Source: an uncultured Staphylococcaceae bacterium (GTDB taxonomy: Bacteria > Bacillota_I > Bacilli_A > ML615J-28 > CAG-313). Taken from it: 55,214 bases of DNA. Below are positions 1 through 55,214 of this stretch, piece by piece. The stretch is from contig CAYLLO010000004.1 in assembly GCA_964384805.1 (NCBI GenBank), positions 1-55,214 of the forward strand. The letters run 5' to 3'. The translations under genes were made by a program, and so were the position numbers. Every line of letters begins with the position of its first letter. Positions within the stretch are counted from its first letter, which is position 1. The notes beneath the pieces were generated by a model. That model had not been told where the DNA came from. It made no database searches and worked only from the letters and a program-made list of their open reading frames with translations.

Positions 1-65
1 CAATTACTTATCTAATTAAGTAATATTTTGTTGCATTTCTAATTACAATTTAGGACTTCAAAAAC

Positions 66-930
66 TTATAATCTTAAATTTTCTAATAATTCTTCTATCA
101 ATTTATTATTTGATTCACTTATTGAAAATATCTTTTTACCTAAATCTTTAAGAGAATAGCCTAAATGATAAAGTTTACCTTGATCTATTATAATGTATCT
201 ATCATGTACTTTAGTTGTATATCTTATATCTAATAAACCATATTGTTTATTAAAAGTATTAATATCTGGCCCGAGTATTTTAGAATTAATACTTGTATAT
301 ATAATAACTTTTAGTCTTCTTTACTACTAATCTATCAAGAATGGTTCTATCCATATAATTATCAATAATTATAATTTCATTATTAGCACTTTCAAATATA
401 GATTGTATTAATGTATATGCATCATAAAACTGTCCGTCATAGAATATTTTATTTATTCCGTATTCTTTATTAAACACTTTATCTTCTATTTGGACTAATC
501 TATTATTAATACTAGCAACTTCATTTCTTAGTTCAATATAATTATCATTAGATACACTTACTCTATTTTCATTAATGACATAACCTTTGAGTAAATATTC
601 TTTTAAAACTTGATTTGCCCAAATTCTAAATTTTACTCCCATATTAGATTTAACTCGATATCCTACCGAAATTATTACATTGAGCGTGTACATGTTAACG
701 TATTGTTTTACTCCAACAACACGCATTTTTTGCGTGTTGTCATCAAAAACTAATTCTCCCTCTTTGAAAATATTATTAATATGCTTTCTAATTGTCTTCT
801 CATCTTTATCAAAAAGTGCTGCCATTTGATTTGCTGACATCCATATTGTTTCATCCTTTGGGCTAACATTAACTTCTAATTCAAATCCTTCATCAACAAA
901 TTAAATCAATTCAAACTTTTCTTCTTTCAT
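66..930 (-). pseudogene. RhuM-family protein gene, disrupted by a premature stop and a frameshift
   Basis: ORF 286..840 carries the conserved RhuM core (TIRKHINNIF...VGYRVKSNMGVKFRIWANQVLKEYLLKGY). An in-frame upstream ATG (928-930, RBS GGAGGA) is cut off by TAA at 901-903. The conserved C-terminus (KVHDRYIIIDQGKLYHLGYSLKDLGKKIF) continues in another frame to TAA at 66-68, implying a frameshift near 310-325. Confidence 0.7.
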
Positions 931-1219
931 TTTAAATCCTCCTATACAAAATCGTAATAAAAAATAAAAAACGTAAACTAACTTTACAAAAGAGTCCATT
1001 ATTTATAATGGATATTTTCTTTTATAAAATTAATTTCCGCGTATTGTCTTTTGTGCAAAAAAAGTTACAAGCATTTCCGGAGTAGTAAATCATCAATATA
1101 AAAAGTTAATTACATTAACTTTTACTATTTCAAAAGACTAAATAATAAATTTTAAACTTGACTTTTTACAATAATATTATATCAAATTTACATGATTTTG
1201 ACAACTTTTTTTTGAGTAA

Positions 1220-1261
1220 AAATTTATAAATTGAATAAGGATTGCATTGAATGCAATCCTT
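1220..1261 (-). terminator. Rho-independent terminator of the 638-aa lipoprotein gene
   Basis: Hairpin AAGGATTGCAT / ATGCAATCCTT (1237..1261, 3-nt loop) lies 10 nt past the stop at 1271. A moderately T-rich run follows on the minus strand. Confidence 0.55.
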
Positions 1262-1270
1262 ATATTTGTA

Positions 1271-3187
1271 TTATTCGTTTACAATTACTGCAATACCACC
1301 TTGAGCAAGTTGTTTTGAGTCTTTATATGAACCGATTTGTCCAAACACCATTAATTTATCTCCAACTTGTACATTTGTTGCAAGTCTATAGCAATATAAT
1401 GTACCAGTCTCATCTTCAATAGTAACAGTAATGTTTTTATATTGATCACTCCATTCAGTATCAATTGTTTTTACAGTACCTTGAACAATTACTCTTGTTC
1501 CATCTTCTAATTCTACAGCTTCAGCTAAAGTAACTCTTTTTTCATATCCAGCATCAGCAATAACTTCAGCAGTAGCGCCGGCTGCGATTTGTTTTGTACC
1601 ATTATAAGAACCAACTTTACCTTTTACTTTAATAGTTTGTCCTAAAGTGACTTTTGTCGCAAGTCTAAAGCAATATAATGAACCTGTTTTATCAGTAATA
1701 GTAACATTCATATTACCATATTGATCACTCCATTCACCATTAATAGCTGTTACAATACCTTCTACAATAACATCTGCCCCATCGGCTAGTGCATTAGCTT
1801 CTTCAATAGTTGAAGTTTTTAATTCTTTAGCAACATTGATTGTTAACTCAACAACTTCTTTAATTGTACCACATTCTACAGTTGCTACAAGTTTAGCAGT
1901 ACCATCAGCAGTAATAACTAATTTACCATCAACTAACATAGTTGCGGGATCTAATGACCAAGTAACTTTTACCCCATCAGTTGCATCTACTTTAGGGAAT
2001 TCGAAATCAGAACCATTATAATAAGCAGATTCTAAAGTAACAGCATTAACTTTATTAACAGTTTGATCTACTTTATCTTGATCACTAAGAGTTGGAGCAC
2101 TTGCTTCTTCAATACTTGAAGAAATAGCAATAATACGACTATTATATGGTTTATATGTTGAATATTTATCATATGTAGCCGCTTTAATTGTTACATATTT
2201 ATCAATATAACCTTCTAATATTGTATTTTCTTCATCACTATAAGATTTATAATAAATTAATACTTGTGCTCCTGTAATAGGATCTTCTAACCAATAAGAG
2301 TCACTATCATTAGCATTAAATTTACCATATACTAATTTACCATAAAGTTTTAATGTTTGTCCACCATACATACCATCATTAATTGATTGATCATGTAAGT
2401 CTTGAATAGATATATCTTCAGAATAAACAATATTTTGATCATCAAAATCAGCACTTGATACTTCAATATTTGATCCTACTTGAAGAATACCATAATAAAC
2501 AGTGATTGAACCTTTAATATGAACCTTATCTCCAACTTTTACAGGAGTAGATCCTGTATAAACATAAATACCAGCAGTACCATCACTTACAGTAAATTGT
2601 CCTGAGCCACTTGCATTAGAAACCGCAGTAACCGTTGCATCAAACTCTGCAGGGAATTCTAAATCTGAACTGCTAGAACCTGGTTTAACCCCATTTTCTT
2701 CAAAATAGAATTTTGCGGCAGCATCTTTGATTGAAGCAAGAGTTCCTCTAGCAACAGCACTAACTTCTTCTAATACTGTAAATTTAAATTCTTTTTCCAA
2801 ACTCACAGTTTTCTTATCAGTATAGTTAGTAGATAAAGTTGCTTTTAATGTAACTTCTACATTACCACTACCAAAATCAGGACGAGTAACTTTTGCAGTT
2901 TTATATGTTGAAGATACTTCACCATTTTCAACTAAATCAGCAATTGCAATTACTGAATTATTATTACTTTCCCAAGCAATTGTAATCGCATAATCACCTT
3001 TTTTGCTTCTTGCAGCAAGTTGGAAAGATGTAGTAATTTCATTCATATTAGCAAAAGTAACTTGAGCAGCAGCTTCTTCTAACGCAGTCTCAGCTGCTTT
3101 TTTAGCTTTACTATTGCATGATGTCAAAGTTAGTAATGAAACCAGTACCATCATTACTAAAAAGCTTTTTCTGGTTGTTTTAATCAT
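1271..3187 (-). CDS. Surface lipoprotein with N-terminal Ig-like module and multiple OB-fold-like modules
   Basis: Signal peptide plus lipobox LTSC. The N-terminal module (AQVTFANM...ITIAWESNNNSVIAIADL...AKVTRP...VEVTLKATLS) is shared with the 1014-aa neighbour. Two tandem C-terminal repeats (DG..V.V.G.V..I..EWSDQY.N..VTI.D.TG.LYC.RLAT.V..G....V.G..GSY...KQ) and an internal copy resemble the OB folds of extracellular nucleases. The gene has its own promoter and terminator. Confidence 0.75.
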   Translation of the reverse strand: MIKTTRKSFLVMMVLVSLLTLTSCNSKAKKAAETALEEAAAQVTFANMNEITTSFQLAARSKKGDYAITIAWESNNNSVIAIADLVENGEVSSTYKTAKVTRPDFGSGNVEVTLKATLSTNYTDKKTVSLEKEFKFTVLEEVSAVARGTLASIKDAAAKFYFEENGVKPGSSSSDLEFPAEFDATVTAVSNASGSGQFTVSDGTAGIYVYTGSTPVKVGDKVHIKGSITVYYGILQVGSNIEVSSADFDDQNIVYSEDISIQDLHDQSINDGMYGGQTLKLYGKLVYGKFNANDSDSYWLEDPITGAQVLIYYKSYSDEENTILEGYIDKYVTIKAATYDKYSTYKPYNSRIIAISSSIEEASAPTLSDQDKVDQTVNKVNAVTLESAYYNGSDFEFPKVDATDGVKVTWSLDPATMLVDGKLVITADGTAKLVATVECGTIKEVVELTINVAKELKTSTIEEANALADGADVIVEGIVTAINGEWSDQYGNMNVTITDKTGSLYCFRLATKVTLGQTIKVKGKVGSYNGTKQIAAGATAEVIADAGYEKRVTLAEAVELEDGTRVIVQGTVKTIDTEWSDQYKNITVTIEDETGTLYCYRLATNVQVGDKLMVFGQIGSYKDSKQLAQGGIAVIVNE

Positions 3188-3244
3188 TTTTCTTTTTCCT
3201 CCATAATATTTTAAGAAAATACAAAATATTTTCTTATCATACCT

Positions 3245-3273
3245 ATTATACCATAAAAAAATATATTTAGCAA
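3245..3273 (-). promoter_or_regulatory. Sigma-A-type promoter of the 638-aa lipoprotein gene
   Basis: On the minus strand: -35 TTGCTA (3268..3273), exact 17-nt spacer, TGg-extended -10 TATAAT (3245..3250), about 55 nt upstream of the ATG. Confidence 0.6.
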
Positions 3274-3450
3274 GAGAACAAAATAAAAGTATATCAAAAG
3301 GCAGGTACTAATAAAGATATATTAAATTAAATATAAGAGAAATTGCCAATTTTAAAGCTAACAAAATTCTGTAAAACTATTAAGAAAACTGGATTTGGTT
3401 ATTTTGATTTTGATGTGTTTAGATATAAGATTATAACTACTAATAAAAAA

Positions 3451-3495
3451 GCTAAACAAATCAAAAAGGACCAACTATTCACTAGTTAGTCCTTT
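3451..3495 (-). terminator. Rho-independent terminator ending the ABC/nuclease/lipoprotein operon
   Basis: A 13-bp stem (3465..3477 / 3483..3495, one G-U pair on the minus-strand RNA, 5-nt loop) is followed by UUUUGAUUUGUUU. It lies about 110 nt after the stop at 3606. Confidence 0.7.
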
Positions 3496-3605
3496 AATAC
3501 TTTTGAGATAAATATCCAATTTTATCTTAAAATCTTAAAAATTTTTATTGAACCAATAAATTTTACCACGTCTAAAATTATTGACTAAATTATCTATTAA
3601 AGTTT

Positions 3606-6600
3606 TTATTTTTCAACAATGATTTCAATAGATTGAATATGTAGTTGAGTAGTCGCACCTGTTGTAGTATTCTTTATAATAACCGTATCGCTATTAATTT
3701 CATATAATGTAGTTGTTTTGGCACCCTCAACACCATTAACAGTAAAACTACCTACTTTTGAGCCAAAAGTAATCGTAATTGATTTAATTGTTCCTTCATT
3801 ACATTTAATAGTTAATTCGTTACCTTCACCATCTTCTTTAGAAGCATATAATCTAATTGAACCATCTTTATTTAAACCTATTTTATTAGCATATGAACCA
3901 CATGCATTAGTATTAACATTAAACAATGTTGCATCTAGATTAAGCGTTGCGGCATTATTTGTGTCTTGCACCATGTTAGTTGTAGTTCCAGCAGTATAGT
4001 TTAAAGTTACAGTTAATGTTTCAACAGGAGTATCAGTACTATGTCCAGGACATTTTTCATCTTCTGTTCCAGGACAATCTGCAGCTGTACATTTTCCACA
4101 TGTTTCACATACTGTATGAGTATGTGTTGGTTCAACTGTATGACCTGCACATTTTTCATCTTCTGTTCCAGGGCAATCTGCAGCTGTACATTTTCCACAT
4201 GTTTCACATACTGTATGAGTATGTGTTGGTTCAACTGTATGACCTGCACATTTTTCATCTTCTGTTCCAGGGCAATCTGCAGCTGTACATTTTCCACATG
4301 TTTCACATACTGTATGAGTATGTGTTGGAGTTACAGGTTCAGTTGTTGAAGTAGCTAATGCATAGAAATGTGAAACATAACTTGTTGCAATATAACTATC
4401 ATAATTACTCATACCAAATGTTACATTTGTTCCATATGTTCCCATAAAGAATTTAGTATTATCTGTTGATTTTAAAGTAACAAATGTGTTCTTTTCTGCA
4501 TCATATGTAAATACAGAGGCTGCTGTTTCTTCTACAAATTTAAAGTTATTATAGTTTCCACTAGGTACTAATGCGATATAAGTAACTGTTGCATCTGATT
4601 TAACAACTTTTAATTTATATCCACCTTCAACTGTAATAGCATAAACATCTGCTGCTGTTTCAGCATCTTCTGTTGTTGCTCCATAATATCCTTTCATGTC
4701 ACCAGTTAAGTATAAATGTTTTGAATTTTGTTCTTGATAGAATCCTAATTTATATGCTTTATCTGCTTCAAAACTTGTTGCTACTTGCCATGTTTGGGCT
4801 GGTTCAGTTGTATGTCCTGCACATTTTTCATCTTCTGTTCCAGGACAATCTTCAGCTGTACATTTTCCACATGTTTCACATACTGTGTGAGTGTGTGCTG
4901 GTTCAACTGTATGACCAGGACATTTTTCATCTTCTGTTCCAGGGCAATCTTCAGCTGTACATTTTCCACATGTTTCACATACTGTATGAGTATGTGTTGG
5001 AGTTACAGGTGTACTTGTTCCATCTACAAAGTTAATTGTGATTGAATCCCAATATGATGAATAAGTATACGCTGAATTTACAGCAAGTTTAAAGAATGTA
5101 TAAGTTTCTGCATCAGGAGTAATAGTATAAGTTTTAGTTCCTGCTACTGTATTTAAGTCAACAGATTTTGCAGCAACAGTTGTATCATTACCAAATGATA
5201 TTACAAGTACATTATTATTATCATAAGTATTTTTTCCAGCATTAAAAACTAATACAATATTTTTAATAGCTTTAGGGAAAGCTGTATTATTCCATAAAGA
5301 TGAAAGTTTTCCACCATCATTAGTTTTATTTCTCATTTGAATACCATTTCCAGTTGTAGATAATTCAGTATAACCAAATTCAACACCTTCAACAGTTTTA
5401 GTTCCATCTGCATAACTAGATAATCCTAATACGGTATCAGTTAATTCAATGTAAGTCATCACGTTTCCTTTAACTATAACAGTAAATTCTTTAGTTTTAG
5501 TAACATCTCCACTAGTAATTGTTGCTGTTAATTTAACAGTTTGATCTTCCTCAGTTCTTGTAACTTTTGCTACACCTTCTTCGATAGAAATAGCATTACC
5601 TTCAGAAATAGTCCATGTAATAGTTGAACCATTTACACCAGTTGCAAGAAGATTAAAATCTGCTTCTACTTTGTCTTCTAAAGTTAATGCAGCAGCATCA
5701 TTAGTCGCATTTTTTTCATCTTCAGTCATTGAAGAAGTCGGACTAGTGTAGAATTGTACTGGGAATACACTTGACATTTCATCATATTTTTCAATACCAA
5801 CAGTTTGATAAGTATCATGGGTACCCATTACAACTTTTGTTTCATTTAGGTCAGTTGTTAAAGTATGATAAGTTTCATCCCATGTCCATACTACCGCAGA
5901 AGAATCTTTTAATACACAGTTAAGGTATGTTCCAGAAACTACAGCAGAAATATAAGTCTTAGTTTGATCGGCATTTAAGAAATATATATGATATCCACCT
6001 TCAACAGTTTCTAAATAAGCATCAACACCATCGTTAATATCTTCACTAGTTGCAACATAATATCCGCTCATAGCGTTTTTCATATATAAAACTTTACTTG
6101 CATTTTGTTGTGTCATAGCAAGTCTATATGGAACACCTGTTTCAACTTCTGTTAAATATGTAGATACTAAAGTATTAGCTAAAACTTTAAATGTGTAAGT
6201 TTTTTGAGCTTTTAAAGTTGCACTTGTTCCATCAGTTTTGCTATAAGTCAAACTAAAATCAGCAGTTAAAGTAACAGTTGCATCTTCTTGCCCTGCTGCA
6301 GGACGAGTTACTTTGGCTTGTTTATAATAAGTTGAAGCAACACCATTTTCCATTAAATCAGCAATAGCGATTACATCTGAATTACTACTTGTCCAAGTAA
6401 TAGGAATAGTATAACTATTTTTCTTGCCTGAAATTACTAAGTTAAAATCTGATGTTACAGCTGACATATCAGCAAATGTAACTTGTGCAGTAAATTCATT
6501 TAACGCCGTTTGAGCATCTAAAGTTGGATCAGTTGTGGTAGTACCACTACCATTACCACTATTTCCAAAAATATTACAAGATGCTAAAGTAAATAATGCG

Positions 6601-6650
6601 GCAAATGTTAAAACTACTGCTAAAAGTGATTTTTTGATTGTTTTTAACAT
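3606..6650 (-). CDS. Giant modular surface lipoprotein with Cys/His-rich 33-aa repeats
   Basis: Lipobox LASC. Two Ig-like modules of the W.SSN....I......V.RP......V.LTA type. Two paralogous ~140-aa domains (GYY.AT.ED.....D.Y...VEGGY). Five copies of THTHTVCETCGKCTA(E/A)DCPGTEDEKC(P/A)GHT. Two related C-terminal beta-rich modules. The gene sits 20 nt downstream of the nuclease gene with no terminator between. Confidence 0.8.
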   Translation of the reverse strand: MLKTIKKSLLAVVLTFAALFTLASCNIFGNSGNGSGTTTTDPTLDAQTALNEFTAQVTFADMSAVTSDFNLVISGKKNSYTIPITWTSSNSDVIAIADLMENGVASTYYKQAKVTRPAAGQEDATVTLTADFSLTYSKTDGTSATLKAQKTYTFKVLANTLVSTYLTEVETGVPYRLAMTQQNASKVLYMKNAMSGYYVATSEDINDGVDAYLETVEGGYHIYFLNADQTKTYISAVVSGTYLNCVLKDSSAVVWTWDETYHTLTTDLNETKVVMGTHDTYQTVGIEKYDEMSSVFPVQFYTSPTSSMTEDEKNATNDAAALTLEDKVEADFNLLATGVNGSTITWTISEGNAISIEEGVAKVTRTEEDQTVKLTATITSGDVTKTKEFTVIVKGNVMTYIELTDTVLGLSSYADGTKTVEGVEFGYTELSTTGNGIQMRNKTNDGGKLSSLWNNTAFPKAIKNIVLVFNAGKNTYDNNNVLVISFGNDTTVAAKSVDLNTVAGTKTYTITPDAETYTFFKLAVNSAYTYSSYWDSITINFVDGTSTPVTPTHTHTVCETCGKCTAEDCPGTEDEKCPGHTVEPAHTHTVCETCGKCTAEDCPGTEDEKCAGHTTEPAQTWQVATSFEADKAYKLGFYQEQNSKHLYLTGDMKGYYGATTEDAETAADVYAITVEGGYKLKVVKSDATVTYIALVPSGNYNNFKFVEETAASVFTYDAEKNTFVTLKSTDNTKFFMGTYGTNVTFGMSNYDSYIATSYVSHFYALATSTTEPVTPTHTHTVCETCGKCTAADCPGTEDEKCAGHTVEPTHTHTVCETCGKCTAADCPGTEDEKCAGHTVEPTHTHTVCETCGKCTAADCPGTEDEKCPGHSTDTPVETLTVTLNYTAGTTTNMVQDTNNAATLNLDATLFNVNTNACGSYANKIGLNKDGSIRLYASKEDGEGNELTIKCNEGTIKSITITFGSKVGSFTVNGVEGAKTTTLYEINSDTVIIKNTTTGATTQLHIQSIEIIVEK
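4029..4325 (-). repeat. 3 x 99-bp near-identical tandem coding repeat (Cys/His module)
   Basis: The period of 99 nt was verified by position (GCAGCTGTAC at 4081 and 4180). Copies two and three look identical by eye. Each copy encodes the 33-aa unit THTHTVCETCGKCTAADCPGTEDEKCAGHTVEP. Confidence 0.9.
4800..4997 (-). repeat. 2 x 99-bp tandem coding repeat, same family as 4029..4325
   Basis: It encodes THTHTVCETCGKCTAEDCPGTEDEKC(P/A)GHT(V/T)EP twice. It is in direct orientation and highly similar at DNA level to the 3-copy array about 475 bp away. Confidence 0.9.
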
Positions 6651-6670
6651 TTTTTGTTATCTCCTTTAAT

Positions 6671-8038
6671 TTATTTTTGGTATCCTAAATCTTCTAGATT
6701 CATTACCATTAATTGATAATTATCATAATAAGGTTGAACAACCCCTATAACATTTTTAAATGTACATCCTTTAAACGTTTCCCATGTTTTGTTCTTCATA
6801 ATGCTTGTAACCTTTAAAGCTACATTAGCATCAATTCGAATATTTACTCTTACACCATCAGGTGTTTCAGTATAAATTGTATATGCATCAGTATTATCGT
6901 CATCTTTACCACCAGTTACGGTTAAAGTGTCAAATTGAACTAACCGACAAGCCATATCCATAGTCATATTTTTCCAATCACTAGAAGTGATTTGAACAGG
7001 TGTCACAGAATTGCCTGTAGATTGAACATCAATAATGATGTTGCTTACACCAACGACTTGAAGAGCACCATTATGATAACTAATGTTAGCATTAGTAACA
7101 ATATAATTACCAGTAGCAAGTTTCAAATTTTCTTCAAATCCACCATATACATAAATACCATAAGTTTTACCATCTCCAGGCACAAATGTTTCATTTCCAT
7201 CTGTATCTACAGTATAGTAACCTTCATTAACTTGTTCAATAAATGCTGAACTAATTCCAAGTTTACGAGTAACTAAGCCCTCAATATATACTTTAGTTCC
7301 TTTGTATTCCTCAGAAGCAATGGCCTCAGGTGTTCCAAATAAATCAATAATTTGCTTTAAAGTATATTTTTTCCCTTGAGCACTATAATCGTATGTTGGA
7401 TCTTCCTCACCATTAGTACGATCTCGATATGCTTGAGCACGAGTACCAGCATCATAGAATGTTTGCATATAAAGAGTTCCTGTTAATCCTTTAGCAGGAG
7501 AATATCCTTCTTCAACTAATTCTAAATTTAATAAACGATATGGTGAAGTACTACTTGTACGATACCATACGTATGCTAAATAACGTTTGTTACTATCAAA
7601 CAATCCTGTTGGATCAGCTTGTAAAATAATTGATTCAGCGCTTTCTAATTTTGTTTTTGTAAATTTAGCAGCCGCAATACCCCATGGTTCAACTTTATAC
7701 GTAGATTCAGGAGTATCAAGTCCTAAATATCTTACACTAATATCATTAGCTCCAGTTGATAAATTAGCACGGAAATATGTTGTATCTCCATCAACATATC
7801 TATAAACTGTCGCATATGTTACCCCATCAACATCCAAAGTTGATGTTTGAGTAGGTAATTGAGTTAACATTAAACTATCTGTATATTTTGTTCGTGAACC
7901 TGTTAGATCCACATTACTGCCACCTGTTCCAGTTCCTGTTCCTTGGCCCATAAGTTCTTCACATCCGCACAAGCAGAACATTGAAACTACTAGCAGAACT
8001 AAGGCAGCAATTTTAGTTTTAAATTTCATTTTTATCAC
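6671..8038 (-). CDS. Thermonuclease (staphylococcal nuclease, SNase) family lipoprotein with OB-like C-terminal modules
   Basis: Signal peptide plus lipobox LCGC. SNase catalytic motifs are intact: YVDGDTTYF, VRYLGLDTPES, KRYLAYVWY, LNLELVEEGYS. The C-terminal half has OB-like segments (YKGTKVYIEGLVTRK...GIYVYGG...ISYHNGALQV). Confidence 0.85.
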   Translation of the reverse strand: MIKMKFKTKIAALVLLVVSMFCLCGCEELMGQGTGTGTGGSNVDLTGSRTKYTDSLMLTQLPTQTSTLDVDGVTYATVYRYVDGDTTYFRANLSTGANDISVRYLGLDTPESTYKVEPWGIAAAKFTKTKLESAESIILQADPTGLFDSNKRYLAYVWYRTSSTSPYRLLNLELVEEGYSPAKGLTGTLYMQTFYDAGTRAQAYRDRTNGEEDPTYDYSAQGKKYTLKQIIDLFGTPEAIASEEYKGTKVYIEGLVTRKLGISSAFIEQVNEGYYTVDTDGNETFVPGDGKTYGIYVYGGFEENLKLATGNYIVTNANISYHNGALQVVGVSNIIIDVQSTGNSVTPVQITSSDWKNMTMDMACRLVQFDTLTVTGGKDDDNTDAYTIYTETPDGVRVNIRIDANVALKVTSIMKNKTWETFKGCTFKNVIGVVQPYYDNYQLMVMNLEDLGYQK

Positions 8039-8045
8039 CTAACTA

Positions 8046-9482
8046 CTAAATTAGTGAGTTACAGTTATTGATAGCTGCTTCATAAGCCTCATCGATAGGA
8101 GTTCCTACTAATACCGCACGAACTAATCCTTCTACTTCATCACGAGCTTTTGATGAACCCATAAATGCTTCAGATGTATAGAAGATATTTTGTTGAGCCC
8201 AACCAACTATTTGAGCTTGAGATTTAACTGTTCCATCAGCTATTTTTTCTTGATATTCAGCTGAATTATATACACTTTCACGAATTGGGAAATATGCAGT
8301 TTCTGTACACCATAATAATGCATTATCGAAATTAGTCATCCATTTCATGAATAACCATCCACCTAATTCTTCTAAATCATTATCTCTTTCAAATAAGCAA
8401 ACATTAGTTCCTTGTTGAATTACATTTTTATTTTGTCCATCTGCTCTTTGTGGATATTCAGCAACACCTGTTGCGAAACTTTCAGTAGTGTTGTAAGAAG
8501 CACCAGCTGATGAACCGGTAGTCATAACACATTGCATTGCTTTAAATGCATCTGATGAATAGTCAGTACCAAATTTTTGAGCTGTTCCAAAGATTCCTTC
8601 GTTGAATTTTTCAGTAAACCAAGAAATAGCAGCTTTAGATTCAGCATTATTAAATAAGTATTGACCTTTACCATTTGCGTCAAATCCTGTATATTTTCCA
8701 CCCCATTGTTGAGTTAAAGTGATGAAAAGGTTAGATTCTGAGTCTACTGAGAAGCCTGATGCAACTTCTTTTAATGTTGCTTCTAATGCATTGTATTCAG
8801 CAGTTGTTGCATAGAATTTAGCAATTCCTTCAACTTGATCCCATGTAGGATTTCTCCAAGTACCATCGGCTTGTACCCCATATTGAGCAAGTTGAGTAGC
8901 ATATAGTTTAAAGAAATCTTTATTATAGAACAATACTTCTGTTGATTTATTGAATGGTACACAATACATTTTACCATCACCATATACAGAACCTTCAGCA
9001 TAGAAAGCATCTACAAAGTCTGCAATATCAGATGCAGTCCATCCAATTTGACTTGTTCCTTGAGTACCTGTTGCCCATGTAGCATCAAGAGTATAATTAA
9101 TTTTAGATGCAACTGTAGATGTATCATTGATATACTCATCTAAACTTGTTAAAGCATTAGCATATAAATAGTTAGCGATGTGGTCAGGATATGCTTGAGC
9201 GATTGTTGGACCTTCACCAACTGGAACGGAATATAAGATTTTATCTCTTAAATCTGTATATCCACCTTGTGAAGTTTGTACAACTTCAAACATAGGGTAT
9301 GCAAGTTCAAATGATTCGATCATTTTATCAATAATAACTTGATTAGCTTGACCCATTGCATGCCAGAAAGTAATTGTAGTTTTCCCATTAGCGTTTGTGC
9401 CACCACCCATTCCGGTCATATCACAACTAGCAAGAGAAACACCTGCAACTAATAATGCCATTAGGCATAAAAATTTTTTCAT
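8046..9482 (-). CDS. ABC transporter substrate-binding lipoprotein (family 1 / CUT1 type)
   Basis: The likely true start is residue 70 of the track ORF (MKKFLCLMALLVAGVSLASC, lipobox LASC), preceded by GGAG. The longer ORF would overlap the upstream permease gene. ITFWHAMGQ and the overall composition are typical of sugar/glycerol-phosphate-type SBPs. The start coordinate is taken from track numbering and could be off by a few nt. Confidence 0.8.
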   Translation of the reverse strand: MKKFLCLMALLVAGVSLASCDMTGMGGGTNANGKTTITFWHAMGQANQVIIDKMIESFELAYPMFEVVQTSQGGYTDLRDKILYSVPVGEGPTIAQAYPDHIANYLYANALTSLDEYINDTSTVASKINYTLDATWATGTQGTSQIGWTASDIADFVDAFYAEGSVYGDGKMYCVPFNKSTEVLFYNKDFFKLYATQLAQYGVQADGTWRNPTWDQVEGIAKFYATTAEYNALEATLKEVASGFSVDSESNLFITLTQQWGGKYTGFDANGKGQYLFNNAESKAAISWFTEKFNEGIFGTAQKFGTDYSSDAFKAMQCVMTTGSSAGASYNTTESFATGVAEYPQRADGQNKNVIQQGTNVCLFERDNDLEELGGWLFMKWMTNFDNALLWCTETAYFPIRESVYNSAEYQEKIADGTVKSQAQIVGWAQQNIFYTSEAFMGSSKARDEVEGLVRAVLVGTPIDEAYEAAINNCNSLI

Positions 9483-9558
9483 TGTTTTTTCTCCTTTTTT
9501 TAATTTTAAAATTTTTCTTTCTTTTCTTAAATATATATTTACTAAAACAAGCTTAGTT

Positions 9559-10467
9559 TTAGCCTTTGATTCCGCTTCTTGATACTCCTCGCATAATATA
9601 TTTACGCAAGAAAATAAATAGAAGCAGTAGTGGTACGGTAACAAGGGTTGTTGCCGCCATCTGAACATTTTGTTGAGAACGTCCTTCATTATCTTTAAAG
9701 GCTGTTCTTAACCCATTTGAAATTAATCTCATATTTTCTTTACTTGTAATAAGATTTGGCCAAACATATGAATTCCATGTTCCCATTAGTTTTAAAATGG
9801 TCATTGTGATAATTGTAGGCATTCCAATGGGAATCATAACTTTTAACAAATATTTAAAATCTCCGGTTCCGTCAACTTTAGCTGCATAGTAAAGTTCGTC
9901 TGGAATTTGTTTAAATGATTGTCTTAATAAGTAAATATTAAACACACTAACCATAAATGGAACTATCAACCCCATATATGTATCATCCCATTTTAAAACA
10001 CGATAAACTGTTTGCATATTGGTAATAGTTAACATTTCACCTGGAATCATCATTGTCGCCATAAATAATGAGAACAATAAATTACTTCCTTTAAATTTAA
10101 TTCTCGCAAACGCGAATGCCGCAAGAATAGTTGTAATTAAAGTTCCAATTGTCGACCATACACCTACCCAAATAGTATTAAAAACTAATCGTCCATAGTT
10201 GAAATTTGCCTTTGTTACAGCTGTAATATAGTTTTTCCATTGTGGATCTTTAGTGAAAAAAGATTGAATTGGTGCTTCTAATTCAGCATCAGATTTCAAA
10301 GAAACTAAGAACATCCAATAAAACGGAATAACAACAAATATAGCAAGCACAATTAAAAATGTATAAAGCAAGATATATTTGAGTATTCTTAACATCTTTT
10401 CTCTTTTAATTAATTTTACAGCGTCTAAATGTTCATCATTGGGAGTTATATTTTTATTAATTGTCAT
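9559..10467 (-). CDS. ABC transporter permease (MalG/UgpE-like, CUT1 family)
   Basis: Six-TM profile with the EAA-type loop (YYAAKVDGTGDFKYLLKVMIPIGMP). Confidence 0.85.
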   Translation of the reverse strand: MTINKNITPNDEHLDAVKLIKREKMLRILKYILLYTFLIVLAIFVVIPFYWMFLVSLKSDAELEAPIQSFFTKDPQWKNYITAVTKANFNYGRLVFNTIWVGVWSTIGTLITTILAAFAFARIKFKGSNLLFSLFMATMMIPGEMLTITNMQTVYRVLKWDDTYMGLIVPFMVSVFNIYLLRQSFKQIPDELYYAAKVDGTGDFKYLLKVMIPIGMPTIITMTILKLMGTWNSYVWPNLITSKENMRLISNGLRTAFKDNEGRSQQNVQMAATTLVTVPLLLLFIFLRKYIMRGVSRSGIKG

Positions 10468-10480
10468 TTATATCCACCTC

Positions 10481-11428
10481 CTAGTAATGAACCATTTTTT
10501 TACTAACCACTGATTGAATAGCGGTTATAATCATAATAATTATAAACAAGATAACGGCCCCTGCAGATGCTACACCTACATTGCCTTTAATATTTTGATA
10601 AATTGACCAAACAATTGTTGCCATTGTATTTGTGGTAGCCCCATATGGTTTAGCATTCTCACCAAAAATCGCAATGACCGAGTTGTATGCTTTAAACGCT
10701 CCAATAAATGATGTAATCATTAAATACACAATTTGTGGAGAAAGAAGTGGAACGGTGATTCTCCACAAAGTTCTTGCTTTTGATGTACCATCAATTTGAG
10801 CTGCTTGATAATATTGTTTATCAATACCTTGTAAAGCACTTAATAAAATTAAGATTTTGAATGGTAACGCATCCCAAATAGTGTAAATCAATAATACCAT
10901 TAAGGAATTAAAGTATGGAGCTGCGCCACCTACTGGAGAACCCATCCATTTAACTGGATCGCCTCCTAAGGCCTTAATAACGGTGTTTACTAAACCTGTT
11001 CTATCATCAAAGATAATTGCGAAAACCATCCCAATCGCAATTGTATTTGTTACATAAGGCAAAAAGAATATTGTTTGTAATAATTTTTGAAATTTAGGAA
11101 TTGAATTTAAAGCAACAGCAATTAATAATGAAATAATAATCGCAACTGGTACTGATATTACCGCTACCAATGCTGTATTTTTTAAATAAATGTTAAAGAA
11201 TCTCATATTTGATCCAACTAATACTTCTTTAAAGTTATTTAAATTTATTGATTGAAGCGTAATTGCTTGATTATTAATATCTACTAAACCTGTTCTTGTA
11301 TAGTGTGCTCCTTCAACAAATGCTGTGAAAAAAGTATTAAGAATTGGATAAAAAGTGAAAACAATAAGCAAGATAATTGTTGGCGCAAGGTATAACCACG
11401 CCTTCCATTGACTTTGTTTGACTTCCAT
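10481..11428 (-). CDS. ABC transporter permease (MalF/UgpA-like, CUT1 family)
   Basis: Multi-TM protein with the EAA loop (YYQAAQIDGTSKARTLWRITVPLLSP). It starts 1 nt after the ATPase gene. Confidence 0.85.
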   Translation of the reverse strand: MEVKQSQWKAWLYLAPTIILLIVFTFYPILNTFFTAFVEGAHYTRTGLVDINNQAITLQSINLNNFKEVLVGSNMRFFNIYLKNTALVAVISVPVAIIISLLIAVALNSIPKFQKLLQTIFFLPYVTNTIAIGMVFAIIFDDRTGLVNTVIKALGGDPVKWMGSPVGGAAPYFNSLMVLLIYTIWDALPFKILILLSALQGIDKQYYQAAQIDGTSKARTLWRITVPLLSPQIVYLMITSFIGAFKAYNSVIAIFGENAKPYGATTNTMATIVWSIYQNIKGNVGVASAGAVILFIIIMIITAIQSVVSKKMVHY

Positions 11429-11429
11429 A

Positions 11430-12509
11430 CTACTGAATTCGACTTTCTGTTATTTTATCAAAAACAAAACATTTATTTTTCTTAATTGTTGCTTTAATTT
11501 GTTTTCCTGGAGCAATATTTTCAATATCTGCATCAATAATAAAACGGAACGTTGGATTTTCAGAACTTGAATTTTTACCAACAATTGATTTATCTCGACC
11601 AATATATTCGACTTGTTCAATATCAATTGTTAAATCACCAGTTCCTTCAGAATTAACTTCAAATCCTTCTGGTCTAATACCTACAATTACTTCTTGGTCA
11701 TTCAATTCAGAATCACCAATTTTTTCATTTCCAATATATAAACCTTTATTGGCAATTTTACCAAAGAATAAATTAATCGGAGGAGTTCCTAAGAATTTAG
11801 CAACAAATTTATTAACTGGGTTGTTGTAAACATCTTGAGGAGCACCTTTTTGTTGTTCAATTCCTGTTTTCATAACTACAATTTCATCAGAAATACTCAT
11901 AGCCTCTTCTTGGTCATGGGTTACGAAAATGGTTGTAATTCCTGTTTCACGTTGAATTCTCTTAATTTCTTCTCGAGTTTGTAAACGTAAACGAGCATCT
12001 AAATTAGACAATGGTTCATCTAACAATAAAACTCTTGGCTCTTTAACTAATGCTCGAGCAATCGCAACACGTTGTTGTTGTCCTCCTGATAATTGTTTAG
12101 GTTTACGATTAAGCAAAGATCCAATATCTACTAAATCGGCAACTTTTTGAGCTCTTTCTAGTGCTTCTTGTTTAGGAACTTTCAAGTTTTGAAGTGGAAA
12201 TAAGATATTTTGTAAAACTGTCATATGCGGATACAACGCATAATTTTGGAACACAAGTCCTATTCCCCTTTTTTCTGGTGGTAATTCTGTAACATCTTCA
12301 TCATCAAAAAAGATTCTCCCAGATGTAGGCTTTAATAAACCAGCAATCATATAAAGAGTTGTTGATTTACCGCATCCTGAAGGACCTAATAAACCGATTA
12401 ACTTTCCTGAAGGGATAGTAATATCTAGTTCATCGACAGCTCTTACTTGCATGGATGCATCGCCTTTATCTTGGAAAACCTTGGTTAACTTCTCTAGTCT
12501 AATATCCAT
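11430..12509 (-). CDS. ABC transporter ATP-binding protein (MalK/UgpC/MsmX-like)
   Basis: Walker A GPSGCGKST, signature LSGGQQQRVAIARAL, Walker B LLLDEPLSNLD, and a C-terminal regulatory (TOBE-like) extension. Confidence 0.9.
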   Translation of the reverse strand: MDIRLEKLTKVFQDKGDASMQVRAVDELDITIPSGKLIGLLGPSGCGKSTTLYMIAGLLKPTSGRIFFDDEDVTELPPEKRGIGLVFQNYALYPHMTVLQNILFPLQNLKVPKQEALERAQKVADLVDIGSLLNRKPKQLSGGQQQRVAIARALVKEPRVLLLDEPLSNLDARLRLQTREEIKRIQRETGITTIFVTHDQEEAMSISDEIVVMKTGIEQQKGAPQDVYNNPVNKFVAKFLGTPPINLFFGKIANKGLYIGNEKIGDSELNDQEVIVGIRPEGFEVNSEGTGDLTIDIEQVEYIGRDKSIVGKNSSSENPTFRFIIDADIENIAPGKQIKATIKKNKCFVFDKITESRIQ

Positions 12510-12566
12510 ATGTTTTTTCCTCCATATTTTTGAGCAAATATAACAAATACTTCCTCTTTTAACTTT

Positions 12567-12595
12567 ATTATATCATATTTTTCTAAAATTAGCAA
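12567..12595 (-). promoter_or_regulatory. Sigma-A-type promoter of the ABC/nuclease operon
   Basis: On the minus strand: -35 TTGCTA (12590..12595), 17-nt spacer, -10 TATAAT (12567..12572), about 55 nt upstream of the ATPase ATG. Confidence 0.6.
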
Positions 12596-12681
12596 CTGAT
12601 ATAAATCTAAAATATTATAGTTTATTTTTTATTTTTTGGAATGTTTAAAAATGTTTATTAATTTTTTCCTATATTATTAAT

Positions 12682-12711
12682 AAACAAAAGAGGCGAATTA
12701 AAATTCACCTC
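12682..12711 (-). terminator. Rho-independent terminator after the recR-linked small gene
   Basis: Hairpin GAGGTGAATT / AATTCGCCTC on the minus-strand RNA (one G-U pair) at 12690..12711, followed by CTTTTGTTT. Confidence 0.55.
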
Positions 12712-12718
12712 CTAATTA

Positions 12719-12973
12719 TTATATAAAAATCCAAATTATTGAAGCAATAACAAGTATAGCGGCAATTACCACTATAATTTTGGCACTTCTTTTAATTACC
12801 GCTATTGCTCCAATAAGTACAAGAATTCCTACAGCAAGTAAAATTAAAGTTTGGATAATATATGAAAAAGCACCAAAAAAATCAAGAACATAATCAACAA
12901 GTTGACTACATTTTTCACTAATAAAATTGATAAATGATTGAAATATATTTAATTCTTTTAGCATCTTTTTCAC
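12719..12973 (-). CDS. Small membrane protein (hypothetical)
   Basis: An 84-aa ORF 8 nt downstream of recR with two strongly hydrophobic segments. I recognise no family. Confidence 0.45.
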   Translation of the reverse strand: MKKMLKELNIFQSFINFISEKCSQLVDYVLDFFGAFSYIIQTLILLAVGILVLIGAIAVIKRSAKIIVVIAAILVIASIIWIFI

Positions 12974-12981
12974 TCCTCTTT

Positions 12982-13581
12982 TTATAGTTTTATTCTTGAT
13001 GATAAAGCTTTTCTAAGTGTCAATTCATCAGCATATTCAATATCTCCACCTGCTGGAATTCCATAGCCTATTCTTGAAATTTCTAAACCTTCACGTTTCA
13101 ATATTTTTTCCAAATAAAGGGCCGTTGTTTCTCCTTGAGGCGTTAAACTTGTCGCAAGTATAACTTCTTTAACATCTAAATTTTTACAACGTTCTTCAAG
13201 TTCTTTAATAAATAAATCATCAGGTCCAATACCATCCATAGGTGAAATTAATCCTCCAAGTACATGATATAAACCATTATATTGCTGTGTTTTTTCTAGT
13301 GATATTACATCTTTAGTATCTTTAACCACTAATATTTTGTCTTTTTCACGAAGTTCATTTTGACATATATCACAAACTTCTTCAGTAGTTAAAATATTAC
13401 ATATACTACAATGTTTAATATTTTTTTTGGTCGAAAGCAATACTTTAGTAAATTCTACAACATCTTCATCCGTTAATTTTTCTACCACTTGAAAAGCATA
13501 ACGAGTAGCAGTTTTTTGTCCAACTCCAGGGAGTTTTTCAAAACACTCAATTAAGGGATCTAAAAATTTTAATGCATTCAT
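12982..13581 (-). CDS. recR: Recombination protein RecR
   Basis: N-terminal helix-hairpin-helix (LPGVGQKTATR), C4 zinc finger (CSICNILTTEEVCDIC), Toprim region. It sits in the canonical dnaX-ybaB-recR order. Confidence 0.95.
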   Translation of the reverse strand: MNALKFLDPLIECFEKLPGVGQKTATRYAFQVVEKLTDEDVVEFTKVLLSTKKNIKHCSICNILTTEEVCDICQNELREKDKILVVKDTKDVISLEKTQQYNGLYHVLGGLISPMDGIGPDDLFIKELEERCKNLDVKEVILATSLTPQGETTALYLEKILKREGLEISRIGYGIPAGGDIEYADELTLRKALSSRIKL

Positions 13582-13887
13582 TTAGAAGAATGATCCTCCA
13601 AGCATTGATTGATATTTACCTAATTTCTCTTCCGTAAATTTTTCAACTTCTTTATGGGCAGCATTGTAGGCAGCAACAATCATTTCTCCTAACATTTCAG
13701 TATCTTCCTTAGAATCGATTGTAAAAGTTTCATCAATTTCTACTTTCAGTAATTCTCCAGTCCCTTTGATTGTTACATTAACTACTCCACCAGCACTTTT
13801 AGTAAACTCAGCATTAGAAATCTCCTCTTGTGCTTTCATTATTTCTTGTTGCATTTGGCGGATTTTACGCATTTGTTGTGGATTCAT
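13582..13887 (-). CDS. ybaB: YbaB/EbfC family nucleoid-associated protein
   Basis: A 101-aa protein between dnaX and recR with typical sequence (MQQEIMKAQEE...GGVVNVTIKGTGE...KVEID). Confidence 0.9.
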   Translation of the reverse strand: MNPQQMRKIRQMQQEIMKAQEEISNAEFTKSAGGVVNVTIKGTGELLKVEIDETFTIDSKEDTEMLGEMIVAAYNAAHKEVEKFTEEKLGKYQSMLGGSFF

Positions 13888-13891
13888 ATTA

Positions 13892-16800
13892 TTATTCCTC
13901 TTCTTCCTTAATTAAATTTTCTCCAAATAAATCAACAGCCTTATTATAAGATGGACTCTTTTCATCAACAAACGATTTTTTAATAATCTTTAATTCAGGA
14001 TTATTAATTGGAGTAAGTTTTGGAAATCTAGTTCCCATTTGATATTGTCCTCGATATTCATTTCGTTTTTCTTGCCAAATATTTTCTGGTAAAGCAACAA
14101 AATCATATTCTCTACCAAAAGTAATCTTTAATATTTGTTTAGCCTCAAAATGAATCTTATCTCCCATAATGTGGTTACATAATGCCGCATTAGGATAAGT
14201 AATAATGATACAATTATTACCATTTACAACAGGCACTCCATCCATCAAAAATCTTGCTACTGGTGACAAAGCTGTCCCAACACGATCCCCTAATCGTTGC
14301 CAATTGTTAATAATTATCTTACGCTCTTCACGTGATATTTCACTACGAGAATCATGCATAACCATTTCGATTTTTTCAATCGCATATGGATTATCTCTAG
14401 GAACATTTTGACTTATAGTCTCTAAAGTTCTAGGGGCAGTCGTTTCTAATACTGTTGCTCGTTTATAAGTTGATTGAACAGACTCTTTTTTAACAGGCTC
14501 TTCTTCTTTGATAACTAAATTATCTAATTTAAAAGTAGTATTCGGTGTTTCTACTTCCTCTTTTTTAAGAGCAATTTCTTCAACTATTGGCATTATAGTT
14601 GGTTCATTTAGAACTTCTTCATATATATCTTTTGATTCTTCAGGTTGTGAATCAACATTTTCTAACGGCGATTCGTTTTCCACAGGTAGTTCTTTTATTT
14701 CTTCTATGATTTCGTTTTCCATTTTATTTAATGCTGGTTCAACAACTGGTTCTACATGCACTTGTTCAATAATTTTTTCTTCTTTTGGTTCTAAAACTGG
14801 AACAACCACAGGTTGTGCAATCTCTAAAGTTTGCTCTTTGAAATTTCTAAATTCTTTAATTAATTCTTTTATTTCAGCAATTAACCCTTTAATTTCTTTA
14901 TCTTTTGTAGAAGCAACCATTGCTTCTCTACCACTAACAGTGATTAAGAAAGTTTTTATATTTTTATTAGCATCTTTCCCTAAAGATGGTTCTTGTATAT
15001 ATTTACCTTCTTGTTTATCAGTAATAAAGAGTTTTATGTCATCTTTCATATTGTAAAGATTTAATACAACATAATTTAAAGTATCTAATGGAATCTTTTC
15101 ATTAATTGCAACTGCTCTTAAGCCTGATTCTAATTGATTAATATTACAAGATAGTTCATAATGAAGTTCTTCTTCAACTTCTCTTTCAAAATCATCAAGG
15201 GATAAAATATCACTTTTTTGCTCATCTGAAGAAGGTAAAACATCAACTTTTTCTACTATTGGTTCTACTTTTCTTTCTTCAACTATTGGCTCTACTGGTT
15301 CTTTTACCTCTTCTAATACTGGTTCTACAGGTGTTTCCTCTAAAGGTTTATTAAAGAAAACCGGGTTAGTAAAGAAATCATCAATTGGTCTTGTCATTTC
15401 TTCAGGTATTTTTGTTTCTTCTAAAGTATCATTTTCTATATCTTGTTGATTTGTAGTTGAAGTTTCTTCTAATGTTTCTATTGTGACATCTTCGCTTAAT
15501 TGGTTTTCAAATTGTTCAAGTGGCGATTGCTCGGCTACTTCTTGAACCTCTAAATTTTTAAACATATCTTCTTGAACATAGTTTTCAACTATCGGTTCTA
15601 CTAGTTCTTTCTCTTCTTCAATTTTTCTTTGAACTTCCACGATATCTAAAACTTTTTGTTCATAAGGATTTTCGCGTTTTTGAATAGATGCTTCGACTTT
15701 AGAATCTGTTAAAACTAATTCGTTTAAAGACGCCTCGATATTACTATAAGTATGTTGCAAAGCTTCTAATTGTGTCTTTAACTCTTCATATTGGCTTTTT
15801 AATAATTCTAACTCTTCTTTATCATTAGATTGATTAAAATCAAATAATGTTAATGCCTCTGGTTCTTTATGTTCTTTCGTTTTTAAACTTGTTGATAATT
15901 CCTCAATTTGATTAAAAGCCAATTGAATAGATGCTTCTATTGTTTCTAATTCTTCTTTCATAAAAGCAGAATCATTACTTTCAATATTATTATTACCTTC
16001 TAATTGTTTTTTAATCATTTCAATTTCTTCATTTATTGCGTCTAAATTAATATTTGGTACTATTTCTTTTTCTTCTAGTTTTATTAAACGTTCTTCAAAA
16101 GAACTATAATCAATGTTAGAATTATTCTTAATAACCGTATTTTCTAACAAAGTTAATTTTTCTTTTGTTTCGTTTTGGAATTCGTTTAAATTTAATTTAA
16201 CTAGTTCACTTTTTATTTTATTTAAATGAACTTCCAAAGTTACAAGGCGTTCTTCAATATCATTTGGCAAAACTTCCCCTAGTAATGCTCCTTGATTACT
16301 TTGAGTATTATAATCATCCCTTGAAGCACTAGCCATTTTCATAATACCAACTTCAAGAAAAATCTTTTGGGATAAACTAAATTTTATTTTATTTTGTACA
16401 TCACTTAAGACTTCAATATAATAGAAGATTTTCTTTTTGTTAAGATTATTACATAACATCTTAAATGCCATATCATTATAAATCAATTTATCATTTGCTT
16501 CTCCATCTGTACTTTGATACAATAAAATATCCCGACACAATTGAAGTAATCCTTGAACTAATCTACTTACTTCTTTCCCTAAAGATAATAAATCGTTAGT
16601 TAATTCAACAGCTTTAGCAGAATTATTCTCATTAATAACCTGCATTAACTCTATTAATTTTTGATTTGATATTCTACCTGTTACATTATTAACATCTTCT
16701 AAAGTTATCTCTTTAGTACTATATGAATTAACTTGGTCTAAAATACCTATCGCATCACGCATTCCCCCATCAGATGCTTCAGCTACTAAATTTAGTGCTT

Positions 16801-17401
16801 CTTCTTCAATCGCAATTTTTTCTTTTTCAGCAATGCTTGTTAAATTGCTCTTAATTTCTTTAACTGTTAATGGTTTAAAATCAAATCGTTGGCAACGAGA
16901 TAGGATTGTTGCTGGAATCTTGTGCGGTTCGGTTGTTGCCATGATAAACATAACATGTGCAGGTGGTTCTTCCAACGTTTTTAAAAGCGCATTAAATGCT
17001 GAAATACTAAGCATATGAACTTCATCGATAATATATACTTTGTATTTTAAAACACTTGGTAAAAAATTAACCTTTTCTAAAACATTTCTTATTTCATCAA
17101 CACCATTATTACTGGCTGCATCAAATTCAACAATATCAGGAGTTTCATTGTTATTAATCATTCTACATGATGAACATTTATTGCATGGTTCACCAGCATG
17201 CAAGTCTTCACAATTGATGGCTTTAGCTAAAATACGAGCAATGGTTGTTTTTCCTATTCCTCTTGGTCCGCTGAATATATATGCATGTGATGTTTTATTA
17301 TTAGTAAGAGCATTTTTCAAGGTCTTAATAATATGTTCTTGTCCAATTACAGAACTAAAACTATTTGGACGATAACTTCGATACAACGCTTTATAAGCCA
17401 T
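13892..17401 (-). CDS. dnaX: DNA polymerase III subunit gamma/tau, unusually long (1169 aa)
   Basis: The N-terminal ~365 aa form the canonical clamp-loader AAA+ module (GPRGIGKTTIARILAK, Zn module CNKCSSC, DEVHMLS, SRCQRFDF). The last ~200 aa resemble the Firmicute DnaX C-terminal domain. About 550 aa of coiled-coil, E/K/P-rich sequence (VEPIVE motifs) lies between. Confidence 0.9.
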   Translation of the reverse strand: MAYKALYRSYRPNSFSSVIGQEHIIKTLKNALTNNKTSHAYIFSGPRGIGKTTIARILAKAINCEDLHAGEPCNKCSSCRMINNNETPDIVEFDAASNNGVDEIRNVLEKVNFLPSVLKYKVYIIDEVHMLSISAFNALLKTLEEPPAHVMFIMATTEPHKIPATILSRCQRFDFKPLTVKEIKSNLTSIAEKEKIAIEEEALNLVAEASDGGMRDAIGILDQVNSYSTKEITLEDVNNVTGRISNQKLIELMQVINENNSAKAVELTNDLLSLGKEVSRLVQGLLQLCRDILLYQSTDGEANDKLIYNDMAFKMLCNNLNKKKIFYYIEVLSDVQNKIKFSLSQKIFLEVGIMKMASASRDDYNTQSNQGALLGEVLPNDIEERLVTLEVHLNKIKSELVKLNLNEFQNETKEKLTLLENTVIKNNSNIDYSSFEERLIKLEEKEIVPNINLDAINEEIEMIKKQLEGNNNIESNDSAFMKEELETIEASIQLAFNQIEELSTSLKTKEHKEPEALTLFDFNQSNDKEELELLKSQYEELKTQLEALQHTYSNIEASLNELVLTDSKVEASIQKRENPYEQKVLDIVEVQRKIEEEKELVEPIVENYVQEDMFKNLEVQEVAEQSPLEQFENQLSEDVTIETLEETSTTNQQDIENDTLEETKIPEEMTRPIDDFFTNPVFFNKPLEETPVEPVLEEVKEPVEPIVEERKVEPIVEKVDVLPSSDEQKSDILSLDDFEREVEEELHYELSCNINQLESGLRAVAINEKIPLDTLNYVVLNLYNMKDDIKLFITDKQEGKYIQEPSLGKDANKNIKTFLITVSGREAMVASTKDKEIKGLIAEIKELIKEFRNFKEQTLEIAQPVVVPVLEPKEEKIIEQVHVEPVVEPALNKMENEIIEEIKELPVENESPLENVDSQPEESKDIYEEVLNEPTIMPIVEEIALKKEEVETPNTTFKLDNLVIKEEEPVKKESVQSTYKRATVLETTAPRTLETISQNVPRDNPYAIEKIEMVMHDSRSEISREERKIIINNWQRLGDRVGTALSPVARFLMDGVPVVNGNNCIIITYPNAALCNHIMGDKIHFEAKQILKITFGREYDFVALPENIWQEKRNEYRGQYQMGTRFPKLTPINNPELKIIKKSFVDEKSPSYNKAVDLFGENLIKEEEE

Positions 17402-17449
17402 ATTTATTTTCTCCTCTTATTTTTTTCTTGATTACTTAGGTTTATTATA

Positions 17450-19282
17450 TCATATTTTTATTTTTTTGTGATAGGTTCGATTATTTTTTTTATAAACCGG
17501 TTTATTTTCTCTAATCAAACATCCTTTACCATTTCCAATTAAATCAAATCTGTGACATTTAATTAGAGCTTCTTTAACTAAATCGTAGTTTTTAGGATCT
17601 TTATATTGAAGCAATGCTCTTTGCATTGCCTTTTCTTTTGGCGTCTTAGCTACAAATACTGGTTTCATTGTTCTGGGATCTACACCTGTATAATACATAC
17701 AAGTCGAAATCGTTGATGGCGTAGGGTAAAAATCTTGAACCTGTTCGATATATATTTTTTCATCTCTAATATATTCGGCTAACATAATTGCATCTTCTAA
17801 TTTTGAGCCTGGATGACTGCTCATTAAGTATGGTACCAAATACTGATCTTTTTTTAATTCTTTATTTAATTTGTAGTATTTTTCAACAAATTTACGGTAT
17901 AAAGAACTACTTGGCTTCTGCATATACGATAAAACCCGATCACTTACATGTTCTGGTGCAACCTTTAATTGACCAGATATATGATGAGTAATTAATTCTT
18001 TAAAAAACTCATCTTTATTATCATACATTAAATAGTCATATCGTATTCCACTACGAATAAAGACTTTTTTAACTCCATCAATACTTCTTAAACTTCTTAA
18101 AATATCTAAATAATCATCATGAGATACAAAAAGATTAGGACAACGATTAGGAAATAAACACTGTTTTTCGGTACATGCTCCCTTAGTTTCTTGTTTGGAA
18201 CATGATTTGTGATAAAAATTAGCGGTTGGACCTCCTACGTCATGAATATATCCTTTAAAATCAGGATCTTTTACTAATTTATGAGCCTCATTTAAAACTG
18301 ATTCTTTACTTCTCGATTGAATAATTCGTCCTTGATGGTTAGTTAAGGCACAAAAACTACATCCTCCAAAACACCCTCTATTAATACTTATGCTAAATTT
18401 AACCTCTTGGAGAGCTGGAACCCCTTTTTTATACATAGGATGAGCCCGTCTTTCATAAGGAAGAGCATAAACCCAATCTAAATAACTTTGTTCTAAAGGA
18501 GGATTAGCAGGATTTTGAATGACATATACGCCATCATATTCTTCAACTAGTGGTTTCCCAGAAAATGGGTCAGTATTTTTATATTGAATATTAAAACTTT
18601 TGGCATAATTCAATTTATTATCTCTTAATTCTTTATAACTAGGTAATATAATAGCGTCTGATGGCAGCAAATCTTTGTTGGTGGTTTTCCAAGTAGTTCC
18701 CGGCAAATATATTAAATCTTTAACTTCTATTCCAGCGGCTAGTGCGTCAGCAATTTCCACAATTCCCCGGTCTCCCATACCATAAGATATAATATCTGCT
18801 CCACTTTCAAGTAAAATCGAGGGACGTAAATCATCTTTAATATAATCATAATGAGCAAGCCTCCGCAAAGAGGCCTCAATTCCACCAATAATAATTGGTT
18901 TATTAGGAAATAATCTCTTCACTATTTTACAATATGTAATGGTCGCATCTTTAGGTCGTCTACCTGATACTCCACCTTCTTGATATAAGTCTTTACTACG
19001 CATTCTTTTGTTAGAAGTATACATATTAACCATGGTATCAATATTTCCTGCTGAAATCATAAAGCCTATTTTAGGAATCCCTAACACTTGAAATGATTCG
19101 TCATTTTTAATATTGGGATGAGGAATTATCCCAACTCTATATCCAAACGCTTCTAATACTCTAGTAATAATGGCCGCCCCAAAAGAAGGGTGATCAACAT
19201 ATGCATCTCCCAAAATATATATAAAGTCAAGTTCATCCCAACCTCTTTCGGCCATATCTTGTTTACTAACAGGTATAAACAT
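17450..19282 (-). CDS. ygiQ: YgiQ family radical SAM protein
   Basis: The characteristic N-terminus MFIPVSKQDMAERGWDELDFIYILGDAYVDHPSFG and the radical SAM cluster motif CFGGCSFC are present. I chose the start at the second Met (19280..19282) because GAGGTGAT precedes it. Confidence 0.85.
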   Translation of the reverse strand: MFIPVSKQDMAERGWDELDFIYILGDAYVDHPSFGAAIITRVLEAFGYRVGIIPHPNIKNDESFQVLGIPKIGFMISAGNIDTMVNMYTSNKRMRSKDLYQEGGVSGRRPKDATITYCKIVKRLFPNKPIIIGGIEASLRRLAHYDYIKDDLRPSILLESGADIISYGMGDRGIVEIADALAAGIEVKDLIYLPGTTWKTTNKDLLPSDAIILPSYKELRDNKLNYAKSFNIQYKNTDPFSGKPLVEEYDGVYVIQNPANPPLEQSYLDWVYALPYERRAHPMYKKGVPALQEVKFSISINRGCFGGCSFCALTNHQGRIIQSRSKESVLNEAHKLVKDPDFKGYIHDVGGPTANFYHKSCSKQETKGACTEKQCLFPNRCPNLFVSHDDYLDILRSLRSIDGVKKVFIRSGIRYDYLMYDNKDEFFKELITHHISGQLKVAPEHVSDRVLSYMQKPSSSLYRKFVEKYYKLNKELKKDQYLVPYLMSSHPGSKLEDAIMLAEYIRDEKIYIEQVQDFYPTPSTISTCMYYTGVDPRTMKPVFVAKTPKEKAMQRALLQYKDPKNYDLVKEALIKCHRFDLIGNGKGCLIRENKPVYKKNNRTYHKKIKI

Positions 19283-19370
19283 CTTATCACCTCGTTTTTT
19301 GTAGTATATCACTTTTTGATTCTTTTAGCAAGAAAATTATTTTTACACATATAATTAAGAGAGGTATGTT

Positions 19371-20273
19371 ATGTCAGTAATTATTATTTTATCATCTCTT
19401 TCTTTATTAATATATAGCATCACTAAACTGAGCAATACAATTGAAAATATAAATCAAACAAAAATAAAAAATGTTCTTAATAAATTCACTAAAACCACTT
19501 TTTTATCTTTTATAACAGGAATAGTAATATGCTTAATAACTCAATCAAGCTCAATTATTACTATTCTAACAATAAGCTTAGTTTCAGCCAAAGTATTATC
19601 TATGGAAAAGGGATTAGCGATTGTTATGGGGTCCAATATTGGTACAACATTAATATCGCTCATTATTTCTTTAGATATTGGCGTGCTTTATTTTCTTTTT
19701 ATACTTATTGGTGTATTACTTTTTTTCTGTAAAAAATATTCTTTTTCAGATATATTAATCTCGCTTGGCTTAATTTTTTTAAGTTTAGATATTTTAGAAA
19801 GAGAATTACTATCTTTTATTAGCTCTACCTTTTTAAATAATCTACTAACCAAAATTACTAGTCCTCTTACTGGTATACTAGCTGGAACAATCTTTTCTTT
19901 TTTAATCCAATCTTCTTCCGCAACCATTGCTTTGACTCAAAAAATGTATATAAACCATTTACTATCTCCAATTTTCGGAATATCTATTATGCTTGGTGCT
20001 AACATTGGAACTACTATTAGTGGTTTAATTTTTTCAATCAATTCTCAAATTAATGCCAAAAGAGTAGCACTGGCAAGTCTATTGTTCAACCTTTTCGGTG
20101 TAATACTTATGATTCCTTTTCTTTATATATATAAAGAAACCATCAACAGTTTTAATTCTACTTATCTAATCTCAACAACACATATTTATTTTAATATTAT
20201 TACTGGCTTAATGGGAGTTTTTTTTATTAAACCTCTTTGTCATCTTTCTAATTTTTTAATTAAAGAAGCTTAG
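19371..20273 (+). CDS. Na/Pi cotransporter family membrane protein (short form, no PhoU-like domain)
   Basis: Duplicated motif of the Na/Pi-cotransporter family (ITQSSSIITILTISLV...GSNIGTT and IQSSSATIALTQ...GANIGTT). It is 300 aa and fully hydrophobic. Confidence 0.7.
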   Translation: MSVIIILSSLSLLIYSITKLSNTIENINQTKIKNVLNKFTKTTFLSFITGIVICLITQSSSIITILTISLVSAKVLSMEKGLAIVMGSNIGTTLISLIISLDIGVLYFLFILIGVLLFFCKKYSFSDILISLGLIFLSLDILERELLSFISSTFLNNLLTKITSPLTGILAGTIFSFLIQSSSATIALTQKMYINHLLSPIFGISIMLGANIGTTISGLIFSINSQINAKRVALASLLFNLFGVILMIPFLYIYKETINSFNSTYLISTTHIYFNIITGLMGVFFIKPLCHLSNFLIKEA

Positions 20274-20322
20274 TTTTTTTAATTCTATTAATCTCAACTA
20301 TTTCGAATAAAAATTTAAAAAT

Positions 20323-20356
20323 GTTACAATTTGTCTTTAAATTGTAACACTTTTTG
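20323..20356. terminator. Bidirectional rho-independent terminator
   Basis: Perfect 10-bp stem GTTACAATTT / AAATTGTAAC (6-nt loop), flanked by an A-run upstream and TTTTT downstream. It lies between convergent genes ending at 20273 and 20384. Confidence 0.7.
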
Positions 20357-20383
20357 AATATTTAAATGTTCTAGTTTGTAAGA

Positions 20384-20770
20384 TTATTTTGGTAATTTTT
20401 TACCACAATTATTACAATAAATAAAATCATCTTTGACTTTTTTACCACAATATGGGCAATAAGTAGAATCATCACTTATATTAAATTCATAATCTGTATG
20501 ATCTATGTTATATTCTTCATTTAATGGGTCAACTTCTTCACCATCTTCAGTTATATCAAATAATGAATGTCTATTTTTTCTTGTTGCATTTTTAAAACTA
20601 TAGATTGCTTGATATATAGCCATACCGATGAAAATTAATCCAAAAGGAACCATTATATAGCCACCCATTATGATAGCCATAATTGTCCAAAATACTCCGA
20701 AGATGCCCACAAATATACTCATTATCCCACTTTGTCTTGAAGGCCCCCGTCCAGGTTTAATACTTTTCAT
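20384..20770 (-). CDS. Membrane protein with C-terminal zinc ribbon
   Basis: Two TM helices, then CPYCGKKV...YCNNCGKKL (a CxxC...CxxC ribbon). It is the last gene of the NfeD-SPFH operon (16-nt gap). Confidence 0.6.
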   Translation of the reverse strand: MKSIKPGRGPSRQSGIMSIFVGIFGVFWTIMAIIMGGYIMVPFGLIFIGMAIYQAIYSFKNATRKNRHSLFDITEDGEEVDPLNEEYNIDHTDYEFNISDDSTYCPYCGKKVKDDFIYCNNCGKKLPK

Positions 20771-20786
20771 ATATATACCCTTTCAA

Positions 20787-21821
20787 TTATTCGGTTTTAG
20801 AATCCACTTTGTCTGTTGCGATTTCTTTGATCGATGTAACAAGTCCAGCTAATCCTTGCATATTAGATGGAACAATAATCTTAGTTGCTTTTCCATCTGC
20901 CATTACCCCTAAAGCTTCATATGCTTTAAGTGTCAACACTCCTTGATTAACATTTACATCTTTAATCATTTTTAACCCTTCAGCAGTAGCCTGATTAATC
21001 TTTAAAATAGACTCTGCTTGCCCTTCGGCTTCTTTTATTAATGCCTCTTTTTTGGCTTCGGCTTTTAAAATTTCTGCAGCTTTTTCGGCTTCAGCTCTTA
21101 AAATTTCTGACTCTTTAATTCCTTCGGCCTTTAAAATGTTAGAACGCTTTTCCCCCTCAGCAAGTAGAATTGCCTCACGTCTTTCACGTTCTGCACGCAT
21201 TTGTTTTTCCATTGCATCACGAATGTCTTTTGGAGGCATAATATTCTTAACCTCTACACGAATAACTTTAATTCCCCACGGATCAGTTGCTTCGTCTAAA
21301 ATTTGTCGCATTTTTGAATTAACTAAATCTCTACTTGTTAATGCACCATCTAAATCCAAATCACCCATAATATTACGCAAAGTTGTTGTTGTTAAATTAT
21401 CTAAGGCTTTGATTGGATTAGATACACCATAAACATATGCTTTCGGATCAGTTATTTGATAATAAACAACGGTATCAATTTGCATTGTAACATTATCTTT
21501 AGTAATGACTGGTTGTGGTGCAAAATCACACACTTGTTCTTTTAAATTAACAATTCCAATTTTTTTAGGAACCATAGTACTTCCATTGGCGATGGCAGGA
21601 ATAGCCGAAGCGTCAACCGCAATTCTGTCAATAAAAGGAACTAAGAAATGAATTCCCGTATCCCATGTTTTGTGATACTTACCTAATCTTTCAATAACAT
21701 AAGCATTAGTTTGAGAAACAATTTTAATATTTGCGATAATAATAATTGACAAAATAATTAAAATCACAGCTAAACCACCTAATAAAACATTAACACCACT
21801 TGTAAGAAAAGAACTTAACAT
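20787..21821 (-). CDS. SPFH/band 7 (stomatin/slipin-like) protein
   Basis: N-terminal TM helix, SPFH core (YVIERLGKYHKTWDTGIHFLVPFIDR...VVYYQITDP) and a C-terminal A/E/K coiled coil. Confidence 0.9.
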   Translation of the reverse strand: MLSSFLTSGVNVLLGGLAVILIILSIIIIANIKIVSQTNAYVIERLGKYHKTWDTGIHFLVPFIDRIAVDASAIPAIANGSTMVPKKIGIVNLKEQVCDFAPQPVITKDNVTMQIDTVVYYQITDPKAYVYGVSNPIKALDNLTTTTLRNIMGDLDLDGALTSRDLVNSKMRQILDEATDPWGIKVIRVEVKNIMPPKDIRDAMEKQMRAERERREAILLAEGEKRSNILKAEGIKESEILRAEAEKAAEILKAEAKKEALIKEAEGQAESILKINQATAEGLKMIKDVNVNQGVLTLKAYEALGVMADGKATKIIVPSNMQGLAGLVTSIKEIATDKVDSKTE

Positions 21822-21839
21822 TATTTTATCCTCCTTTAG

Positions 21840-22328
21840 TTATTTTATTTCTATTTCTTCAATATAATCAACAATAAGTTTGTTACCACTAATAGCTTTT
21901 ACCACTACTTTAGTACCTTTTTCAATTAAATTGTTTTTATTTGATATGGCCGTCCAATCTTGAAAATATACTTTAACTACTCCTTTTTTATCTGGTTCAA
22001 TAGTTTCTGTTACAGTTGCCACCATACCAATTAACTTATCAATGTTTGTTTTTAATCCCCCTTTAGCATTTAGCTTTTTAGCTAATGGACGCGTTGCCAA
22101 AATCATAACAATCGTAACTACAGCAAATACGGCAATTTGTATATATATATTTAAATTAAACAAACTACAAATCATTGCCACAAGACTTGATAAAGAAAAC
22201 CAGATTGATACTAAAGCAGTTGTTTGAGCTTCCACGATTATTCCTATGACAACCACCACCAGCCATACAATAAACATTGTAATTTGTCCAGTACTCAAGA
22301 TATTAAACCACATCTTTTTTACCTCCAC
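21840..22328 (-). CDS. NfeD family membrane protein
   Basis: Several TM helices followed by a small C-terminal OB-like domain (GMVATVTE...GVVKVYFQDWTAIS...KGTKVVVKAISGNKLIV). It sits directly upstream of the SPFH gene, the classical NfeD-stomatin pairing. Confidence 0.85.
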   Translation of the reverse strand: MEVKKMWFNILSTGQITMFIVWLVVVVIGIIVEAQTTALVSIWFSLSSLVAMICSLFNLNIYIQIAVFAVVTIVMILATRPLAKKLNAKGGLKTNIDKLIGMVATVTETIEPDKKGVVKVYFQDWTAISNKNNLIEKGTKVVVKAISGNKLIVDYIEEIEIK

Positions 22329-22689
22329 ATTCTACAATTAGCATTTTTGTACCTGTATTCCATTTAGCATTATATTTGTATGCCACTTGTTTTTGAAAAT
22401 CTAACTTTAGTATTTCATTTATTTTATCAATCAAATTCTTTCCCGTTATTCTTCCATATGATAATTTAATTGAGATTTTATTTAATGAATCTTTATCTAC
22501 CAACAATGAATCTACTTCGTCTTGAGATACATTTTTAATAACGATATTATTGGTATCACTATCAATACCCACTGCTACAGCATATGCATCTAAAAAGTAG
22601 TTTGATGCTTGTTTATTTAAACAAATATTATTAGCGTAAATTGTAACTGCACCTAAATCATCTTTATGCCTAAACCATTCTATTTTCAT
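22303..22689 (-). CDS. Hypothetical protein (first gene of the NfeD-SPFH operon)
   Basis: A 128-aa soluble ORF with RBS AAGGAGGAG upstream, overlapping the annotated NfeD start by 26 nt. I recognise no family. Confidence 0.5.
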   Translation of the reverse strand: MKIEWFRHKDDLGAVTIYANNICLNKQASNYFLDAYAVAVGIDSDTNNIVIKNVSQDEVDSLLVDKDSLNKISIKLSYGRITGKNLIDKINEILKLDFQKQVAYKYNAKWNTGTKMLIVECGGKKDVV

Positions 22690-22813
22690 AACAAACTCCT
22701 CCTTTATGTATATTATATATTAAAAAGTATAGTTATGTCAATAAAATGTATAATAATGTATTTTTGTGTATTTACGATTTCACAAAATTTTCAGTTTTAA
22801 TCATATCTTTTAT

Positions 22814-22842
22814 TTGAAAAAAAATAAAAGTAATGATATAAT
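22814..22842 (+). promoter_or_regulatory. Sigma-A-type promoter of the 338-aa membrane protein gene
   Basis: -35 TTGAAA (22814..22819), 17-nt spacer, -10 TATAAT (22837..22842). RBS AGGAGG follows. Confidence 0.6.
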
Positions 22843-22871
22843 ATAATGGATTTTTAGGAGGTTATATATAA

Positions 22872-23888
22872 ATGAAAAAGAAAAACCTGGTAGTATTACT
22901 AATTTCTATTTTATTTCCGATTATAGTTACAGCATTTATTGGGATGTATTCATACGGAATTTTTGGAAATTGGGATAAAAACCAAACAAAATTTATCAAC
23001 TCGCTTTTTAATGAGGAAAAAGAAACAAAAACAAGCATTGAAAACTACGCTAAATTTGCTTCTTCTCACTATTTAAATTTATCAGAAAATATGGTTGTCT
23101 ATAGCGACTATCAAGAAAGAACAGTATTAGAACCTGTTAATGGGGCTTATACAATTGACAATAAATTAACTCTTTCTTCTTATGCATTAGCAGAAATTGG
23201 CGGAGATACTCCTTATATATCTTATATGTTCTTCTTGTATAATTTAAACTACAATAACATTTCCCCTTCAAATATTTATTTTATTTGTGTAAAGGGTACT
23301 GAAAATGATGATTATGCTCATTTACTTGAAGCTATTGAACAATTTAATACTGATTGGGTTGAAGATGGTACAACTGGCGCTGCCGCTCTTTCTTCTTCTC
23401 GTGGAACTCCATACCCAATCTACGATATTCATGCGATTTTAGACGATGATAGTGATTCAGAAAAAACTCCTTATGCTTATAGCATTACACCTAATCGTAA
23501 CTATGCGGTTACAGATGAAGATGGAAATGAAGATGAATCAATTTCCTTTACTAAACTTGCTAATTGTTCTTTCGCAATTATTGAAACAACTAATGAAAAC
23601 AAAACAACTGTTCTAATGTCTGGGTTACTAAATGATATCAAAAGAAGCCCTTCAGCACTTCAAAGTTTAGAAAATGTAAGTATTGGTTATGGTTCTACTT
23701 CTGTAGAAGAACTTTCTTCTTTACAAAATGCTGGTTATACAAAATTTGTTATGCCAACTCTTTTATGGCAAGGTGCAATAGCCTTTGTTATTTCTGGCCT
23801 TATAGCTATACTATTCTATATGACTTGGACATATGATGAACCAAATAATAAGAAAAAATTTAAACAAAACAAAAATAAGGTTGACTAA
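22872..23888 (+). CDS. Hypothetical membrane-anchored protein (N- and C-terminal TM helices)
   Basis: A 338-aa ORF with a good RBS. A TM helix at each end flanks an acidic presumably extracytoplasmic domain. I recognise no family. Confidence 0.6.
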   Translation: MKKKNLVVLLISILFPIIVTAFIGMYSYGIFGNWDKNQTKFINSLFNEEKETKTSIENYAKFASSHYLNLSENMVVYSDYQERTVLEPVNGAYTIDNKLTLSSYALAEIGGDTPYISYMFFLYNLNYNNISPSNIYFICVKGTENDDYAHLLEAIEQFNTDWVEDGTTGAAALSSSRGTPYPIYDIHAILDDDSDSEKTPYAYSITPNRNYAVTDEDGNEDESISFTKLANCSFAIIETTNENKTTVLMSGLLNDIKRSPSALQSLENVSIGYGSTSVEELSSLQNAGYTKFVMPTLLWQGAIAFVISGLIAILFYMTWTYDEPNNKKKFKQNKNKVD

Positions 23889-23904
23889 CAACCTTATTTT
23901 TTTT
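23877..23904 (+). terminator. Putative terminator overlapping the stop codon of the 338-aa gene
   Basis: A 7-bp stem AAGGTTG / CAACCTT (5-nt loop) followed by ATTTTTTTT. It lies between convergent genes. Confidence 0.45.
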
Positions 23905-25291
23905 AAAACTCACAATTTTTAGGAGTTCGTGGAAATGGAATAACATCTCTTATATTTTCCACTCCTGTTAAATACATAATTAACCGTTCAAACCCCATTC
24001 CAAATCCAGAATGTACACATCCACCATATCTTCTGGTATCCAAGTACCAATCAATTCCGTTTTTATCTACTCCCATTTCTGTCATTCTTTCGAGTAATTT
24101 ATCTAAATTTTCTTCTCTTTGTGAACCTCCCATTAATTCACCAGCCTGTGGCACAACTAAATCTACTGCCGCAACTGTTTTATTATCTGGGTTAACTTTC
24201 ATATAATAAGCCTTGATATCTTTTGGCCAATCAGTGATAAATACTGGTCCATTAAAATACTCAGTAATATATCTTTCATGTTCTTTCGCAATATCATCTT
24301 CATAACTTGGTTGAAATTCCCATTTTACCTTAGCAGCTTTTAAAATATCAATTACATCGTGATGAGTAATTCTAACAAAGTTACTATTTAAAAGAGAGGT
24401 AATTTTTTCTTTTAAGCCTTTTTCAACAAACTTATCACAGAAATCTATTTCTTCTGGACAATTATCAATAACATATTTGACAACAAATTTTAACATTTCT
24501 TCTTCTATATCCATTAAACCTTGTAAATCACAAAAAGCCATTTCTGGTTCAATCATCCAAAATTCATTAGCATGAGTTTTAGTATTTGAATTTTCTGTTC
24601 TAAATGTTGGCCCAAAAGTATATATATCACCAAAAGCCATCGCATAAGTTTCCCCTTGTAATTGTCCTGACCCCGTAATAAAGGCTTGTTTACCAAATAA
24701 GTCTTTTGAATAATCAACTTTACCTTCTTCTGTAAGAGGTAAATTATTTAAGTTTAAAGTACTTATTTTAAACATTTGATCGCTACCTTCACAATCGGCA
24801 CATGTAATTAAAGGGGTATGAACATATAAATATCCTCTTTCTTGAAAATATGTATGAATTGCATGAGCAGCTACACTTCTAATTCTAAAAATTGCTGAAA
24901 AAAGGTTTGTTCTTGGACGAAGATGAGCAACTTCTCTTAAAAACTCTCTTGTATGTCTTTTAGGTTGGATAGGATAGTTTTCTGGACAATCTCCAAGCAT
25001 TTCTATTTCTAAAGCATGAACTTCTAATGGCTGTTTTAATTCTGGTGTTAATTTAACAATCCCTTTAACTTTAACGGATACTCCTACTCTAAATCTAGAA
25101 ATTTCTAAGAAATTGGTCATTTTATCATCATATACTACTTGAAGTGATTCAAAAAAAGACCCATCATTAACATTTAAAAAACCAAATTGTGCTTGGGAAC
25201 GATTATTTCTAACCCATCCACAAATAACTACTTCTGTTTCTGAATATAATTCTTTTTGTCTAAATAATTCTTTTACTCTTATTCTTTTCAT
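23903..25291 (-). CDS. asnS: Asparagine--tRNA ligase
   Basis: Full-length class IIb synthetase: N-terminal OB (VVICGWVRNNRSQAQFGFLNVNDGS), motif 2 (TFGPTFRTENSNTKTHANEFWMIEPE) and motif 3 (GFGMGFERL). It is preceded by a T-box with an AAC specifier. Confidence 0.95.
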   Translation of the reverse strand: MKRIRVKELFRQKELYSETEVVICGWVRNNRSQAQFGFLNVNDGSFFESLQVVYDDKMTNFLEISRFRVGVSVKVKGIVKLTPELKQPLEVHALEIEMLGDCPENYPIQPKRHTREFLREVAHLRPRTNLFSAIFRIRSVAAHAIHTYFQERGYLYVHTPLITCADCEGSDQMFKISTLNLNNLPLTEEGKVDYSKDLFGKQAFITGSGQLQGETYAMAFGDIYTFGPTFRTENSNTKTHANEFWMIEPEMAFCDLQGLMDIEEEMLKFVVKYVIDNCPEEIDFCDKFVEKGLKEKITSLLNSNFVRITHHDVIDILKAAKVKWEFQPSYEDDIAKEHERYITEYFNGPVFITDWPKDIKAYYMKVNPDNKTVAAVDLVVPQAGELMGGSQREENLDKLLERMTEMGVDKNGIDWYLDTRRYGGCVHSGFGMGFERLIMYLTGVENIRDVIPFPRTPKNCEF

Positions 25292-25302
25292 ATTATCCTC
25301 CT

Positions 25303-25563
25303 AAAAAATAAAAATCCTTAACTAAAAAAAGTCAAACTTTTTTGTTAAGGACGAAAAAACTCCGTGGTACCACCTTAATTTGTATTTCTACACACTCTTT
25401 TTTTGTTAACACAGTTTTATCTGCGGGTAGGTCTACTAAAACGCCTTTGTTTTTTCTTCTTACCACTCATGGGTGTTCTCCTAAGAATCATTTTTTTAAG
25501 TTCTCACTGTCCTTAAATCACTGAATAACTGATTTCTTACTTGTCCCAATCAACGTTTTTTTA
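25303..25563 (-). promoter_or_regulatory. T-box riboswitch leader (Asn specifier) controlling asnS
   Basis: On the minus-strand RNA, stem I closes GGG...CCC with specifier AAC (25474..25476) followed by A. The T-box motif AATTAAGGTGGTACCACGG is at 25361..25380. The terminator TCCTTAAC-N21-GTTAAGGA plus U-run (25303..25352) lies just before the asnS RBS. Confidence 0.85.
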
Positions 25564-25570
25564 TATTAAC

Positions 25571-25599
25571 ATTATATATGTTTTAACTAGTTTTGTCAA
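25571..25599 (-). promoter_or_regulatory. Consensus sigma-A promoter of the asnS T-box leader
   Basis: On the minus strand: TTGACA (25594..25599), exact 17-nt spacer, TATAAT (25571..25576). Confidence 0.7.
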
Positions 25600-25745
25600 A
25601 TTATTCATTATATTAAAAAAACATTTGGATAGTTTTTTAATAAATTAGATCTAACTAGTTAATTTTATAATCAAAGTTATCTCTTTAATATATCTTTAGT
25701 AAATCTTCTTTTATTATATAGAAACGATTTTTTTAATTAATCTCT

Positions 25746-27113
25746 TTATTTCCCTAAACAAAATTTTGAAAATAATTCATCTAACAAACTACCATCTTTA
25801 ACATCACCTATGATATCTCCTAAACTATGCCAAGCTTCTTGTAAATATATATCTATAAAATCAATATATATTCCTTCATCTATTGATTTTACCGCTTGTT
25901 TTAAAGCCTTAATTGCCTCTTTTAATTTATTTATTTGTCGGGCGTTACTTACATATGTTAAATCATCAATATTTAGATTATTATCTAACACTTGTTCAAT
26001 AATTGTTTTTTCTAATTTGGTTATATCTTCAGGATTTTTAGTAGATATATATATATGTTTATCAAAATAATTAGGATTAGCTTTCATTTCTAAATCTTGT
26101 TTGTTAATAATAACAATATGATTTTGATTTTTGATTAAATCATAGAGTCGGAAATCTTCTTCATTTAAGTCTTTACTTCCATCTATCAAAAATAAAACCA
26201 ATTCAGCTTTTTCTAACCATTCTTTAGAACGATTAACACCTATTTGTTCCACTATGTCCTCAGTGTCTCTGATACCTGCTGTATCAATCAAATTTAATGT
26301 TATGTTTTCTAAATTTAATTTACCTTCAATTACATCTCTTGTTGTTCCTGGTATTGCGGTGACAATAGCCTTATCCTCTCTTAATAACGCATTTAAAAGA
26401 CTACTTTTACCAACATTGGGTTGTCCAATTATAACCGTGTCTATACCATTTTTAATTTTTTCTGCAGTATTAGATTTACCTAGTATCTCTTCTAAATCTT
26501 TAATTAATTTATTAATTTTAGGTAAAACTTTGCTATTGGTCATTTCTTCAACATCATCATATTCAGGATAATCAATATTTACGGCAATAACCGCTATTAT
26601 ATCTAATAATTCTTGTTGTTTCAAAGAAATAAGTTTAGCAATATCACCTCTTAACCCTTTATTAGCAAGTTTTAAAGCATTTTTACTCTCTGCCTCTATG
26701 ACATCCATTACCGATTCAGCTTTGGTTAAATCTATTCTACCATTCAAAAAGGCTCTTTTAGTAAATTCTCCTGGTTCTGCAAGTCTTGCTCCTTCTGCTA
26801 ATAAAAGTTTTAAAATTTGATTAGTTACAAAACTTCCACCATGACAATTAATTTCAACAACATCTTCAGCAGTATATGTTTTAGGTGCTTTAAAGATACT
26901 AACTAACACTTCATCTAACACTTCATCTTTATCATATATATGTCCATAGTGAATGGTATGACTTTTTGCTTTTTCTAAATTCTTACCTTTAAATATTTTA
27001 TTCACTAAAGAAATAGCTTCTTCTCCACTTAACCGAATTATTGATATGGCACCTTGTCCCATCGCGGTTGAAATACCGACAATTGTATCTTCAAATAAGT
27101 TTATTTTTTCCAT
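25746..27113 (-). CDS. mnmE: tRNA modification GTPase MnmE
   Basis: G1 motif GQPNVGKSSLLNAL, DTAGIR, NKQD and the characteristic C-terminal CLGK tetrapeptide. Confidence 0.95.
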   Translation of the reverse strand: MEKINLFEDTIVGISTAMGQGAISIIRLSGEEAISLVNKIFKGKNLEKAKSHTIHYGHIYDKDEVLDEVLVSIFKAPKTYTAEDVVEINCHGGSFVTNQILKLLLAEGARLAEPGEFTKRAFLNGRIDLTKAESVMDVIEAESKNALKLANKGLRGDIAKLISLKQQELLDIIAVIAVNIDYPEYDDVEEMTNSKVLPKINKLIKDLEEILGKSNTAEKIKNGIDTVIIGQPNVGKSSLLNALLREDKAIVTAIPGTTRDVIEGKLNLENITLNLIDTAGIRDTEDIVEQIGVNRSKEWLEKAELVLFLIDGSKDLNEEDFRLYDLIKNQNHIVIINKQDLEMKANPNYFDKHIYISTKNPEDITKLEKTIIEQVLDNNLNIDDLTYVSNARQINKLKEAIKALKQAVKSIDEGIYIDFIDIYLQEAWHSLGDIIGDVKDGSLLDELFSKFCLGK

Positions 27114-27197
27114 ATTTTATACCTTCTTATATATTTTACATTATAGCACTTTTATTTATTTTTAACAAGCAAAATAAAAGAAAGGCCAATACCTTTC

Positions 27198-27815
27198 TTA
27201 TTTATTTTTATGTTTTGGTTCAATAATTAAGTATCTTTCTGGTTCTACCCCTTCAGAATGAGTAGTAACATCTCTCCATGTTGAAAGTTTATTGTGAATT
27301 ACTTTTCTTTCATAAGCATTCATATAGTTTAATTTAACAGGTACTTTCGTTTTAGCTACTTCTTTTGCTATTCTAGTGGCCATTTTTTCTAAATTTTCAT
27401 CACGACGACGTCGATAATCACCAATATCAACCTTTACAATCAAACCATTTTCAGCCTCTTGATCAAAATATTGATTAACAATTAATGAGGTTACATACTG
27501 TAAAGCGCTTAAAGTTTTTGAGTTTTTACCAATCAATAATCCGTTAGCATTTTCAGTTGTGATGCAATACTCAACAACATTATCACGCATTTTTCTTTCT
27601 ACAAATCCTAAAATATTAGCATTTTCTAAAAACTTTTCCAAGAATTCTTTACCTTTTTTTACTGGATTTGCATCTACCATTACGTGGACTTCTACCTCAT
27701 TTTCATTTTCTGAAATTACATCAAAGTACATATCATCTTTAGCAACCGCTAAGTCTTTTATCGCTAGCTCTTCTACTTCTTTTAAAGAACTTGCTATATA
27801 CATTTTTTCTTTCAT
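27198..27815 (-). CDS. jag: Jag/KhpB RNA-binding protein (KH + R3H domains)
   Basis: It sits downstream of yidC. The C-terminal R3H region is ERKVIHNKLSTWRDVTTHSEGVEPERYLIIEP. Confidence 0.9.
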   Translation of the reverse strand: MKEKMYIASSLKEVEELAIKDLAVAKDDMYFDVISENENEVEVHVMVDANPVKKGKEFLEKFLENANILGFVERKMRDNVVEYCITTENANGLLIGKNSKTLSALQYVTSLIVNQYFDQEAENGLIVKVDIGDYRRRRDENLEKMATRIAKEVAKTKVPVKLNYMNAYERKVIHNKLSTWRDVTTHSEGVEPERYLIIEPKHKNK

Positions 27816-27833
27816 ATATCCTAACCAATCCTC

Positions 27834-29300
27834 TTAGTATTTTTGTTTTAATTTTTCTAATTTTTTAGTACTTAATTTATTATTAATATATGTTTGTACC
27901 ATTGAATATATATTACCTATACACCAATAAACTCCTAAACCAGCGGCACTTTGCCATACAAATATCCCCATCATAAAAATCATAAAATACATCATATATT
28001 TCATAGTCTTAGCTTGATCATTTTGAGCTACAGCTTGACGACGATATTCAGGAATATTAGCTTGACGTTCTTCATTTGCTTTCTTTTGACGTCGATTTGC
28101 TTGAACTTGGCTCAATATTTGAGTTCCAACAACAATAATTAATATTACAATTATTCCCCAAAATTGAACAGTTCCAAATTCACCACGTGTTTCAAATAAA
28201 TCTACTCCAAATAGTTTGGTATTTAAGTCGCTTACCCAGTCATTAGTACCAGGAATAGTTCCATCTGTGTATTGAATTCTTGAAACTGCACGATAAACTC
28301 CCATAAAGATTGGGAATTGTAGTAGAGGCATTAAACAGCCCCCCATACCAACTTTATATTTTTTATAAAGTTGCATTTGTTCCATTTGTTTCATTCTTTG
28401 ACTATCTGGGTCAGGTCGGTTAGCATATTTCTCTTCTAATTTTTGAATTTCTGGTTGCATTAAACTCATTTTCAAACTCATATCGTTTGTTTTAGCATAA
28501 ATTGGCCAACCTAATGTTCGAACTAAAATTGTTGTTATCAAAAGACCTATAATGTAATATCCACCAAACAAGTGTGATAAAGCTTGCATTATCCAACCAA
28601 TTGGAAAAACAATCAAATTATTAAATAAATGAGACCAAAATTCACTACCAGTATAGAAATGCAATGGTGCTTGTTGAGTTTCATATTTTCCGATTAAAAT
28701 AGTATAATTTTTAACAAGTTGATATACATCTTCTGATTCTATTTCTTTATTTTCTATTTTACCTGCTAAATTGGCAGTTTTGGCATTTAAAAGTAATTCA
28801 TTATATTCTTTAAAAGTCTCATCACATAAATATTCTTGGTGAAATTCCCGTTTTTCTTTTGATTTTTGAGTTGTAAAATTATATATTAACTCAATACTTT
28901 TTTCTTTTGTTGTATTTAGTTGAGATTCCATTGCGGAAGCAACTGCTTTATCAACTTCTATAACTTCTGATCTTTGGTCTTCTGGTACTGCTTGATACAA
29001 AGTCGTAAAAGCATTTTCTAGTAATTCTTCTATTTTTGAATAATCAAAATTAGTATTTACTTCACTTTTAACTGCTACTAATTTACTGTTAATATTGGTT
29101 CTTTCTTCATCAGTTAAAGTTAAGTTATCAAAGTTTAGGTATGTATCAACTTCATAAAGGACTGCACTTTTTTGAGTTGTCTTTAAAGTCTCTTCCACTA
29201 CATCATAAGTACTTGCGTCTCCCGCACTACATCCAGATAAAACAAAACCAAAAAACATACATACAATTAATACTAATCCATATTTTATTTTTTTATTCAT
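27834..29300 (-). CDS. yidC: YidC/Oxa1 family membrane insertase with a ~200-aa N-terminal lipoprotein extension
   Basis: Lipobox LSGC. The C-terminal ~260 aa form the conserved insertase core (GWPIYAKTNDMSLKMSLMQPEIQKLEEKY...CLMPLLQFPIFMGVY). It overlaps rnpA by 8 nt. Confidence 0.9.
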   Translation of the reverse strand: MNKKIKYGLVLIVCMFFGFVLSGCSAGDASTYDVVEETLKTTQKSAVLYEVDTYLNFDNLTLTDEERTNINSKLVAVKSEVNTNFDYSKIEELLENAFTTLYQAVPEDQRSEVIEVDKAVASAMESQLNTTKEKSIELIYNFTTQKSKEKREFHQEYLCDETFKEYNELLLNAKTANLAGKIENKEIESEDVYQLVKNYTILIGKYETQQAPLHFYTGSEFWSHLFNNLIVFPIGWIMQALSHLFGGYYIIGLLITTILVRTLGWPIYAKTNDMSLKMSLMQPEIQKLEEKYANRPDPDSQRMKQMEQMQLYKKYKVGMGGCLMPLLQFPIFMGVYRAVSRIQYTDGTIPGTNDWVSDLNTKLFGVDLFETRGEFGTVQFWGIIVILIIVVGTQILSQVQANRRQKKANEERQANIPEYRRQAVAQNDQAKTMKYMMYFMIFMMGIFVWQSAAGLGVYWCIGNIYSMVQTYINNKLSTKKLEKLKQKY

Positions 29301-29637
29301 TCTTTTGATTTTCCTTTCGTAATAGTAATTTTAATGTTTTTTCTAAACTATCTTTCTTTTCTAAGAAAGATAGTTTTTTTGAGAATTCTTTAACTACTAT
29401 GACTAACGAATATGATGGCATTTGAGCAATAAACGGTCTTACAATTTCCCTTACTACTCTTTTAGCATAATTTCGTTCTACAGAATTACCATATTTTTTC
29501 CCGACAGAAATCGCAATTTTTACTCCATCATCTCGTTTCATATAATATATAGTGTAGTGTTTACCTGCAATTCTTTGTTTATTTAAAACAACTTTTGCTA
29601 TTTCATGGCTTTTCTTTAATCTAAATTTTTTCTTCAC
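29293..29637 (-). CDS. rnpA: Ribonuclease P protein component
   Basis: A 114-aa basic protein directly downstream of rpmH, with typical sequence (KKSHEIAKV...AISVGKKYGNSVERNYAKRVVRE). Confidence 0.9.
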   Translation of the reverse strand: MKKKFRLKKSHEIAKVVLNKQRIAGKHYTIYYMKRDDGVKIAISVGKKYGNSVERNYAKRVVREIVRPFIAQMPSYSLVIVVKEFSKKLSFLEKKDSLEKTLKLLLRKENQKNE

Positions 29638-29664
29638 ACTATCACCTCTATTTATATAATGTTA

Positions 29665-29712
29665 ATAAAATAAAAGACCACTTCTTTTTATTTCAAAGTG
29701 ACTGAAGTGGTC
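29665..29712 (-). terminator. Hairpin plus U-tract between rpmH and rnpA (partial terminator/attenuator)
   Basis: A 9-bp stem GACCACTTC / GAAGTGGTC (29676..29684 / 29704..29712, 19-nt loop) followed on the minus strand by TTTTATTTTATT. Confidence 0.5.
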
Positions 29713-29740
29713 CAAGTGTTAATATTTTGTTGTAAACTTC

Positions 29741-29875
29741 TTATGCAGAAAGTACTGCGCGACCTTTTAAACGTCTGCGAGCTAACACTTTTCTGCCTCC
29801 TACTGTTGCCATACGAGCACGGAAGCCGTGAGTTTTACTATGTTTACGTTTGTTAGGTTGGTATGTTCTTTTCAT
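29741..29875 (-). CDS. rpmH: 50S ribosomal protein L34
   Basis: It is absent from the ORF track (44 aa). Hand translation gives [44 protein letters not shown], with RBS GGAGGTG upstream. Confidence 0.95.
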
Positions 29876-29907
29876 TTGAGCACCTCCATTAAAAACCATG
29901 CTTTCTT

Positions 29908-29936
29908 ATTATATATCTTTTTCTATTTTTTGTCAA
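29908..29936 (-). promoter_or_regulatory. Consensus sigma-A promoter of rpmH-rnpA
   Basis: On the minus strand: TTGACA (29931..29936), 17-nt spacer, TATAAT (29908..29913). Confidence 0.7.
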
Positions 29937-29953
29937 CCTTTTTTATTTTTTTA

Positions 29954-30985
29954 TTAATATTTTGGTAAATCATTTACCGAAATAGAAACTTTTGAGGTTT
30001 CTTTAGTTCCATCAACTTTATTTAATTCTGTATATACATATAAATCTTCTATTTCAAATTCACCACTATATGCGGTAGCAATTTGAGGAATAGTGTATAA
30101 GTAAGGTAAAGCCCCATGATATTGCGCAAATTCAATATAATTAGAGAAATACTCTTCTTCATCACTTTCGGTATTCTTCATTCCTAAAAATAACGCAACT
30201 GAAGTATTTTCTATTACTCTGTTATCTCCCTCATCCAAAGGATTATATTTTAAATTTAATCTATATGTGTCATTTTTAGATGCTAATTCATTTAATTCTG
30301 TTCTTACCTTTACCTCTAAAGCTTCACTTTCTGTTTTTATATCAACATTAGAAGTTGTTTCTTTAATAGTTGTAACTTCAAAATCTTTAAAATCTATTTC
30401 ATCTTCATTTATAATATTACATTGATATGTAAAAGATTTTTTCGTATTATTGGCTTTTTCATCTCTTACTTCGTATACAACCTTTACATATACTTTATCT
30501 GGTTCTCCATCATTTTTAGTATACTCTTTAGTTGTTGAATTATAAACCATCGTTTTAGATGTCGTGCTGTATGAAGAAAAAATACTTCTATCCGATGAGC
30601 TTCCAGAAATATTTGCGGGATTTTCAATTCCTGTTAGTATTGATGCTGTCTTTTCTTCATATTTCATTGTTCCATCTTTTTTCAATATAGCTGTATATAT
30701 TGTTACATTTCGATATATTGCTTCTTGATTTTTCAAATGTAGATAAACTTGCATATCCCAATACTGAGTCTCTTTTTCGGTTTCAGAAGATGAGGCATTC
30801 CGTCGTTCTTTTATTCTTACAGCAATGTCAATATTTTCATCTCCTGGAATTGTTCCGTAATTTTTGTATAAAGATTCATCCTTTTTTAGATTCACTGCTA
30901 ATGATATTACTAAAGATAACGCTAATACATATAATATTAAAAGAATTATCTTTCCTGTGTTATTTAATTTTTCTATAAATTTCAT
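29954..30985 (-). CDS. Hypothetical membrane-anchored protein inserted between rpmH and dnaA
   Basis: I chose the start at track residue M42 (MKFIEKL..., 30983..30985) because AGAGGTG lies 6 nt upstream and the longer ORF would run into the DnaA-box cluster. It has one N-terminal TM helix, then a ~300-aa S/T/E/K-rich domain. I recognise no family. Confidence 0.65.
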   Translation of the reverse strand: MKFIEKLNNTGKIILLILYVLALSLVISLAVNLKKDESLYKNYGTIPGDENIDIAVRIKERRNASSSETEKETQYWDMQVYLHLKNQEAIYRNVTIYTAILKKDGTMKYEEKTASILTGIENPANISGSSSDRSIFSSYSTTSKTMVYNSTTKEYTKNDGEPDKVYVKVVYEVRDEKANNTKKSFTYQCNIINEDEIDFKDFEVTTIKETTSNVDIKTESEALEVKVRTELNELASKNDTYRLNLKYNPLDEGDNRVIENTSVALFLGMKNTESDEEEYFSNYIEFAQYHGALPYLYTIPQIATAYSGEFEIEDLYVYTELNKVDGTKETSKVSISVNDLPKY

Positions 30986-31053
30986 ATTCACACCTCTGTT
31001 AAGTATTTTATCACATTTTACTTTATTTTGGCAAGAAAATGTAAAATTATTAG

Positions 31054-31147
31054 TTATCAACATTAATGTTGATAAAAATGTTAATAATTTTTGGAAAAAC
31101 TTTTTCAACGTTGATATGTGGAAAACATCATTTTTATATGTGGAAAA
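31054..31147. promoter_or_regulatory. oriC DnaA-box cluster upstream of dnaA
   Basis: TTATCAACA (31054..31062) and inverted TGTTGATAA (31067..31075) form a perfect 22-bp palindrome. Two TGTGGAAAA (= TTTTCCACA) boxes lie at 31117..31125 and 31139..31147. Each box is 1 mismatch from TTATCCACA. Confidence 0.75.
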
Positions 31148-31219
31148 AGTTTTTTAATCTTTTTAATGTCTTTTTTTAGTATTTATGGTATTATTTTTTA
31201 GAGAAGAGGTGAATTTTTT

Positions 31220-32605
31220 ATGGAACACGCAAATATGCTTTGGACTAAAACTAAAGATTTATTAGCTACTTCTAATAAAATTGGTCCTACAGAATTTAAA
31301 GAAATAATCCAACCTATTGAAAAAATTCACAAAATTGCAAATAACTATATTTATCTTATTGTACAACACACTTTAACAAAATTTAGAATTGATAAGTTTT
31401 ATTTAGCCATAATGAATGAATGTTTATCAACTATAACTGATGAAAATCTAAAATTTCAAACTATTACTCAAGAAGAAGCTGAAAAAGAAAACAAAGAAAA
31501 TAAACAAAAATCGCTTATTTCTATTAATGAAAATGAAATTAAAGGAAATTCAAGAACCTTAAGACCTGAATATACTTTTACAAATTTTGTGGCTGGACCT
31601 TCAAATCGTTTTGCTTACATTACTGCTTTAAATGTTGCTGAAGCTCCTCATGTTTCAACAATGAACCCTTTATATATATTCGGTGATGTAGGTTTAGGGA
31701 AAACTCACTTAATGATGGCTGTTGGATGGTATATTTTATCTAATAATATAAATGCCAATGTTATTTATACTTCTGCGCAACAGTTCGCAGACGAATATTT
31801 TGCGGCGACTCGTAAGAATTCGAATTATTCCATTGAACAGTTTTATAATTATTATCGCAGTGCTGATGTTTTGTTAGTAGATGATATTCAATTTCTTGCC
31901 AACAAAAATGGTACACAAGAAGAATTTTTTAAATTATTTGATTATTTATATGAAAAAAATAAACAAATTATTATTACATCTGATAGACGAGCAGATGAGT
32001 TAGAAAACATCATGAAACGTCTTACTTCACGTTTTAGTTGGGGGATTTCTGTTGATATAAAAAAGCCTGATTTTGAATTACGTTACCAAATTATTAAGAA
32101 AAAACTTAATTTTGCGTTAACTGACCCATCAGTTGTATCAGAAGAAGCCTTAAACTATATTGCTAATAATTTTGATAACAATGTCCGAGAATTAGAAGGT
32201 GCTTTACGTCGTTTTATTAATTATTGTGTGGCATTTGGGATTAATTATAGTGAAGAAAATGCTAAAAATGCGTTAAATGATATCATTCCTAAAGATAAAA
32301 CTAATATTTCGGCAGATAAGATATCAAGTATTAATGAAGTTAAACGGGCAGTTGCCAACTATTATGGTATTCCTGTCGAAGATTTAGCCTCTACAACTAG
32401 AAAAAAAGAAATTGTCATTCCTCGACAAGTAGCTATTCATATCGTAAGAACAAAATATGATATACCGCTTAAAAAAATTGGAGAACACTTTGGAAATCGT
32501 GATCATGCGACAATTTTACATTCATTAGATAAAATATCAGAAATGATGAAACAAGATCCAGATTTAACCCAAGATGTGGATAATATTATTAAAAAATTAC
32601 CTTAA
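31220..32605 (+). CDS. dnaA: Chromosomal replication initiator protein DnaA
   Basis: AAA+ Walker A GDVGLGKTHL, Walker B LLVDDIQF and the C-terminal DNA-binding domain (RDHATILHSLDKI). RBS GAGGTG upstream. Confidence 0.97.
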   Translation: MEHANMLWTKTKDLLATSNKIGPTEFKEIIQPIEKIHKIANNYIYLIVQHTLTKFRIDKFYLAIMNECLSTITDENLKFQTITQEEAEKENKENKQKSLISINENEIKGNSRTLRPEYTFTNFVAGPSNRFAYITALNVAEAPHVSTMNPLYIFGDVGLGKTHLMMAVGWYILSNNINANVIYTSAQQFADEYFAATRKNSNYSIEQFYNYYRSADVLLVDDIQFLANKNGTQEEFFKLFDYLYEKNKQIIITSDRRADELENIMKRLTSRFSWGISVDIKKPDFELRYQIIKKKLNFALTDPSVVSEEALNYIANNFDNNVRELEGALRRFINYCVAFGINYSEENAKNALNDIIPKDKTNISADKISSINEVKRAVANYYGIPVEDLASTTRKKEIVIPRQVAIHIVRTKYDIPLKKIGEHFGNRDHATILHSLDKISEMMKQDPDLTQDVDNIIKKLP

Positions 32606-32651
32606 AGCATTTTTGCTATATAATAAGGACAAAAAAAACTTTTGTAAAAAG

Positions 32652-32690
32652 TTTTCCACATTTCAACATTACTAATAATAATAAATGATA
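32652..32690 (+). promoter_or_regulatory. oriC element downstream of dnaA: DnaA box plus AT-rich, trio-like stretch (candidate DUE)
   Basis: TTTTCCACA at 32652..32660 is followed 12 nt later by TAATAATAATAA (32673..32684) and an A-run, within the 114-bp dnaA-dnaN spacer. Confidence 0.5.
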
Positions 32691-32719
32691 AAAAAAATAA
32701 ATAACAATAGGAGCTCAAT

Positions 32720-33844
32720 ATGAAATTTACAATAGCAAGAGATCTTTTATTAGATGCTTTAAATAATGTTTCTCGAGGATTATCATCTAAAACACCTATG
32801 CCTGTTTTGACAGGAATTAAAATTGAAGTCGCTAATAAAAATATAACTTTAATAACGACTAATAGAGAAATATCTGTCAAAGTTGTTTTAGATCAAGTTG
32901 AAGATATCGATATCTTAGAAGATGGTGTTTGTGTAGTTCCAGGTAAATATTTTATCGATATTATTAAAAAATTAGAAGGTAAGACAGTAGAATTTACATT
33001 ATTTGACGCTAATACAATAAAAATAATATCTGAAAGAACAACTTTTACATTAATTTCATTAGACTATACCAATTATCCTAATATTAATTTTGATGTTAAT
33101 GGGACACCTATTGTAATAGGGAGTTTAAATTTAAAAAATTACATTAGACAAACTGCTTTTGCAGCAGGGATAAATGAATCTAGAATGGTTTTAACAGGAG
33201 TATACTTTGAAACAAATGATAACAAAATAGAAATGGTAGCTACCGATAGTTATCGATTAGCTAAAAAAATTAGTGAAAATGATATAAATTATCCTAAAAC
33301 TAAAATTATTATTCCTAGTAAAGCTATAGAAGAATTATCTAAAATTTTAGAAGATGAAAATGAAAACGTAAAAATGTATTGTGCTAATAATAGAGCATTA
33401 TTTGAATACAAAAACATTTCCTTTATTACTAGATTAATCGAAGGTACATTTCCTGATACCTCTAGTATTATTCCTAAAGAACATATTGTAGAAATTACTT
33501 TTAATAAAAACACTTTATTATCAACAGTTGAGCGGGCATCATTATTTACTACTCAAAATAATGGTAGTATAATCAAAATGTTAACGAATGAAGATGGAAG
33601 TGTTCAAATAGCTTCAATTTCTACTGAGATAGGTAAGGTTGTAGATGAAATAATCCCTATAAAAATGGATAAAATATGCCGTTTTCAAATAGCTTTTAGT
33701 GCTAAATATTTTTTAGAAGCAATAAAGGCTTTTGAAGGTAATGAAATAGTTATAAAATTCACAGGAGAATTAAAACCATTCTTATTAACCTCTCCTGAAG
33801 ATGATAACTTTATTCAAGTGATTCTTCCAGTAAGATATTTCTAA
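32720..33844 (+). CDS. dnaN: DNA polymerase III subunit beta (sliding clamp)
   Basis: A 374-aa protein directly after dnaA with typical N-terminus MKFTIARDLLLDALNNVSRGLSSKTPMPVLTGIKI. Confidence 0.95.
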   Translation: MKFTIARDLLLDALNNVSRGLSSKTPMPVLTGIKIEVANKNITLITTNREISVKVVLDQVEDIDILEDGVCVVPGKYFIDIIKKLEGKTVEFTLFDANTIKIISERTTFTLISLDYTNYPNINFDVNGTPIVIGSLNLKNYIRQTAFAAGINESRMVLTGVYFETNDNKIEMVATDSYRLAKKISENDINYPKTKIIIPSKAIEELSKILEDENENVKMYCANNRALFEYKNISFITRLIEGTFPDTSSIIPKEHIVEITFNKNTLLSTVERASLFTTQNNGSIIKMLTNEDGSVQIASISTEIGKVVDEIIPIKMDKICRFQIAFSAKYFLEAIKAFEGNEIVIKFTGELKPFLLTSPEDDNFIQVILPVRYF

Positions 33845-33864
33845 AAAATTTATAGAAGTAAAAT

Positions 33865-33890
33865 AAAAAACCTCATTATGAGGTTTTTTT
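33865..33890. terminator. Bidirectional terminator shared by dnaN and the convergent ParA-like gene
   Basis: AAAAAACCTCA-TTA-TGAGGTTTTTTT: a GC-containing stem flanked by A- and T-runs. Confidence 0.75.
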
Positions 33891-33908
33891 GTTATTTTAT
33901 GCTATTTT

Positions 33909-34697
33909 TTAATCTAAATTTAGATGATCAAAGTCTGTTCTCCACTCTTTTTCTACCTCATCTCGATTTTTTTGGTGAAATTTGGAAGCCATTTTATAAT
34001 CATCAAAAATACTTACCCCTTCTGCTTGTAAGTTTTTAATTACTGAACGATCACAAATAGGATCGGTTATTTTCGCATTAGGAGTATAAAGTTCTGCTTG
34101 TTTTTTGAGTTCTTTTAAACAATTTTTTGGAGCTAGTTTTATAGGGTGGAAACCAGTGGGTACAATGTACTTTATTTTATCCAAATTAATGTCAGTATCA
34201 ACAAAATATTGAATTGTGTTAATATAACCATCTAAACCTAACGTATCAAGTCCTACTACAAGAAGTATAGAGTCAGAGATATCCAGCAAGATTTCGCTTA
34301 AACGACTACTTGAAGGTGGGAAATCAATAAAAATATAGTCGAAAAATTTGGTAAATCCTTTTATTGTATCAATTAGTTTACGTTCTTCTTGTCTTTTTAC
34401 AGTTAAAGTGAATGAAAGTCTATCTGTATTTAAGGTTTTAATGATATACATATTTATTCTTGCCTCGCATACAATATCTTCAGGGTTACATTGGCCAGTT
34501 AAAAGGTGTTCTAAGTACATATTATTCTGATCAGTTACAAAATCTCCACAGCCAAATAATTTAAAAATACTATTTTGGTCATCTGCACTAATAATTAAGA
34601 CTTTTTTTCCTTTAGTAGCGACATAGTGTGCTAAATAACCTAAATAAGTAGTTTTACCAACACCACCTTTTTTACAATAAGTAGAAATAATAGGCAT
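33909..34697 (-). CDS. ParA/Soj-family partition ATPase, small plasmid-like type
   Basis: Deviant Walker A CKKGGVGKTT at residues 8-17 and Walker B-like IFIDFPPS. At 262 aa it has no N-terminal HTH extension. Confidence 0.8.
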   Translation of the reverse strand: MPIISTYCKKGGVGKTTYLGYLAHYVATKGKKVLIISADDQNSIFKLFGCGDFVTDQNNMYLEHLLTGQCNPEDIVCEARINMYIIKTLNTDRLSFTLTVKRQEERKLIDTIKGFTKFFDYIFIDFPPSSSRLSEILLDISDSILLVVGLDTLGLDGYINTIQYFVDTDINLDKIKYIVPTGFHPIKLAPKNCLKELKKQAELYTPNAKITDPICDRSVIKNLQAEGVSIFDDYKMASKFHQKNRDEVEKEWRTDFDHLNLD

Positions 34698-34699
34698 AA

Positions 34700-35020
34700 T
34701 TATAAGTCTCCTTCTCTACGTAATTTTTCTCTACAAGCATCTTCTAAGTATTGAGCAAATAAAATTCCTCTTGTTGCACACGCAATTTTAACTTTTCTTC
34801 TAATATCAGGATCCATTACTGATGTAAATTTTACTTTATCAATTTTCTTAGGTTGTGATTGTGGCTGTCTTTTAACAACCCTTTCTTGTTTTGGTGCAAC
34901 ATAAACCGGTTCTTCTTCGTATTTTTCTTCAACATAAACCGGTTTAGTTACTACTTTTTCTTCTTTCGGTTCTTCATTTCTTACAATTGGTGTTGCAAAA
35001 GGGTTAACTCTTTTTTGCAT
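34700..35020 (-). CDS. Ribbon-helix-helix DNA-binding protein (omega/ParG-like candidate centromere binder)
   Basis: It lies 2 nt upstream of the ParA gene with RBS AAGGAGGTG. A K/E/P-rich N-terminal tail precedes a C-terminal ~45 aa with a strand-helix-helix pattern (KVKFTSVMDPDIRRKVKIACATRGILFAQYLEDACREKL). Confidence 0.6.
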   Translation of the reverse strand: MQKRVNPFATPIVRNEEPKEEKVVTKPVYVEEKYEEEPVYVAPKQERVVKRQPQSQPKKIDKVKFTSVMDPDIRRKVKIACATRGILFAQYLEDACREKLRREGDL

Positions 35021-35050
35021 ATAACACGCACCTCCTTAATATACAATAAG

Positions 35051-35079
35051 ATTATACCACAACCAAAATTTAAAATCAA
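35051..35079 (-). promoter_or_regulatory. Strong sigma-A-type promoter of the RHH-ParA operon
   Basis: On the minus strand: -35 TTGATT (35074..35079), 17-nt spacer, extended -10 TGGTATAAT (35051..35059). The spacer contains AAAATTTAA, related to the repeat core further upstream. Confidence 0.65.
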
Positions 35080-35488
35080 GCATTTTACAATAAATATTTT
35101 TTTATGGTTTTATGTAAATATAGTTTTTTTAAAAGTTAGCATTATATTTACCCAAAACCCAAAAAAACGATATTTTTGCAAAAATGAGTTATTAAAAACA
35201 TTTAGTTCTTTAAAAATAGCCTTAAAATCTTTTAAATTTTGAATTTTTGTTTTTTAAATGAAATCTAATTCGAATAGCTCGGCAAAAATTTAAAAAAACA
35301 CGCATTTTTAAAGTTTTTAGAAAAACGTAAAAAAACACATTTAAATTACAAAAAATAAGTGATTAAGTAAATATTGTTATATGTAAAAACATAAATATTA
35401 TTTCGATTAATCTAACAATTTGTATTTTGATACAATTTAAAGTAACACCAAACATTTACCCGTTTAAGTTTGATTAAAACAGAATTAT

Positions 35489-35686
35489 TTTTAAATTAAA
35501 AGTAAAAATTAATTAATTAAAGTTTGATAAAGTTTTAATTTAAAAATAAAGTGGCTAAAAAATATTTTTAAATTAAAAACAATTGCTTCTGTATCTTTGA
35601 GTTAAATATTTTTAATTTAAAAGTAAACTGTATAATAATTATTTTAAATTAAAAGTAAAAAAATAAAAAATATTTTTAATTTAAAA
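35489..35686. repeat. Array of six 13-bp cores TTTTAAATTAAAA / TTTTAATTTAAAA in strictly alternating orientation
   Basis: Core start positions are 35489 (A), 35533 (B = reverse complement), 35566 (A), 35610 (B), 35642 (A) and 35674 (B). Spacings are 44, 33, 44, 32 and 32 bp. Flanks are partly shared (ATATTTTTAA..., ...AAAAGTAAA). Confidence 0.8.
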
Positions 35687-35965
35687 ATAATTGTTTTTTA
35701 AAAAAGTTTTAAAATAAAACATTTTTATAAAAAGGTGCTTTTAATATAAAAGTTTTTATAAAAATATTTAAAACATTAAAACAAGATATAAATATTTAAA
35801 TTTATATTTTTTTAAATAATATAATAAAAGAATAAATACATATAATGCGTAAAGAAATAAAAATTTATATATTTATATAAGTAATTAAATAAAAGAATAT
35901 AATAGAATAAATAAGTAAATATGTATATAAATAAAAGAGTTAATATTTTTATATTATATTATTTA

Positions 35966-36007
35966 TATACTTATAAAAATAATTATTTCTATATTTTTAT
36001 AAGTATA
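35966..36007. repeat. Perfect 15-bp inverted repeat in the AT-rich spacer
   Basis: TATACTTATAAAAAT (35966..35980) and ATTTTTATAAGTATA (35993..36007) are separated by 12 nt. Confidence 0.8.
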
Positions 36008-36302
36008 AATAAAATACTTTTATTTTAAAAGTAAATAAAAAAGTTGCAAAAAATAAAAAATAGGCTCTTTATATAAAAGAATTTAAAATTTAAAAATATA
36101 AAAAATAGTATTTTTTAGCAATTATATATATAATATAAGGAATATACATAAATATGTAAAAATGTTGTTTAATTTTTATTAAAAACCGTAAAATGTCGTT
36201 TTTTTATTAGGAAAAAATTGCAAAACAATAAAAAGTTAAAAAATGAATTTTTTTATTATTTTTAAGGCTGTTTTTTGGTGGTTAAAAAAATTAATTAATT
36301 GG

Positions 36303-36331
36303 TGGTAAAAATCTTGGTTTTATGGTATAAT
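36303..36331 (+). promoter_or_regulatory. Putative promoter of yaaA-recF-gyrB-gyrA
   Basis: Extended -10 TGGTATAAT (36323..36331) and a weak -35 TGGTAA (36303..36308). Two direct TTGGTGGT repeats at 36275..36282 and 36299..36306 overlap the -35. Confidence 0.5.
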
Positions 36332-36360
36332 AAACATAAGTAATAATAAGGTGATTAATT

Positions 36361-36570
36361 ATGATAGTTAAAATCAATACAGAGTACATAAAATTAAATC
36401 AATTTTTAAAATTAGCAGGAGTTATAGTAAATGGCGGAGAAGCAAAAGAAATGATTCAAAATAAACTCATTATGGTTAATGGACAACCCGAATTTGCTCG
36501 AGGTAAGAAACTTTTTTCTGGTGATCGGGTTAAAATTGAGGGTATTGAATACATTGTGGAGCGCGAATAA
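36361..36570 (+). CDS. yaaA: S4 domain-containing RNA-binding protein YaaA
   Basis: A 69-aa protein immediately upstream of recF as in Bacillus, with S4-like sequence (IKLNQFLKLAGVIVNGGEAKEMIQNKLIMVNGQPE.ARGKKL..GD). Confidence 0.85.
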   Translation: MIVKINTEYIKLNQFLKLAGVIVNGGEAKEMIQNKLIMVNGQPEFARGKKLFSGDRVKIEGIEYIVERE

Positions 36571-37649
36571 TGTTAATTAAGAAGCTGCAGTTAATTAATT
36601 TTAGATGTTATTCGGAAAAAACAATAGAGTTTGATCCGTCCCTTACAATTATTCATGGAAGTAATGCATCAGGTAAAACTTCGATTTTAGAGGCTATTCA
36701 TGTCCTTGGATTAGCCAAATCTTATCGTGCTTCAAATGATTTTGATTTAATTAAAATAAATGAGCTTTCTTACTCTGTAAAAGGGTTAATTTTGAACCAA
36801 AAACGTGAAGATGTGGTAGTTGTTTTAAATTCAAACAAAGTTAAAAAGATAAAAAAGAATAATGATGTATATAAAACACTATCTGATTATATCGGATATA
36901 TGAATGTTGTTTATTATGATCCAACAGATTTTTCTATTTTTCAAGGTAGTCCGTCTTTGCGAAGAAGATTCTTTGATATTTTATATTGTCAAATATCTAA
37001 ACATTATCTTACAGCAACTACAGAATATAAAAGATTATTAAAAGAAAGAAATATTTTATTAAAAGAGTTAAGTATTAAAAATGATAAACAAACAAAAAAT
37101 GTTTTAGATGTTGTAACTAAGCAACTTGTTATGCATGGAAAGAAAATTATCTTAATGCGGGAAAAGATTACTAGAGAATTAGAAGTTTTGGCTAATAATA
37201 AACATAAGGAACTTTCAGCAGGAAAAGAACGTTTTGCTTTAAGATATAGACCTAATGTTTCTATAGATGATTATGAAAATAAAATATTTAACAATCTAAA
37301 TGAGGATTTAATTAGAGGAACTACGCTAGTAGGACCACATAGAGATGATTATATTTTTATTATTAATAACAAAAATATAGGGGATTATGGTTCTCAAGGT
37401 CAACAAAAAAGTGCTATTTTGAGTGTTAAATTAGCAAGTGTTGAATTAATAAATGAAGTAAAAAAACAATATCCAATTGTTTTGTTGGATGATGTTTTTA
37501 GTGAATTAGATAAAACAAGACAAAATCAACTAATAAAAATGTTGAATAGAAAAGCACAAACAATTATAACTACCGCAACAATTACAGATGTTGAAGATTC
37601 AGTAATTAGTTTGGCAAGAGTTATAGAGCTAGAAGAAAGAGGTGAATGA
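36570..37649 (+). CDS. recF: DNA replication and repair protein RecF
   Basis: Walker [15 protein letters not shown], signature-like GSQGQQKS, Walker [12 protein letters not shown]. Confidence 0.95.
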
Positions 37650-39570
37650 ATTGAGTGAAGAAATTCGTGATAATAATTCATATGAAGCCAGTAGTATCCA
37701 GGTTTTAGAAGGATTAGAAGCAGTAAGAAAAAGACCGGGGATGTATATTGGTTCTACAGGACCGAGAGGGTTGCATCATCTAGTTTGGGAGATTGTTGAT
37801 AACTCAATTGATGAAGCTTTAGCGGGCTATTGTACCGAAATAAATGTGGAAATCTATGGGGATAACTTAATAAAAGTTGTGGATAATGGTCGTGGTATGC
37901 CAACAGACATTCATCCGAAAACTAAAGTTTCTGCTACAGAAACAATTTTTACAGTATTACATGCTGGAGGTAAATTTGATAGTAGCAGTTATAAAGTATC
38001 AGGTGGGTTGCATGGAGTAGGGGCATCAGTTGTAAATGCTTTAAGTGAATATTTAGAAGTATATGTTGATCGTGGAGGTAAAAGACATTATCAAAAGTTT
38101 TCTAGAGGTAAATCTCTTGCTCCGCTTGAAGTTATAGGTGACACCGAAATTACCGGGACAACCGTTATATTTAAAGCAGATGCTGAAATATTTAAGGAAA
38201 CAACAACTTATGATTATGAAATTTTACGTCATAGAATTCAACAATTAGCGTTTTTAAATAAAGGGCTAAAATTAAGTATTAAAGATAGTCGTGACCCAGA
38301 ACATATTAAAGAGGTTAAGTATTGTTATGAAGGTGGTATTAAAGAATATGTTCATTTCTTAAATAAAGGGAAAACATCATTGCATCAAGATGTCATTTAT
38401 TTAGAAGAATCTGTTGAAGGGACAATTATTGAATTAGCTTTTCAATATACAGAAGATTATTCTTCAAGTATTTATTCGTTCGTAAATAATATTTATACCC
38501 AAGAAGGTGGGACTCATGAAGAAGGTTTTCGGAATAGTTTAACAAGAATATTAAATAATTATGCCAAAACGATGTCATCAAACAAAAAAGATGAGAGTTT
38601 ATCAGGTGATGATGTTCGTGAAGGGTTAACTGCTATTGTATCATGTAAAGTGTCAGAACCACAATTTGAAGGACAAACTAAGACTAAACTTGGTAATACC
38701 GAGGTTAGAAGATATGTATCACAAGCTATGACAGATAAGTTCGATGCATATTTAAAAGAAAATCCTAATGTTGCAAAAGTAATTATTGAAAAAGCCCTTC
38801 TTGCTTTACATGCGCGTATAGCGGCCAAGAAAGCTCGTGAAGCAACAAGAAGAAAAAGTCCTCTTGATTCTTTAGGTTTTGCCTCTAAACTTGCTGATTG
38901 TCGTTCTAAAGATCCATCTAAAACGGAAATGTATATAGTCGAAGGGGATTCGGCTGGTGGTTCTGCTAAACAAGGACGTGATAGTGTATACCAAGCCATT
39001 CTACCTTTAAGAGGTAAGGTATTAAATGTAGAAAAAGCAAGAGTAGATAGAATTTTAGGTAATCGTGAAATTATCTCCATTATTCAAGCAATAGGTACTG
39101 GTATTCAAGATGATTTTGATATAACGCAAGCTAGATATCATAAAATTGTAATTATGACCGATGCCGATGTTGATGGAGCGCATATTAGAACATTGTTATT
39201 AACCTTTTTCTATCGTTTTATGAAACCTTTAATAGAGGCGGGGTATGTTTATATAGCCCAACCACCATTATTCAAAATTTCACAAAATAAACGGGTAGAA
39301 TATGTTTATAGTGATGAAGAATTAAAAGAAAAACTTGCGCATTTTTCTGGTAGACCGAATATTCAAAGATATAAAGGGCTAGGGGAAATGAATGCAGAAC
39401 AATTATGGGATACAACAATGGATCCTAAATATCGTACTTTATTAAAAGTAAATATGTCTGATGCAATAGAAGCAGACAGAATTTTTAGTACTTTAATGGG
39501 AGACGATGTAGAACCGCGGAGAGAATTTATTGAAGAAAATGCGGTATATGTTCAAAATCTTGATGTATAG
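37642..39570 (+). CDS. gyrB: DNA gyrase subunit B
   Basis: [48 protein letters not shown]. The track start is GTG at 37642. TTG at 37651 sits 6 nt after GAGGTG and may be the real start. Confidence 0.95.
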
Positions 39571-39581
39571 GAGGTATTCTT

Positions 39582-42218
39582 GTGAGTGAAAAAGAATTAG
39601 ATCAATTAGAAGAAAAGATAGAACAAGAAGACTCTGAAGAAGATGATGTAGAAGTAGGAGAAGTTGAAAGATTAGATACAACTAATCCGGATGTTATAGA
39701 TGTCGACTTAAATAGTGAAATGAAAAATTCATTTTTAAGTTATGCTATGAGTGTAATTGTTGCCCGTGCATTGCCAGATGTGAGGGATGGGATGAAACCT
39801 GTACATCGCCGTATTTTATATGCGATGGACCAAATAGGTGTTTATCATGATCGACCACATAAAAAATCTGCTCGTATTGTAGGGGACGTTATTGGTAAAT
39901 ATCACCCACATGGAGATACAGCAGTATATGAGGCTATGGTTCGTATGGCTCAAGACTTTAGTTATCGTTATCCTTTAGTTGATGGACATGGTAACTTTGG
40001 ATCAGTTGATGGTGATCCGGCGGCCGCAATGCGTTATACAGAGGCTAGAATGAGTAAATTAGCTTTTGAAATGTTACGTGATCTTGATAAAAATACGGTT
40101 GATTTTCAAGATAACTATGATGGAAGTGAACAAGAACCAGCCATTTTACCAGCCAGATACCCCAATCTTTTAGTCAATGGGGCTACAGGTATTGCGGTAG
40201 GGATGGCAACCAATATTCCAACTCATAATTTAGTTGAAGTAATCGATGGAGTTTTAGCTTTAATAGAAAATCCAGATATCTCAATTGATGGTTTAATGGA
40301 ATATATACCAGCACCGGACTTTCCAACAGGCGGAATCATTATGGGAGGTCAACAAGTAAGAAAGGCTTATCAAACTGGTACGGGAACAATCATTATTCGT
40401 TCAAAAGTCAAAATAGAAACCCTAAAAAATGGGAAACAAGAAATAATTATAACAGAAATACCTTATCAAGTTAATAAATCTAAATTAATTGAAAAAATTG
40501 CAGAACTTGCGAAAGATAAAATAATAGATGGGGTAACTGATTTACGTGATGAATCATCTCGTAAAGGCATGAAAATTGTAATTGAATTAAGACGTGATGC
40601 CAATGTTAATGTCATTTTAAATAATTTATATAAATTATCACAACTACAAATAACTTATGGCATTAATATGATTGCTTTAGATAAGGGCCAACCTAAAGTT
40701 CTAAATTTAAAACAAATTTTAGAATGTTATTTAGAACACCAAGTTGAAGTTATTACTAGAAGAACAGAATATGACTTAAATAAAGCTAAAGCAAGACTTC
40801 ATATTGTTGAAGGATTGTTAATCGCACTTGCTAATATTGATGAAGTAGTTAGAGTTATTAAGTCTAGTGAGACAACTGAAATTGCAACTAAATCATTAAT
40901 TGAAAAGTTTATTCTTTCAGAAATTCAAGCTAAAGCCATTTTAGATATGCGTCTTCAAACATTAACAGGATTACAAGTTAATAAGTTAGAAGATGAAAAG
41001 GTAAAATTAATTGAGTTAGTCGCTGATTTAGAAGATATTCTTGCTCGTCATGAACGTAAAATGGAAATTATTGTTGCTGAACTCAAAGAAATTCAAAGAA
41101 AATATGGCGATAAACGTTTAAGTGAACTCGATTTCTCTAGTGATTTGGATGTAAATGATGAAGATTTAATTCCAGTAGAAGACGTAATTGTCACAATTAC
41201 TAATAAAGGTTATATTAAACGAATGAGAGTTGATAGTTATAAAGCTCAAAAACGTGGAGGAAAAGGTATAACAGGAACAAAGATGCAAGGTGATGATTTT
41301 GTCGAAAGAGTAATTTACACATCTTCCCATGATAATTTGTTGTTTTTTACAAATCTTGGTAAAGTATATACCCTTAAGGCTTATCAAATTCCTGCTGCTT
41401 CAAGAATTTCTAAAGGTTTACCATTAGTTAACATTTTACCATTTGAAGAAGGAGAGCGTTTAGCAACAGTTATCAACATTCAATCTGTTGAACAAGGCGG
41501 ATATTTAGTATTTGCGACAAAATTTGGAGGAATTAAGAAAACTGAGTTAATCCAATATAAAAATATTCGTTCAACAGGTATTAGAGCAATTGTTCTAAAT
41601 GAAGGAGATGAAGTAATTGAGGCTGCTTTAACAAATGGTCAAAAAGATATTATTTTAGGTTCATCAAATGGTAAAGCCGTAAGATTTAATGAAAGTTTAG
41701 TTCGTTCAACAAAACGTGCGGCTTCTGGAGTTAAAGGAATTAAAGTTGCTGAGAATGAAAAAACTATTGGAATGTGTGTTGTAAACTCTGAAGAAGATGA
41801 AATTATCATTCTAACATCTAACGGATATGGCAAAAGAACATCTGTTGAAGATTTTAAAGTTAAAGGACGTAATGGAAAAGGAGTTAAATTTATGAATTTA
41901 ACGGGAAAAAATGGTGTTCCAGTATGTTTAAAAACAGTAACAGGTGAAGAAGACTTAATGATTATTACCGATAAAGGAATGATTATAAGAACACATTTAG
42001 ACCAAATTTCAACAATTGGTCGAGATACTCAAGGGGTAAGAATTATTTCTTTAAATGAAGGACATAATGTTGCGTCAATTGCAATTGTACCAAGAAGTGA
42101 TGAAGAAGATATAGAAGATTCATTTGAAGACGATGATGAAGGTTATTTAGATAATAAGCAACCAGAAATGAGTGATTTTTCGGATGAAGATCAAACATTA
42201 GTTGATGAAGAAGAGTAA
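39582..42218 (+). CDS. gyrA: DNA gyrase subunit A
   Basis: GTG start after [32 protein letters not shown], the QRDR segment YHPHGD, beta-pinwheel repeats and acidic N- and C-terminal tails. Confidence 0.95.
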
Positions 42219-42226
42219 TTAATAAG

Positions 42227-42258
42227 ATGAGCAGATGAAAACGTCTGCTCATTTGATT
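42227..42258 (+). terminator. Rho-independent terminator after gyrA
   Basis: ATGAGCAGATG-AAAA-CGTCTGCTCAT (one G-U pair) followed by TTGATT. Confidence 0.65.
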
Positions 42259-42304
42259 AAAAAAGTAAAATAATTAAGTATTAGATGAAATTAATTATAA
42301 ATTC

Positions 42305-42333
42305 TTGACATTCGGTAAATAATAGATTATAAT
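42305..42333 (+). promoter_or_regulatory. Consensus sigma-A promoter of the serS T-box leader
   Basis: TTGACA (42305..42310), exact 17-nt spacer, TATAAT (42328..42333). Confidence 0.75.
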
Positions 42334-42339
42334 TAAATA

Positions 42340-42565
42340 GTAAAATCTGTGATAAGGAATAGTAACTAAGGTGTTTAGATTAGAGAACGAGTGGTTGGTG
42401 AAAACTCATGTGTAAACTAATTAGTGAATCTACCTTTGAGATGACTTTGAAAAAAGCTCCGGATGTAGGCCGTAATCTATTAAAAGCGAGAGGTAACTCT
42501 AATAAGGGTGGTACCGCGGACAAAAAATGTTCGTCCCTGTTGTTTACAGCAGGGATTTTTATATT
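42340..42565 (+). promoter_or_regulatory. T-box riboswitch leader (Ser specifier) controlling serS
   Basis: Stem I closes AAGG...CCTT with specifier TCT (42429..42431) followed by A. The T-box motif AATAAGGGTGGTACCGCGG is at 42501..42519. The terminator is TCCCTGTTG-TTTA-CAGCAGGGA plus TTTTT (42534..42560). Confidence 0.9.
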
Positions 42566-42602
42566 TTTTAAAAGAGTATTTTTCGATAAAGGAGATAAAA
42601 TA

Positions 42603-43880
42603 ATGTTAGATATTAAATTTGTAAGACTTAATCCTGAACTTGTTAAAGAAAACATCAAAAAGAAATTTCAAGACGAAAAACTTCCACTTGTTGATGAGGC
42701 AATTGAGTTAGATGTTAAAATTCGTGATGTTAAACAAGTAGGAGATGAACTTCGTGCTAGACGTAATGTAGCAAGTACAGAAATAGGGAAATTAATGCGT
42801 GAAAAACGTGTTGATGAAGCAATGGAAATTAAGAAAGAAGTTGTTGAAATTAATGAAAAGTTAGTTTCTTTGGAAAAAGAAGAAGCAGAACTTTCCACAA
42901 AACTTAAGAAAATAATGATGACTATTCCTAATATCATTGATCCAAGTGTACCAATTGGAAAAGATGATAGTGAAAACGTAGAAGTTAAGAGATATTTAGA
43001 ACCACGTATTCCTGATTTTGAAGTTCCATATCATCTAGATATTATTGAAAAAGTAAATGGAATTGATTTAGATGGTGCTAGAAAAGTATCTGGGAATGGT
43101 TTCTATTATTTAATGGGTGATATCGCCAGACTTCATTCTGCTGTCTTATCATATGCTCGAGATTTTATGATTAATAAGGGATTTACTTATTGTATTCCTC
43201 CATATATGATTAGAAGTGATGTGGTAACGGGAGTTATGAGTTTCGCGGAGATGGATGCCATGATGTATAAAATTGAAGGAGAAGATTTATACTTAATTGG
43301 TACTAGTGAACATTCAATGATTGGTAAGTTTATCGACACATTAAACGAAAAAAGCAAATTACCATATACATTAACAAGTTATTCACCATGTTTTAGAAAA
43401 GAAAAAGGTGCTCATGGAATTGAAGAAAGAGGAATTTATCGTATTCATCAATTCGAAAAACAAGAGATGATTGTTGTTTGTGAACCATCAGAATCTAAAG
43501 ATTGGTTTGAAAAATTATATCAATATACAGTAGAACTATTTGTAAGCATGGAAATACCCGTTCGAACACTTGAGTGTTGTAGTGGAGATTTAGCCGATCT
43601 TAAAGTTAAAAGTATTGATGTAGAAGCATGGAGTCCACGTCAAAAGAAATATTTTGAGGTTGGAAGTTGCTCTAATTTGGGAGACGCCCAAGCAAGAAGA
43701 CTTGGTATTAGAATAAAAGATGAGAATGGTAACTATTTTGCCCATACTTTAAATAACACTGTTGTGGCTCCTCCAAGAATGTTAATTGCTTTACTTGAAA
43801 ATCACTTACAAAAAGATGGTTCAATTAAAATTCCGGAAGTTTTAAGACCATATATGGGGGGACTTGATTACATTAGATAA
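42603..43880 (+). CDS. serS: Serine--tRNA ligase
   Basis: The true start is MLDIKFVRLNPELV (ATG at 42603, RBS AAAGGAG). The first 65 codons of track ORF 42408.. translate the T-box leader. The N-terminal coiled-coil arm and the class II motifs (FRKE, GTSEHS, GSCSN) are present. Confidence 0.95.
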   Translation: MLDIKFVRLNPELVKENIKKKFQDEKLPLVDEAIELDVKIRDVKQVGDELRARRNVASTEIGKLMREKRVDEAMEIKKEVVEINEKLVSLEKEEAELSTKLKKIMMTIPNIIDPSVPIGKDDSENVEVKRYLEPRIPDFEVPYHLDIIEKVNGIDLDGARKVSGNGFYYLMGDIARLHSAVLSYARDFMINKGFTYCIPPYMIRSDVVTGVMSFAEMDAMMYKIEGEDLYLIGTSEHSMIGKFIDTLNEKSKLPYTLTSYSPCFRKEKGAHGIEERGIYRIHQFEKQEMIVVCEPSESKDWFEKLYQYTVELFVSMEIPVRTLECCSGDLADLKVKSIDVEAWSPRQKKYFEVGSCSNLGDAQARRLGIRIKDENGNYFAHTLNNTVVAPPRMLIALLENHLQKDGSIKIPEVLRPYMGGLDYIR

Positions 43881-43886
43881 CAAAAA

Positions 43887-43925
43887 TAGAAGTTCCAGAT
43901 TGTTTGGAGCTTCTACTTTGTTTTA
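43887..43925. terminator. Terminator between convergent serS and HIT genes
   Basis: TAGAAGTTCCA-N7-TGGAGCTTCTA (one G-U pair) followed by CTTTGTTTT. Confidence 0.65.
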
Positions 43926-43938
43926 TAAAAATGCAGCT

Positions 43939-44337
43939 TTATTCAGTGATTTGCTTGTGTAGTTTAGTAAGTTCTTCGAAATTTGCATCATGTGGGGCTT
44001 CGTGAAAATAACATTCATCGTTACCATATCTTGGAATAATATGAATGTGATAATGATTAACTACTTGTCCTGCTTTGGGACCATTGTTATTTAAGATATT
44101 GACATCTTCGAAATGTAATTTGTTTTTTAGTAATTTAACTGTTTTGGTGACAGTACTAAATAATTCTTTGGCAGTATAATCATCAAGATCAAAGATATTT
44201 TCGATATGTTTTTTAGGAATAACAAGGGTGTGACCTTTCGTATTTTGAGAAATATCTAAAAAGGCCATTGTTGTTTCGTTTTCATAAATTTTATAACTTG
44301 GTATTTCCCCATTTACAATTTTACAGAATACACACAT
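43939..44337 (-). CDS. HIT family (histidine triad) nucleotide hydrolase
   Basis: MCVFCKIV...GEIPSYKIYE N-terminus and the triad NHYHIHIIP. Confidence 0.9.
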   Translation of the reverse strand: MCVFCKIVNGEIPSYKIYENETTMAFLDISQNTKGHTLVIPKKHIENIFDLDDYTAKELFSTVTKTVKLLKNKLHFEDVNILNNNGPKAGQVVNHYHIHIIPRYGNDECYFHEAPHDANFEELTKLHKQITE

Positions 44338-44421
44338 ATATATATAACCTCCAGTTTATGTAATTATAACAAATATTTTTCACAAATAAAAGAAAAAAGA
44401 TAAAGAAAGGAGAGCATAGGC

Positions 44422-44955
44422 TTGTCTAAATTAACAATTAAAAAAATGATTCTTTTAGCGGTATTGATAGCTTTAAGTTGTGTTCTTTCATATTTTGATA
44501 GTTATATATGCTCTTTTATATCTTTTGGGTTGATACGATATAAGTTGGGGTTAGCTAATGTTGTGATAATGGTAATATTGTATAATTATGATTTTAAAAG
44601 GGCAATTTTCGCAGTTGTGATAAAATCATTAATTGTTGGATTATTTTTTGGTGCCACAGGATTTATAACTTTTATAATAAGTTTATTTGGTTCCCTACTT
44701 AGTGTAATAGGAATGTATGTATTTAAGAGAATGCTTGTAAAATCAAATTTTACGCCTTTTATAGGGCTAATAGGAGGTTTTTTACATCCAGTAGGACAAA
44801 TTATAGGGGCAATATTAATCTATGGATTTAAAGAGTTTTTAGCCTCAAGTTTAATTACTGCCCCAATTATGTTAATTCTTGGAATAATAACGGGAATAAT
44901 CGTTGGTTTTACCGCACAACAAATAAATAAATATTTAAAAGATAAAATTAGCTAA
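44422..44955 (+). CDS. Gx transporter family / heptaprenyl-diphosphate-synthase-component-I-like membrane protein
   Basis: TTG start 7 nt after AAAGGAGAG. It is 177 aa with about 5 TM helices and resembles the small Hpre_diP_synt_I-type membrane proteins. The family call is tentative. Confidence 0.5.
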   Translation: MSKLTIKKMILLAVLIALSCVLSYFDSYICSFISFGLIRYKLGLANVVIMVILYNYDFKRAIFAVVIKSLIVGLFFGATGFITFIISLFGSLLSVIGMYVFKRMLVKSNFTPFIGLIGGFLHPVGQIIGAILIYGFKEFLASSLITAPIMLILGIITGIIVGFTAQQINKYLKDKIS

Positions 44956-45310
44956 AAGGATATTCGTATTCAATTTCTTCATCAAAGGCAACATATGAAA
45001 GATAAATAGTTAATAGTAGATAATATACATTGGTTTGAGTATCGCGTAAAACAATATGATCTTTGCCAGCCTCTAAGAGTTCGCCTTTATATATTTTAGA
45101 ACCCCACTGACTACCTTCAAAGTTCATATACACAGTAGCAATTTTCCCTCTATTCAAACGCAGTATATTTTCAACATATGATTGTTCCGCGAATGTATAG
45201 GGATTTGGATATGGTTGCCCACTTGGCGGCATTTGATTCATAAATTGAGGAGGATACATTCCTCCCATACATGGTGAAAATCCATAAGGTTGTTGATAAT
45301 TAATTGTCAT
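44948..45310 (-). CDS. gerQ: Spore coat protein GerQ
   Basis: A Q/P-rich N-terminus, then the conserved core SYVENILRLNRGKIATVYMNFEGSQWGSKIYKGELLEAGKDHIVLRD. It lies directly downstream of cwlJ as in Bacillus. Confidence 0.8.
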   Translation of the reverse strand: MTINYQQPYGFSPCMGGMYPPQFMNQMPPSGQPYPNPYTFAEQSYVENILRLNRGKIATVYMNFEGSQWGSKIYKGELLEAGKDHIVLRDTQTNVYYLLLTIYLSYVAFDEEIEYEYPFS

Positions 45311-45385
45311 TTTTTGATAATTTAAATAGGAAATATTTATTTAATAAATATGCCTATTTTTAACTCCTTTCTAAAAAAATAATAG

Positions 45386-45805
45386 CTATTTATAGCAATT
45401 TTCCCCTGCTACTGGGGCATAAAAACAATGAGATTTAAATTTGCCACTATTCCATTGTCCCCACCATTGAGCACTACAAGCTCCATCGGTGTTATAAAAC
45501 CATAAAGCATTTGTGGCCGGACTATGACGTTCACCTTTTAAACTTCTTTTAGCAAGCTTAAGATCTATATCTCTAGGGGCTTGATAAAAATAAGAATGAA
45601 GGGTTGCCTCAAATCCACCAGGACGTTGGAAAACCATTTTATAAATGGTATTAATATCTTGAAAATCTAAACAATTAGCCAAAACACGGTTTACGCCAAC
45701 GTTGCCGACCATCAACATGCCAAGTTCACCTTCTGATTCGGCTTCAGCACGCATAAGGCGCGCTAAGAGTTTAAGTTCTTGATCATTATAAGCTACGACC
45801 GACAT
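45386..45805 (-). CDS. cwlJ: Spore cortex-lytic cell wall hydrolase CwlJ/SleB family
   Basis: Hydrolase_2-type sequence LLARLMRAEAESEGELGMLMVGNVGVNRV...QRPGGFEA...ALWFYN, 139 aa (CwlJ size). Confidence 0.85.
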   Translation of the reverse strand: MSVVAYNDQELKLLARLMRAEAESEGELGMLMVGNVGVNRVLANCLDFQDINTIYKMVFQRPGGFEATLHSYFYQAPRDIDLKLAKRSLKGERHSPATNALWFYNTDGACSAQWWGQWNSGKFKSHCFYAPVAGENCYK

Positions 45806-45877
45806 ATTTCACCTTACCTTGTTTGGTAAAGTATATGTCTTATAATTAAAAAATATAACAAATTTGAGGATAAAAAT

Positions 45878-46384
45878 ATGAGTGAAGAAAAAACAAATTG
45901 TAATGGTGAGTGTTCTACTTGTAAATCAGTATGTGGCACTACTTGTCCGAAGTGTGGAGCACCAGGAAAACTAGTTCCTTCTGTGACGGTTGCGACAATA
46001 AGCAAGGGTCCAGTTAATTTAGAAGAAGATTATTATTTATGTTTAAGACCGAATTGTGATGTGGCATATTTTACAGAAGATCACAAAATGATAATAAAGG
46101 AAGACGTAAATGTCCCTATTTGGTTTAAATCTAAATATGAAGAATATATTGTGTGTTATTGCCGTAATATATATCTAAAGGATATTGTTTCAGCCGTAAT
46201 TAACCTAGGAGGTTGTGACAATAAAAAAGAACTCTTACATTACCTAGGTAAAGAAGATGGTGCAGGCAAATGTATTATTAAAAATCCTACTGGCGCTCCA
46301 TGTGATGAATTATTTGCGAACGCCATTAGTTATGCAAATAACATATATAACCAAATGAAACACCAGCAAGAAGAAAAAAAATAA
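45878..46384 (+). CDS. Cys-rich metal-binding protein (CopZ-N-terminal-like zinc ribbon plus BFD-like segment)
   Basis: CNGECSTCKSVCGTTCPKCGAPGKLV..VTV, then YYLCLRPNCDVAYF, then VCYCRNIYLKDIVSAV...GKC...APC. The pattern resembles the Zn / [2Fe-2S] N-terminal domain described for Archaeoglobus CopZ. The call rests on pattern only. Confidence 0.4.
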   Translation: MSEEKTNCNGECSTCKSVCGTTCPKCGAPGKLVPSVTVATISKGPVNLEEDYYLCLRPNCDVAYFTEDHKMIIKEDVNVPIWFKSKYEEYIVCYCRNIYLKDIVSAVINLGGCDNKKELLHYLGKEDGAGKCIIKNPTGAPCDELFANAISYANNIYNQMKHQQEEKK

Positions 46385-46400
46385 GAAAGAGGTAAGGAAG

Positions 46401-48068
46401 ATGTTGTCAGATATAGAGATTTCACAAAATGCCAAAGTTGAAAAAATTCACAAAATTGCTGAGAAACTAGCTATTCCTGAAGATTATTTAGAACAATATG
46501 GTTCTGATAAAGCTAAAATTAATTTAAATATTTTCAAAGAGTATGAAAATAAACCTGATGGGAAATTAATTTTAGTTACAGCAATTTCTCCTACACCACT
46601 TGGTGAAGGGAAATCAACCACGTCAATAGGGTTGGTTGATGCTTTATGTAAATTAAATAAAAAAGCTCTTGGGGCTCTTCGGGAACCTTCTTTAGGTCCT
46701 GTATTTGGAGTAAAAGGCGGAGCAGCAGGTGGAGGATATGCCCAAATTAATCCAATGGCAGATTTAAATTTACATTTTACAGGTGATTTACATGCGATTA
46801 CGGCTGCCAATAATCTAATTAGTGCATGTCTAGATAATCATATTTTTCAAGGTAATGAATTAAACATTAATCCTAATCGTGTGGTATGGCAACGTTGTAT
46901 GGATTTAAATGATCGGGCTTTGCGTGAGGTTATTGTCGCAAGAGAAGAAAAGAAAGGTGTAGTAGGTCGTCCAGAAAAATTTAATATAACAGTAGCTAGT
47001 GAAATTATGGCGATTTTATGTTTAGCTAAAGATATCAATGATTTAAGAAGTAGAGTAGATAATTTGATTCTCGCATATACCTATGATAACAAAATAATAA
47101 CTGTTAAAGATTTAGGTATTACAGGATCGGTTTTAGTGTTATTAAAAGATGCTATAAAACCAAATCTCGTTCAAACTTTAGAAAATAACCCTATTTTAGT
47201 TCATGGCGGACCATTTGCGAATATCGCTCACGGATGTAACTCAATTATTGCCACTAAGTTAGGACTTAAACTGGCTGATTATTTAGTAACAGAAGCTGGT
47301 TTTGGAGCCGATCTTGGTGCAGAAAAATTTTTAGATATTAAATGTCGCGAAGCAGGACTAAATCCCTCAGCAGTTGTTTTAGTCGCAACCATCAAAGCCT
47401 TAAAATATCACGGAGGTGTTGAAGCTAAAGAATGTCAGTTGCCAAATTTAGATGCTTTAAAGCGAGGAATTGTTAACTTAGAAAAACACATTGATACTTT
47501 ACAAACTTTTGGACTCCCTTTTGTAATTGCTTTAAATAGATTTGAAACCGATACTGATGAAGAGTTATCCTTTATGGAAAACTGGGCCATAGAAAATAAT
47601 TATTCTCTTGCTTTATCAGAAGTTTTCACAAAAGGTGGAGCAGGTGGAATTGAACTAGCTAAAAAGGTAATTGACACTTGTGAGAAAGAAAACAACTTTA
47701 ATTATTTATATGAGCTTACAGATCCAGTTGAAGATAAAATTTTTAAAATTGCTAGTAAAGTTTATGGAGCTAAAGAAGTTGTTTATAAAACAGCCGCATT
47801 AACGGTACTTGAAGAAATAAAAAAAACGAATTATAAAGATTTCTATATATGTATGGCCAAAACCCCTCTTTCTTTAACTGATAATGCGAAAATAGTTGGA
47901 GCACCAAAAGATTTTGTCATTACGGTTAAAGAGATTAGAGTTTCAGCAGGAGCTAAATTCTTAGTTTGCTTAACTGGAGCAATTATGACAATGCCAGGAC
48001 TTCCTAAAGTTCCTCTTGCTAACAAAATAGATATCGACGAAAATAACAAAATTCACAATTTATCATGA
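46401..48068 (+). CDS. fhs: Formate--tetrahydrofolate ligase
   Basis: MLSDIEISQ N-terminus, P-loop-like TPLGEGKSTTSIGL, 555 aa. Confidence 0.95.
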   Translation: MLSDIEISQNAKVEKIHKIAEKLAIPEDYLEQYGSDKAKINLNIFKEYENKPDGKLILVTAISPTPLGEGKSTTSIGLVDALCKLNKKALGALREPSLGPVFGVKGGAAGGGYAQINPMADLNLHFTGDLHAITAANNLISACLDNHIFQGNELNINPNRVVWQRCMDLNDRALREVIVAREEKKGVVGRPEKFNITVASEIMAILCLAKDINDLRSRVDNLILAYTYDNKIITVKDLGITGSVLVLLKDAIKPNLVQTLENNPILVHGGPFANIAHGCNSIIATKLGLKLADYLVTEAGFGADLGAEKFLDIKCREAGLNPSAVVLVATIKALKYHGGVEAKECQLPNLDALKRGIVNLEKHIDTLQTFGLPFVIALNRFETDTDEELSFMENWAIENNYSLALSEVFTKGGAGGIELAKKVIDTCEKENNFNYLYELTDPVEDKIFKIASKVYGAKEVVYKTAALTVLEEIKKTNYKDFYICMAKTPLSLTDNAKIVGAPKDFVITVKEIRVSAGAKFLVCLTGAIMTMPGLPKVPLANKIDIDENNKIHNLS

Positions 48069-48080
48069 GGAGGAATATAT

Positions 48081-48929
48081 ATGTTGCTAGATGGAAAAGC
48101 CTTATCTAACAAAATAAAGGAAGAATTAAAGCTAAAAATCGAATCATTAATTAATAAATATAACGAAACTCCGACTCTCGCAATTATTAAAGTAGGTAAC
48201 AACTCTGCTAGTGAAATATATGTTAGAAACAAGGTTAAAACAGCCTCATTAGTAGGAATGAAAGTAGAGGTTGTAAATTTAGAGTCTACAGTTACGATGG
48301 AAGAATTAACTTCTACAATTGATTTTCTAAATAATAATCCTCAAATACATGGAATTATTGTTCAGTTGCCACTACCTGCTCACTTACAAGAAGAAACAGT
48401 GATTAATAGTATTAGCGATGAAAAAGATGTTGACGGATTTGGACTATTAAATAAAGGCAAATTATTTAGTGGCGCAGCATCTTTAAGACCTGCTACTCCT
48501 CAAGGAATTATGAGATTGCTTGAAGAATATAATATTGAACTTACAGGAAAGAGGGCTTTAGTTATTGGAAGAAGCAATATTGTGGGAAAACCAGTTGCTT
48601 TAATGCTTTTAGAGAAGAACGCGACAGTCACAATTGCCCACTCACGTACTCAAAACATAAACGAAATATCAAAGAATGCTGATATAGTAGTTGTTGCGGT
48701 GGGGAAAAAGCATTTTTTAACCGCCGATATGGTTAAAGAAGGAGCGATAATTATAGATGTTGGCATAAACCGAGTTGATGGAAAAATCTATGGTGATGCT
48801 GATTTCGAAAATCTTAAAGATAAAGCCTCATATATTACCCCTGTACCTGGGGGAGTTGGACCACTTACTATTGTTTCCCTTTTGGAAAATACAATAAAGG
48901 CTTTTATAAAGCAAAGGGAGGACAAATAA
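48081..48929 (+). CDS. folD: Bifunctional methylenetetrahydrofolate dehydrogenase/cyclohydrolase
   Basis: LDGKALS...VGNNSASEIYVRNK...DVDGF...GRSNIVGKP...TPVPGGVGPLT. Confidence 0.95.
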   Translation: MLLDGKALSNKIKEELKLKIESLINKYNETPTLAIIKVGNNSASEIYVRNKVKTASLVGMKVEVVNLESTVTMEELTSTIDFLNNNPQIHGIIVQLPLPAHLQEETVINSISDEKDVDGFGLLNKGKLFSGAASLRPATPQGIMRLLEEYNIELTGKRALVIGRSNIVGKPVALMLLEKNATVTIAHSRTQNINEISKNADIVVVAVGKKHFLTADMVKEGAIIIDVGINRVDGKIYGDADFENLKDKASYITPVPGGVGPLTIVSLLENTIKAFIKQREDK

Positions 48930-49483
48930 TGATTATTGTTGGACTCGGAAATCCTGGTGAAAAATACGAAAAAACGCGCCATAATATTGGTTTTATGTTT
49001 GCAAATAAAGTAGCAGAGGCTAATAGAACTAGTTTTAAACTAGATAAAAAGTTAAAATGTATGTTAGCGGAATTTACTTTAAATGGTGAAAAACACTTTA
49101 TAATTAAACCAATTACATATATGAATGCTTCTGGTGAAGCAGTAAGAGCAGTTATGGATTATTATAAAAAAACTGCCGATGATGTAATTGTTATCTATGA
49201 CGATATGGATTTAGATTTAGGGAAGGTTAGAATAAGAAAGAATGGTTCTAGTGGTGGTCATAATGGAATTAAATCAATTATTGCTTATCTTAATACCGAT
49301 ATATTCAAACGCATAAGAATTGGAATTGGTCATAAACCAGCCGATGCGATTGACTATGTTTTAGGATGTTTTTCAAAAACTGATCAAAATGTTTTAAATG
49401 AAGTTTTTGATAAAGCCCCAGCAATGATAGATGATTTAATCTATAAAGGAATTGACTATATCATGAATCATTATAATGGGTAA
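48929..49483 (+). CDS. pth: Peptidyl-tRNA hydrolase
   Basis: MIIVGLGNPGEKYEKTRHNIGF and GHNGIKSI. It overlaps the folD stop by 1 nt. Confidence 0.95.
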   Translation: MIIVGLGNPGEKYEKTRHNIGFMFANKVAEANRTSFKLDKKLKCMLAEFTLNGEKHFIIKPITYMNASGEAVRAVMDYYKKTADDVIVIYDDMDLDLGKVRIRKNGSSGGHNGIKSIIAYLNTDIFKRIRIGIGHKPADAIDYVLGCFSKTDQNVLNEVFDKAPAMIDDLIYKGIDYIMNHYNG

Positions 49484-52400
49484 AAGTATGAATATTTTAG
49501 ATTATTTTCAAAGAGAAATAAAATATCACAATATCATTGAAGCAATAAATAATGATACAAAAAATATTCAAATAAATAATGTATCAAGCAATGCCTCGAA
49601 AATGCTAGTTGCTTCAAAATTTCAAGAAAAAGAAGAAACAATTGTGGTAGTATATCCTAATATCTACTATGCTAATCGGGCATATGAAGATTATATTGAA
49701 TTACTAGGAGCTGATAAAATCAGCTTTTTTCCTGTCGAAGAATTTATTTCTAGCGAGCTTGTTTCCTCATCAAGTGCTTTTAGGCTCGAAAGAATGAAAA
49801 CTCTAATAAATGTTTTAAATAAAAAACCTCAAATTATCATTACTAATATTGAAGGATATCTTCACAATGTTATGTCAAAAAAGAAATTAGAAGCCTCTTT
49901 TTTAAAAATTAGACAAGGAGATATTGTGAACAAAACACACTTAATTGATCAATTAGTGTCAAGAGGCTATAAAAAAAGCCCCATAACCGAAGTTGAAGGA
50001 ACATTTAGTGTTAGAGGGGGGATTGTTGATATATATATAGTAGGTAGTCAAAAGCCCGTAAGATTAGATTTTTTTGATGATGAAATTGAAACTATTAAAG
50101 TTTTTAATGTCGATACACAGTTATCTTGTGGAACAATTAAAGAAGTTGATATTTATCCTATTTATGAATTACAATATGAAAAAGATGAAATCGAAAGTAT
50201 AAAACAAAGGATTTTAGCAAACAACCAATTAAATGATAAAATCAGAAAAGATTTTCGATATTTAGAAGAATATGAATCACTTGATCAACTATATATATAT
50301 TTACCATACATTGATCCATTTTATACGACATTTATTAGTATTTTAGATAATCCAATAGTGGTATTTAATGAATTTAATGAAATATTAGATAAAGAACATC
50401 TTAATTTATTGGAGATGACGACTTATTTTGAAAATAAAGAATATGTAGGCAAAAGCGATTTTTTTAAGTCAATCAATGATGTTATTACCGAATCTAAGAA
50501 AAATGTCTTTATGATGAGTTTTTTAGGCAATATTGAGGCGTTTACAATTAATGAAACGTATAATTTAGAAACAGCTAATAATATTGATTATAATAATAAT
50601 ATTAAAAATTTTATTGATGATATTAAAATGAATAAAGATAAAACATATCTAATAACTCATTTTGACGACTACAAACTATCTTTTTTTGAAGAAACCCTTA
50701 ATAATGCTCAAATTAAGTATCAAAAAATAGATAGTTTTGATAAACTTAAAAAAACAATGGTTAATTTAGCGGTAATACCTAATGCTTTAGGTTTTGTTGA
50801 TTATAAGAAAAAACTAGAAATAATTACACCACATGAATTTTCTAGTGGTAAAATAATAAAAAATAGTAAACTTCAAAAAATTTATAATCAGTCAAAGAAG
50901 ATATATAATAAAGAAGAACTATCAATTGGGGATTATGTAGTTCATCAAGATTATGGAATAGGTAAATATTTAGGAATTAAAACAGTAGAACTAGATAATA
51001 TTAAAAATGACTATATTCAACTTGAATATGATGGGGAATCTAAACTATATATTCCAGTAGAAAATATATATGTTTTAGAAAAATATTTAGGTGGAGAAAA
51101 CAAAATACCAAAATTATCGAAGGCAACTGGTAAGGATTGGCAAAAGAAAAAAGCTAAAATAAAAGAAAAAGTTAGAGAAGTTGCTAAAAAGCTAATTACC
51201 ATTCAAGCCCAAAGAGAATTGTTAAAAGGTTTTGTTTATCCTAAAGATTCAGTTTTTCAACATCAATTTGAAGCTGAATTTCCATATCAAGAAACCGAAG
51301 GCCAATTAAAAGCAATTGAAGAAGTTAAAAAAGACATGGAAGGCCCTAATCCCGTTGATAGGTTAATTTGTGGTGATGTCGGATTTGGGAAAACGGAAGT
51401 TGCAATGCGGGCAGCTTTTAAAGTGGTAGATAACGGTAAACAAGTAGCCTACTTAGTGCCTACGACAGTTTTAGCTCGGCAACATTATTTAAATTTTAAA
51501 GAAAGATTTGAGAAATATGGCATTAGAGTTGAATTATTAAGTAGATTCGTAGATGCGAAAGGGATCAAAGCAGTTATTGAGGGACTAAATAAGGGTTATG
51601 TTGATATTGTGGTCGGAACACATCGTCTTTTATCTAAAGATGTTCACTTTAAAGATTTAGGACTTTTAATAATTGATGAAGAACATCGGTTTGGAGTTGA
51701 ACATAAAGAGCGAATTAAAGAATTAAAAGCAAATATTGATGTTTTGTCACTAAGTGCAACCCCAATTCCTAGAACCCTTCAAATGTCACTATCAGGTCTT
51801 AGAGATTTAAGCTTAATTGAAACGCCACCAGTGGATCGATTAAGTATTCAAACCTATGTTTTAGAAAGTAATGATTCAGTAATAAGAGAAGCAATAAGAC
51901 GTGAACTTGGACGAGGAGGACAAGTCTTTTATTTAATGAATAGAATTAGTAATCTTGATAATATTAAACGTAAAATTAACAAACTTGTTCCAGAAGCACG
52001 AGTGGGGATCATTCATGGAGCAATGGAAAAAGATGAAATTGAAGATGTTTTGAACGCTTTTTTAGACCGAAATTATGATTGTTTAGTTTGTACTACGATT
52101 ATTGAAACCGGTATTGATATCCCCAATGCCAACACTATCATTATTGAAAGGGCAGATACCTTAGGGCTTGCACAAATATATCAAATACGGGGTAGAGTAG
52201 GTAGAAGTGATAGAATGGCCTATGCTTATTTAATGTATGATAAAGATCGAATTTTAACACAAACAGGTAAAAAACGTCTTGATACCATTAAAGAATTTAC
52301 AACGCTAGGTAGTGGATACAAAATAGCGATGAGAGACCTATCCATAAGAGGAGCAGGAGATATTTTAGGTAGCGAACAATCGGGATTTATTGATGATATT

Positions 52401-52928
52401 GGAATAAATCTATATATGAAACTCTTAAATGAAGCCATTGAAGAAGAAAAAGGCATTATTAAACCAAAAGAGGAAGAAAAAATAGTTGATTTAAAAATCT
52501 CTAAACATATTGATGAAAACTATATTAATGATGATGAAATTAGAATTGCGATGCATCAAGAAATTAATAAAATACGTTCAAGAGAAGAACTTAATAAACT
52601 GCTTAATGAGTTTAATGACCGTTATGGACGAGTAAACGATGAACTAAAGATATATGTTGAAGGAAAATACTTAAGTTTTTTACTTAAAGCCAAAGGGGTA
52701 GAAACATATAACGTGAAAAAAGATAAAGCATGTTTTAATTTTGATAAAGAAAAAACTTTAAAGATTCCGTATACGTTAATTAAATCCGCAGCAATTGGGG
52801 TTCCTGAATATATATTTAAATACCTAAATGACCGCATTTTTGTAGAAATACCACTTAATTTAAACAATAATGGTTTAGATGAAAACCATTATATATATAA
52901 GTTAACGAAATTTTTAGAAAACTTTTAA
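49476..52928 (+). CDS. mfd: Transcription-repair coupling factor
   Basis: RNAP-interacting CarD-like region (GDYVVHQDYGIGKYLG), SF2 helicase motifs (GDVGFGKTEVAMRAAF, DEEHRFGV) and the TRG motif region. An alternative start is M5 at 49488. Confidence 0.95.
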   Translation: MGKSMNILDYFQREIKYHNIIEAINNDTKNIQINNVSSNASKMLVASKFQEKEETIVVVYPNIYYANRAYEDYIELLGADKISFFPVEEFISSELVSSSSAFRLERMKTLINVLNKKPQIIITNIEGYLHNVMSKKKLEASFLKIRQGDIVNKTHLIDQLVSRGYKKSPITEVEGTFSVRGGIVDIYIVGSQKPVRLDFFDDEIETIKVFNVDTQLSCGTIKEVDIYPIYELQYEKDEIESIKQRILANNQLNDKIRKDFRYLEEYESLDQLYIYLPYIDPFYTTFISILDNPIVVFNEFNEILDKEHLNLLEMTTYFENKEYVGKSDFFKSINDVITESKKNVFMMSFLGNIEAFTINETYNLETANNIDYNNNIKNFIDDIKMNKDKTYLITHFDDYKLSFFEETLNNAQIKYQKIDSFDKLKKTMVNLAVIPNALGFVDYKKKLEIITPHEFSSGKIIKNSKLQKIYNQSKKIYNKEELSIGDYVVHQDYGIGKYLGIKTVELDNIKNDYIQLEYDGESKLYIPVENIYVLEKYLGGENKIPKLSKATGKDWQKKKAKIKEKVREVAKKLITIQAQRELLKGFVYPKDSVFQHQFEAEFPYQETEGQLKAIEEVKKDMEGPNPVDRLICGDVGFGKTEVAMRAAFKVVDNGKQVAYLVPTTVLARQHYLNFKERFEKYGIRVELLSRFVDAKGIKAVIEGLNKGYVDIVVGTHRLLSKDVHFKDLGLLIIDEEHRFGVEHKERIKELKANIDVLSLSATPIPRTLQMSLSGLRDLSLIETPPVDRLSIQTYVLESNDSVIREAIRRELGRGGQVFYLMNRISNLDNIKRKINKLVPEARVGIIHGAMEKDEIEDVLNAFLDRNYDCLVCTTIIETGIDIPNANTIIIERADTLGLAQIYQIRGRVGRSDRMAYAYLMYDKDRILTQTGKKRLDTIKEFTTLGSGYKIAMRDLSIRGAGDILGSEQSGFIDDIGINLYMKLLNEAIEEEKGIIKPKEEEKIVDLKISKHIDENYINDDEIRIAMHQEINKIRSREELNKLLNEFNDRYGRVNDELKIYVEGKYLSFLLKAKGVETYNVKKDKACFNFDKEKTLKIPYTLIKSAAIGVPEYIFKYLNDRIFVEIPLNLNNNGLDENHYIYKLTKFLENF

Positions 52929-52953
52929 AAAACACCCTTACTTGGGTGTTTTT
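52927..52953 (+). terminator. Rho-independent terminator after mfd
   Basis: AAAAAACACCC-TTACTT-GGGTGTTTTT overlaps the mfd stop codon. Confidence 0.75.
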
Positions 52954-53032
52954 ACAATAGATATATAGGTATTATTAAGTTTTCCCTATCTATAGCCGAA
53001 ATATTTTCTTTGTACATGGAATTACTCTAGTT

Positions 53033-53252
53033 CTAAGAGAAATTTGCGTTTTTTAACAAATTAAAGGCTTTAATCTTAGAAACATTAGGATTATTTGACT
53101 TTTTGATTTCTAATGGATAAATTAAATCATCTTGTTCAATAATAATAACAATTTCGCGATTATCTCTGTCATAATAATAATAAAGTGGTTCAATACTAAG
53201 GTTTAAATAGCATTTCGTTAATCACATAGTTTTCTAATATTGCTAGCATCTT
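53033..53252 (-). pseudogene. 3-prime remnant of a DUF4143-type AAA ATPase gene (truncated and frameshifted)
   Basis: Hand translation of the minus strand gives MLAILENYVINEMLFKP-stop, then in another frame LSIEPLYYYYDRDNREIVIIIEQDDLIYPLEIKKSNNPNVSKIKAFNLL. This matches the C-terminal YFYRD...EIDF...PIEIKSS pattern of DUF4143 proteins. The ~300 N-terminal codons are absent. Confidence 0.6.
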
Positions 53253-53351
53253 TTAGCCAGAAAAAACAAAAAATAATTAACGAATTAATATTAAATAATA
53301 CAAAACAAGAATTTTCTCACTATAGTTGAATTAAACTCATCATTTGATTTA

Positions 53352-53396
53352 TGGACATATATATAAACATAGCGTATAATGGGGGTGTAACGTTAC
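53352..53396 (+). promoter_or_regulatory. Promoter of the XRE regulator gene with a palindromic candidate operator
   Basis: -35 TGGACA (53352..53357), 17-nt spacer, -10 TATAAT (53375..53380). The perfect 10-bp palindrome GTAACGTTAC at 53387..53396 lies around the expected transcription start. Confidence 0.55.
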
Positions 53397-53424
53397 CAAA
53401 AGATAAAATATGAGGAGATAATAA

Positions 53425-54504
53425 ATGAATTTAGGAATTAAAGTTAAAGAATTAAGAATGGAAAATAATTTAACTCAAGAAGATTTAGCAGAGCAACTAG
53501 GAGTTTCATTTCAAGCCGTGTCACGTTGGGAAACAGGGGTAACATATCCAGATATTACTTTATTACCAGTTCTTGCTAATATGTTTAATGTAACAGTTGA
53601 TTATTTGTTAGATGTTGATATTTTGAAAAAAGAAGAAGAAATTAATCAAATACTAAAAAAAGACGATGAGCTTGCACATGTAGGAAAAGTAAAAGAAAGA
53701 GAACACCTTTTAGAACAAGCACTTAAAAAATACCCAAATAACTGGGATTTTAAATCCAGATTATTAAGTGTATATCATGTTCAGACCGCAAATGCTACAG
53801 AAGAAGATGAAATATATCAAAAGAAAGTTATTGAACTTGGTAATCACATACTAGAAAAATGTACCATTGATAGTAAACGTTATTTAGCTATTGGTTCACT
53901 AATATTTGTATATGATTGGATAAGTGAAAGTAAAAAAGCTGAAGAAATAGCTAGTAACCTTCCAGAAAACTTTTATGATACCAAAGAATATGCTTTGATG
54001 ACAATATCACACGGGAAAGAGAATAATAAAGCTGTTAAAGATGTTATATATAGTGTTTTGGAAATGTTTGATAGTGCTTTATGGTATTATAGAGGAACAA
54101 ATGAAGAAAAGTTAAAAGTATATTTAAAATATAAAGAACTAATCGATGTAATTTTTGAAGACGGAAATTATTTATTCTTTAATGAACGTTTAGCCTCTAT
54201 TTATGAACAATGTGCCATTATTAGTGCAAAATTAAAAAATAAAGAAGAATGTCTTAAATATTTAAGTTTAGCACTTGATTATGCGGAAAAATTTGATGAA
54301 ATTGTAAAGGGAGCACCTACAACATATACAAGTTTATTAATGAGTGGTTTTGAAGAGAATCCAAGAAAATGGAAAAAGACTAACGAAATCAGTTCTTTAG
54401 AAAGAGTAAAATTAAATTTTGAAGAAACTAAATGGGCAGAATTTATTGTTAATGATGAAGATTATAAAAAGATAATTGAAAAATATTATAATAAACCTTT
54501 TTAA
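53425..54504 (+). CDS. XRE-family HTH transcriptional regulator with a long helical (TPR-like) C-terminal domain
   Basis: The N-terminal HTH_3 is LRMENNLTQEDLAEQLGVSFQAVSRWETG. About 290 aa of helical-repeat-like sequence follow, giving an overall architecture like RNPP/TPR-type regulators. Confidence 0.75.
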   Translation: MNLGIKVKELRMENNLTQEDLAEQLGVSFQAVSRWETGVTYPDITLLPVLANMFNVTVDYLLDVDILKKEEEINQILKKDDELAHVGKVKEREHLLEQALKKYPNNWDFKSRLLSVYHVQTANATEEDEIYQKKVIELGNHILEKCTIDSKRYLAIGSLIFVYDWISESKKAEEIASNLPENFYDTKEYALMTISHGKENNKAVKDVIYSVLEMFDSALWYYRGTNEEKLKVYLKYKELIDVIFEDGNYLFFNERLASIYEQCAIISAKLKNKEECLKYLSLALDYAEKFDEIVKGAPTTYTSLLMSGFEENPRKWKKTNEISSLERVKLNFEETKWAEFIVNDEDYKKIIEKYYNKPF

Positions 54505-54572
54505 ACTTTGTATAAATTGATTGATATTTATTAATAATAAAAATAGATAAAAAATAAAAATATTTTGTATAT

Positions 54573-54607
54573 TCTACATATTTTTACCAACAATATAAAT
54601 ATGTAGA
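54573..54607 (+). promoter_or_regulatory. 11-bp perfect inverted repeat abutting the spoVT ribosome-binding site
   Basis: TCTACATATTT (54573..54583) and AAATATGTAGA (54597..54607) with a 13-nt spacer. The right arm runs into the GAGGTG RBS. Confidence 0.6.
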
Positions 54608-54616
54608 GGTGAAAAA

Positions 54617-55144
54617 ATGAAAGCAACTGGAGTAGTCAGAAGAATTGATGATCTTGGCAGAATTGTAATCCCTAAAGAATTAAGAAGAACTATGCGTATT
54701 AGAGAAGGAGATTCACTTGAAATATTTATCGATGGCGAAAAAATAATGTTGAAAAAATATTCTCCTGTTCAAAATGTTAACGATTTTGTTATTGAATTTG
54801 TGGAAAGTATATATAGTTCTTATAAAAAAGATATGCTTATTACCGATAATGAAGTTATAATAGCGGGAGCAGGAAACTATAAAAAAGAGTTAATAGGCAA
54901 AAAAATATCTCCGAGACTTGAAGAAAAATTAACCAAAAGAGCAACGCAATATTTAGAAAAAGGTGAATACTTAGAATTAACAGTTGATTATGATATTAAA
55001 AAACCATCAGTTATTAAACCTATTAATGTATATGGCGATATCATAGGATGTGTGATTATATCAACAGATAATGAAATCACGGATGTAGAAAAATCACTTG
55101 CGGAATTTAGTGGAGTTTTTATGAGTAGATATTTAGAGGGATAA
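54617..55144 (+). CDS. spoVT: Stage V sporulation protein T (AbrB-family regulator)
   Basis: MKATGVVRRIDDLGRIVIPKELRRTMRIREGDSLEIF... is near-identical in pattern to Bacillus SpoVT. It is 175 aa with a GAF-like C-terminal half. Confidence 0.9.
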   Translation: MKATGVVRRIDDLGRIVIPKELRRTMRIREGDSLEIFIDGEKIMLKKYSPVQNVNDFVIEFVESIYSSYKKDMLITDNEVIIAGAGNYKKELIGKKISPRLEEKLTKRATQYLEKGEYLELTVDYDIKKPSVIKPINVYGDIIGCVIISTDNEITDVEKSLAEFSGVFMSRYLEG

Positions 55145-55167
55145 ACCAGCAAATGCTGGTTTTTTGT
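55144..55167 (+). terminator. Rho-independent terminator after spoVT
   Basis: AACCAGC-AAAT-GCTGGTT followed by TTTTGTTT. Confidence 0.7.
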
Positions 55168-55214
55168 TTATAAGGAAACTACATACTAAGACTTATGATA
55201 GAAAAAATACCCCC

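Follow-up and report, generated by a model that had tools for sequence, protein, structure and literature searches.

A compact set of seven genes in the 55,214-nucleotide stretch of DNA analysed here (the window) probably encodes a cell-surface system that scavenges nucleic acids. The first-pass annotation had proposed an apparatus at the cell surface for capturing, cutting and importing extracellular nucleic-acid products, and sequence comparison lends this proposal support through gene content, synteny around the SNase gene, matches to OB folds, intact catalytic residues, a substrate-binding lipoprotein (SBP) nearest to the dinucleotide binder 7C0F, the presence of NrnA and SurE genes in relatives, and the induction of homologous loci in Izemoplasma. 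Such a locus is not new: it matches the published “DNA-degradation locus” of the Izemoplasmatales and the SNase-ABC operons of mycoplasmas. All seven open reading frames were confirmed in place on the minus strand, and the features are as follows:

12567–12595, minus strand: operon promoter, TTGCTA-17 nt-TATAAT with an extended −10 TG, followed by the RBS GGAGG ahead of the ATPase ATG
11430–12509, minus strand: ABC ATPase of UgpC/MalK type with a C-terminal TOBE/OB_MalK regulatory domain (Pfam ABC_tran, 132 bits)
10481–11428, minus strand: ABC permease 1, UgpA/MalF-like (BPD_transp_1; UgpA model 77.7 bits, cutoff 335)
9559–10467, minus strand: ABC permease 2, UgpE/MalG-like (BPD_transp_1; UgpE model 120.8 bits, cutoff 297)
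8046–9482, minus strand: family-1 SBP of the UgpB branch of CUT1 (SBP_bac_8), lipobox LASC
6671–8038, minus strand: surface nuclease lipoprotein (PF00565, 39.6 bits, cutoff 21), lipobox LCGC
3606–6650, minus strand: LP1014, a lipoprotein of 1014 aa with Ig-like domains, three uncatalogued beta-sandwich modules and five Cys/His repeats, lipobox LASC
4798–5000, minus strand: 99-nt tandem DNA repeat, 2.1 copies at 91% identity, encoding two 33-aa Cys/His units
4050–4328, minus strand: 99-nt tandem DNA repeat, 2.8 copies at 99% identity, encoding three 33-aa Cys/His units
3465–3495, minus strand: intrinsic terminator of the six-gene unit, 13-bp stem and U-run (dG −18.4 kcal/mol, z −4.5)
3245–3273, minus strand: LP638 promoter, TTGCTA-17 nt-TATAAT with TG, its hexamers identical to those of the operon promoter
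1271–3187, minus strand: LP638, a lipoprotein of 638 aa with Pfam tRNA_anti-codon (PF01336) and aBig_2, lipobox LTSC
1235–1263, no strand assigned: palindromic hairpin with a 13-bp stem directly after the LP638 stop, a likely terminator

The tight six-gene minus-strand cluster described at first pass was recovered in its ORFs, gaps and signals alike: the genes follow one another in the order ATPase-permease-permease-SBP-SNase lipoprotein-LP1014, with intergenic gaps of 1, 13, 76, 7–16 and 20 nt, bounded by a good promoter at one end and a strong terminator at the other, and the separately promoted LP638 gene comes after them. The operon promoter is intergenic and sits just past a hairpin (12688–12713) that closes the upstream unit; inside the operon there is no strong hairpin, only weak ones of 5–6 bp. 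Since promoter-like matches overall show no enrichment (62 against 68 expected), the two promoters are called by score and position only. A look for RNA runs containing the sequence gave none, and co-transcription of the six genes is predicted from the sequence signals. The hairpin after LP638 has a dG of −15.9 kcal/mol (z −6.3) on the minus-strand RNA and a less canonical minus-strand U-run, and the contig ends 1270 nt beyond LP638. The mechanical ORF of the SBP reaches 9689, with the lipoprotein start MKKFLCLMALLVAGVSLASC at 9482, and that of the nuclease opens with GTG, the database start being the ATG at 8029 (452-aa form). The lipoboxes of all four lipoproteins were read directly from the sequence, and the Pfam matches (ABC_tran, BPD_transp_1 twice, SBP_bac_8 and SNase) each exceed the gathering score. 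The description of the host as a spore-former is weakly supported and not established, as it derives from one SpoVT/AbrB-like gene that scores below its family cutoff.

Cutting would fall to the nuclease lipoprotein, in whose 452-aa form an SNase domain (residues ~65–215) is followed by OB folds at 229–329 and 337–451. Its catalytic motifs, reported as intact at first pass, prove to be so in alignment, with D82, R100, D105, T106, E108 and R149 corresponding to SNase D21, R35, D40, T41, E43 and R87, the full catalytic set. The OB-like modules also claimed for this protein are the two C-terminal folds, which are homologous to the OB modules of LP638 (HH probability 94–99% for most pairings and 50–71% for those with OBb). 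In LP638 itself, where at least three OB-fold-like modules had been noted, four were mapped together with two Ig-like domains, in the order aBig_2 (43–138), OBa (170–244), OBb (275–343), aBig_2 (383–461), OBc (456–545) and OBd (552–636). The AF2 model of this protein (pLDDT 86.5) finds its top Foldseek matches in HIN-200/dsDNA, Teb1, POT1 and RPA, all with probability 1.0, so that the earlier concern that the OB modules might be carbohydrate-binding folds is met by a match to nucleic-acid-binding tandem OB folds instead. LP638 is, as modelled, a candidate surface polynucleotide binder. OB folds may also take oligosaccharide or protein ligands. The N-terminal module said to be common to LP638 and LP1014 is indeed shared, at 44% identity over 157 aa.

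LP638 also bears some resemblance to the ExeM/NucH and EddB-type extracellular nucleases of Shewanella and others, in which an N-terminal OB fold is frequently accompanied by an LTD. Its match to the ExeM/NucH model NF033681 is weak, 32 bits where the cutoff is 300, and is confined to residues 202–245, in the OB part; Pfam and NCBIfam profiles found no endonuclease/exonuclease/phosphatase catalytic domain in LP638 or LP1014, and the ExeM/NucH identity was rejected.

The “DNA-degradation loci” of Candidatus Izemoplasmatales were described by Wasmund et al. (2021; PMC8289736), and homologous loci are induced by DNA/RNA in the cultured Izemoplasma relatives Xianfuyuplasma coldseepsis (PMC8397711) and Hujiaoplasma nucleasis (PMC10470597). 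The window carries orthologous genes in the same order, ATPase-permease-permease-SBP-SNase-large lipoprotein with nucleic-acid-binding domains, and it has an SNase lipoprotein with intact residues and an adjacent same-strand Ugp/CUT1 ABC transporter; the large surface protein with predicted nucleic-acid-binding domains would be LP638, judging by PF01336 and the model. The Izemoplasmatales loci, however, continue with phosphohydrolases, whereas no co-localised DHH/NrnA-like phosphohydrolase or nucleotidase was found in the window, and tblastn gave no match to NrnA or SurE genes anywhere in its 55 kb. They also have one lipoprotein gene where there are two here, the LTD, ComEC-like MBL protein and second nuclease of Izemoplasma are missing from the window, and the host here is an uncultured animal-gut lineage of Bacilli.

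The SNase-ABC “nucleotide transporter” operons of mycoplasmas (Mhp379; P80/MAG_5030-MAG_5040-MAG_5050..5070; MslA-MGA_0676; MPN133-136; MBOVPG45_0307-0311) have a proposed role in the uptake of nucleic-acid precursors (PMC3585158, PMC4045577, PMC9740415). MAG_5040 of M. agalactiae, co-transcribed with P80 and the ABC genes, has nuclease activity (PMC3585158), and DNA in both ss and ds form is bound by MslA, encoded in a “putative nucleotide transporter operon” (PMC4045577). As in the window, the neighbours of a lipoprotein SNase are a Ugp-like ABC transporter and a polynucleotide-binding lipoprotein of SBP-like type, but the mycoplasma order is SBP-SNase-ATPase-permease-permease, in contrast to the ATPase-permease-permease-SBP-SNase-lipoprotein order seen here, and neither tandem OB folds on the nuclease nor giant OB/Ig lipoproteins have been reported for those operons. 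OB folds and an SNase domain are also combined at the cell surface in YhcR of Bacillus subtilis, a single sortase-anchored protein that has a 5′-nucleotidase domain as well and is not known to have a dedicated ABC importer; the parts in the window are instead lipoproteins encoded beside an importer.

Conservation of the gene neighbourhood, proposed at first pass as a check, is borne out in related genomes of Izemoplasmatales, Haloplasma, Acholeplasmatales, Anaeroplasma and gut Bacilli: 59 of the 60 with enough flank have ATPase-permease-permease-SBP immediately upstream of the SNase gene. The ATPase was found in 64 related loci, and the full order ATPase-PermA-PermE-SBP-SNase-LP recurs in L009, L011, L014, L018, L031 and L041 (Izimoplasma ZiA1), L016 (Haloplasma) and L019 (Liberiplasma); the usual position of the cluster is after dnaX-ybaB-recR. 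A BLAST-detectable relative of LP638 or LP1014 follows in 43 of 61 loci, and 16 of the other 18 have a different lipoprotein there (328–1667 aa). Two NrnA-like phosphoesterases lie downstream in 33 of 43 loci, and also in L081, with SurE in 17.

When searched as a family profile, the SBP has its best PDB match in 7C0F/7C0x (E 1.7e-45, full-length), followed by E. coli UgpB (1e-41). The former is the uridylyl-3′-5′-phosphoguanosine-binding protein of Thermus thermophilus, a dinucleotide (U3G)-binding SBP (Chandravanshi et al. 2021, as cited in PMC12718374). In the UgpB/GPC-binding/U3G-binding branch of CUT1 SBPs phosphate is coordinated by two Tyr and two Ser, and in UgpB-type SBPs a Trp clamp holds the glycerol moiety (PMC12718374). 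Y75, S180, S324 and Y397 are invariant in 43 SBP orthologues and align to identical residues of 7C0x, which are presumed to coordinate phosphate, their equivalence to the published positions being inferred. The relationship to 7C0F is a remote one, with UgpB only slightly further away. The SBP is, from its sequence, a candidate binder of short phosphorylated nuclease products.

All four transporter proteins have their top NCBIfam matches in the Ugp (glycerol-3-phosphate) models UgpC, UgpA, UgpE and UgpB, and the homologous MPN134-136 of M. pneumoniae is annotated as a putative G3P transporter (PMC3178575). Together with the rank of E. coli UgpB as the second-best solved relative of the SBP, this speaks for a rival reading: a genuine Ugp system that supplies lipid or phosphate metabolism with sn-glycerol-3-phosphate or glycerophosphodiesters from outside, the nuclease and lipoproteins being mere neighbours. 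We consider such a system quite unlikely, given that the scores are far under the equivalog cutoffs (361 versus 432 bits for UgpC, 121 versus 297 for UgpE, 78 versus 335 for UgpA and 65 versus 411 for UgpB), that GlpQ is recurrent in none of 79 loci as against the near-universal SNase adjacency, that the nearest structure binds a dinucleotide and not G3P, and that the Mycoplasma G3P role is itself only “putative”. Even the best UgpB E-value among the 43 orthologues, 3e-26, is far short of the cutoff. The UgpBAEC identity was rejected on the four missed cutoffs and the lack of a recurrent GlpQ.

Nucleosides are the usual currency of salvage, and the same machinery might import an unphosphorylated nucleoside or nucleobase after extracellular dephosphorylation, as proposed for the Izemoplasma loci, whose importers were termed “probable nucleoside or nucleobase transporters” (PMC8289736). 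This is unlikely in our estimation: no recurrent extracellular nucleotidase was found in the cluster, either in the window or in relatives; the SBP falls in the phosphate-recognising UgpB branch and appears to keep the candidate Tyr/Ser tetrad; and P48, an example of the known mollicute nucleoside SBPs, has been described as a separate lipoprotein (PMC12892991). Moreover, the cytoplasmic NrnA-like and SurE genes downstream in relatives would have a purpose only if the cell takes up phosphorylated oligomers.

LP1014, an accessory protein of the cell surface, varies between strains. Its N-terminal half comprises aBig_2 (57–156), module A (166–301), aBig_2 (321–401) and module B1 (403–543), and its C-terminal half two Cys/His repeats (551–614), a second module A (624–763), three Cys/His repeats (775–871) and module B2 (879–1010). 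The claim of two giant OB-fold/Cys-repeat lipoproteins thus stands only in part: OB folds occur in LP638 (and the nuclease) but not in LP1014, and Cys repeats in LP1014 only. AF2 gives a pLDDT above 80 for the Ig, B1, A2 and B2 parts; modules A, B1 and B2 have no Pfam or PDB sequence match, and Foldseek returns only moderate matches to CBM-like beta-sandwiches (CBM86, CBM51 and CBM32), not to nucleic-acid binders. These modules and the Cys repeat are rare in the reference loci. A carbohydrate system, with an oligosaccharide or (deoxy)ribose-derived sugar as the cargo of the CUT1 transporter and glycan as the ligand of the CBM-like modules, would suit these matches, the CUT1 family membership and the finding that 30 of the 43 SBP orthologues also match a carbohydrate SBP model. 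It is nonetheless very unlikely, as the fusion partners of modules A and B1 elsewhere are nucleases (Endonuclease_1 or Endonuclease_NS) and not glycosidases, and the branch nearest to the SBP binds phosphate; the worry that SBP orthologues might sit with glycoside hydrolases is also allayed, neither these nor a GlpQ-like family being among the recurrent neighbours of the 79 loci. The ligand of LP1014 could be nucleic acid, glycan or a matrix component, and its analysis brings to light several surface modules missing from the catalogues, A, B1, B2 and a Cys/His mini-domain, which keep company with extracellular nucleases.

For the scavenging system, the folds suggest that the four OB folds of LP638, borne on Ig-like spacers, would hold extracellular DNA/RNA at the membrane with the help of the nuclease's own two, and the intact catalytic residues, with biochemistry from mycoplasma homologues, that the SNase domain would cut the polymer. 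Enzymes of the SNase class yield 3′-phosphorylated mono-, di- and oligonucleotides. The UgpB-branch SBP would then bind one of the small products that bear phosphate, a dinucleotide or 3′-nucleotide being the most likely, and pass it to the two permeases, powered by the MalK/UgpC-type ATPase. In the cytoplasm, going by synteny in relatives, NrnA-like phosphoesterases and the SurE 5′/3′-nucleotidase, whose genes are absent from this contig, would release nucleosides and phosphate. Counting against scavenging are the Ugp models as best matches for all four transporter proteins, the near-equal closeness of UgpB and 7C0F to the SBP, the CBM-like modules of LP1014, the lack of NrnA/SurE on the contig and the nucleoside/nucleobase inference of Wasmund et al.

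Uncultured animal-gut Bacilli share, with gene order and chromosomal position preserved, a locus known from marine Izemoplasma and from mycoplasma pathogens, which suggests feeding on, or salvage from, extracellular DNA and RNA by these gut bacteria. The comparative data also sharpen the idea of the ligand to short phosphorylated nuclease products. Tentatively, and with rather more doubt than for scavenging as such, the Ugp-like ABC transporter beside a surface SNase may across mollicute-related Bacilli, pathogenic mycoplasmas included, be a dedicated importer of short 3′-phosphorylated nuclease products (dinucleotides/3′-NMPs) and not of G3P, sugar or nucleoside, coupled to cytoplasmic NrnA-like nanoRNases and the SurE 3′-nucleotidase in an ancestral, vertically inherited oligonucleotide-feeding pathway fixed beside dnaX-ybaB-recR. 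If true, such a ligand would correct the G3P, sugar and nucleoside annotations of the mollicute transporter. In pathogenic mycoplasmas the SNase-adjacent transporter is annotated UgpCAE.

All seven minus-strand genes of the first-pass annotation are found between 12595 and 1235, and the reading in which their products would together capture, cut and import nucleic acid is supported by synteny, by predicted folds and by the literature. Searches with Pfam and NCBIfam bear out the families that had been proposed for the ATPase, the permeases, the SBP and the nuclease, and a lipobox cysteine ends the signal peptide in all four exported proteins (LASC, LCGC, LASC and LTSC).

Genes of the cluster and their family matches
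minus strand, ATPase: UgpC/MalK type with a TOBE/OB_MalK tail (Pfam and NCBIfam)
minus strand, two permeases: BPD_transp_1, one UgpA-like and one UgpE-like (Pfam and NCBIfam)
minus strand, SBP lipoprotein: SBP_bac_8 (Pfam)
minus strand, nuclease lipoprotein of 452 aa: SNase domain (Pfam)
3606-6650, minus strand, LP1014, a lipoprotein of 1014 aa: aBig_2 (Pfam)
1271-3187, minus strand, LP638, a separately promoted lipoprotein of 638 aa: aBig_2 and, in this protein only, OB-fold tRNA_anti-codon (Pfam)

That the first six of these form a tightly packed unit running from a promoter to a strong terminator is confirmed by the open reading frames, their spacing (1, 13, 76, 7-16 and 20 nt), the promoter at 12595-12567 and the strong hairpin at 3495-3465 (13-bp stem, -18.4 kcal/mol, z -4.5, followed by a U-run); the hairpins within the unit are of 5-6 bp only, and LP638 is followed by a hairpin of its own (-15.9 kcal/mol, z -6.3). 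Terminator-like hairpins are enriched in the window (13 against 4.2 +/- 2.3). The promoters at 12595-12567 and 3273-3245 both read TTGCTA-17-TATAAT with an extended -10 TG and have a GGAGG ribosome-binding site downstream, and since promoter-like matches in the window (62) do not exceed their frequency in shuffled sequence (68 +/- 8), it is score and position that argue for these two. A run search found the sequence in gut-metagenome DNA runs alone and in no RNA run. The mechanical reading frame of the SBP extends 69 codons further upstream (9483-9689), overlapping the permease gene; a lipoprotein signal peptide begins with the ATG at 9482, the true start. For the nuclease, the start is GTG 8038 in the ORF listing and ATG 8029 in the databases.

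The arrangement is conserved well beyond this organism. A genome scan with the nuclease family, taking one genome per species, returned 79 loci from Candidatus Izemoplasmatales, Haloplasma, Liberiplasma, Acholeplasmatales, Anaeroplasma, "Staphylococcus sp. CAG:324", uncultured gut "Mollicutes" and "Bacilli", and some rumen metagenome-assembled genomes labelled Clostridia. The ATPase, the two permeases and the SBP lie directly 5' of the nuclease on the same strand in 59 of the 60 loci that offer 5.2 kb or more of upstream sequence. Where at least 2.5 kb of downstream sequence is present, the next gene after the nuclease is recognisable by BLAST as related to LP638 or LP1014 in 43 of 61 loci; among the other 18 the position is taken by a different lipoprotein in 16 (328-1667 aa), and a sample of ten of these contained aBig_2 in six, OB folds in four and lamin-tail domains (LTD) in two. 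In most loci, the window included, the cluster follows dnaX, ybaB and recR (39, 31 and 42 loci, respectively). Further 3', two tandem DHH/DHHA1 genes are present in 33 of the 43 loci with a flank of at least 7 kb; their products, which show no signal peptide, resemble NrnA (243-247 bits, cutoff 350). SurE lies downstream in 17 loci. In 19 loci, mostly of Izemoplasmatales (an example is L018:9708-12097), the large lipoprotein is followed by a surface protein with Ig-like and metallo-beta-lactamase domains, whose best match is the C-terminal (nuclease) domain of ComEC, and then by a second thermonuclease; the gut lineage of the window has neither. NrnA and SurE are likewise absent from the 55-kb window, whose contig ends 1270 nt past LP638. 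Near that end lies a RhuM-family gene that is truncated, has a strong promoter-like site to itself (286-840 and 1176-1204) and stands at the place that NrnA, NrnA and SurE occupy in relatives; behind this may lie an insertion, or else a mobile element at which the assembly broke.

The module as such is not new, being known from mycoplasmas and from Izemoplasmatales. In Mycoplasma agalactiae the SBP-like P80, the SNase MAG_5040 and ABC genes are co-transcribed, and the M. hominis group keeps the P80-SNase-ABC arrangement, for which import of nucleotide precursors has been proposed (PMC3585158). MslA binds DNA in single- and in double-stranded form and belongs to a "putative nucleotide transporter operon" (PMC4045577), and the mycoplasma model has been restated in reviews (PMC9740415, PMC12115388). 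"DNA-degradation loci" of Izemoplasmatales were described by Wasmund et al. in 2021, with nucleases near the best matches of the SBP (PMC8289736), and cultured strains have been shown to degrade DNA and RNA and to up-regulate genes of such a locus, one induced locus taking in NrnA, a nucleoid-associated protein and RecR (PMC8397711, PMC10470597). The last two of these fit the dnaX-ybaB-recR neighbourhood of the present loci, and their qRT-PCR response in the DNA-induced locus (PMC10470597) may stem from this constant position and not from any part in degradation. Since the syntenic loci include those of Izemoplasmatales genomes, we take the cluster of the window to be an orthologue of the Izemoplasmatales locus. 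What is added here is the presence of the cluster in gut Bacilli lineages, the constancy across the clade of its gene order and of its place in the chromosome, the recognition of OB folds at the nuclease C-terminus, a dinucleotide-binding protein as the closest SBP structure, and the uncatalogued modules of LP1014.

The cutting component appears intact. In an alignment of 16 members of the nuclease family (35-100% identity), DGDT, R..(D/N)TPE and a later Arg are invariant, and pairwise alignment places D82, R100, D105, T106, E108 and R149 on D21, R35, D40, T41, E43 and R87 of staphylococcal nuclease, so that all aligned catalytic residues are kept, as the first-pass annotation had held. Pfam has no match for the last 230 residues. 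Profile-profile comparison resolves them into two domains, both related by homology to LP638's four OB modules, with HH-suite probabilities of 94-99% for most pairings and weaker values (50-71%) for the module OBb. This homology bears out the proposal of OB-like modules beside the SNase domain and makes the protein a lipid-anchored SNase with OB folds in tandem.

For LP638, in which at least three OB-like modules had been expected, four are mapped, in the order aBig_2, OBa, OBb, aBig_2, OBc and OBd. Its AlphaFold2 model (mean pLDDT 86.5 from a 25-sequence alignment) has as its top Foldseek matches in the PDB tandem-OB nucleic-acid binders, all at probability 1.0: the HIN-200 domains of p204, IFI16, AIM2 and p202 with dsDNA or ssDNA, Teb1 AB, POT1 and RPA. 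TM-scores on the target are only about 0.4, because domain orientations differ. The model also matches multi-domain carbohydrate enzymes such as AbnA, in long, low-TM alignments; the concern that the OB-like modules might be carbohydrate-binding folds is answered for LP638 by the match to tandem-OB binders. Assignment of LP638 to ExeM/NucH was rejected by NCBIfam.

LP1014 is a different kind of protein. Of the description of both giants as OB-fold and Cys-repeat lipoproteins, the OB folds stand for LP638 and the Cys repeats for LP1014, which is not an OB-fold protein. The predicted N-terminal module common to the two is confirmed, and consists of the signal peptide and the first aBig_2 only (44% identity over 157 aa). 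The remainder of LP1014 comprises two copies (A1 and A2) of module A, which is about 140 aa long and 38% identical between copies, a second aBig_2, modules B1 and B2, and five 33-aa Cys/His units.

Repeated elements of LP1014
4347-4799 and 5748-6155, minus strand: copies of module A
4050-4328 and 4798-5000, minus strand: Cys/His units (LP1014 residues 551-614 and 775-871)

The Cys/His unit (HxHxxCxxCGxCTxxxCxGxxxxKCxGH; 5 Cys, 3 His) has no Pfam family, links modules in no fewer than 27 related giant lipoproteins and may be a spacer stabilised by metal or disulfides; it is encoded by 99-nt tandem DNA repeats, 91-99% identical, which could permit variation in copy number. Modules A, B1 and B2 gave nothing significant in the PDB (sequence-profile searches) or in Pfam at E up to 1, and profile-profile comparison found no kinship among them. 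Divergent LTD were rejected as an identity for the three (hhalign probability below 1%), as were OB folds, with no hit to the OB modules at the 30% reporting threshold of hhalign. The LP1014 model was built from alignment A9, two others having been dropped (A7 stacked fragments on one module and A8 lacked coverage of module A); it is confident over the Ig domains, B1, A2 and B2, with A1 poorly folded, and its Foldseek matches, only moderate, are to carbohydrate-binding modules of beta-sandwich fold (CBM86 at TM 0.46, CBM51, CBM32-like) and AbnA. It is the company kept by these modules that ties them to nucleic-acid metabolism: in about 110 homologues A, B1 and B2 are shuffled combinatorially with OB folds, IG-A-IG in LP1014 corresponding to IG-OBa-OBb-IG in most paralogues; module A, a family of 975 representative clusters (50% identity, E<=1e-3) often present in 2-7 copies per protein, shares polypeptides with Endonuclease_1 catalytic domains and OB folds; and one homologous protein (P0222) joins B1, A and the Cys unit to Endonuclease_NS.

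LP1014 also varies among strains. The nuclease, LP638 and LP1014's N-terminal half are all spanned by metagenome contigs from related strains (88-99% identity), and contig depth falls to about zero over the C-terminal modules of LP1014 (window 3511-5400) with the flanking genes covered. This suggests that these modules are replaced from strain to strain, though a lack of contigs is no proof of absence. The gene that follows the nuclease ranges from 986 to 1758 aa in close relatives and differs in architecture, and at one locus (L081) an LP638 orthologue directly follows the nuclease with no LP1014 between. LP1014 is best regarded as an accessory surface protein that evolves fast and varies from strain to strain.

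The identity of the imported ligand is the one promising lead. All four transporter components have Ugp as their best NCBIfam models, far under the equivalog cutoffs, and the best PDB match of a profile built from 43 SBP orthologues is 7C0x/7C0F, over its full length (E 1.7e-45), with E. coli UgpB just behind (1e-41). 7C0F is the uridylyl-3'-5'-phosphoguanosine-binding protein of Thermus thermophilus (PMC12718374, main text and SI Table S5); within CUT1 it is a member of the UgpB branch, whose defining feature is phosphate coordination by two Tyr and two Ser, and its pocket is the largest in the branch (PMC12718374). The invariant SBP residues Y75, S180, S324 and Y397 align with identical 7C0x residues at QGGY, FNKS, SAG and TGY, and judging from this alignment would be the published phosphate ligands. 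The NCBIfam model "P68 family surface lipoprotein" is matched by 37 of the 43 orthologues and may mean either the P48 homologue P68, as the M. bovis protein has been described, or the P80/MslA type. Staphylococcal-type nucleases yield 3'-phosphorylated mono- and dinucleotides, NrnA breaks down oligonucleotides that are very short, and SurE acts as a 5'/3'-nucleotidase; given this enzymology, the most coherent reading is that short phosphorylated nuclease products would be imported and their digestion finished inside the cell. Import of G3P, to which the Ugp models and the near match to UgpB point, is kept as a rival, as is import of nucleosides; neither GlpQ nor any glycoside hydrolase is a recurrent neighbour in the 79 loci, which also tells against the possibility that the SBP orthologues always sit beside glycoside hydrolases.

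The window is about 30% G+C and contains the replication-origin region, with dnaA at 31220-32605 followed by genes that we take to be dnaN, recF, gyrB and gyrA. GC skew changes sign near 32-36 kb, and a very AT-rich stretch (22.7% G+C) separates dnaN/parA-like from recF; together these likely mark oriC (33900-36500). The sole sporulation-flavoured gene is SpoVT/AbrB-like (172.9 bits against a cutoff of 235.9) and, with a 359-aa Xre/RstR-like HTH protein, follows mfd (53425-55144). Relatives have yabG and spoVG near the locus. These genes hint at a spore-former but do not suffice to establish one, and many related genomes are labelled as wall-less lineages. A T-box leader (42340-42541, 116 bits) lies upstream of serS, listed at 42408-43880, whose true start is probably further downstream. 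Within the recR, ybaB and dnaX block (12982-17401), DnaX (13892-17401) has 1169 aa, roughly double the usual length (1159 aa in the L081 relative), and a long, acidic, partly repetitive insert rich in Glu, Pro and Val separates its ATPase core from its C-terminal region. Between recR and the operon promoter, a predicted membrane ORF of 84 aa (12719-12973) without a family match is followed by its own hairpin (12688-12713), and a 78-aa gene occupies the equivalent position in L081.

Follow-up and report, generated by a model that had tools for sequence, protein, structure and literature searches.

Bacterial chromosomes are usually segregated by a ParA ATPase together with an HTH/CTPase ParB and its parS sites, and ribbon-helix-helix (RHH) centromere binders have been assigned to plasmids and, on chromosomes, to archaea only (PMC7022226, PMC8682754). 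RHH partition proteins bind arrays of direct and inverted short repeats upstream of their operons, and their flexible N-terminus activates ParA (PMC9499535, PMC5016525, PMC8682754). The best-known examples are the plasmid type Ib systems ParF-ParG-parH of TP228 and delta-omega-parS of pSM19035. In archaea, SegAB of Sulfolobus pairs a chromosomal ParA-type ATPase with a site-specific RHH DNA-binding protein; the unstructured N-terminus of SegB stimulates the ATPase, SegB binds immediately upstream of the operon, and nucleoprotein complexes of higher order arise (PMC8682754).

We analysed a 55,214-nucleotide stretch of DNA (the window) in which dnaN and yaaA are separated by 2516 bp, the last nucleotide of dnaN being 33844 and the first of yaaA, which encodes an S4_2 domain (E = 1.5e-24), being 36361. 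A preliminary description had put this interval at about 2.5 kb, and each sequence feature that it listed (the interval, the genes, the promoter and the repeats) was found at its coordinates. An RHH gene, a ParA gene and a repeat-filled AT-rich spacer (1.3 kb here) occupy the interval. The GC content of the tract is 14.6%, with drops to 8-15%. The minus-strand operon described earlier consists of a 106-aa ORF (34700-35020) followed, after 2 nt, by the 262-aa ParA ORF (33909-34697), in an orientation opposing that of the neighbouring genes. Its promoter, described as strong, is TTGATT-17-TGgTATAAT (35079-35051, minus strand) and is kept in relatives in the eight-way subclade alignment. Strong AAGGAGG ribosome-binding sites precede both genes, that of the RHH gene only a few nucleotides before its ATG (35020). 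A terminator scan of both strands gave three sites, with 0.3 expected, and a bidirectional intrinsic terminator, AAAAAACCTCATTATGAGGTTTTTT (33865..33889, both strands), is common to the convergent dnaN and parA genes. Neither the ribosome-binding sites nor the shared terminator had been listed before. At the right edge of the tract, the extended -10 element of the yaaA-recF promoter, TGgTATAAT (36323..36331, plus strand), is invariant in the alignment. ORFs within the tract have low-complexity translations and none is conserved, and an Rfam search of the tract returned no match at the gathering threshold or at E <= 1; hidden genes or RNAs there were thus rejected.

The 262-aa protein (33909..34697, minus strand) belongs to the ParA/MinD superfamily, as indicated by its deviant Walker A motif, family HMM match, Soj/MinD fold and Walker A' and B aspartates. 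The Walker A motif KKGGVGKT occupies residues 9-16 and is invariant in a ten-sequence alignment; as it begins already at residue 9, the protein has no N-terminal DNA-binding (HTH) domain. The profile search for ParA/CbiA-type ATPases proposed in the preliminary description gave AAA_31 (E = 1.5e-24, 87 bits, cutoff 27) and CbiA (32.7 bits, cutoff 25.4). The Walker A' (SADDQN, D39/D40) and Walker B (FIDFPPS, D125) motifs are both invariant, and a profile alignment paired them with IDFDPQ and IIDSPPA of HpSoj. Using the AF2 model (pLDDT 88), Foldseek returned Soj, McdA and HpSoj as the best matches (E ~1e-13 to 1e-14, TM ~0.74). Bacillus subtilis Soj was the best structural match, at a sequence identity of ~22%, and delta, ParF and SegA ranked 17th, 23rd and 24th, respectively. 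ParF and delta were not among the sequence matches at E < 1e-3. No curated NCBIfam model scored above its cutoff; PrgP, the only one aligning with almost the whole protein, reached 37 bits against a cutoff of 400, and the protein is therefore not a PrgP member. The label "plasmid-type" given earlier to this ParA was not borne out: in a tblastn search of plasmids nothing exceeded 27% identity over most of the length (the best match spans 92% of the protein), and the predicted fold is nearer to the chromosomal Soj and McdA than to delta or ParF. Searches for phage relatives and for viral ones in IMG/VR found none. The intact Walker A, A' and B motifs and the Soj-like predicted fold suggest that the ATPase is functional, and dN/dS values of 0.04-0.10 indicate strong purifying selection.

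The 106-aa protein (34700..35020, minus strand), whose gene lies 2 nt upstream of the ParA gene in the same operon, is a candidate centromere-binding protein on the evidence of its ORF, profile matches and AF2 model. It carries an N-terminal KRVNPF motif (residues 3-8), an acidic/proline linker with a 33-bp internal duplication, and a predicted C-terminal RHH domain (about residues 62-104) with the strand KFTSVM. The family shares this layout: KKRxNP[FL] is conserved at the N-terminus, in 75 of the 81 non-redundant sequences, and a variable linker leads to the C-terminal RHH domain. The RHH C-terminus proposed earlier was borne out at the level of the family: a 38-member profile matched SvtR (PDB 2kel) at E = 9.3e-10, and the match of the window protein alone was weak (Pfam RHH_10, E = 2e-3, under the cutoff). 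Individual members matched 56B_RHH (nine, best 6e-8), RHH_10 (six), RHH_3 (five) and Omega_Repress (two). In the AF2 monomer, helices 71-84 and 88-103 follow an extended segment. Foldseek with this model gave nothing significant (E = 7 to ParD) and was uninformative; the first 60 residues of the model are disordered, and the strand forms only in a dimer. Taking the profile matches together, the predicted RHH fold of the family is solid. The family is small: 1.84 billion representative proteins yielded only 76 clusters at E <= 1e-3.

Relatives were retrieved by ParA sequence alone from a collection of species genomes, 119 of which matched; all organisms compared are uncultured and represented by MAGs. 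The preliminary description had proposed a survey for the same insertion, and we found it at the same site in all 80 species-level loci fetched. These loci and 12 metagenome loci share one gene order as far as the contigs reach: gyrB-recF-yaaA, a non-coding AT-rich gap of 0.7-3.3 kb, RHH, ParA, dnaN and dnaA, with RHH and ParA reading towards dnaN and the other genes pointing the opposite way. Five further locus look-ups agreed, including that of the most divergent RHH protein tested, and the cassette was chromosomal in all loci. The pairwise identity of ParA correlated with that of DnaN, DnaA and GyrB (Spearman 0.78, 0.71 and 0.81, respectively; 1378 pairs), as tightly as those genes do among themselves. 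Mean pairwise identities were 63% for ParA, 52% for DnaN and 53% for DnaA, and the DnaA proteins in loci sharing the insertion point are down to 45% identical with that of the window. A deep lineage of Bacilli thus has the operon fixed between dnaN and yaaA, together with a long AT-rich, non-coding tract packed with conserved repeats of two classes, and the module looks vertically inherited and not recently inserted.

Arrays of short direct and inverted repeats are present upstream of the operon and are highly non-random. One class, TACATA/TATGTA boxes, fills the gap in every lineage, in both orientations and in a strict 8-bp register. We counted 197 boxes in subclade A (42 expected) and 752 in subclade B (103 expected), with 20-38 boxes per tract over 1-3 kb; box-to-box distances peak at 8, 16, 24, 32 and 40 bp in all four orientation combinations. 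In all lineages the boxes are concentrated within 100 bp upstream of the RHH gene and overlap the operon promoter. The window contains five box dyads (0.46 expected), a number reached in none of 1000 shuffles. A promoter-proximal operator candidate, TACATAAAACCATAAAAAAATA on the gene strand (35091..35124), is an invariant block in a five-way alignment and holds a dyad of two boxes 8 bp apart (35103-35116). Further upstream lie the conserved blocks GCCTTAAAA ... AAAnnTAATTCG (35219..35275, eight-way alignment), a box dyad picked out by the dyad statistics, TATGTAAAAACATA (35380..35393), and a zone of 8-bp periodicity made of TAAATAAA-like units (35813..35935; TRF period 8, 15 copies) that includes the dyad TAAGTAAATATGTA (35912-35925). 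Closer to yaaA, the alignments revealed a strongly conserved block, TATATATAATATAAGGAATATACATAAATATGTAAAAATGTT (36123..36166), with three boxes in 8-bp register, a perfect palindrome, TACATAAATATGTA (36145-36158), and the sequence AGGAATATAC, which occurs once per locus in 21 loci; the block AAAATGTCG...TAGGAAAAAATTGCAAAAC (36190..36226) is conserved in the eight-way alignment.

The second class is the array reported earlier as six short repeats. The 13-bp sequence TTTTAAWTTAAAA indeed has six exact copies (at 35489, 35533, 35566, 35610, 35642 and 35674), all those in the 55-kb window, far above the 0.28 copies expected from whole-window shuffles or the 0.13 from shuffles of the 14.6%-GC tract; none of 2000 local shuffles had three or more copies. 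Two one-mismatch copies (35707 and 35739) extend the array to eight helically phased repeats (35489..35751, plus strand). Each unit has the 13-bp palindromic core and a directional right flank, RTAAA, and the spacings (44, 33, 44, 32, 32, 33 and 32 bp) are multiples of ~10.7 bp. An isolated one-mismatch copy, TTTTATTTTAAAA (36018..36030, plus strand), has the same position in relatives. In the five-way alignment, 61.5% of core columns are invariant compared with 11.8% of spacer columns. The position of the array is conserved in the closer subclade only, and the array is missing from the more distant half of the family, where the tract is still present. The near-invariant beta-strand of the family, KYTATM, co-occurs with the TACATA/TATGTA boxes. 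Covariation support for the 13-mer as the RHH site is lacking because the L004 clade has a different 13-mer, TTTGAAWTTCAAA, with an unchanged strand and the window clade has a T-to-V change in the strand with an unchanged 13-mer; we rejected this argument for the 13-mer. A geometry common to the 13-mer and the box dyad was not found on comparison. The six repeats are probably not the main RHH target: the boxes, found family-wide and overlapping the operon promoter, are probably the better centromere candidate.

DnaA boxes occurred at 13.8/kb between dnaA and dnaN, 8.2/kb upstream of dnaA and 0.55/kb in the gap (59 loci). Judged by these densities, DnaA boxes flank dnaA and oriC lies outside the AT-rich tract, and the tract as a DnaA-box part of oriC was rejected (0.55 boxes/kb, compared with 8-14/kb around dnaA). 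Between dnaA and dnaN, a run of TAA trinucleotides and then an AT stretch come after a DnaA box, an arrangement that we take to be origin-like after the B. subtilis origin. The absence of soj/spo0J from their usual place, noted previously, was confirmed in that window ORFs of at least 90 aa contain no ParB Pfam domain. Six-frame translations of the window and of 965 kb of related loci contain no GERRxRA motif. The window has no match to the 16-bp parS, TGTTNCACGTGAAACA, at up to two mismatches, and the 965 kb of related origin regions have just two two-mismatch matches, both non-palindromic. These searches for ParB and parS cover the window (55 kb) and roughly 1 Mb of flanking sequence near the origin; in this origin-region sequence we found neither an HTH/CTPase ParB partner nor parS near the origin, and the adjacent partner is the RHH protein.

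The type-Ib-like architecture proposed earlier was supported: as in TP228 and pSM19035, a small ParA without an N-terminal DNA-binding domain shares one operon with an RHH partner. In those plasmids the partner is a small dimer with a flexible N-terminal tail that activates the ATPase through an arginine or lysine finger, of which KKRxNP[FL] is a candidate counterpart here, and two family members match the omega family (Omega_Repress). The plasmid centromere/operator consists of short direct and inverted repeats of fixed short period upstream of the operon (PMC9499535, PMC5016525); the arrays here, a candidate centromere and operator, have a comparable layout. By contrast, the present module is chromosomal and not plasmid-borne, is fixed by oriC and appears vertically inherited. 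Its ParA showed no particular affinity in sequence to ParF or delta, and its best plasmid match over most of the length is 27% identical. Its repeat unit is 8 bp (TACATAnn), its tract extends over 1-3 kb instead of about 100 bp, and it has a second, helically phased repeat class. Firmicute plasmid RepB/RepC modules (pAD1, pCF10 PrgP/PrgO, pXO2/pBMB165) also combine a ParA-like ATPase with a small adjacent protein and flanking sets of 8-bp repeats, direct as well as reverse, but there the ATPase gene comes first (PMC1626470), whereas here the RHH gene does, and the locus lacks a rep gene and lies on the chromosome. SegAB shares the chromosomal ParA-RHH pairing but belongs to another domain of life, SegB carries additional helices and recognises imperfect palindromes of 23 bp, and we detected no sequence-level relationship; we treat SegAB as an analogue and not as a family member. 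Canonical ParABS (Soj-Spo0J-parS) is likewise origin-proximal, chromosomal and vertically inherited, and its ATPase has the nearest fold; it serves origin segregation and/or DnaA control (PMC7022226), the role we presume here. It differs in its HTH/CTPase ParB partner, in its 16-bp parS (AT-rich 8-bp boxes and 13-mers are the candidate cis sites here) and in its location beyond jag/mnmG/rsmG instead of between dnaN and yaaA.

We consider it rather probable that the locus serves DNA partition as a chromosomal module, inherited vertically, of type-Ib-like design and 1.2-3.7 kb from oriC. The small protein is built like a type-Ib centromere binder, with an RHH domain, an N-terminal motif and a variable linker. 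RHH dimers would bind the TACATA/TATGTA boxes (core CATA) in strict 8-bp register; boxes beside the -35 element would allow operon autoregulation, and the many boxes across the tract would assemble a large partition complex. The flexible N-terminus with its invariant KKRxNP[FL] would contact nucleoid-bound ParA-ATP dimers and stimulate their ATPase, so that new origin regions would be pulled apart through the usual ParA gradient (diffusion-ratchet). The module would thereby take over the job of Soj-Spo0J-parS, not seen at its usual place. The TTTTAAWTTAAAA array may be a second, subclade-specific cis element, bound on one helix face by the same complex or by another factor. Several points count against partition. 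The operon is transcribed head-on to forks leaving the dnaA-proximal origin; the RHH gene comes first, the reverse of both TP228 parFG and segA-segB; the window clade has V for T at one predicted DNA-contact position with neither motif obviously changed; and ParA proteins beside oriC can regulate DnaA instead of moving DNA.

On that last basis, ParA might tune initiation or sporulation entry via DnaA, as Soj does, with the RHH-DNA complex toggling its monomer/dimer state. The module adjoins dnaA-dnaN and the DnaA-box-flanked origin, B. subtilis Soj is the best structural match, the window encodes the sporulation proteins GerQ, SleB-like and SpoVT, and control of DnaA by Soj/Spo0J is established (PMC7022226). 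We nevertheless regard this as rather unlikely, given that ParA is just ~22% identical to Soj and that a kilobase-scale site array exceeds the needs of a switch; moreover, both roles coexist in B. subtilis. There is an outside chance that the tract is a replication element, either a long unwinding region or a control region of iteron type to which ParA-RHH is accessory, its phased 19-bp directional repeats being iterons for some initiator or handcuffing protein. The directional 13-mer units at ~10.7-bp multiples are iteron-like, GC falls to 8-15% and the tract is conserved beside oriC; however, DnaA boxes are scarce in it, an origin-like arrangement already lies between dnaA and dnaN, no Rep-like gene was found in the locus, and the distant half of the family has the tract without the 13-mer array. 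We see only a slim chance that the RHH protein does no more than regulate transcription locally, at its own operon and possibly at yaaA-recF, with ParA positioning non-DNA cargo or division machinery like McdA, MipZ or FlhG. Although boxes overlap both the operon promoter and, 170 bp upstream of the yaaA promoter, a conserved block, and McdA is among the best structural matches, autoregulation takes few sites, not 20-38 boxes over 1-3 kb; an N-terminal basic motif joined to an RHH domain is the signature of ParA-activating centromere binders, and a linked cargo gene is absent. Of the two origins first offered, domestication next to oriC was strengthened, and a leftover of some plasmid or other mobile element that integrated recently, despite the resemblance to plasmid type-Ib cassettes and an operon facing against its neighbours, is effectively refuted and highly improbable because the site is identical in about 80 species, divergence is in step with housekeeping genes and purifying selection is strong, while the locus, as first reported, has no rep gene, integrase or att repeats, and the plasmid, phage and viral searches found no relatives.

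A literature search for a bacterial chromosomal ParA-RHH system, including Mollicutes/Acholeplasma/RF39 ParA near dnaN and pAD1 RepC iterons, found no description of one. To the wider reading we give somewhat less than an even chance: a whole deep branch of low-GC, spore-forming Bacilli from gut and digester may have replaced the near-universal ParB-parS centromere by an RHH-based, type-Ib-like ParA system in the dnaA-dnaN-recF cluster, with a composite kilobase-scale centromere of 8-bp-register boxes and a phased 13-mer array. If true, no bacterial chromosome was previously known to rely for segregation on an RHH centromere binder, and the system would be a bacterial counterpart of SegAB; its presence in at least 119 species would mean that a bacterial chromosome can be run on the RHH solution. 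Such a system would also offer a natural case of a partition complex without ParB spreading or CTP clamps, and a centromere of unusual size that can be dissected and follows two repeat grammars. The compact three-part cassette is suited to testing in heterologous hosts, and it can serve as a marker of the origin region in these uncultured genomes.

The window holds a Bacillus-like origin region. The rnpA gene (29293-29637) is on the minus strand, as are yidC, jag and mnmE, and the plus strand carries dnaA (31220-32605), dnaN (32720-33844) and yaaA (36361-36570), the last followed by recF, gyrB and gyrA. Within the 2516-bp interval between dnaN and yaaA, we found a bidirectional terminator (33865-33889), a ParA gene encoding 262 aa (33909-34697, minus) and, 2 nt upstream of it, an ORF encoding 106 aa (34700-35020, minus). 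An AAGGAGG ribosome-binding site precedes both genes, and the promoter (TTGATT-17-TGgTATAAT) lies at 35079-35051. The non-coding part of the interval (1340 bp) has a GC content of 14.6%, with a local minimum of 8%; no other extended stretch of the window falls below 20% GC.

A gene between rpmH/rnpA and dnaA (ORF as listed 29954-31108, minus; 384 aa) could not be annotated with Pfam or NCBIfam; it has an N-terminal hydrophobic segment and probably encodes a membrane-anchored protein. Counterparts occur in three related loci, L001 (11707-12786, 359 aa), L004 (11750-12673, 307 aa) and L007 (11856-12938, 360 aa), and judged from these sequences the gene is a further lineage-specific fixture of the origin region. 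Elsewhere in the window, an ordinary T-box leader (42340-42541, plus; 116 bits) lies upstream of serS, and dnaX (13892-17401, minus) encodes 1169 aa, about twice the usual Firmicute length, with a long C-terminal extension past the recognised tau/gamma domains. Homologues of the GerQ spore-coat protein (44948-45310, minus), a SleB-like cell-wall hydrolase (45386-45805, minus) and SpoVT (54617-55144, plus) suggest that the organism forms spores, even though several MAGs related to it have been deposited as Mollicutes or Acholeplasmatales.

The databases contain more than 2000 relatives of the ParA, of which the close ones (54-98% identity) are encoded in assemblies of uncultured "Bacilli bacterium". 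In L001, L004 and L007, whose ParA proteins are 76%, 62% and 55% identical to that of the window, we found yaaA, a gap of 1.3-1.9 kb, a small ORF, ParA and convergent dnaN-dnaA. Scanning one genome per species with ParA peptide patterns alone identified 119 genomes with a relative. The 80 loci that we fetched came from gut, rumen and digester samples and were labelled by their depositors as Bacilli, "uncultured Mollicutes", Acholeplasmatales or Acholeplasmataceae, Staphylococcus sp. CAG:324 or Coprobacillus sp. CAG:698. Searching them by tblastn with the window's proteins revealed an identical order (gyrB-recF-yaaA, gap, small ORF, ParA, dnaN, dnaA) in all 80, up to the contig ends. Since the loci had been retrieved by protein similarity and not by position, this constancy is a result rather than a selection artefact. 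The nearest locus, from a roe-deer caecum MAG, shares 94% identity in ParA and 96% in GyrB. A divergent relative of the small protein, recovered by an exhaustive profile search, also lies between recF and dnaN, beside a 294-aa ParA.

The deviant Walker A motif reported in the preliminary description is intact in the ParA, as are A' and B, and the protein scored above the cutoffs for Pfam AAA_31 and CbiA. It passed no curated NCBIfam model; the PrgP model spans nearly all of it, with a score of 37 bits where the cutoff is 400. Among solved-structure sequences, the nearest was H. pylori Soj (E = 4.5e-10), followed by McdA and MinD, and ParF and delta were absent from the matches. The AlphaFold model (pLDDT 88) best matched B. 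subtilis Soj, McdA and HpSoj (TM ~0.74), with delta ranking 17th, ParF 23rd and SegA 24th. Taking the sequence and predicted-structure matches together, the protein is a distinct ParA clade and not demonstrably "plasmid-type", as it had been called; the best plasmid match spanning most of it has 27% identity over 92% of the protein.

The small proteins range from 59 to 153 aa. An N-terminal motif, (F)KKRxNP[FL], is present in 75 of 81 non-redundant members (KRVNPF in the window) and is followed by a variable acidic/proline linker and a strongly conserved C-terminal domain of ~45 residues (R-x-KYTATMD..LRKRVKIA.A..G..FS.FIEEA..EKLEREG). The window's linker contains a 33-bp tandem duplication (34897-34963) repeating EEPVYV, and the variation of the linker across the family, which gives the proteins their range of lengths, suggests that it evolves by slippage. 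By itself, the window protein gave a borderline match to Pfam RHH_10 (E = 2e-3). A profile of 38 family members matched the ribbon-helix-helix (RHH) protein SvtR (PDB 2kel) with E = 9.3e-10, and single members matched 56B_RHH, RHH_10, RHH_3 and RHH_1, with two matching Omega_Repress. In the predicted monomer, two helices come after an extended segment. By profile comparison this is clearly an RHH family, as had been proposed from the C-terminus, and a narrow one, with 76 clusters at E <= 1e-3 among 1.84 billion representative proteins.

Across 59 non-redundant loci, the gap between the small-protein gene and yaaA is 0.7-3.3 kb long with 11-40% GC, and contains no conserved ORF and no Rfam match. 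The array of six short repeats noted earlier was borne out: TTTTAAWTTAAAA occurs in six exact copies at 35489-35686, the only ones in the 55 kb and far above the chance expectation of 0.28 (whole-window shuffles) or 0.13 (dinucleotide shuffles of the tract; 0 of 2000 had three or more copies). Allowing one mismatch extends the array to eight copies, spaced 44, 33, 44, 32, 32, 33 and 32 bp apart, with a ninth copy at 36018. The 13-mer is directional, with RTAAA as its right flank; it keeps its position across loci, 400-730 bp from the gene, and takes the form TTTGAAWTTCAAA in the L004 clade. Its spacings cluster at ~21, 32, 43, 54, 65 and 74 bp, multiples of ~10.7 bp, which places the copies on one helix face. 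In a five-species alignment, 61.5% of columns were invariant within the 13-mers versus 11.8% in the intervening spacers; on this evidence of conservation, the 13-mers are functional sites. They are enriched in subclade A (28 loci, ParA at least 62% identical to the window's), with 64 observed versus 2.8 expected; the figures for subclade B (31 loci, below 62%) are 2 versus 1.4.

Further conserved blocks lie at 35091-35124, at ~35219-35275 (GCCTTAAAA ... TAATTCG, which each of the eight aligned species carries between the 13-mer array and the promoter of the operon), at 36123-36166 (TATATATAATATAAGGAATATACATAAATATGTA) and at 36190-36226. The last two, strongly conserved and non-coding, are ~100-200 bp upstream of the yaaA promoter, whose extended -10 element is at 36323-36331. 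Within TATATATAATATAAGGAATATACATAAATATGTA, AGGAATATAC is present in exactly one copy per locus in 21 loci and is overlapped by a minus-strand promoter-like match.

Over all loci, the most over-represented words were not the 13-mer but TACATAAATA and its kin (223 observed versus 3.8 expected, in 48 of 59 loci), and their logo has an 8-bp period, TAYRTAWA. These TACATA/TATGTA boxes number 197 versus 42 expected in subclade A and 752 versus 103 in subclade B. Distances between boxes peak sharply at 8, 16, 24, 32 and 40 bp (259, 110, 54, 65 and 46 in subclade B), with the four orientation combinations about equally frequent. Boxes concentrate just upstream of the small-protein gene, where the first 100 bp hold 28 of them in subclade A and 91 in subclade B, and they often form runs such as TATGTAtaTATGTAtaTATGTA that overlap the promoter region. 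The most divergent locus has TATACATAAAACCATAC, keeping the 8-bp register and a CATA core. The window itself has five two-box dyads (35103, 35380, 35912, 36145 and 36153) against 0.46 by chance (0 of 1000 shuffles had five), a density of 3.7/kb in the tract versus 0.24/kb in the rest of the window. In the distant subclade, the boxes sit on long tandem units that enlarge the gap to 1.8-3.3 kb, resembling sopC-type centromere arrays; L007 (6280-7000) has ~8 copies of a ~63-bp unit, each with TATACATAAATACATAAAT, and L053, L059 and L071 have similar tracts.

From sequence comparison, we consider the 8-bp-register boxes the fairly probable target of the RHH protein. The boxes are universal, alongside an equally universal, near-invariant beta-strand, and they lie at the promoter of the operon itself, the site at which centromere binders of type Ib exert autoregulation. 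Their short fixed period and mixed orientations are as in the omega heptads and the ParG sites of parH (PMC9499535, PMC5016525), and in plasmids of Firmicutes, ParA-like stability genes are likewise bordered by 8-bp repeats (PMC1626470). We saw no covariation between the 13-mer and the beta-strand; the 13-mer may be bound either by the RHH complex or by another protein.

The cumulative GC skew of the window turns at ~31 kb, and DnaA-box-like sites occur at 31054-31147, 32575 and 32652, with none in 35021-36360. After the 32652 box and before dnaN comes TAC TAA TAA TAA TAA and an A-rich run, which we take to resemble a B. subtilis-type DnaA-trio/unwinding element. Several DnaA-box-like matches outside the origin (TTTTCCACA) are due to 99-bp tandem coding repeats (4092/4191/4290 and 4863/4962) in the gene for a 1014-aa protein with atrophied-Ig (aBig_2) domains (3606-6650, minus). 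Across loci, allowing at most one mismatch, DnaA boxes number 13.8/kb in the dnaA-dnaN spacer, 8.2/kb upstream of dnaA and 0.55/kb in the tract; thus, the tract adjoins oriC and is not a part of it.

We propose that RHH dimers would coat the box arrays, forming both an operator and a large partition complex, that the KKRxNP[FL] tail would activate nucleoid-bound ParA-ATP, and that sister origins would thereby be drawn apart. This reading rests wholly on metagenome-assembled genomes and inference from sequence. Its logic is shared with ParG/omega and with SegB of archaea, in which the unstructured N-terminal region stimulates SegA (PMC8682754). Unlike these, the window module is chromosomal, has the reverse gene order, and has a much larger cis region with a second, phased repeat class. 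Rival explanations, all considered less likely, are that the cassette controls DnaA, beside whose gene and boxes it lies; that the repeat-bearing tract is an iteron-type replication element; and that the RHH protein is solely a regulator, with the ParA positioning a cargo other than DNA.

The remaining alternative, a remnant of an integrated element, is rejected on the grounds of constant position, congruent divergence, low dN/dS and scarce mobile-element matches. Pairwise identities among 53 non-redundant loci gave Spearman correlations for ParA of 0.78 with DnaN, 0.71 with DnaA and 0.81 with GyrB, next to 0.79 for DnaN with GyrB and 0.67 for DnaA with GyrB; mean identity was higher for ParA (63%) than for DnaA (53%) and DnaN (52%). 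Compared with the nearest relatives, the window's ParA has a dN/dS of 0.04-0.10 and its small protein one of 0.10. No relatives of ParA were found in 50,697 phage records or in IMG/VR.

A 2020 review of chromosomal ParB includes RHH binders when listing the proteins that bind DNA in plasmid partition systems, and it lists Enterobacteriaceae, Pasteurellaceae and Mycoplasmataceae as lacking par loci (PMC7022226). We came across no published account of a ParA-RHH system located at oriC on a bacterial chromosome, nor of the cassette described here. The earlier remark that soj/spo0J are not seen in their usual place held up: none of the window's ORFs of at least 90 aa has a ParB domain, mnmE (25746-27113, minus) is adjoined by asnS, and the 31 kb left of dnaA lack the mnmG-rsmG-noc-soj-spo0J block that a Bacillus-like genome would be expected to have there. 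Searching the window and 965 kb of related origin regions yielded no GERRxRA peptide and, with up to two mismatches, only two non-palindromic chance matches to parS. Judged from these origin regions, replacement of ParABS is likely.
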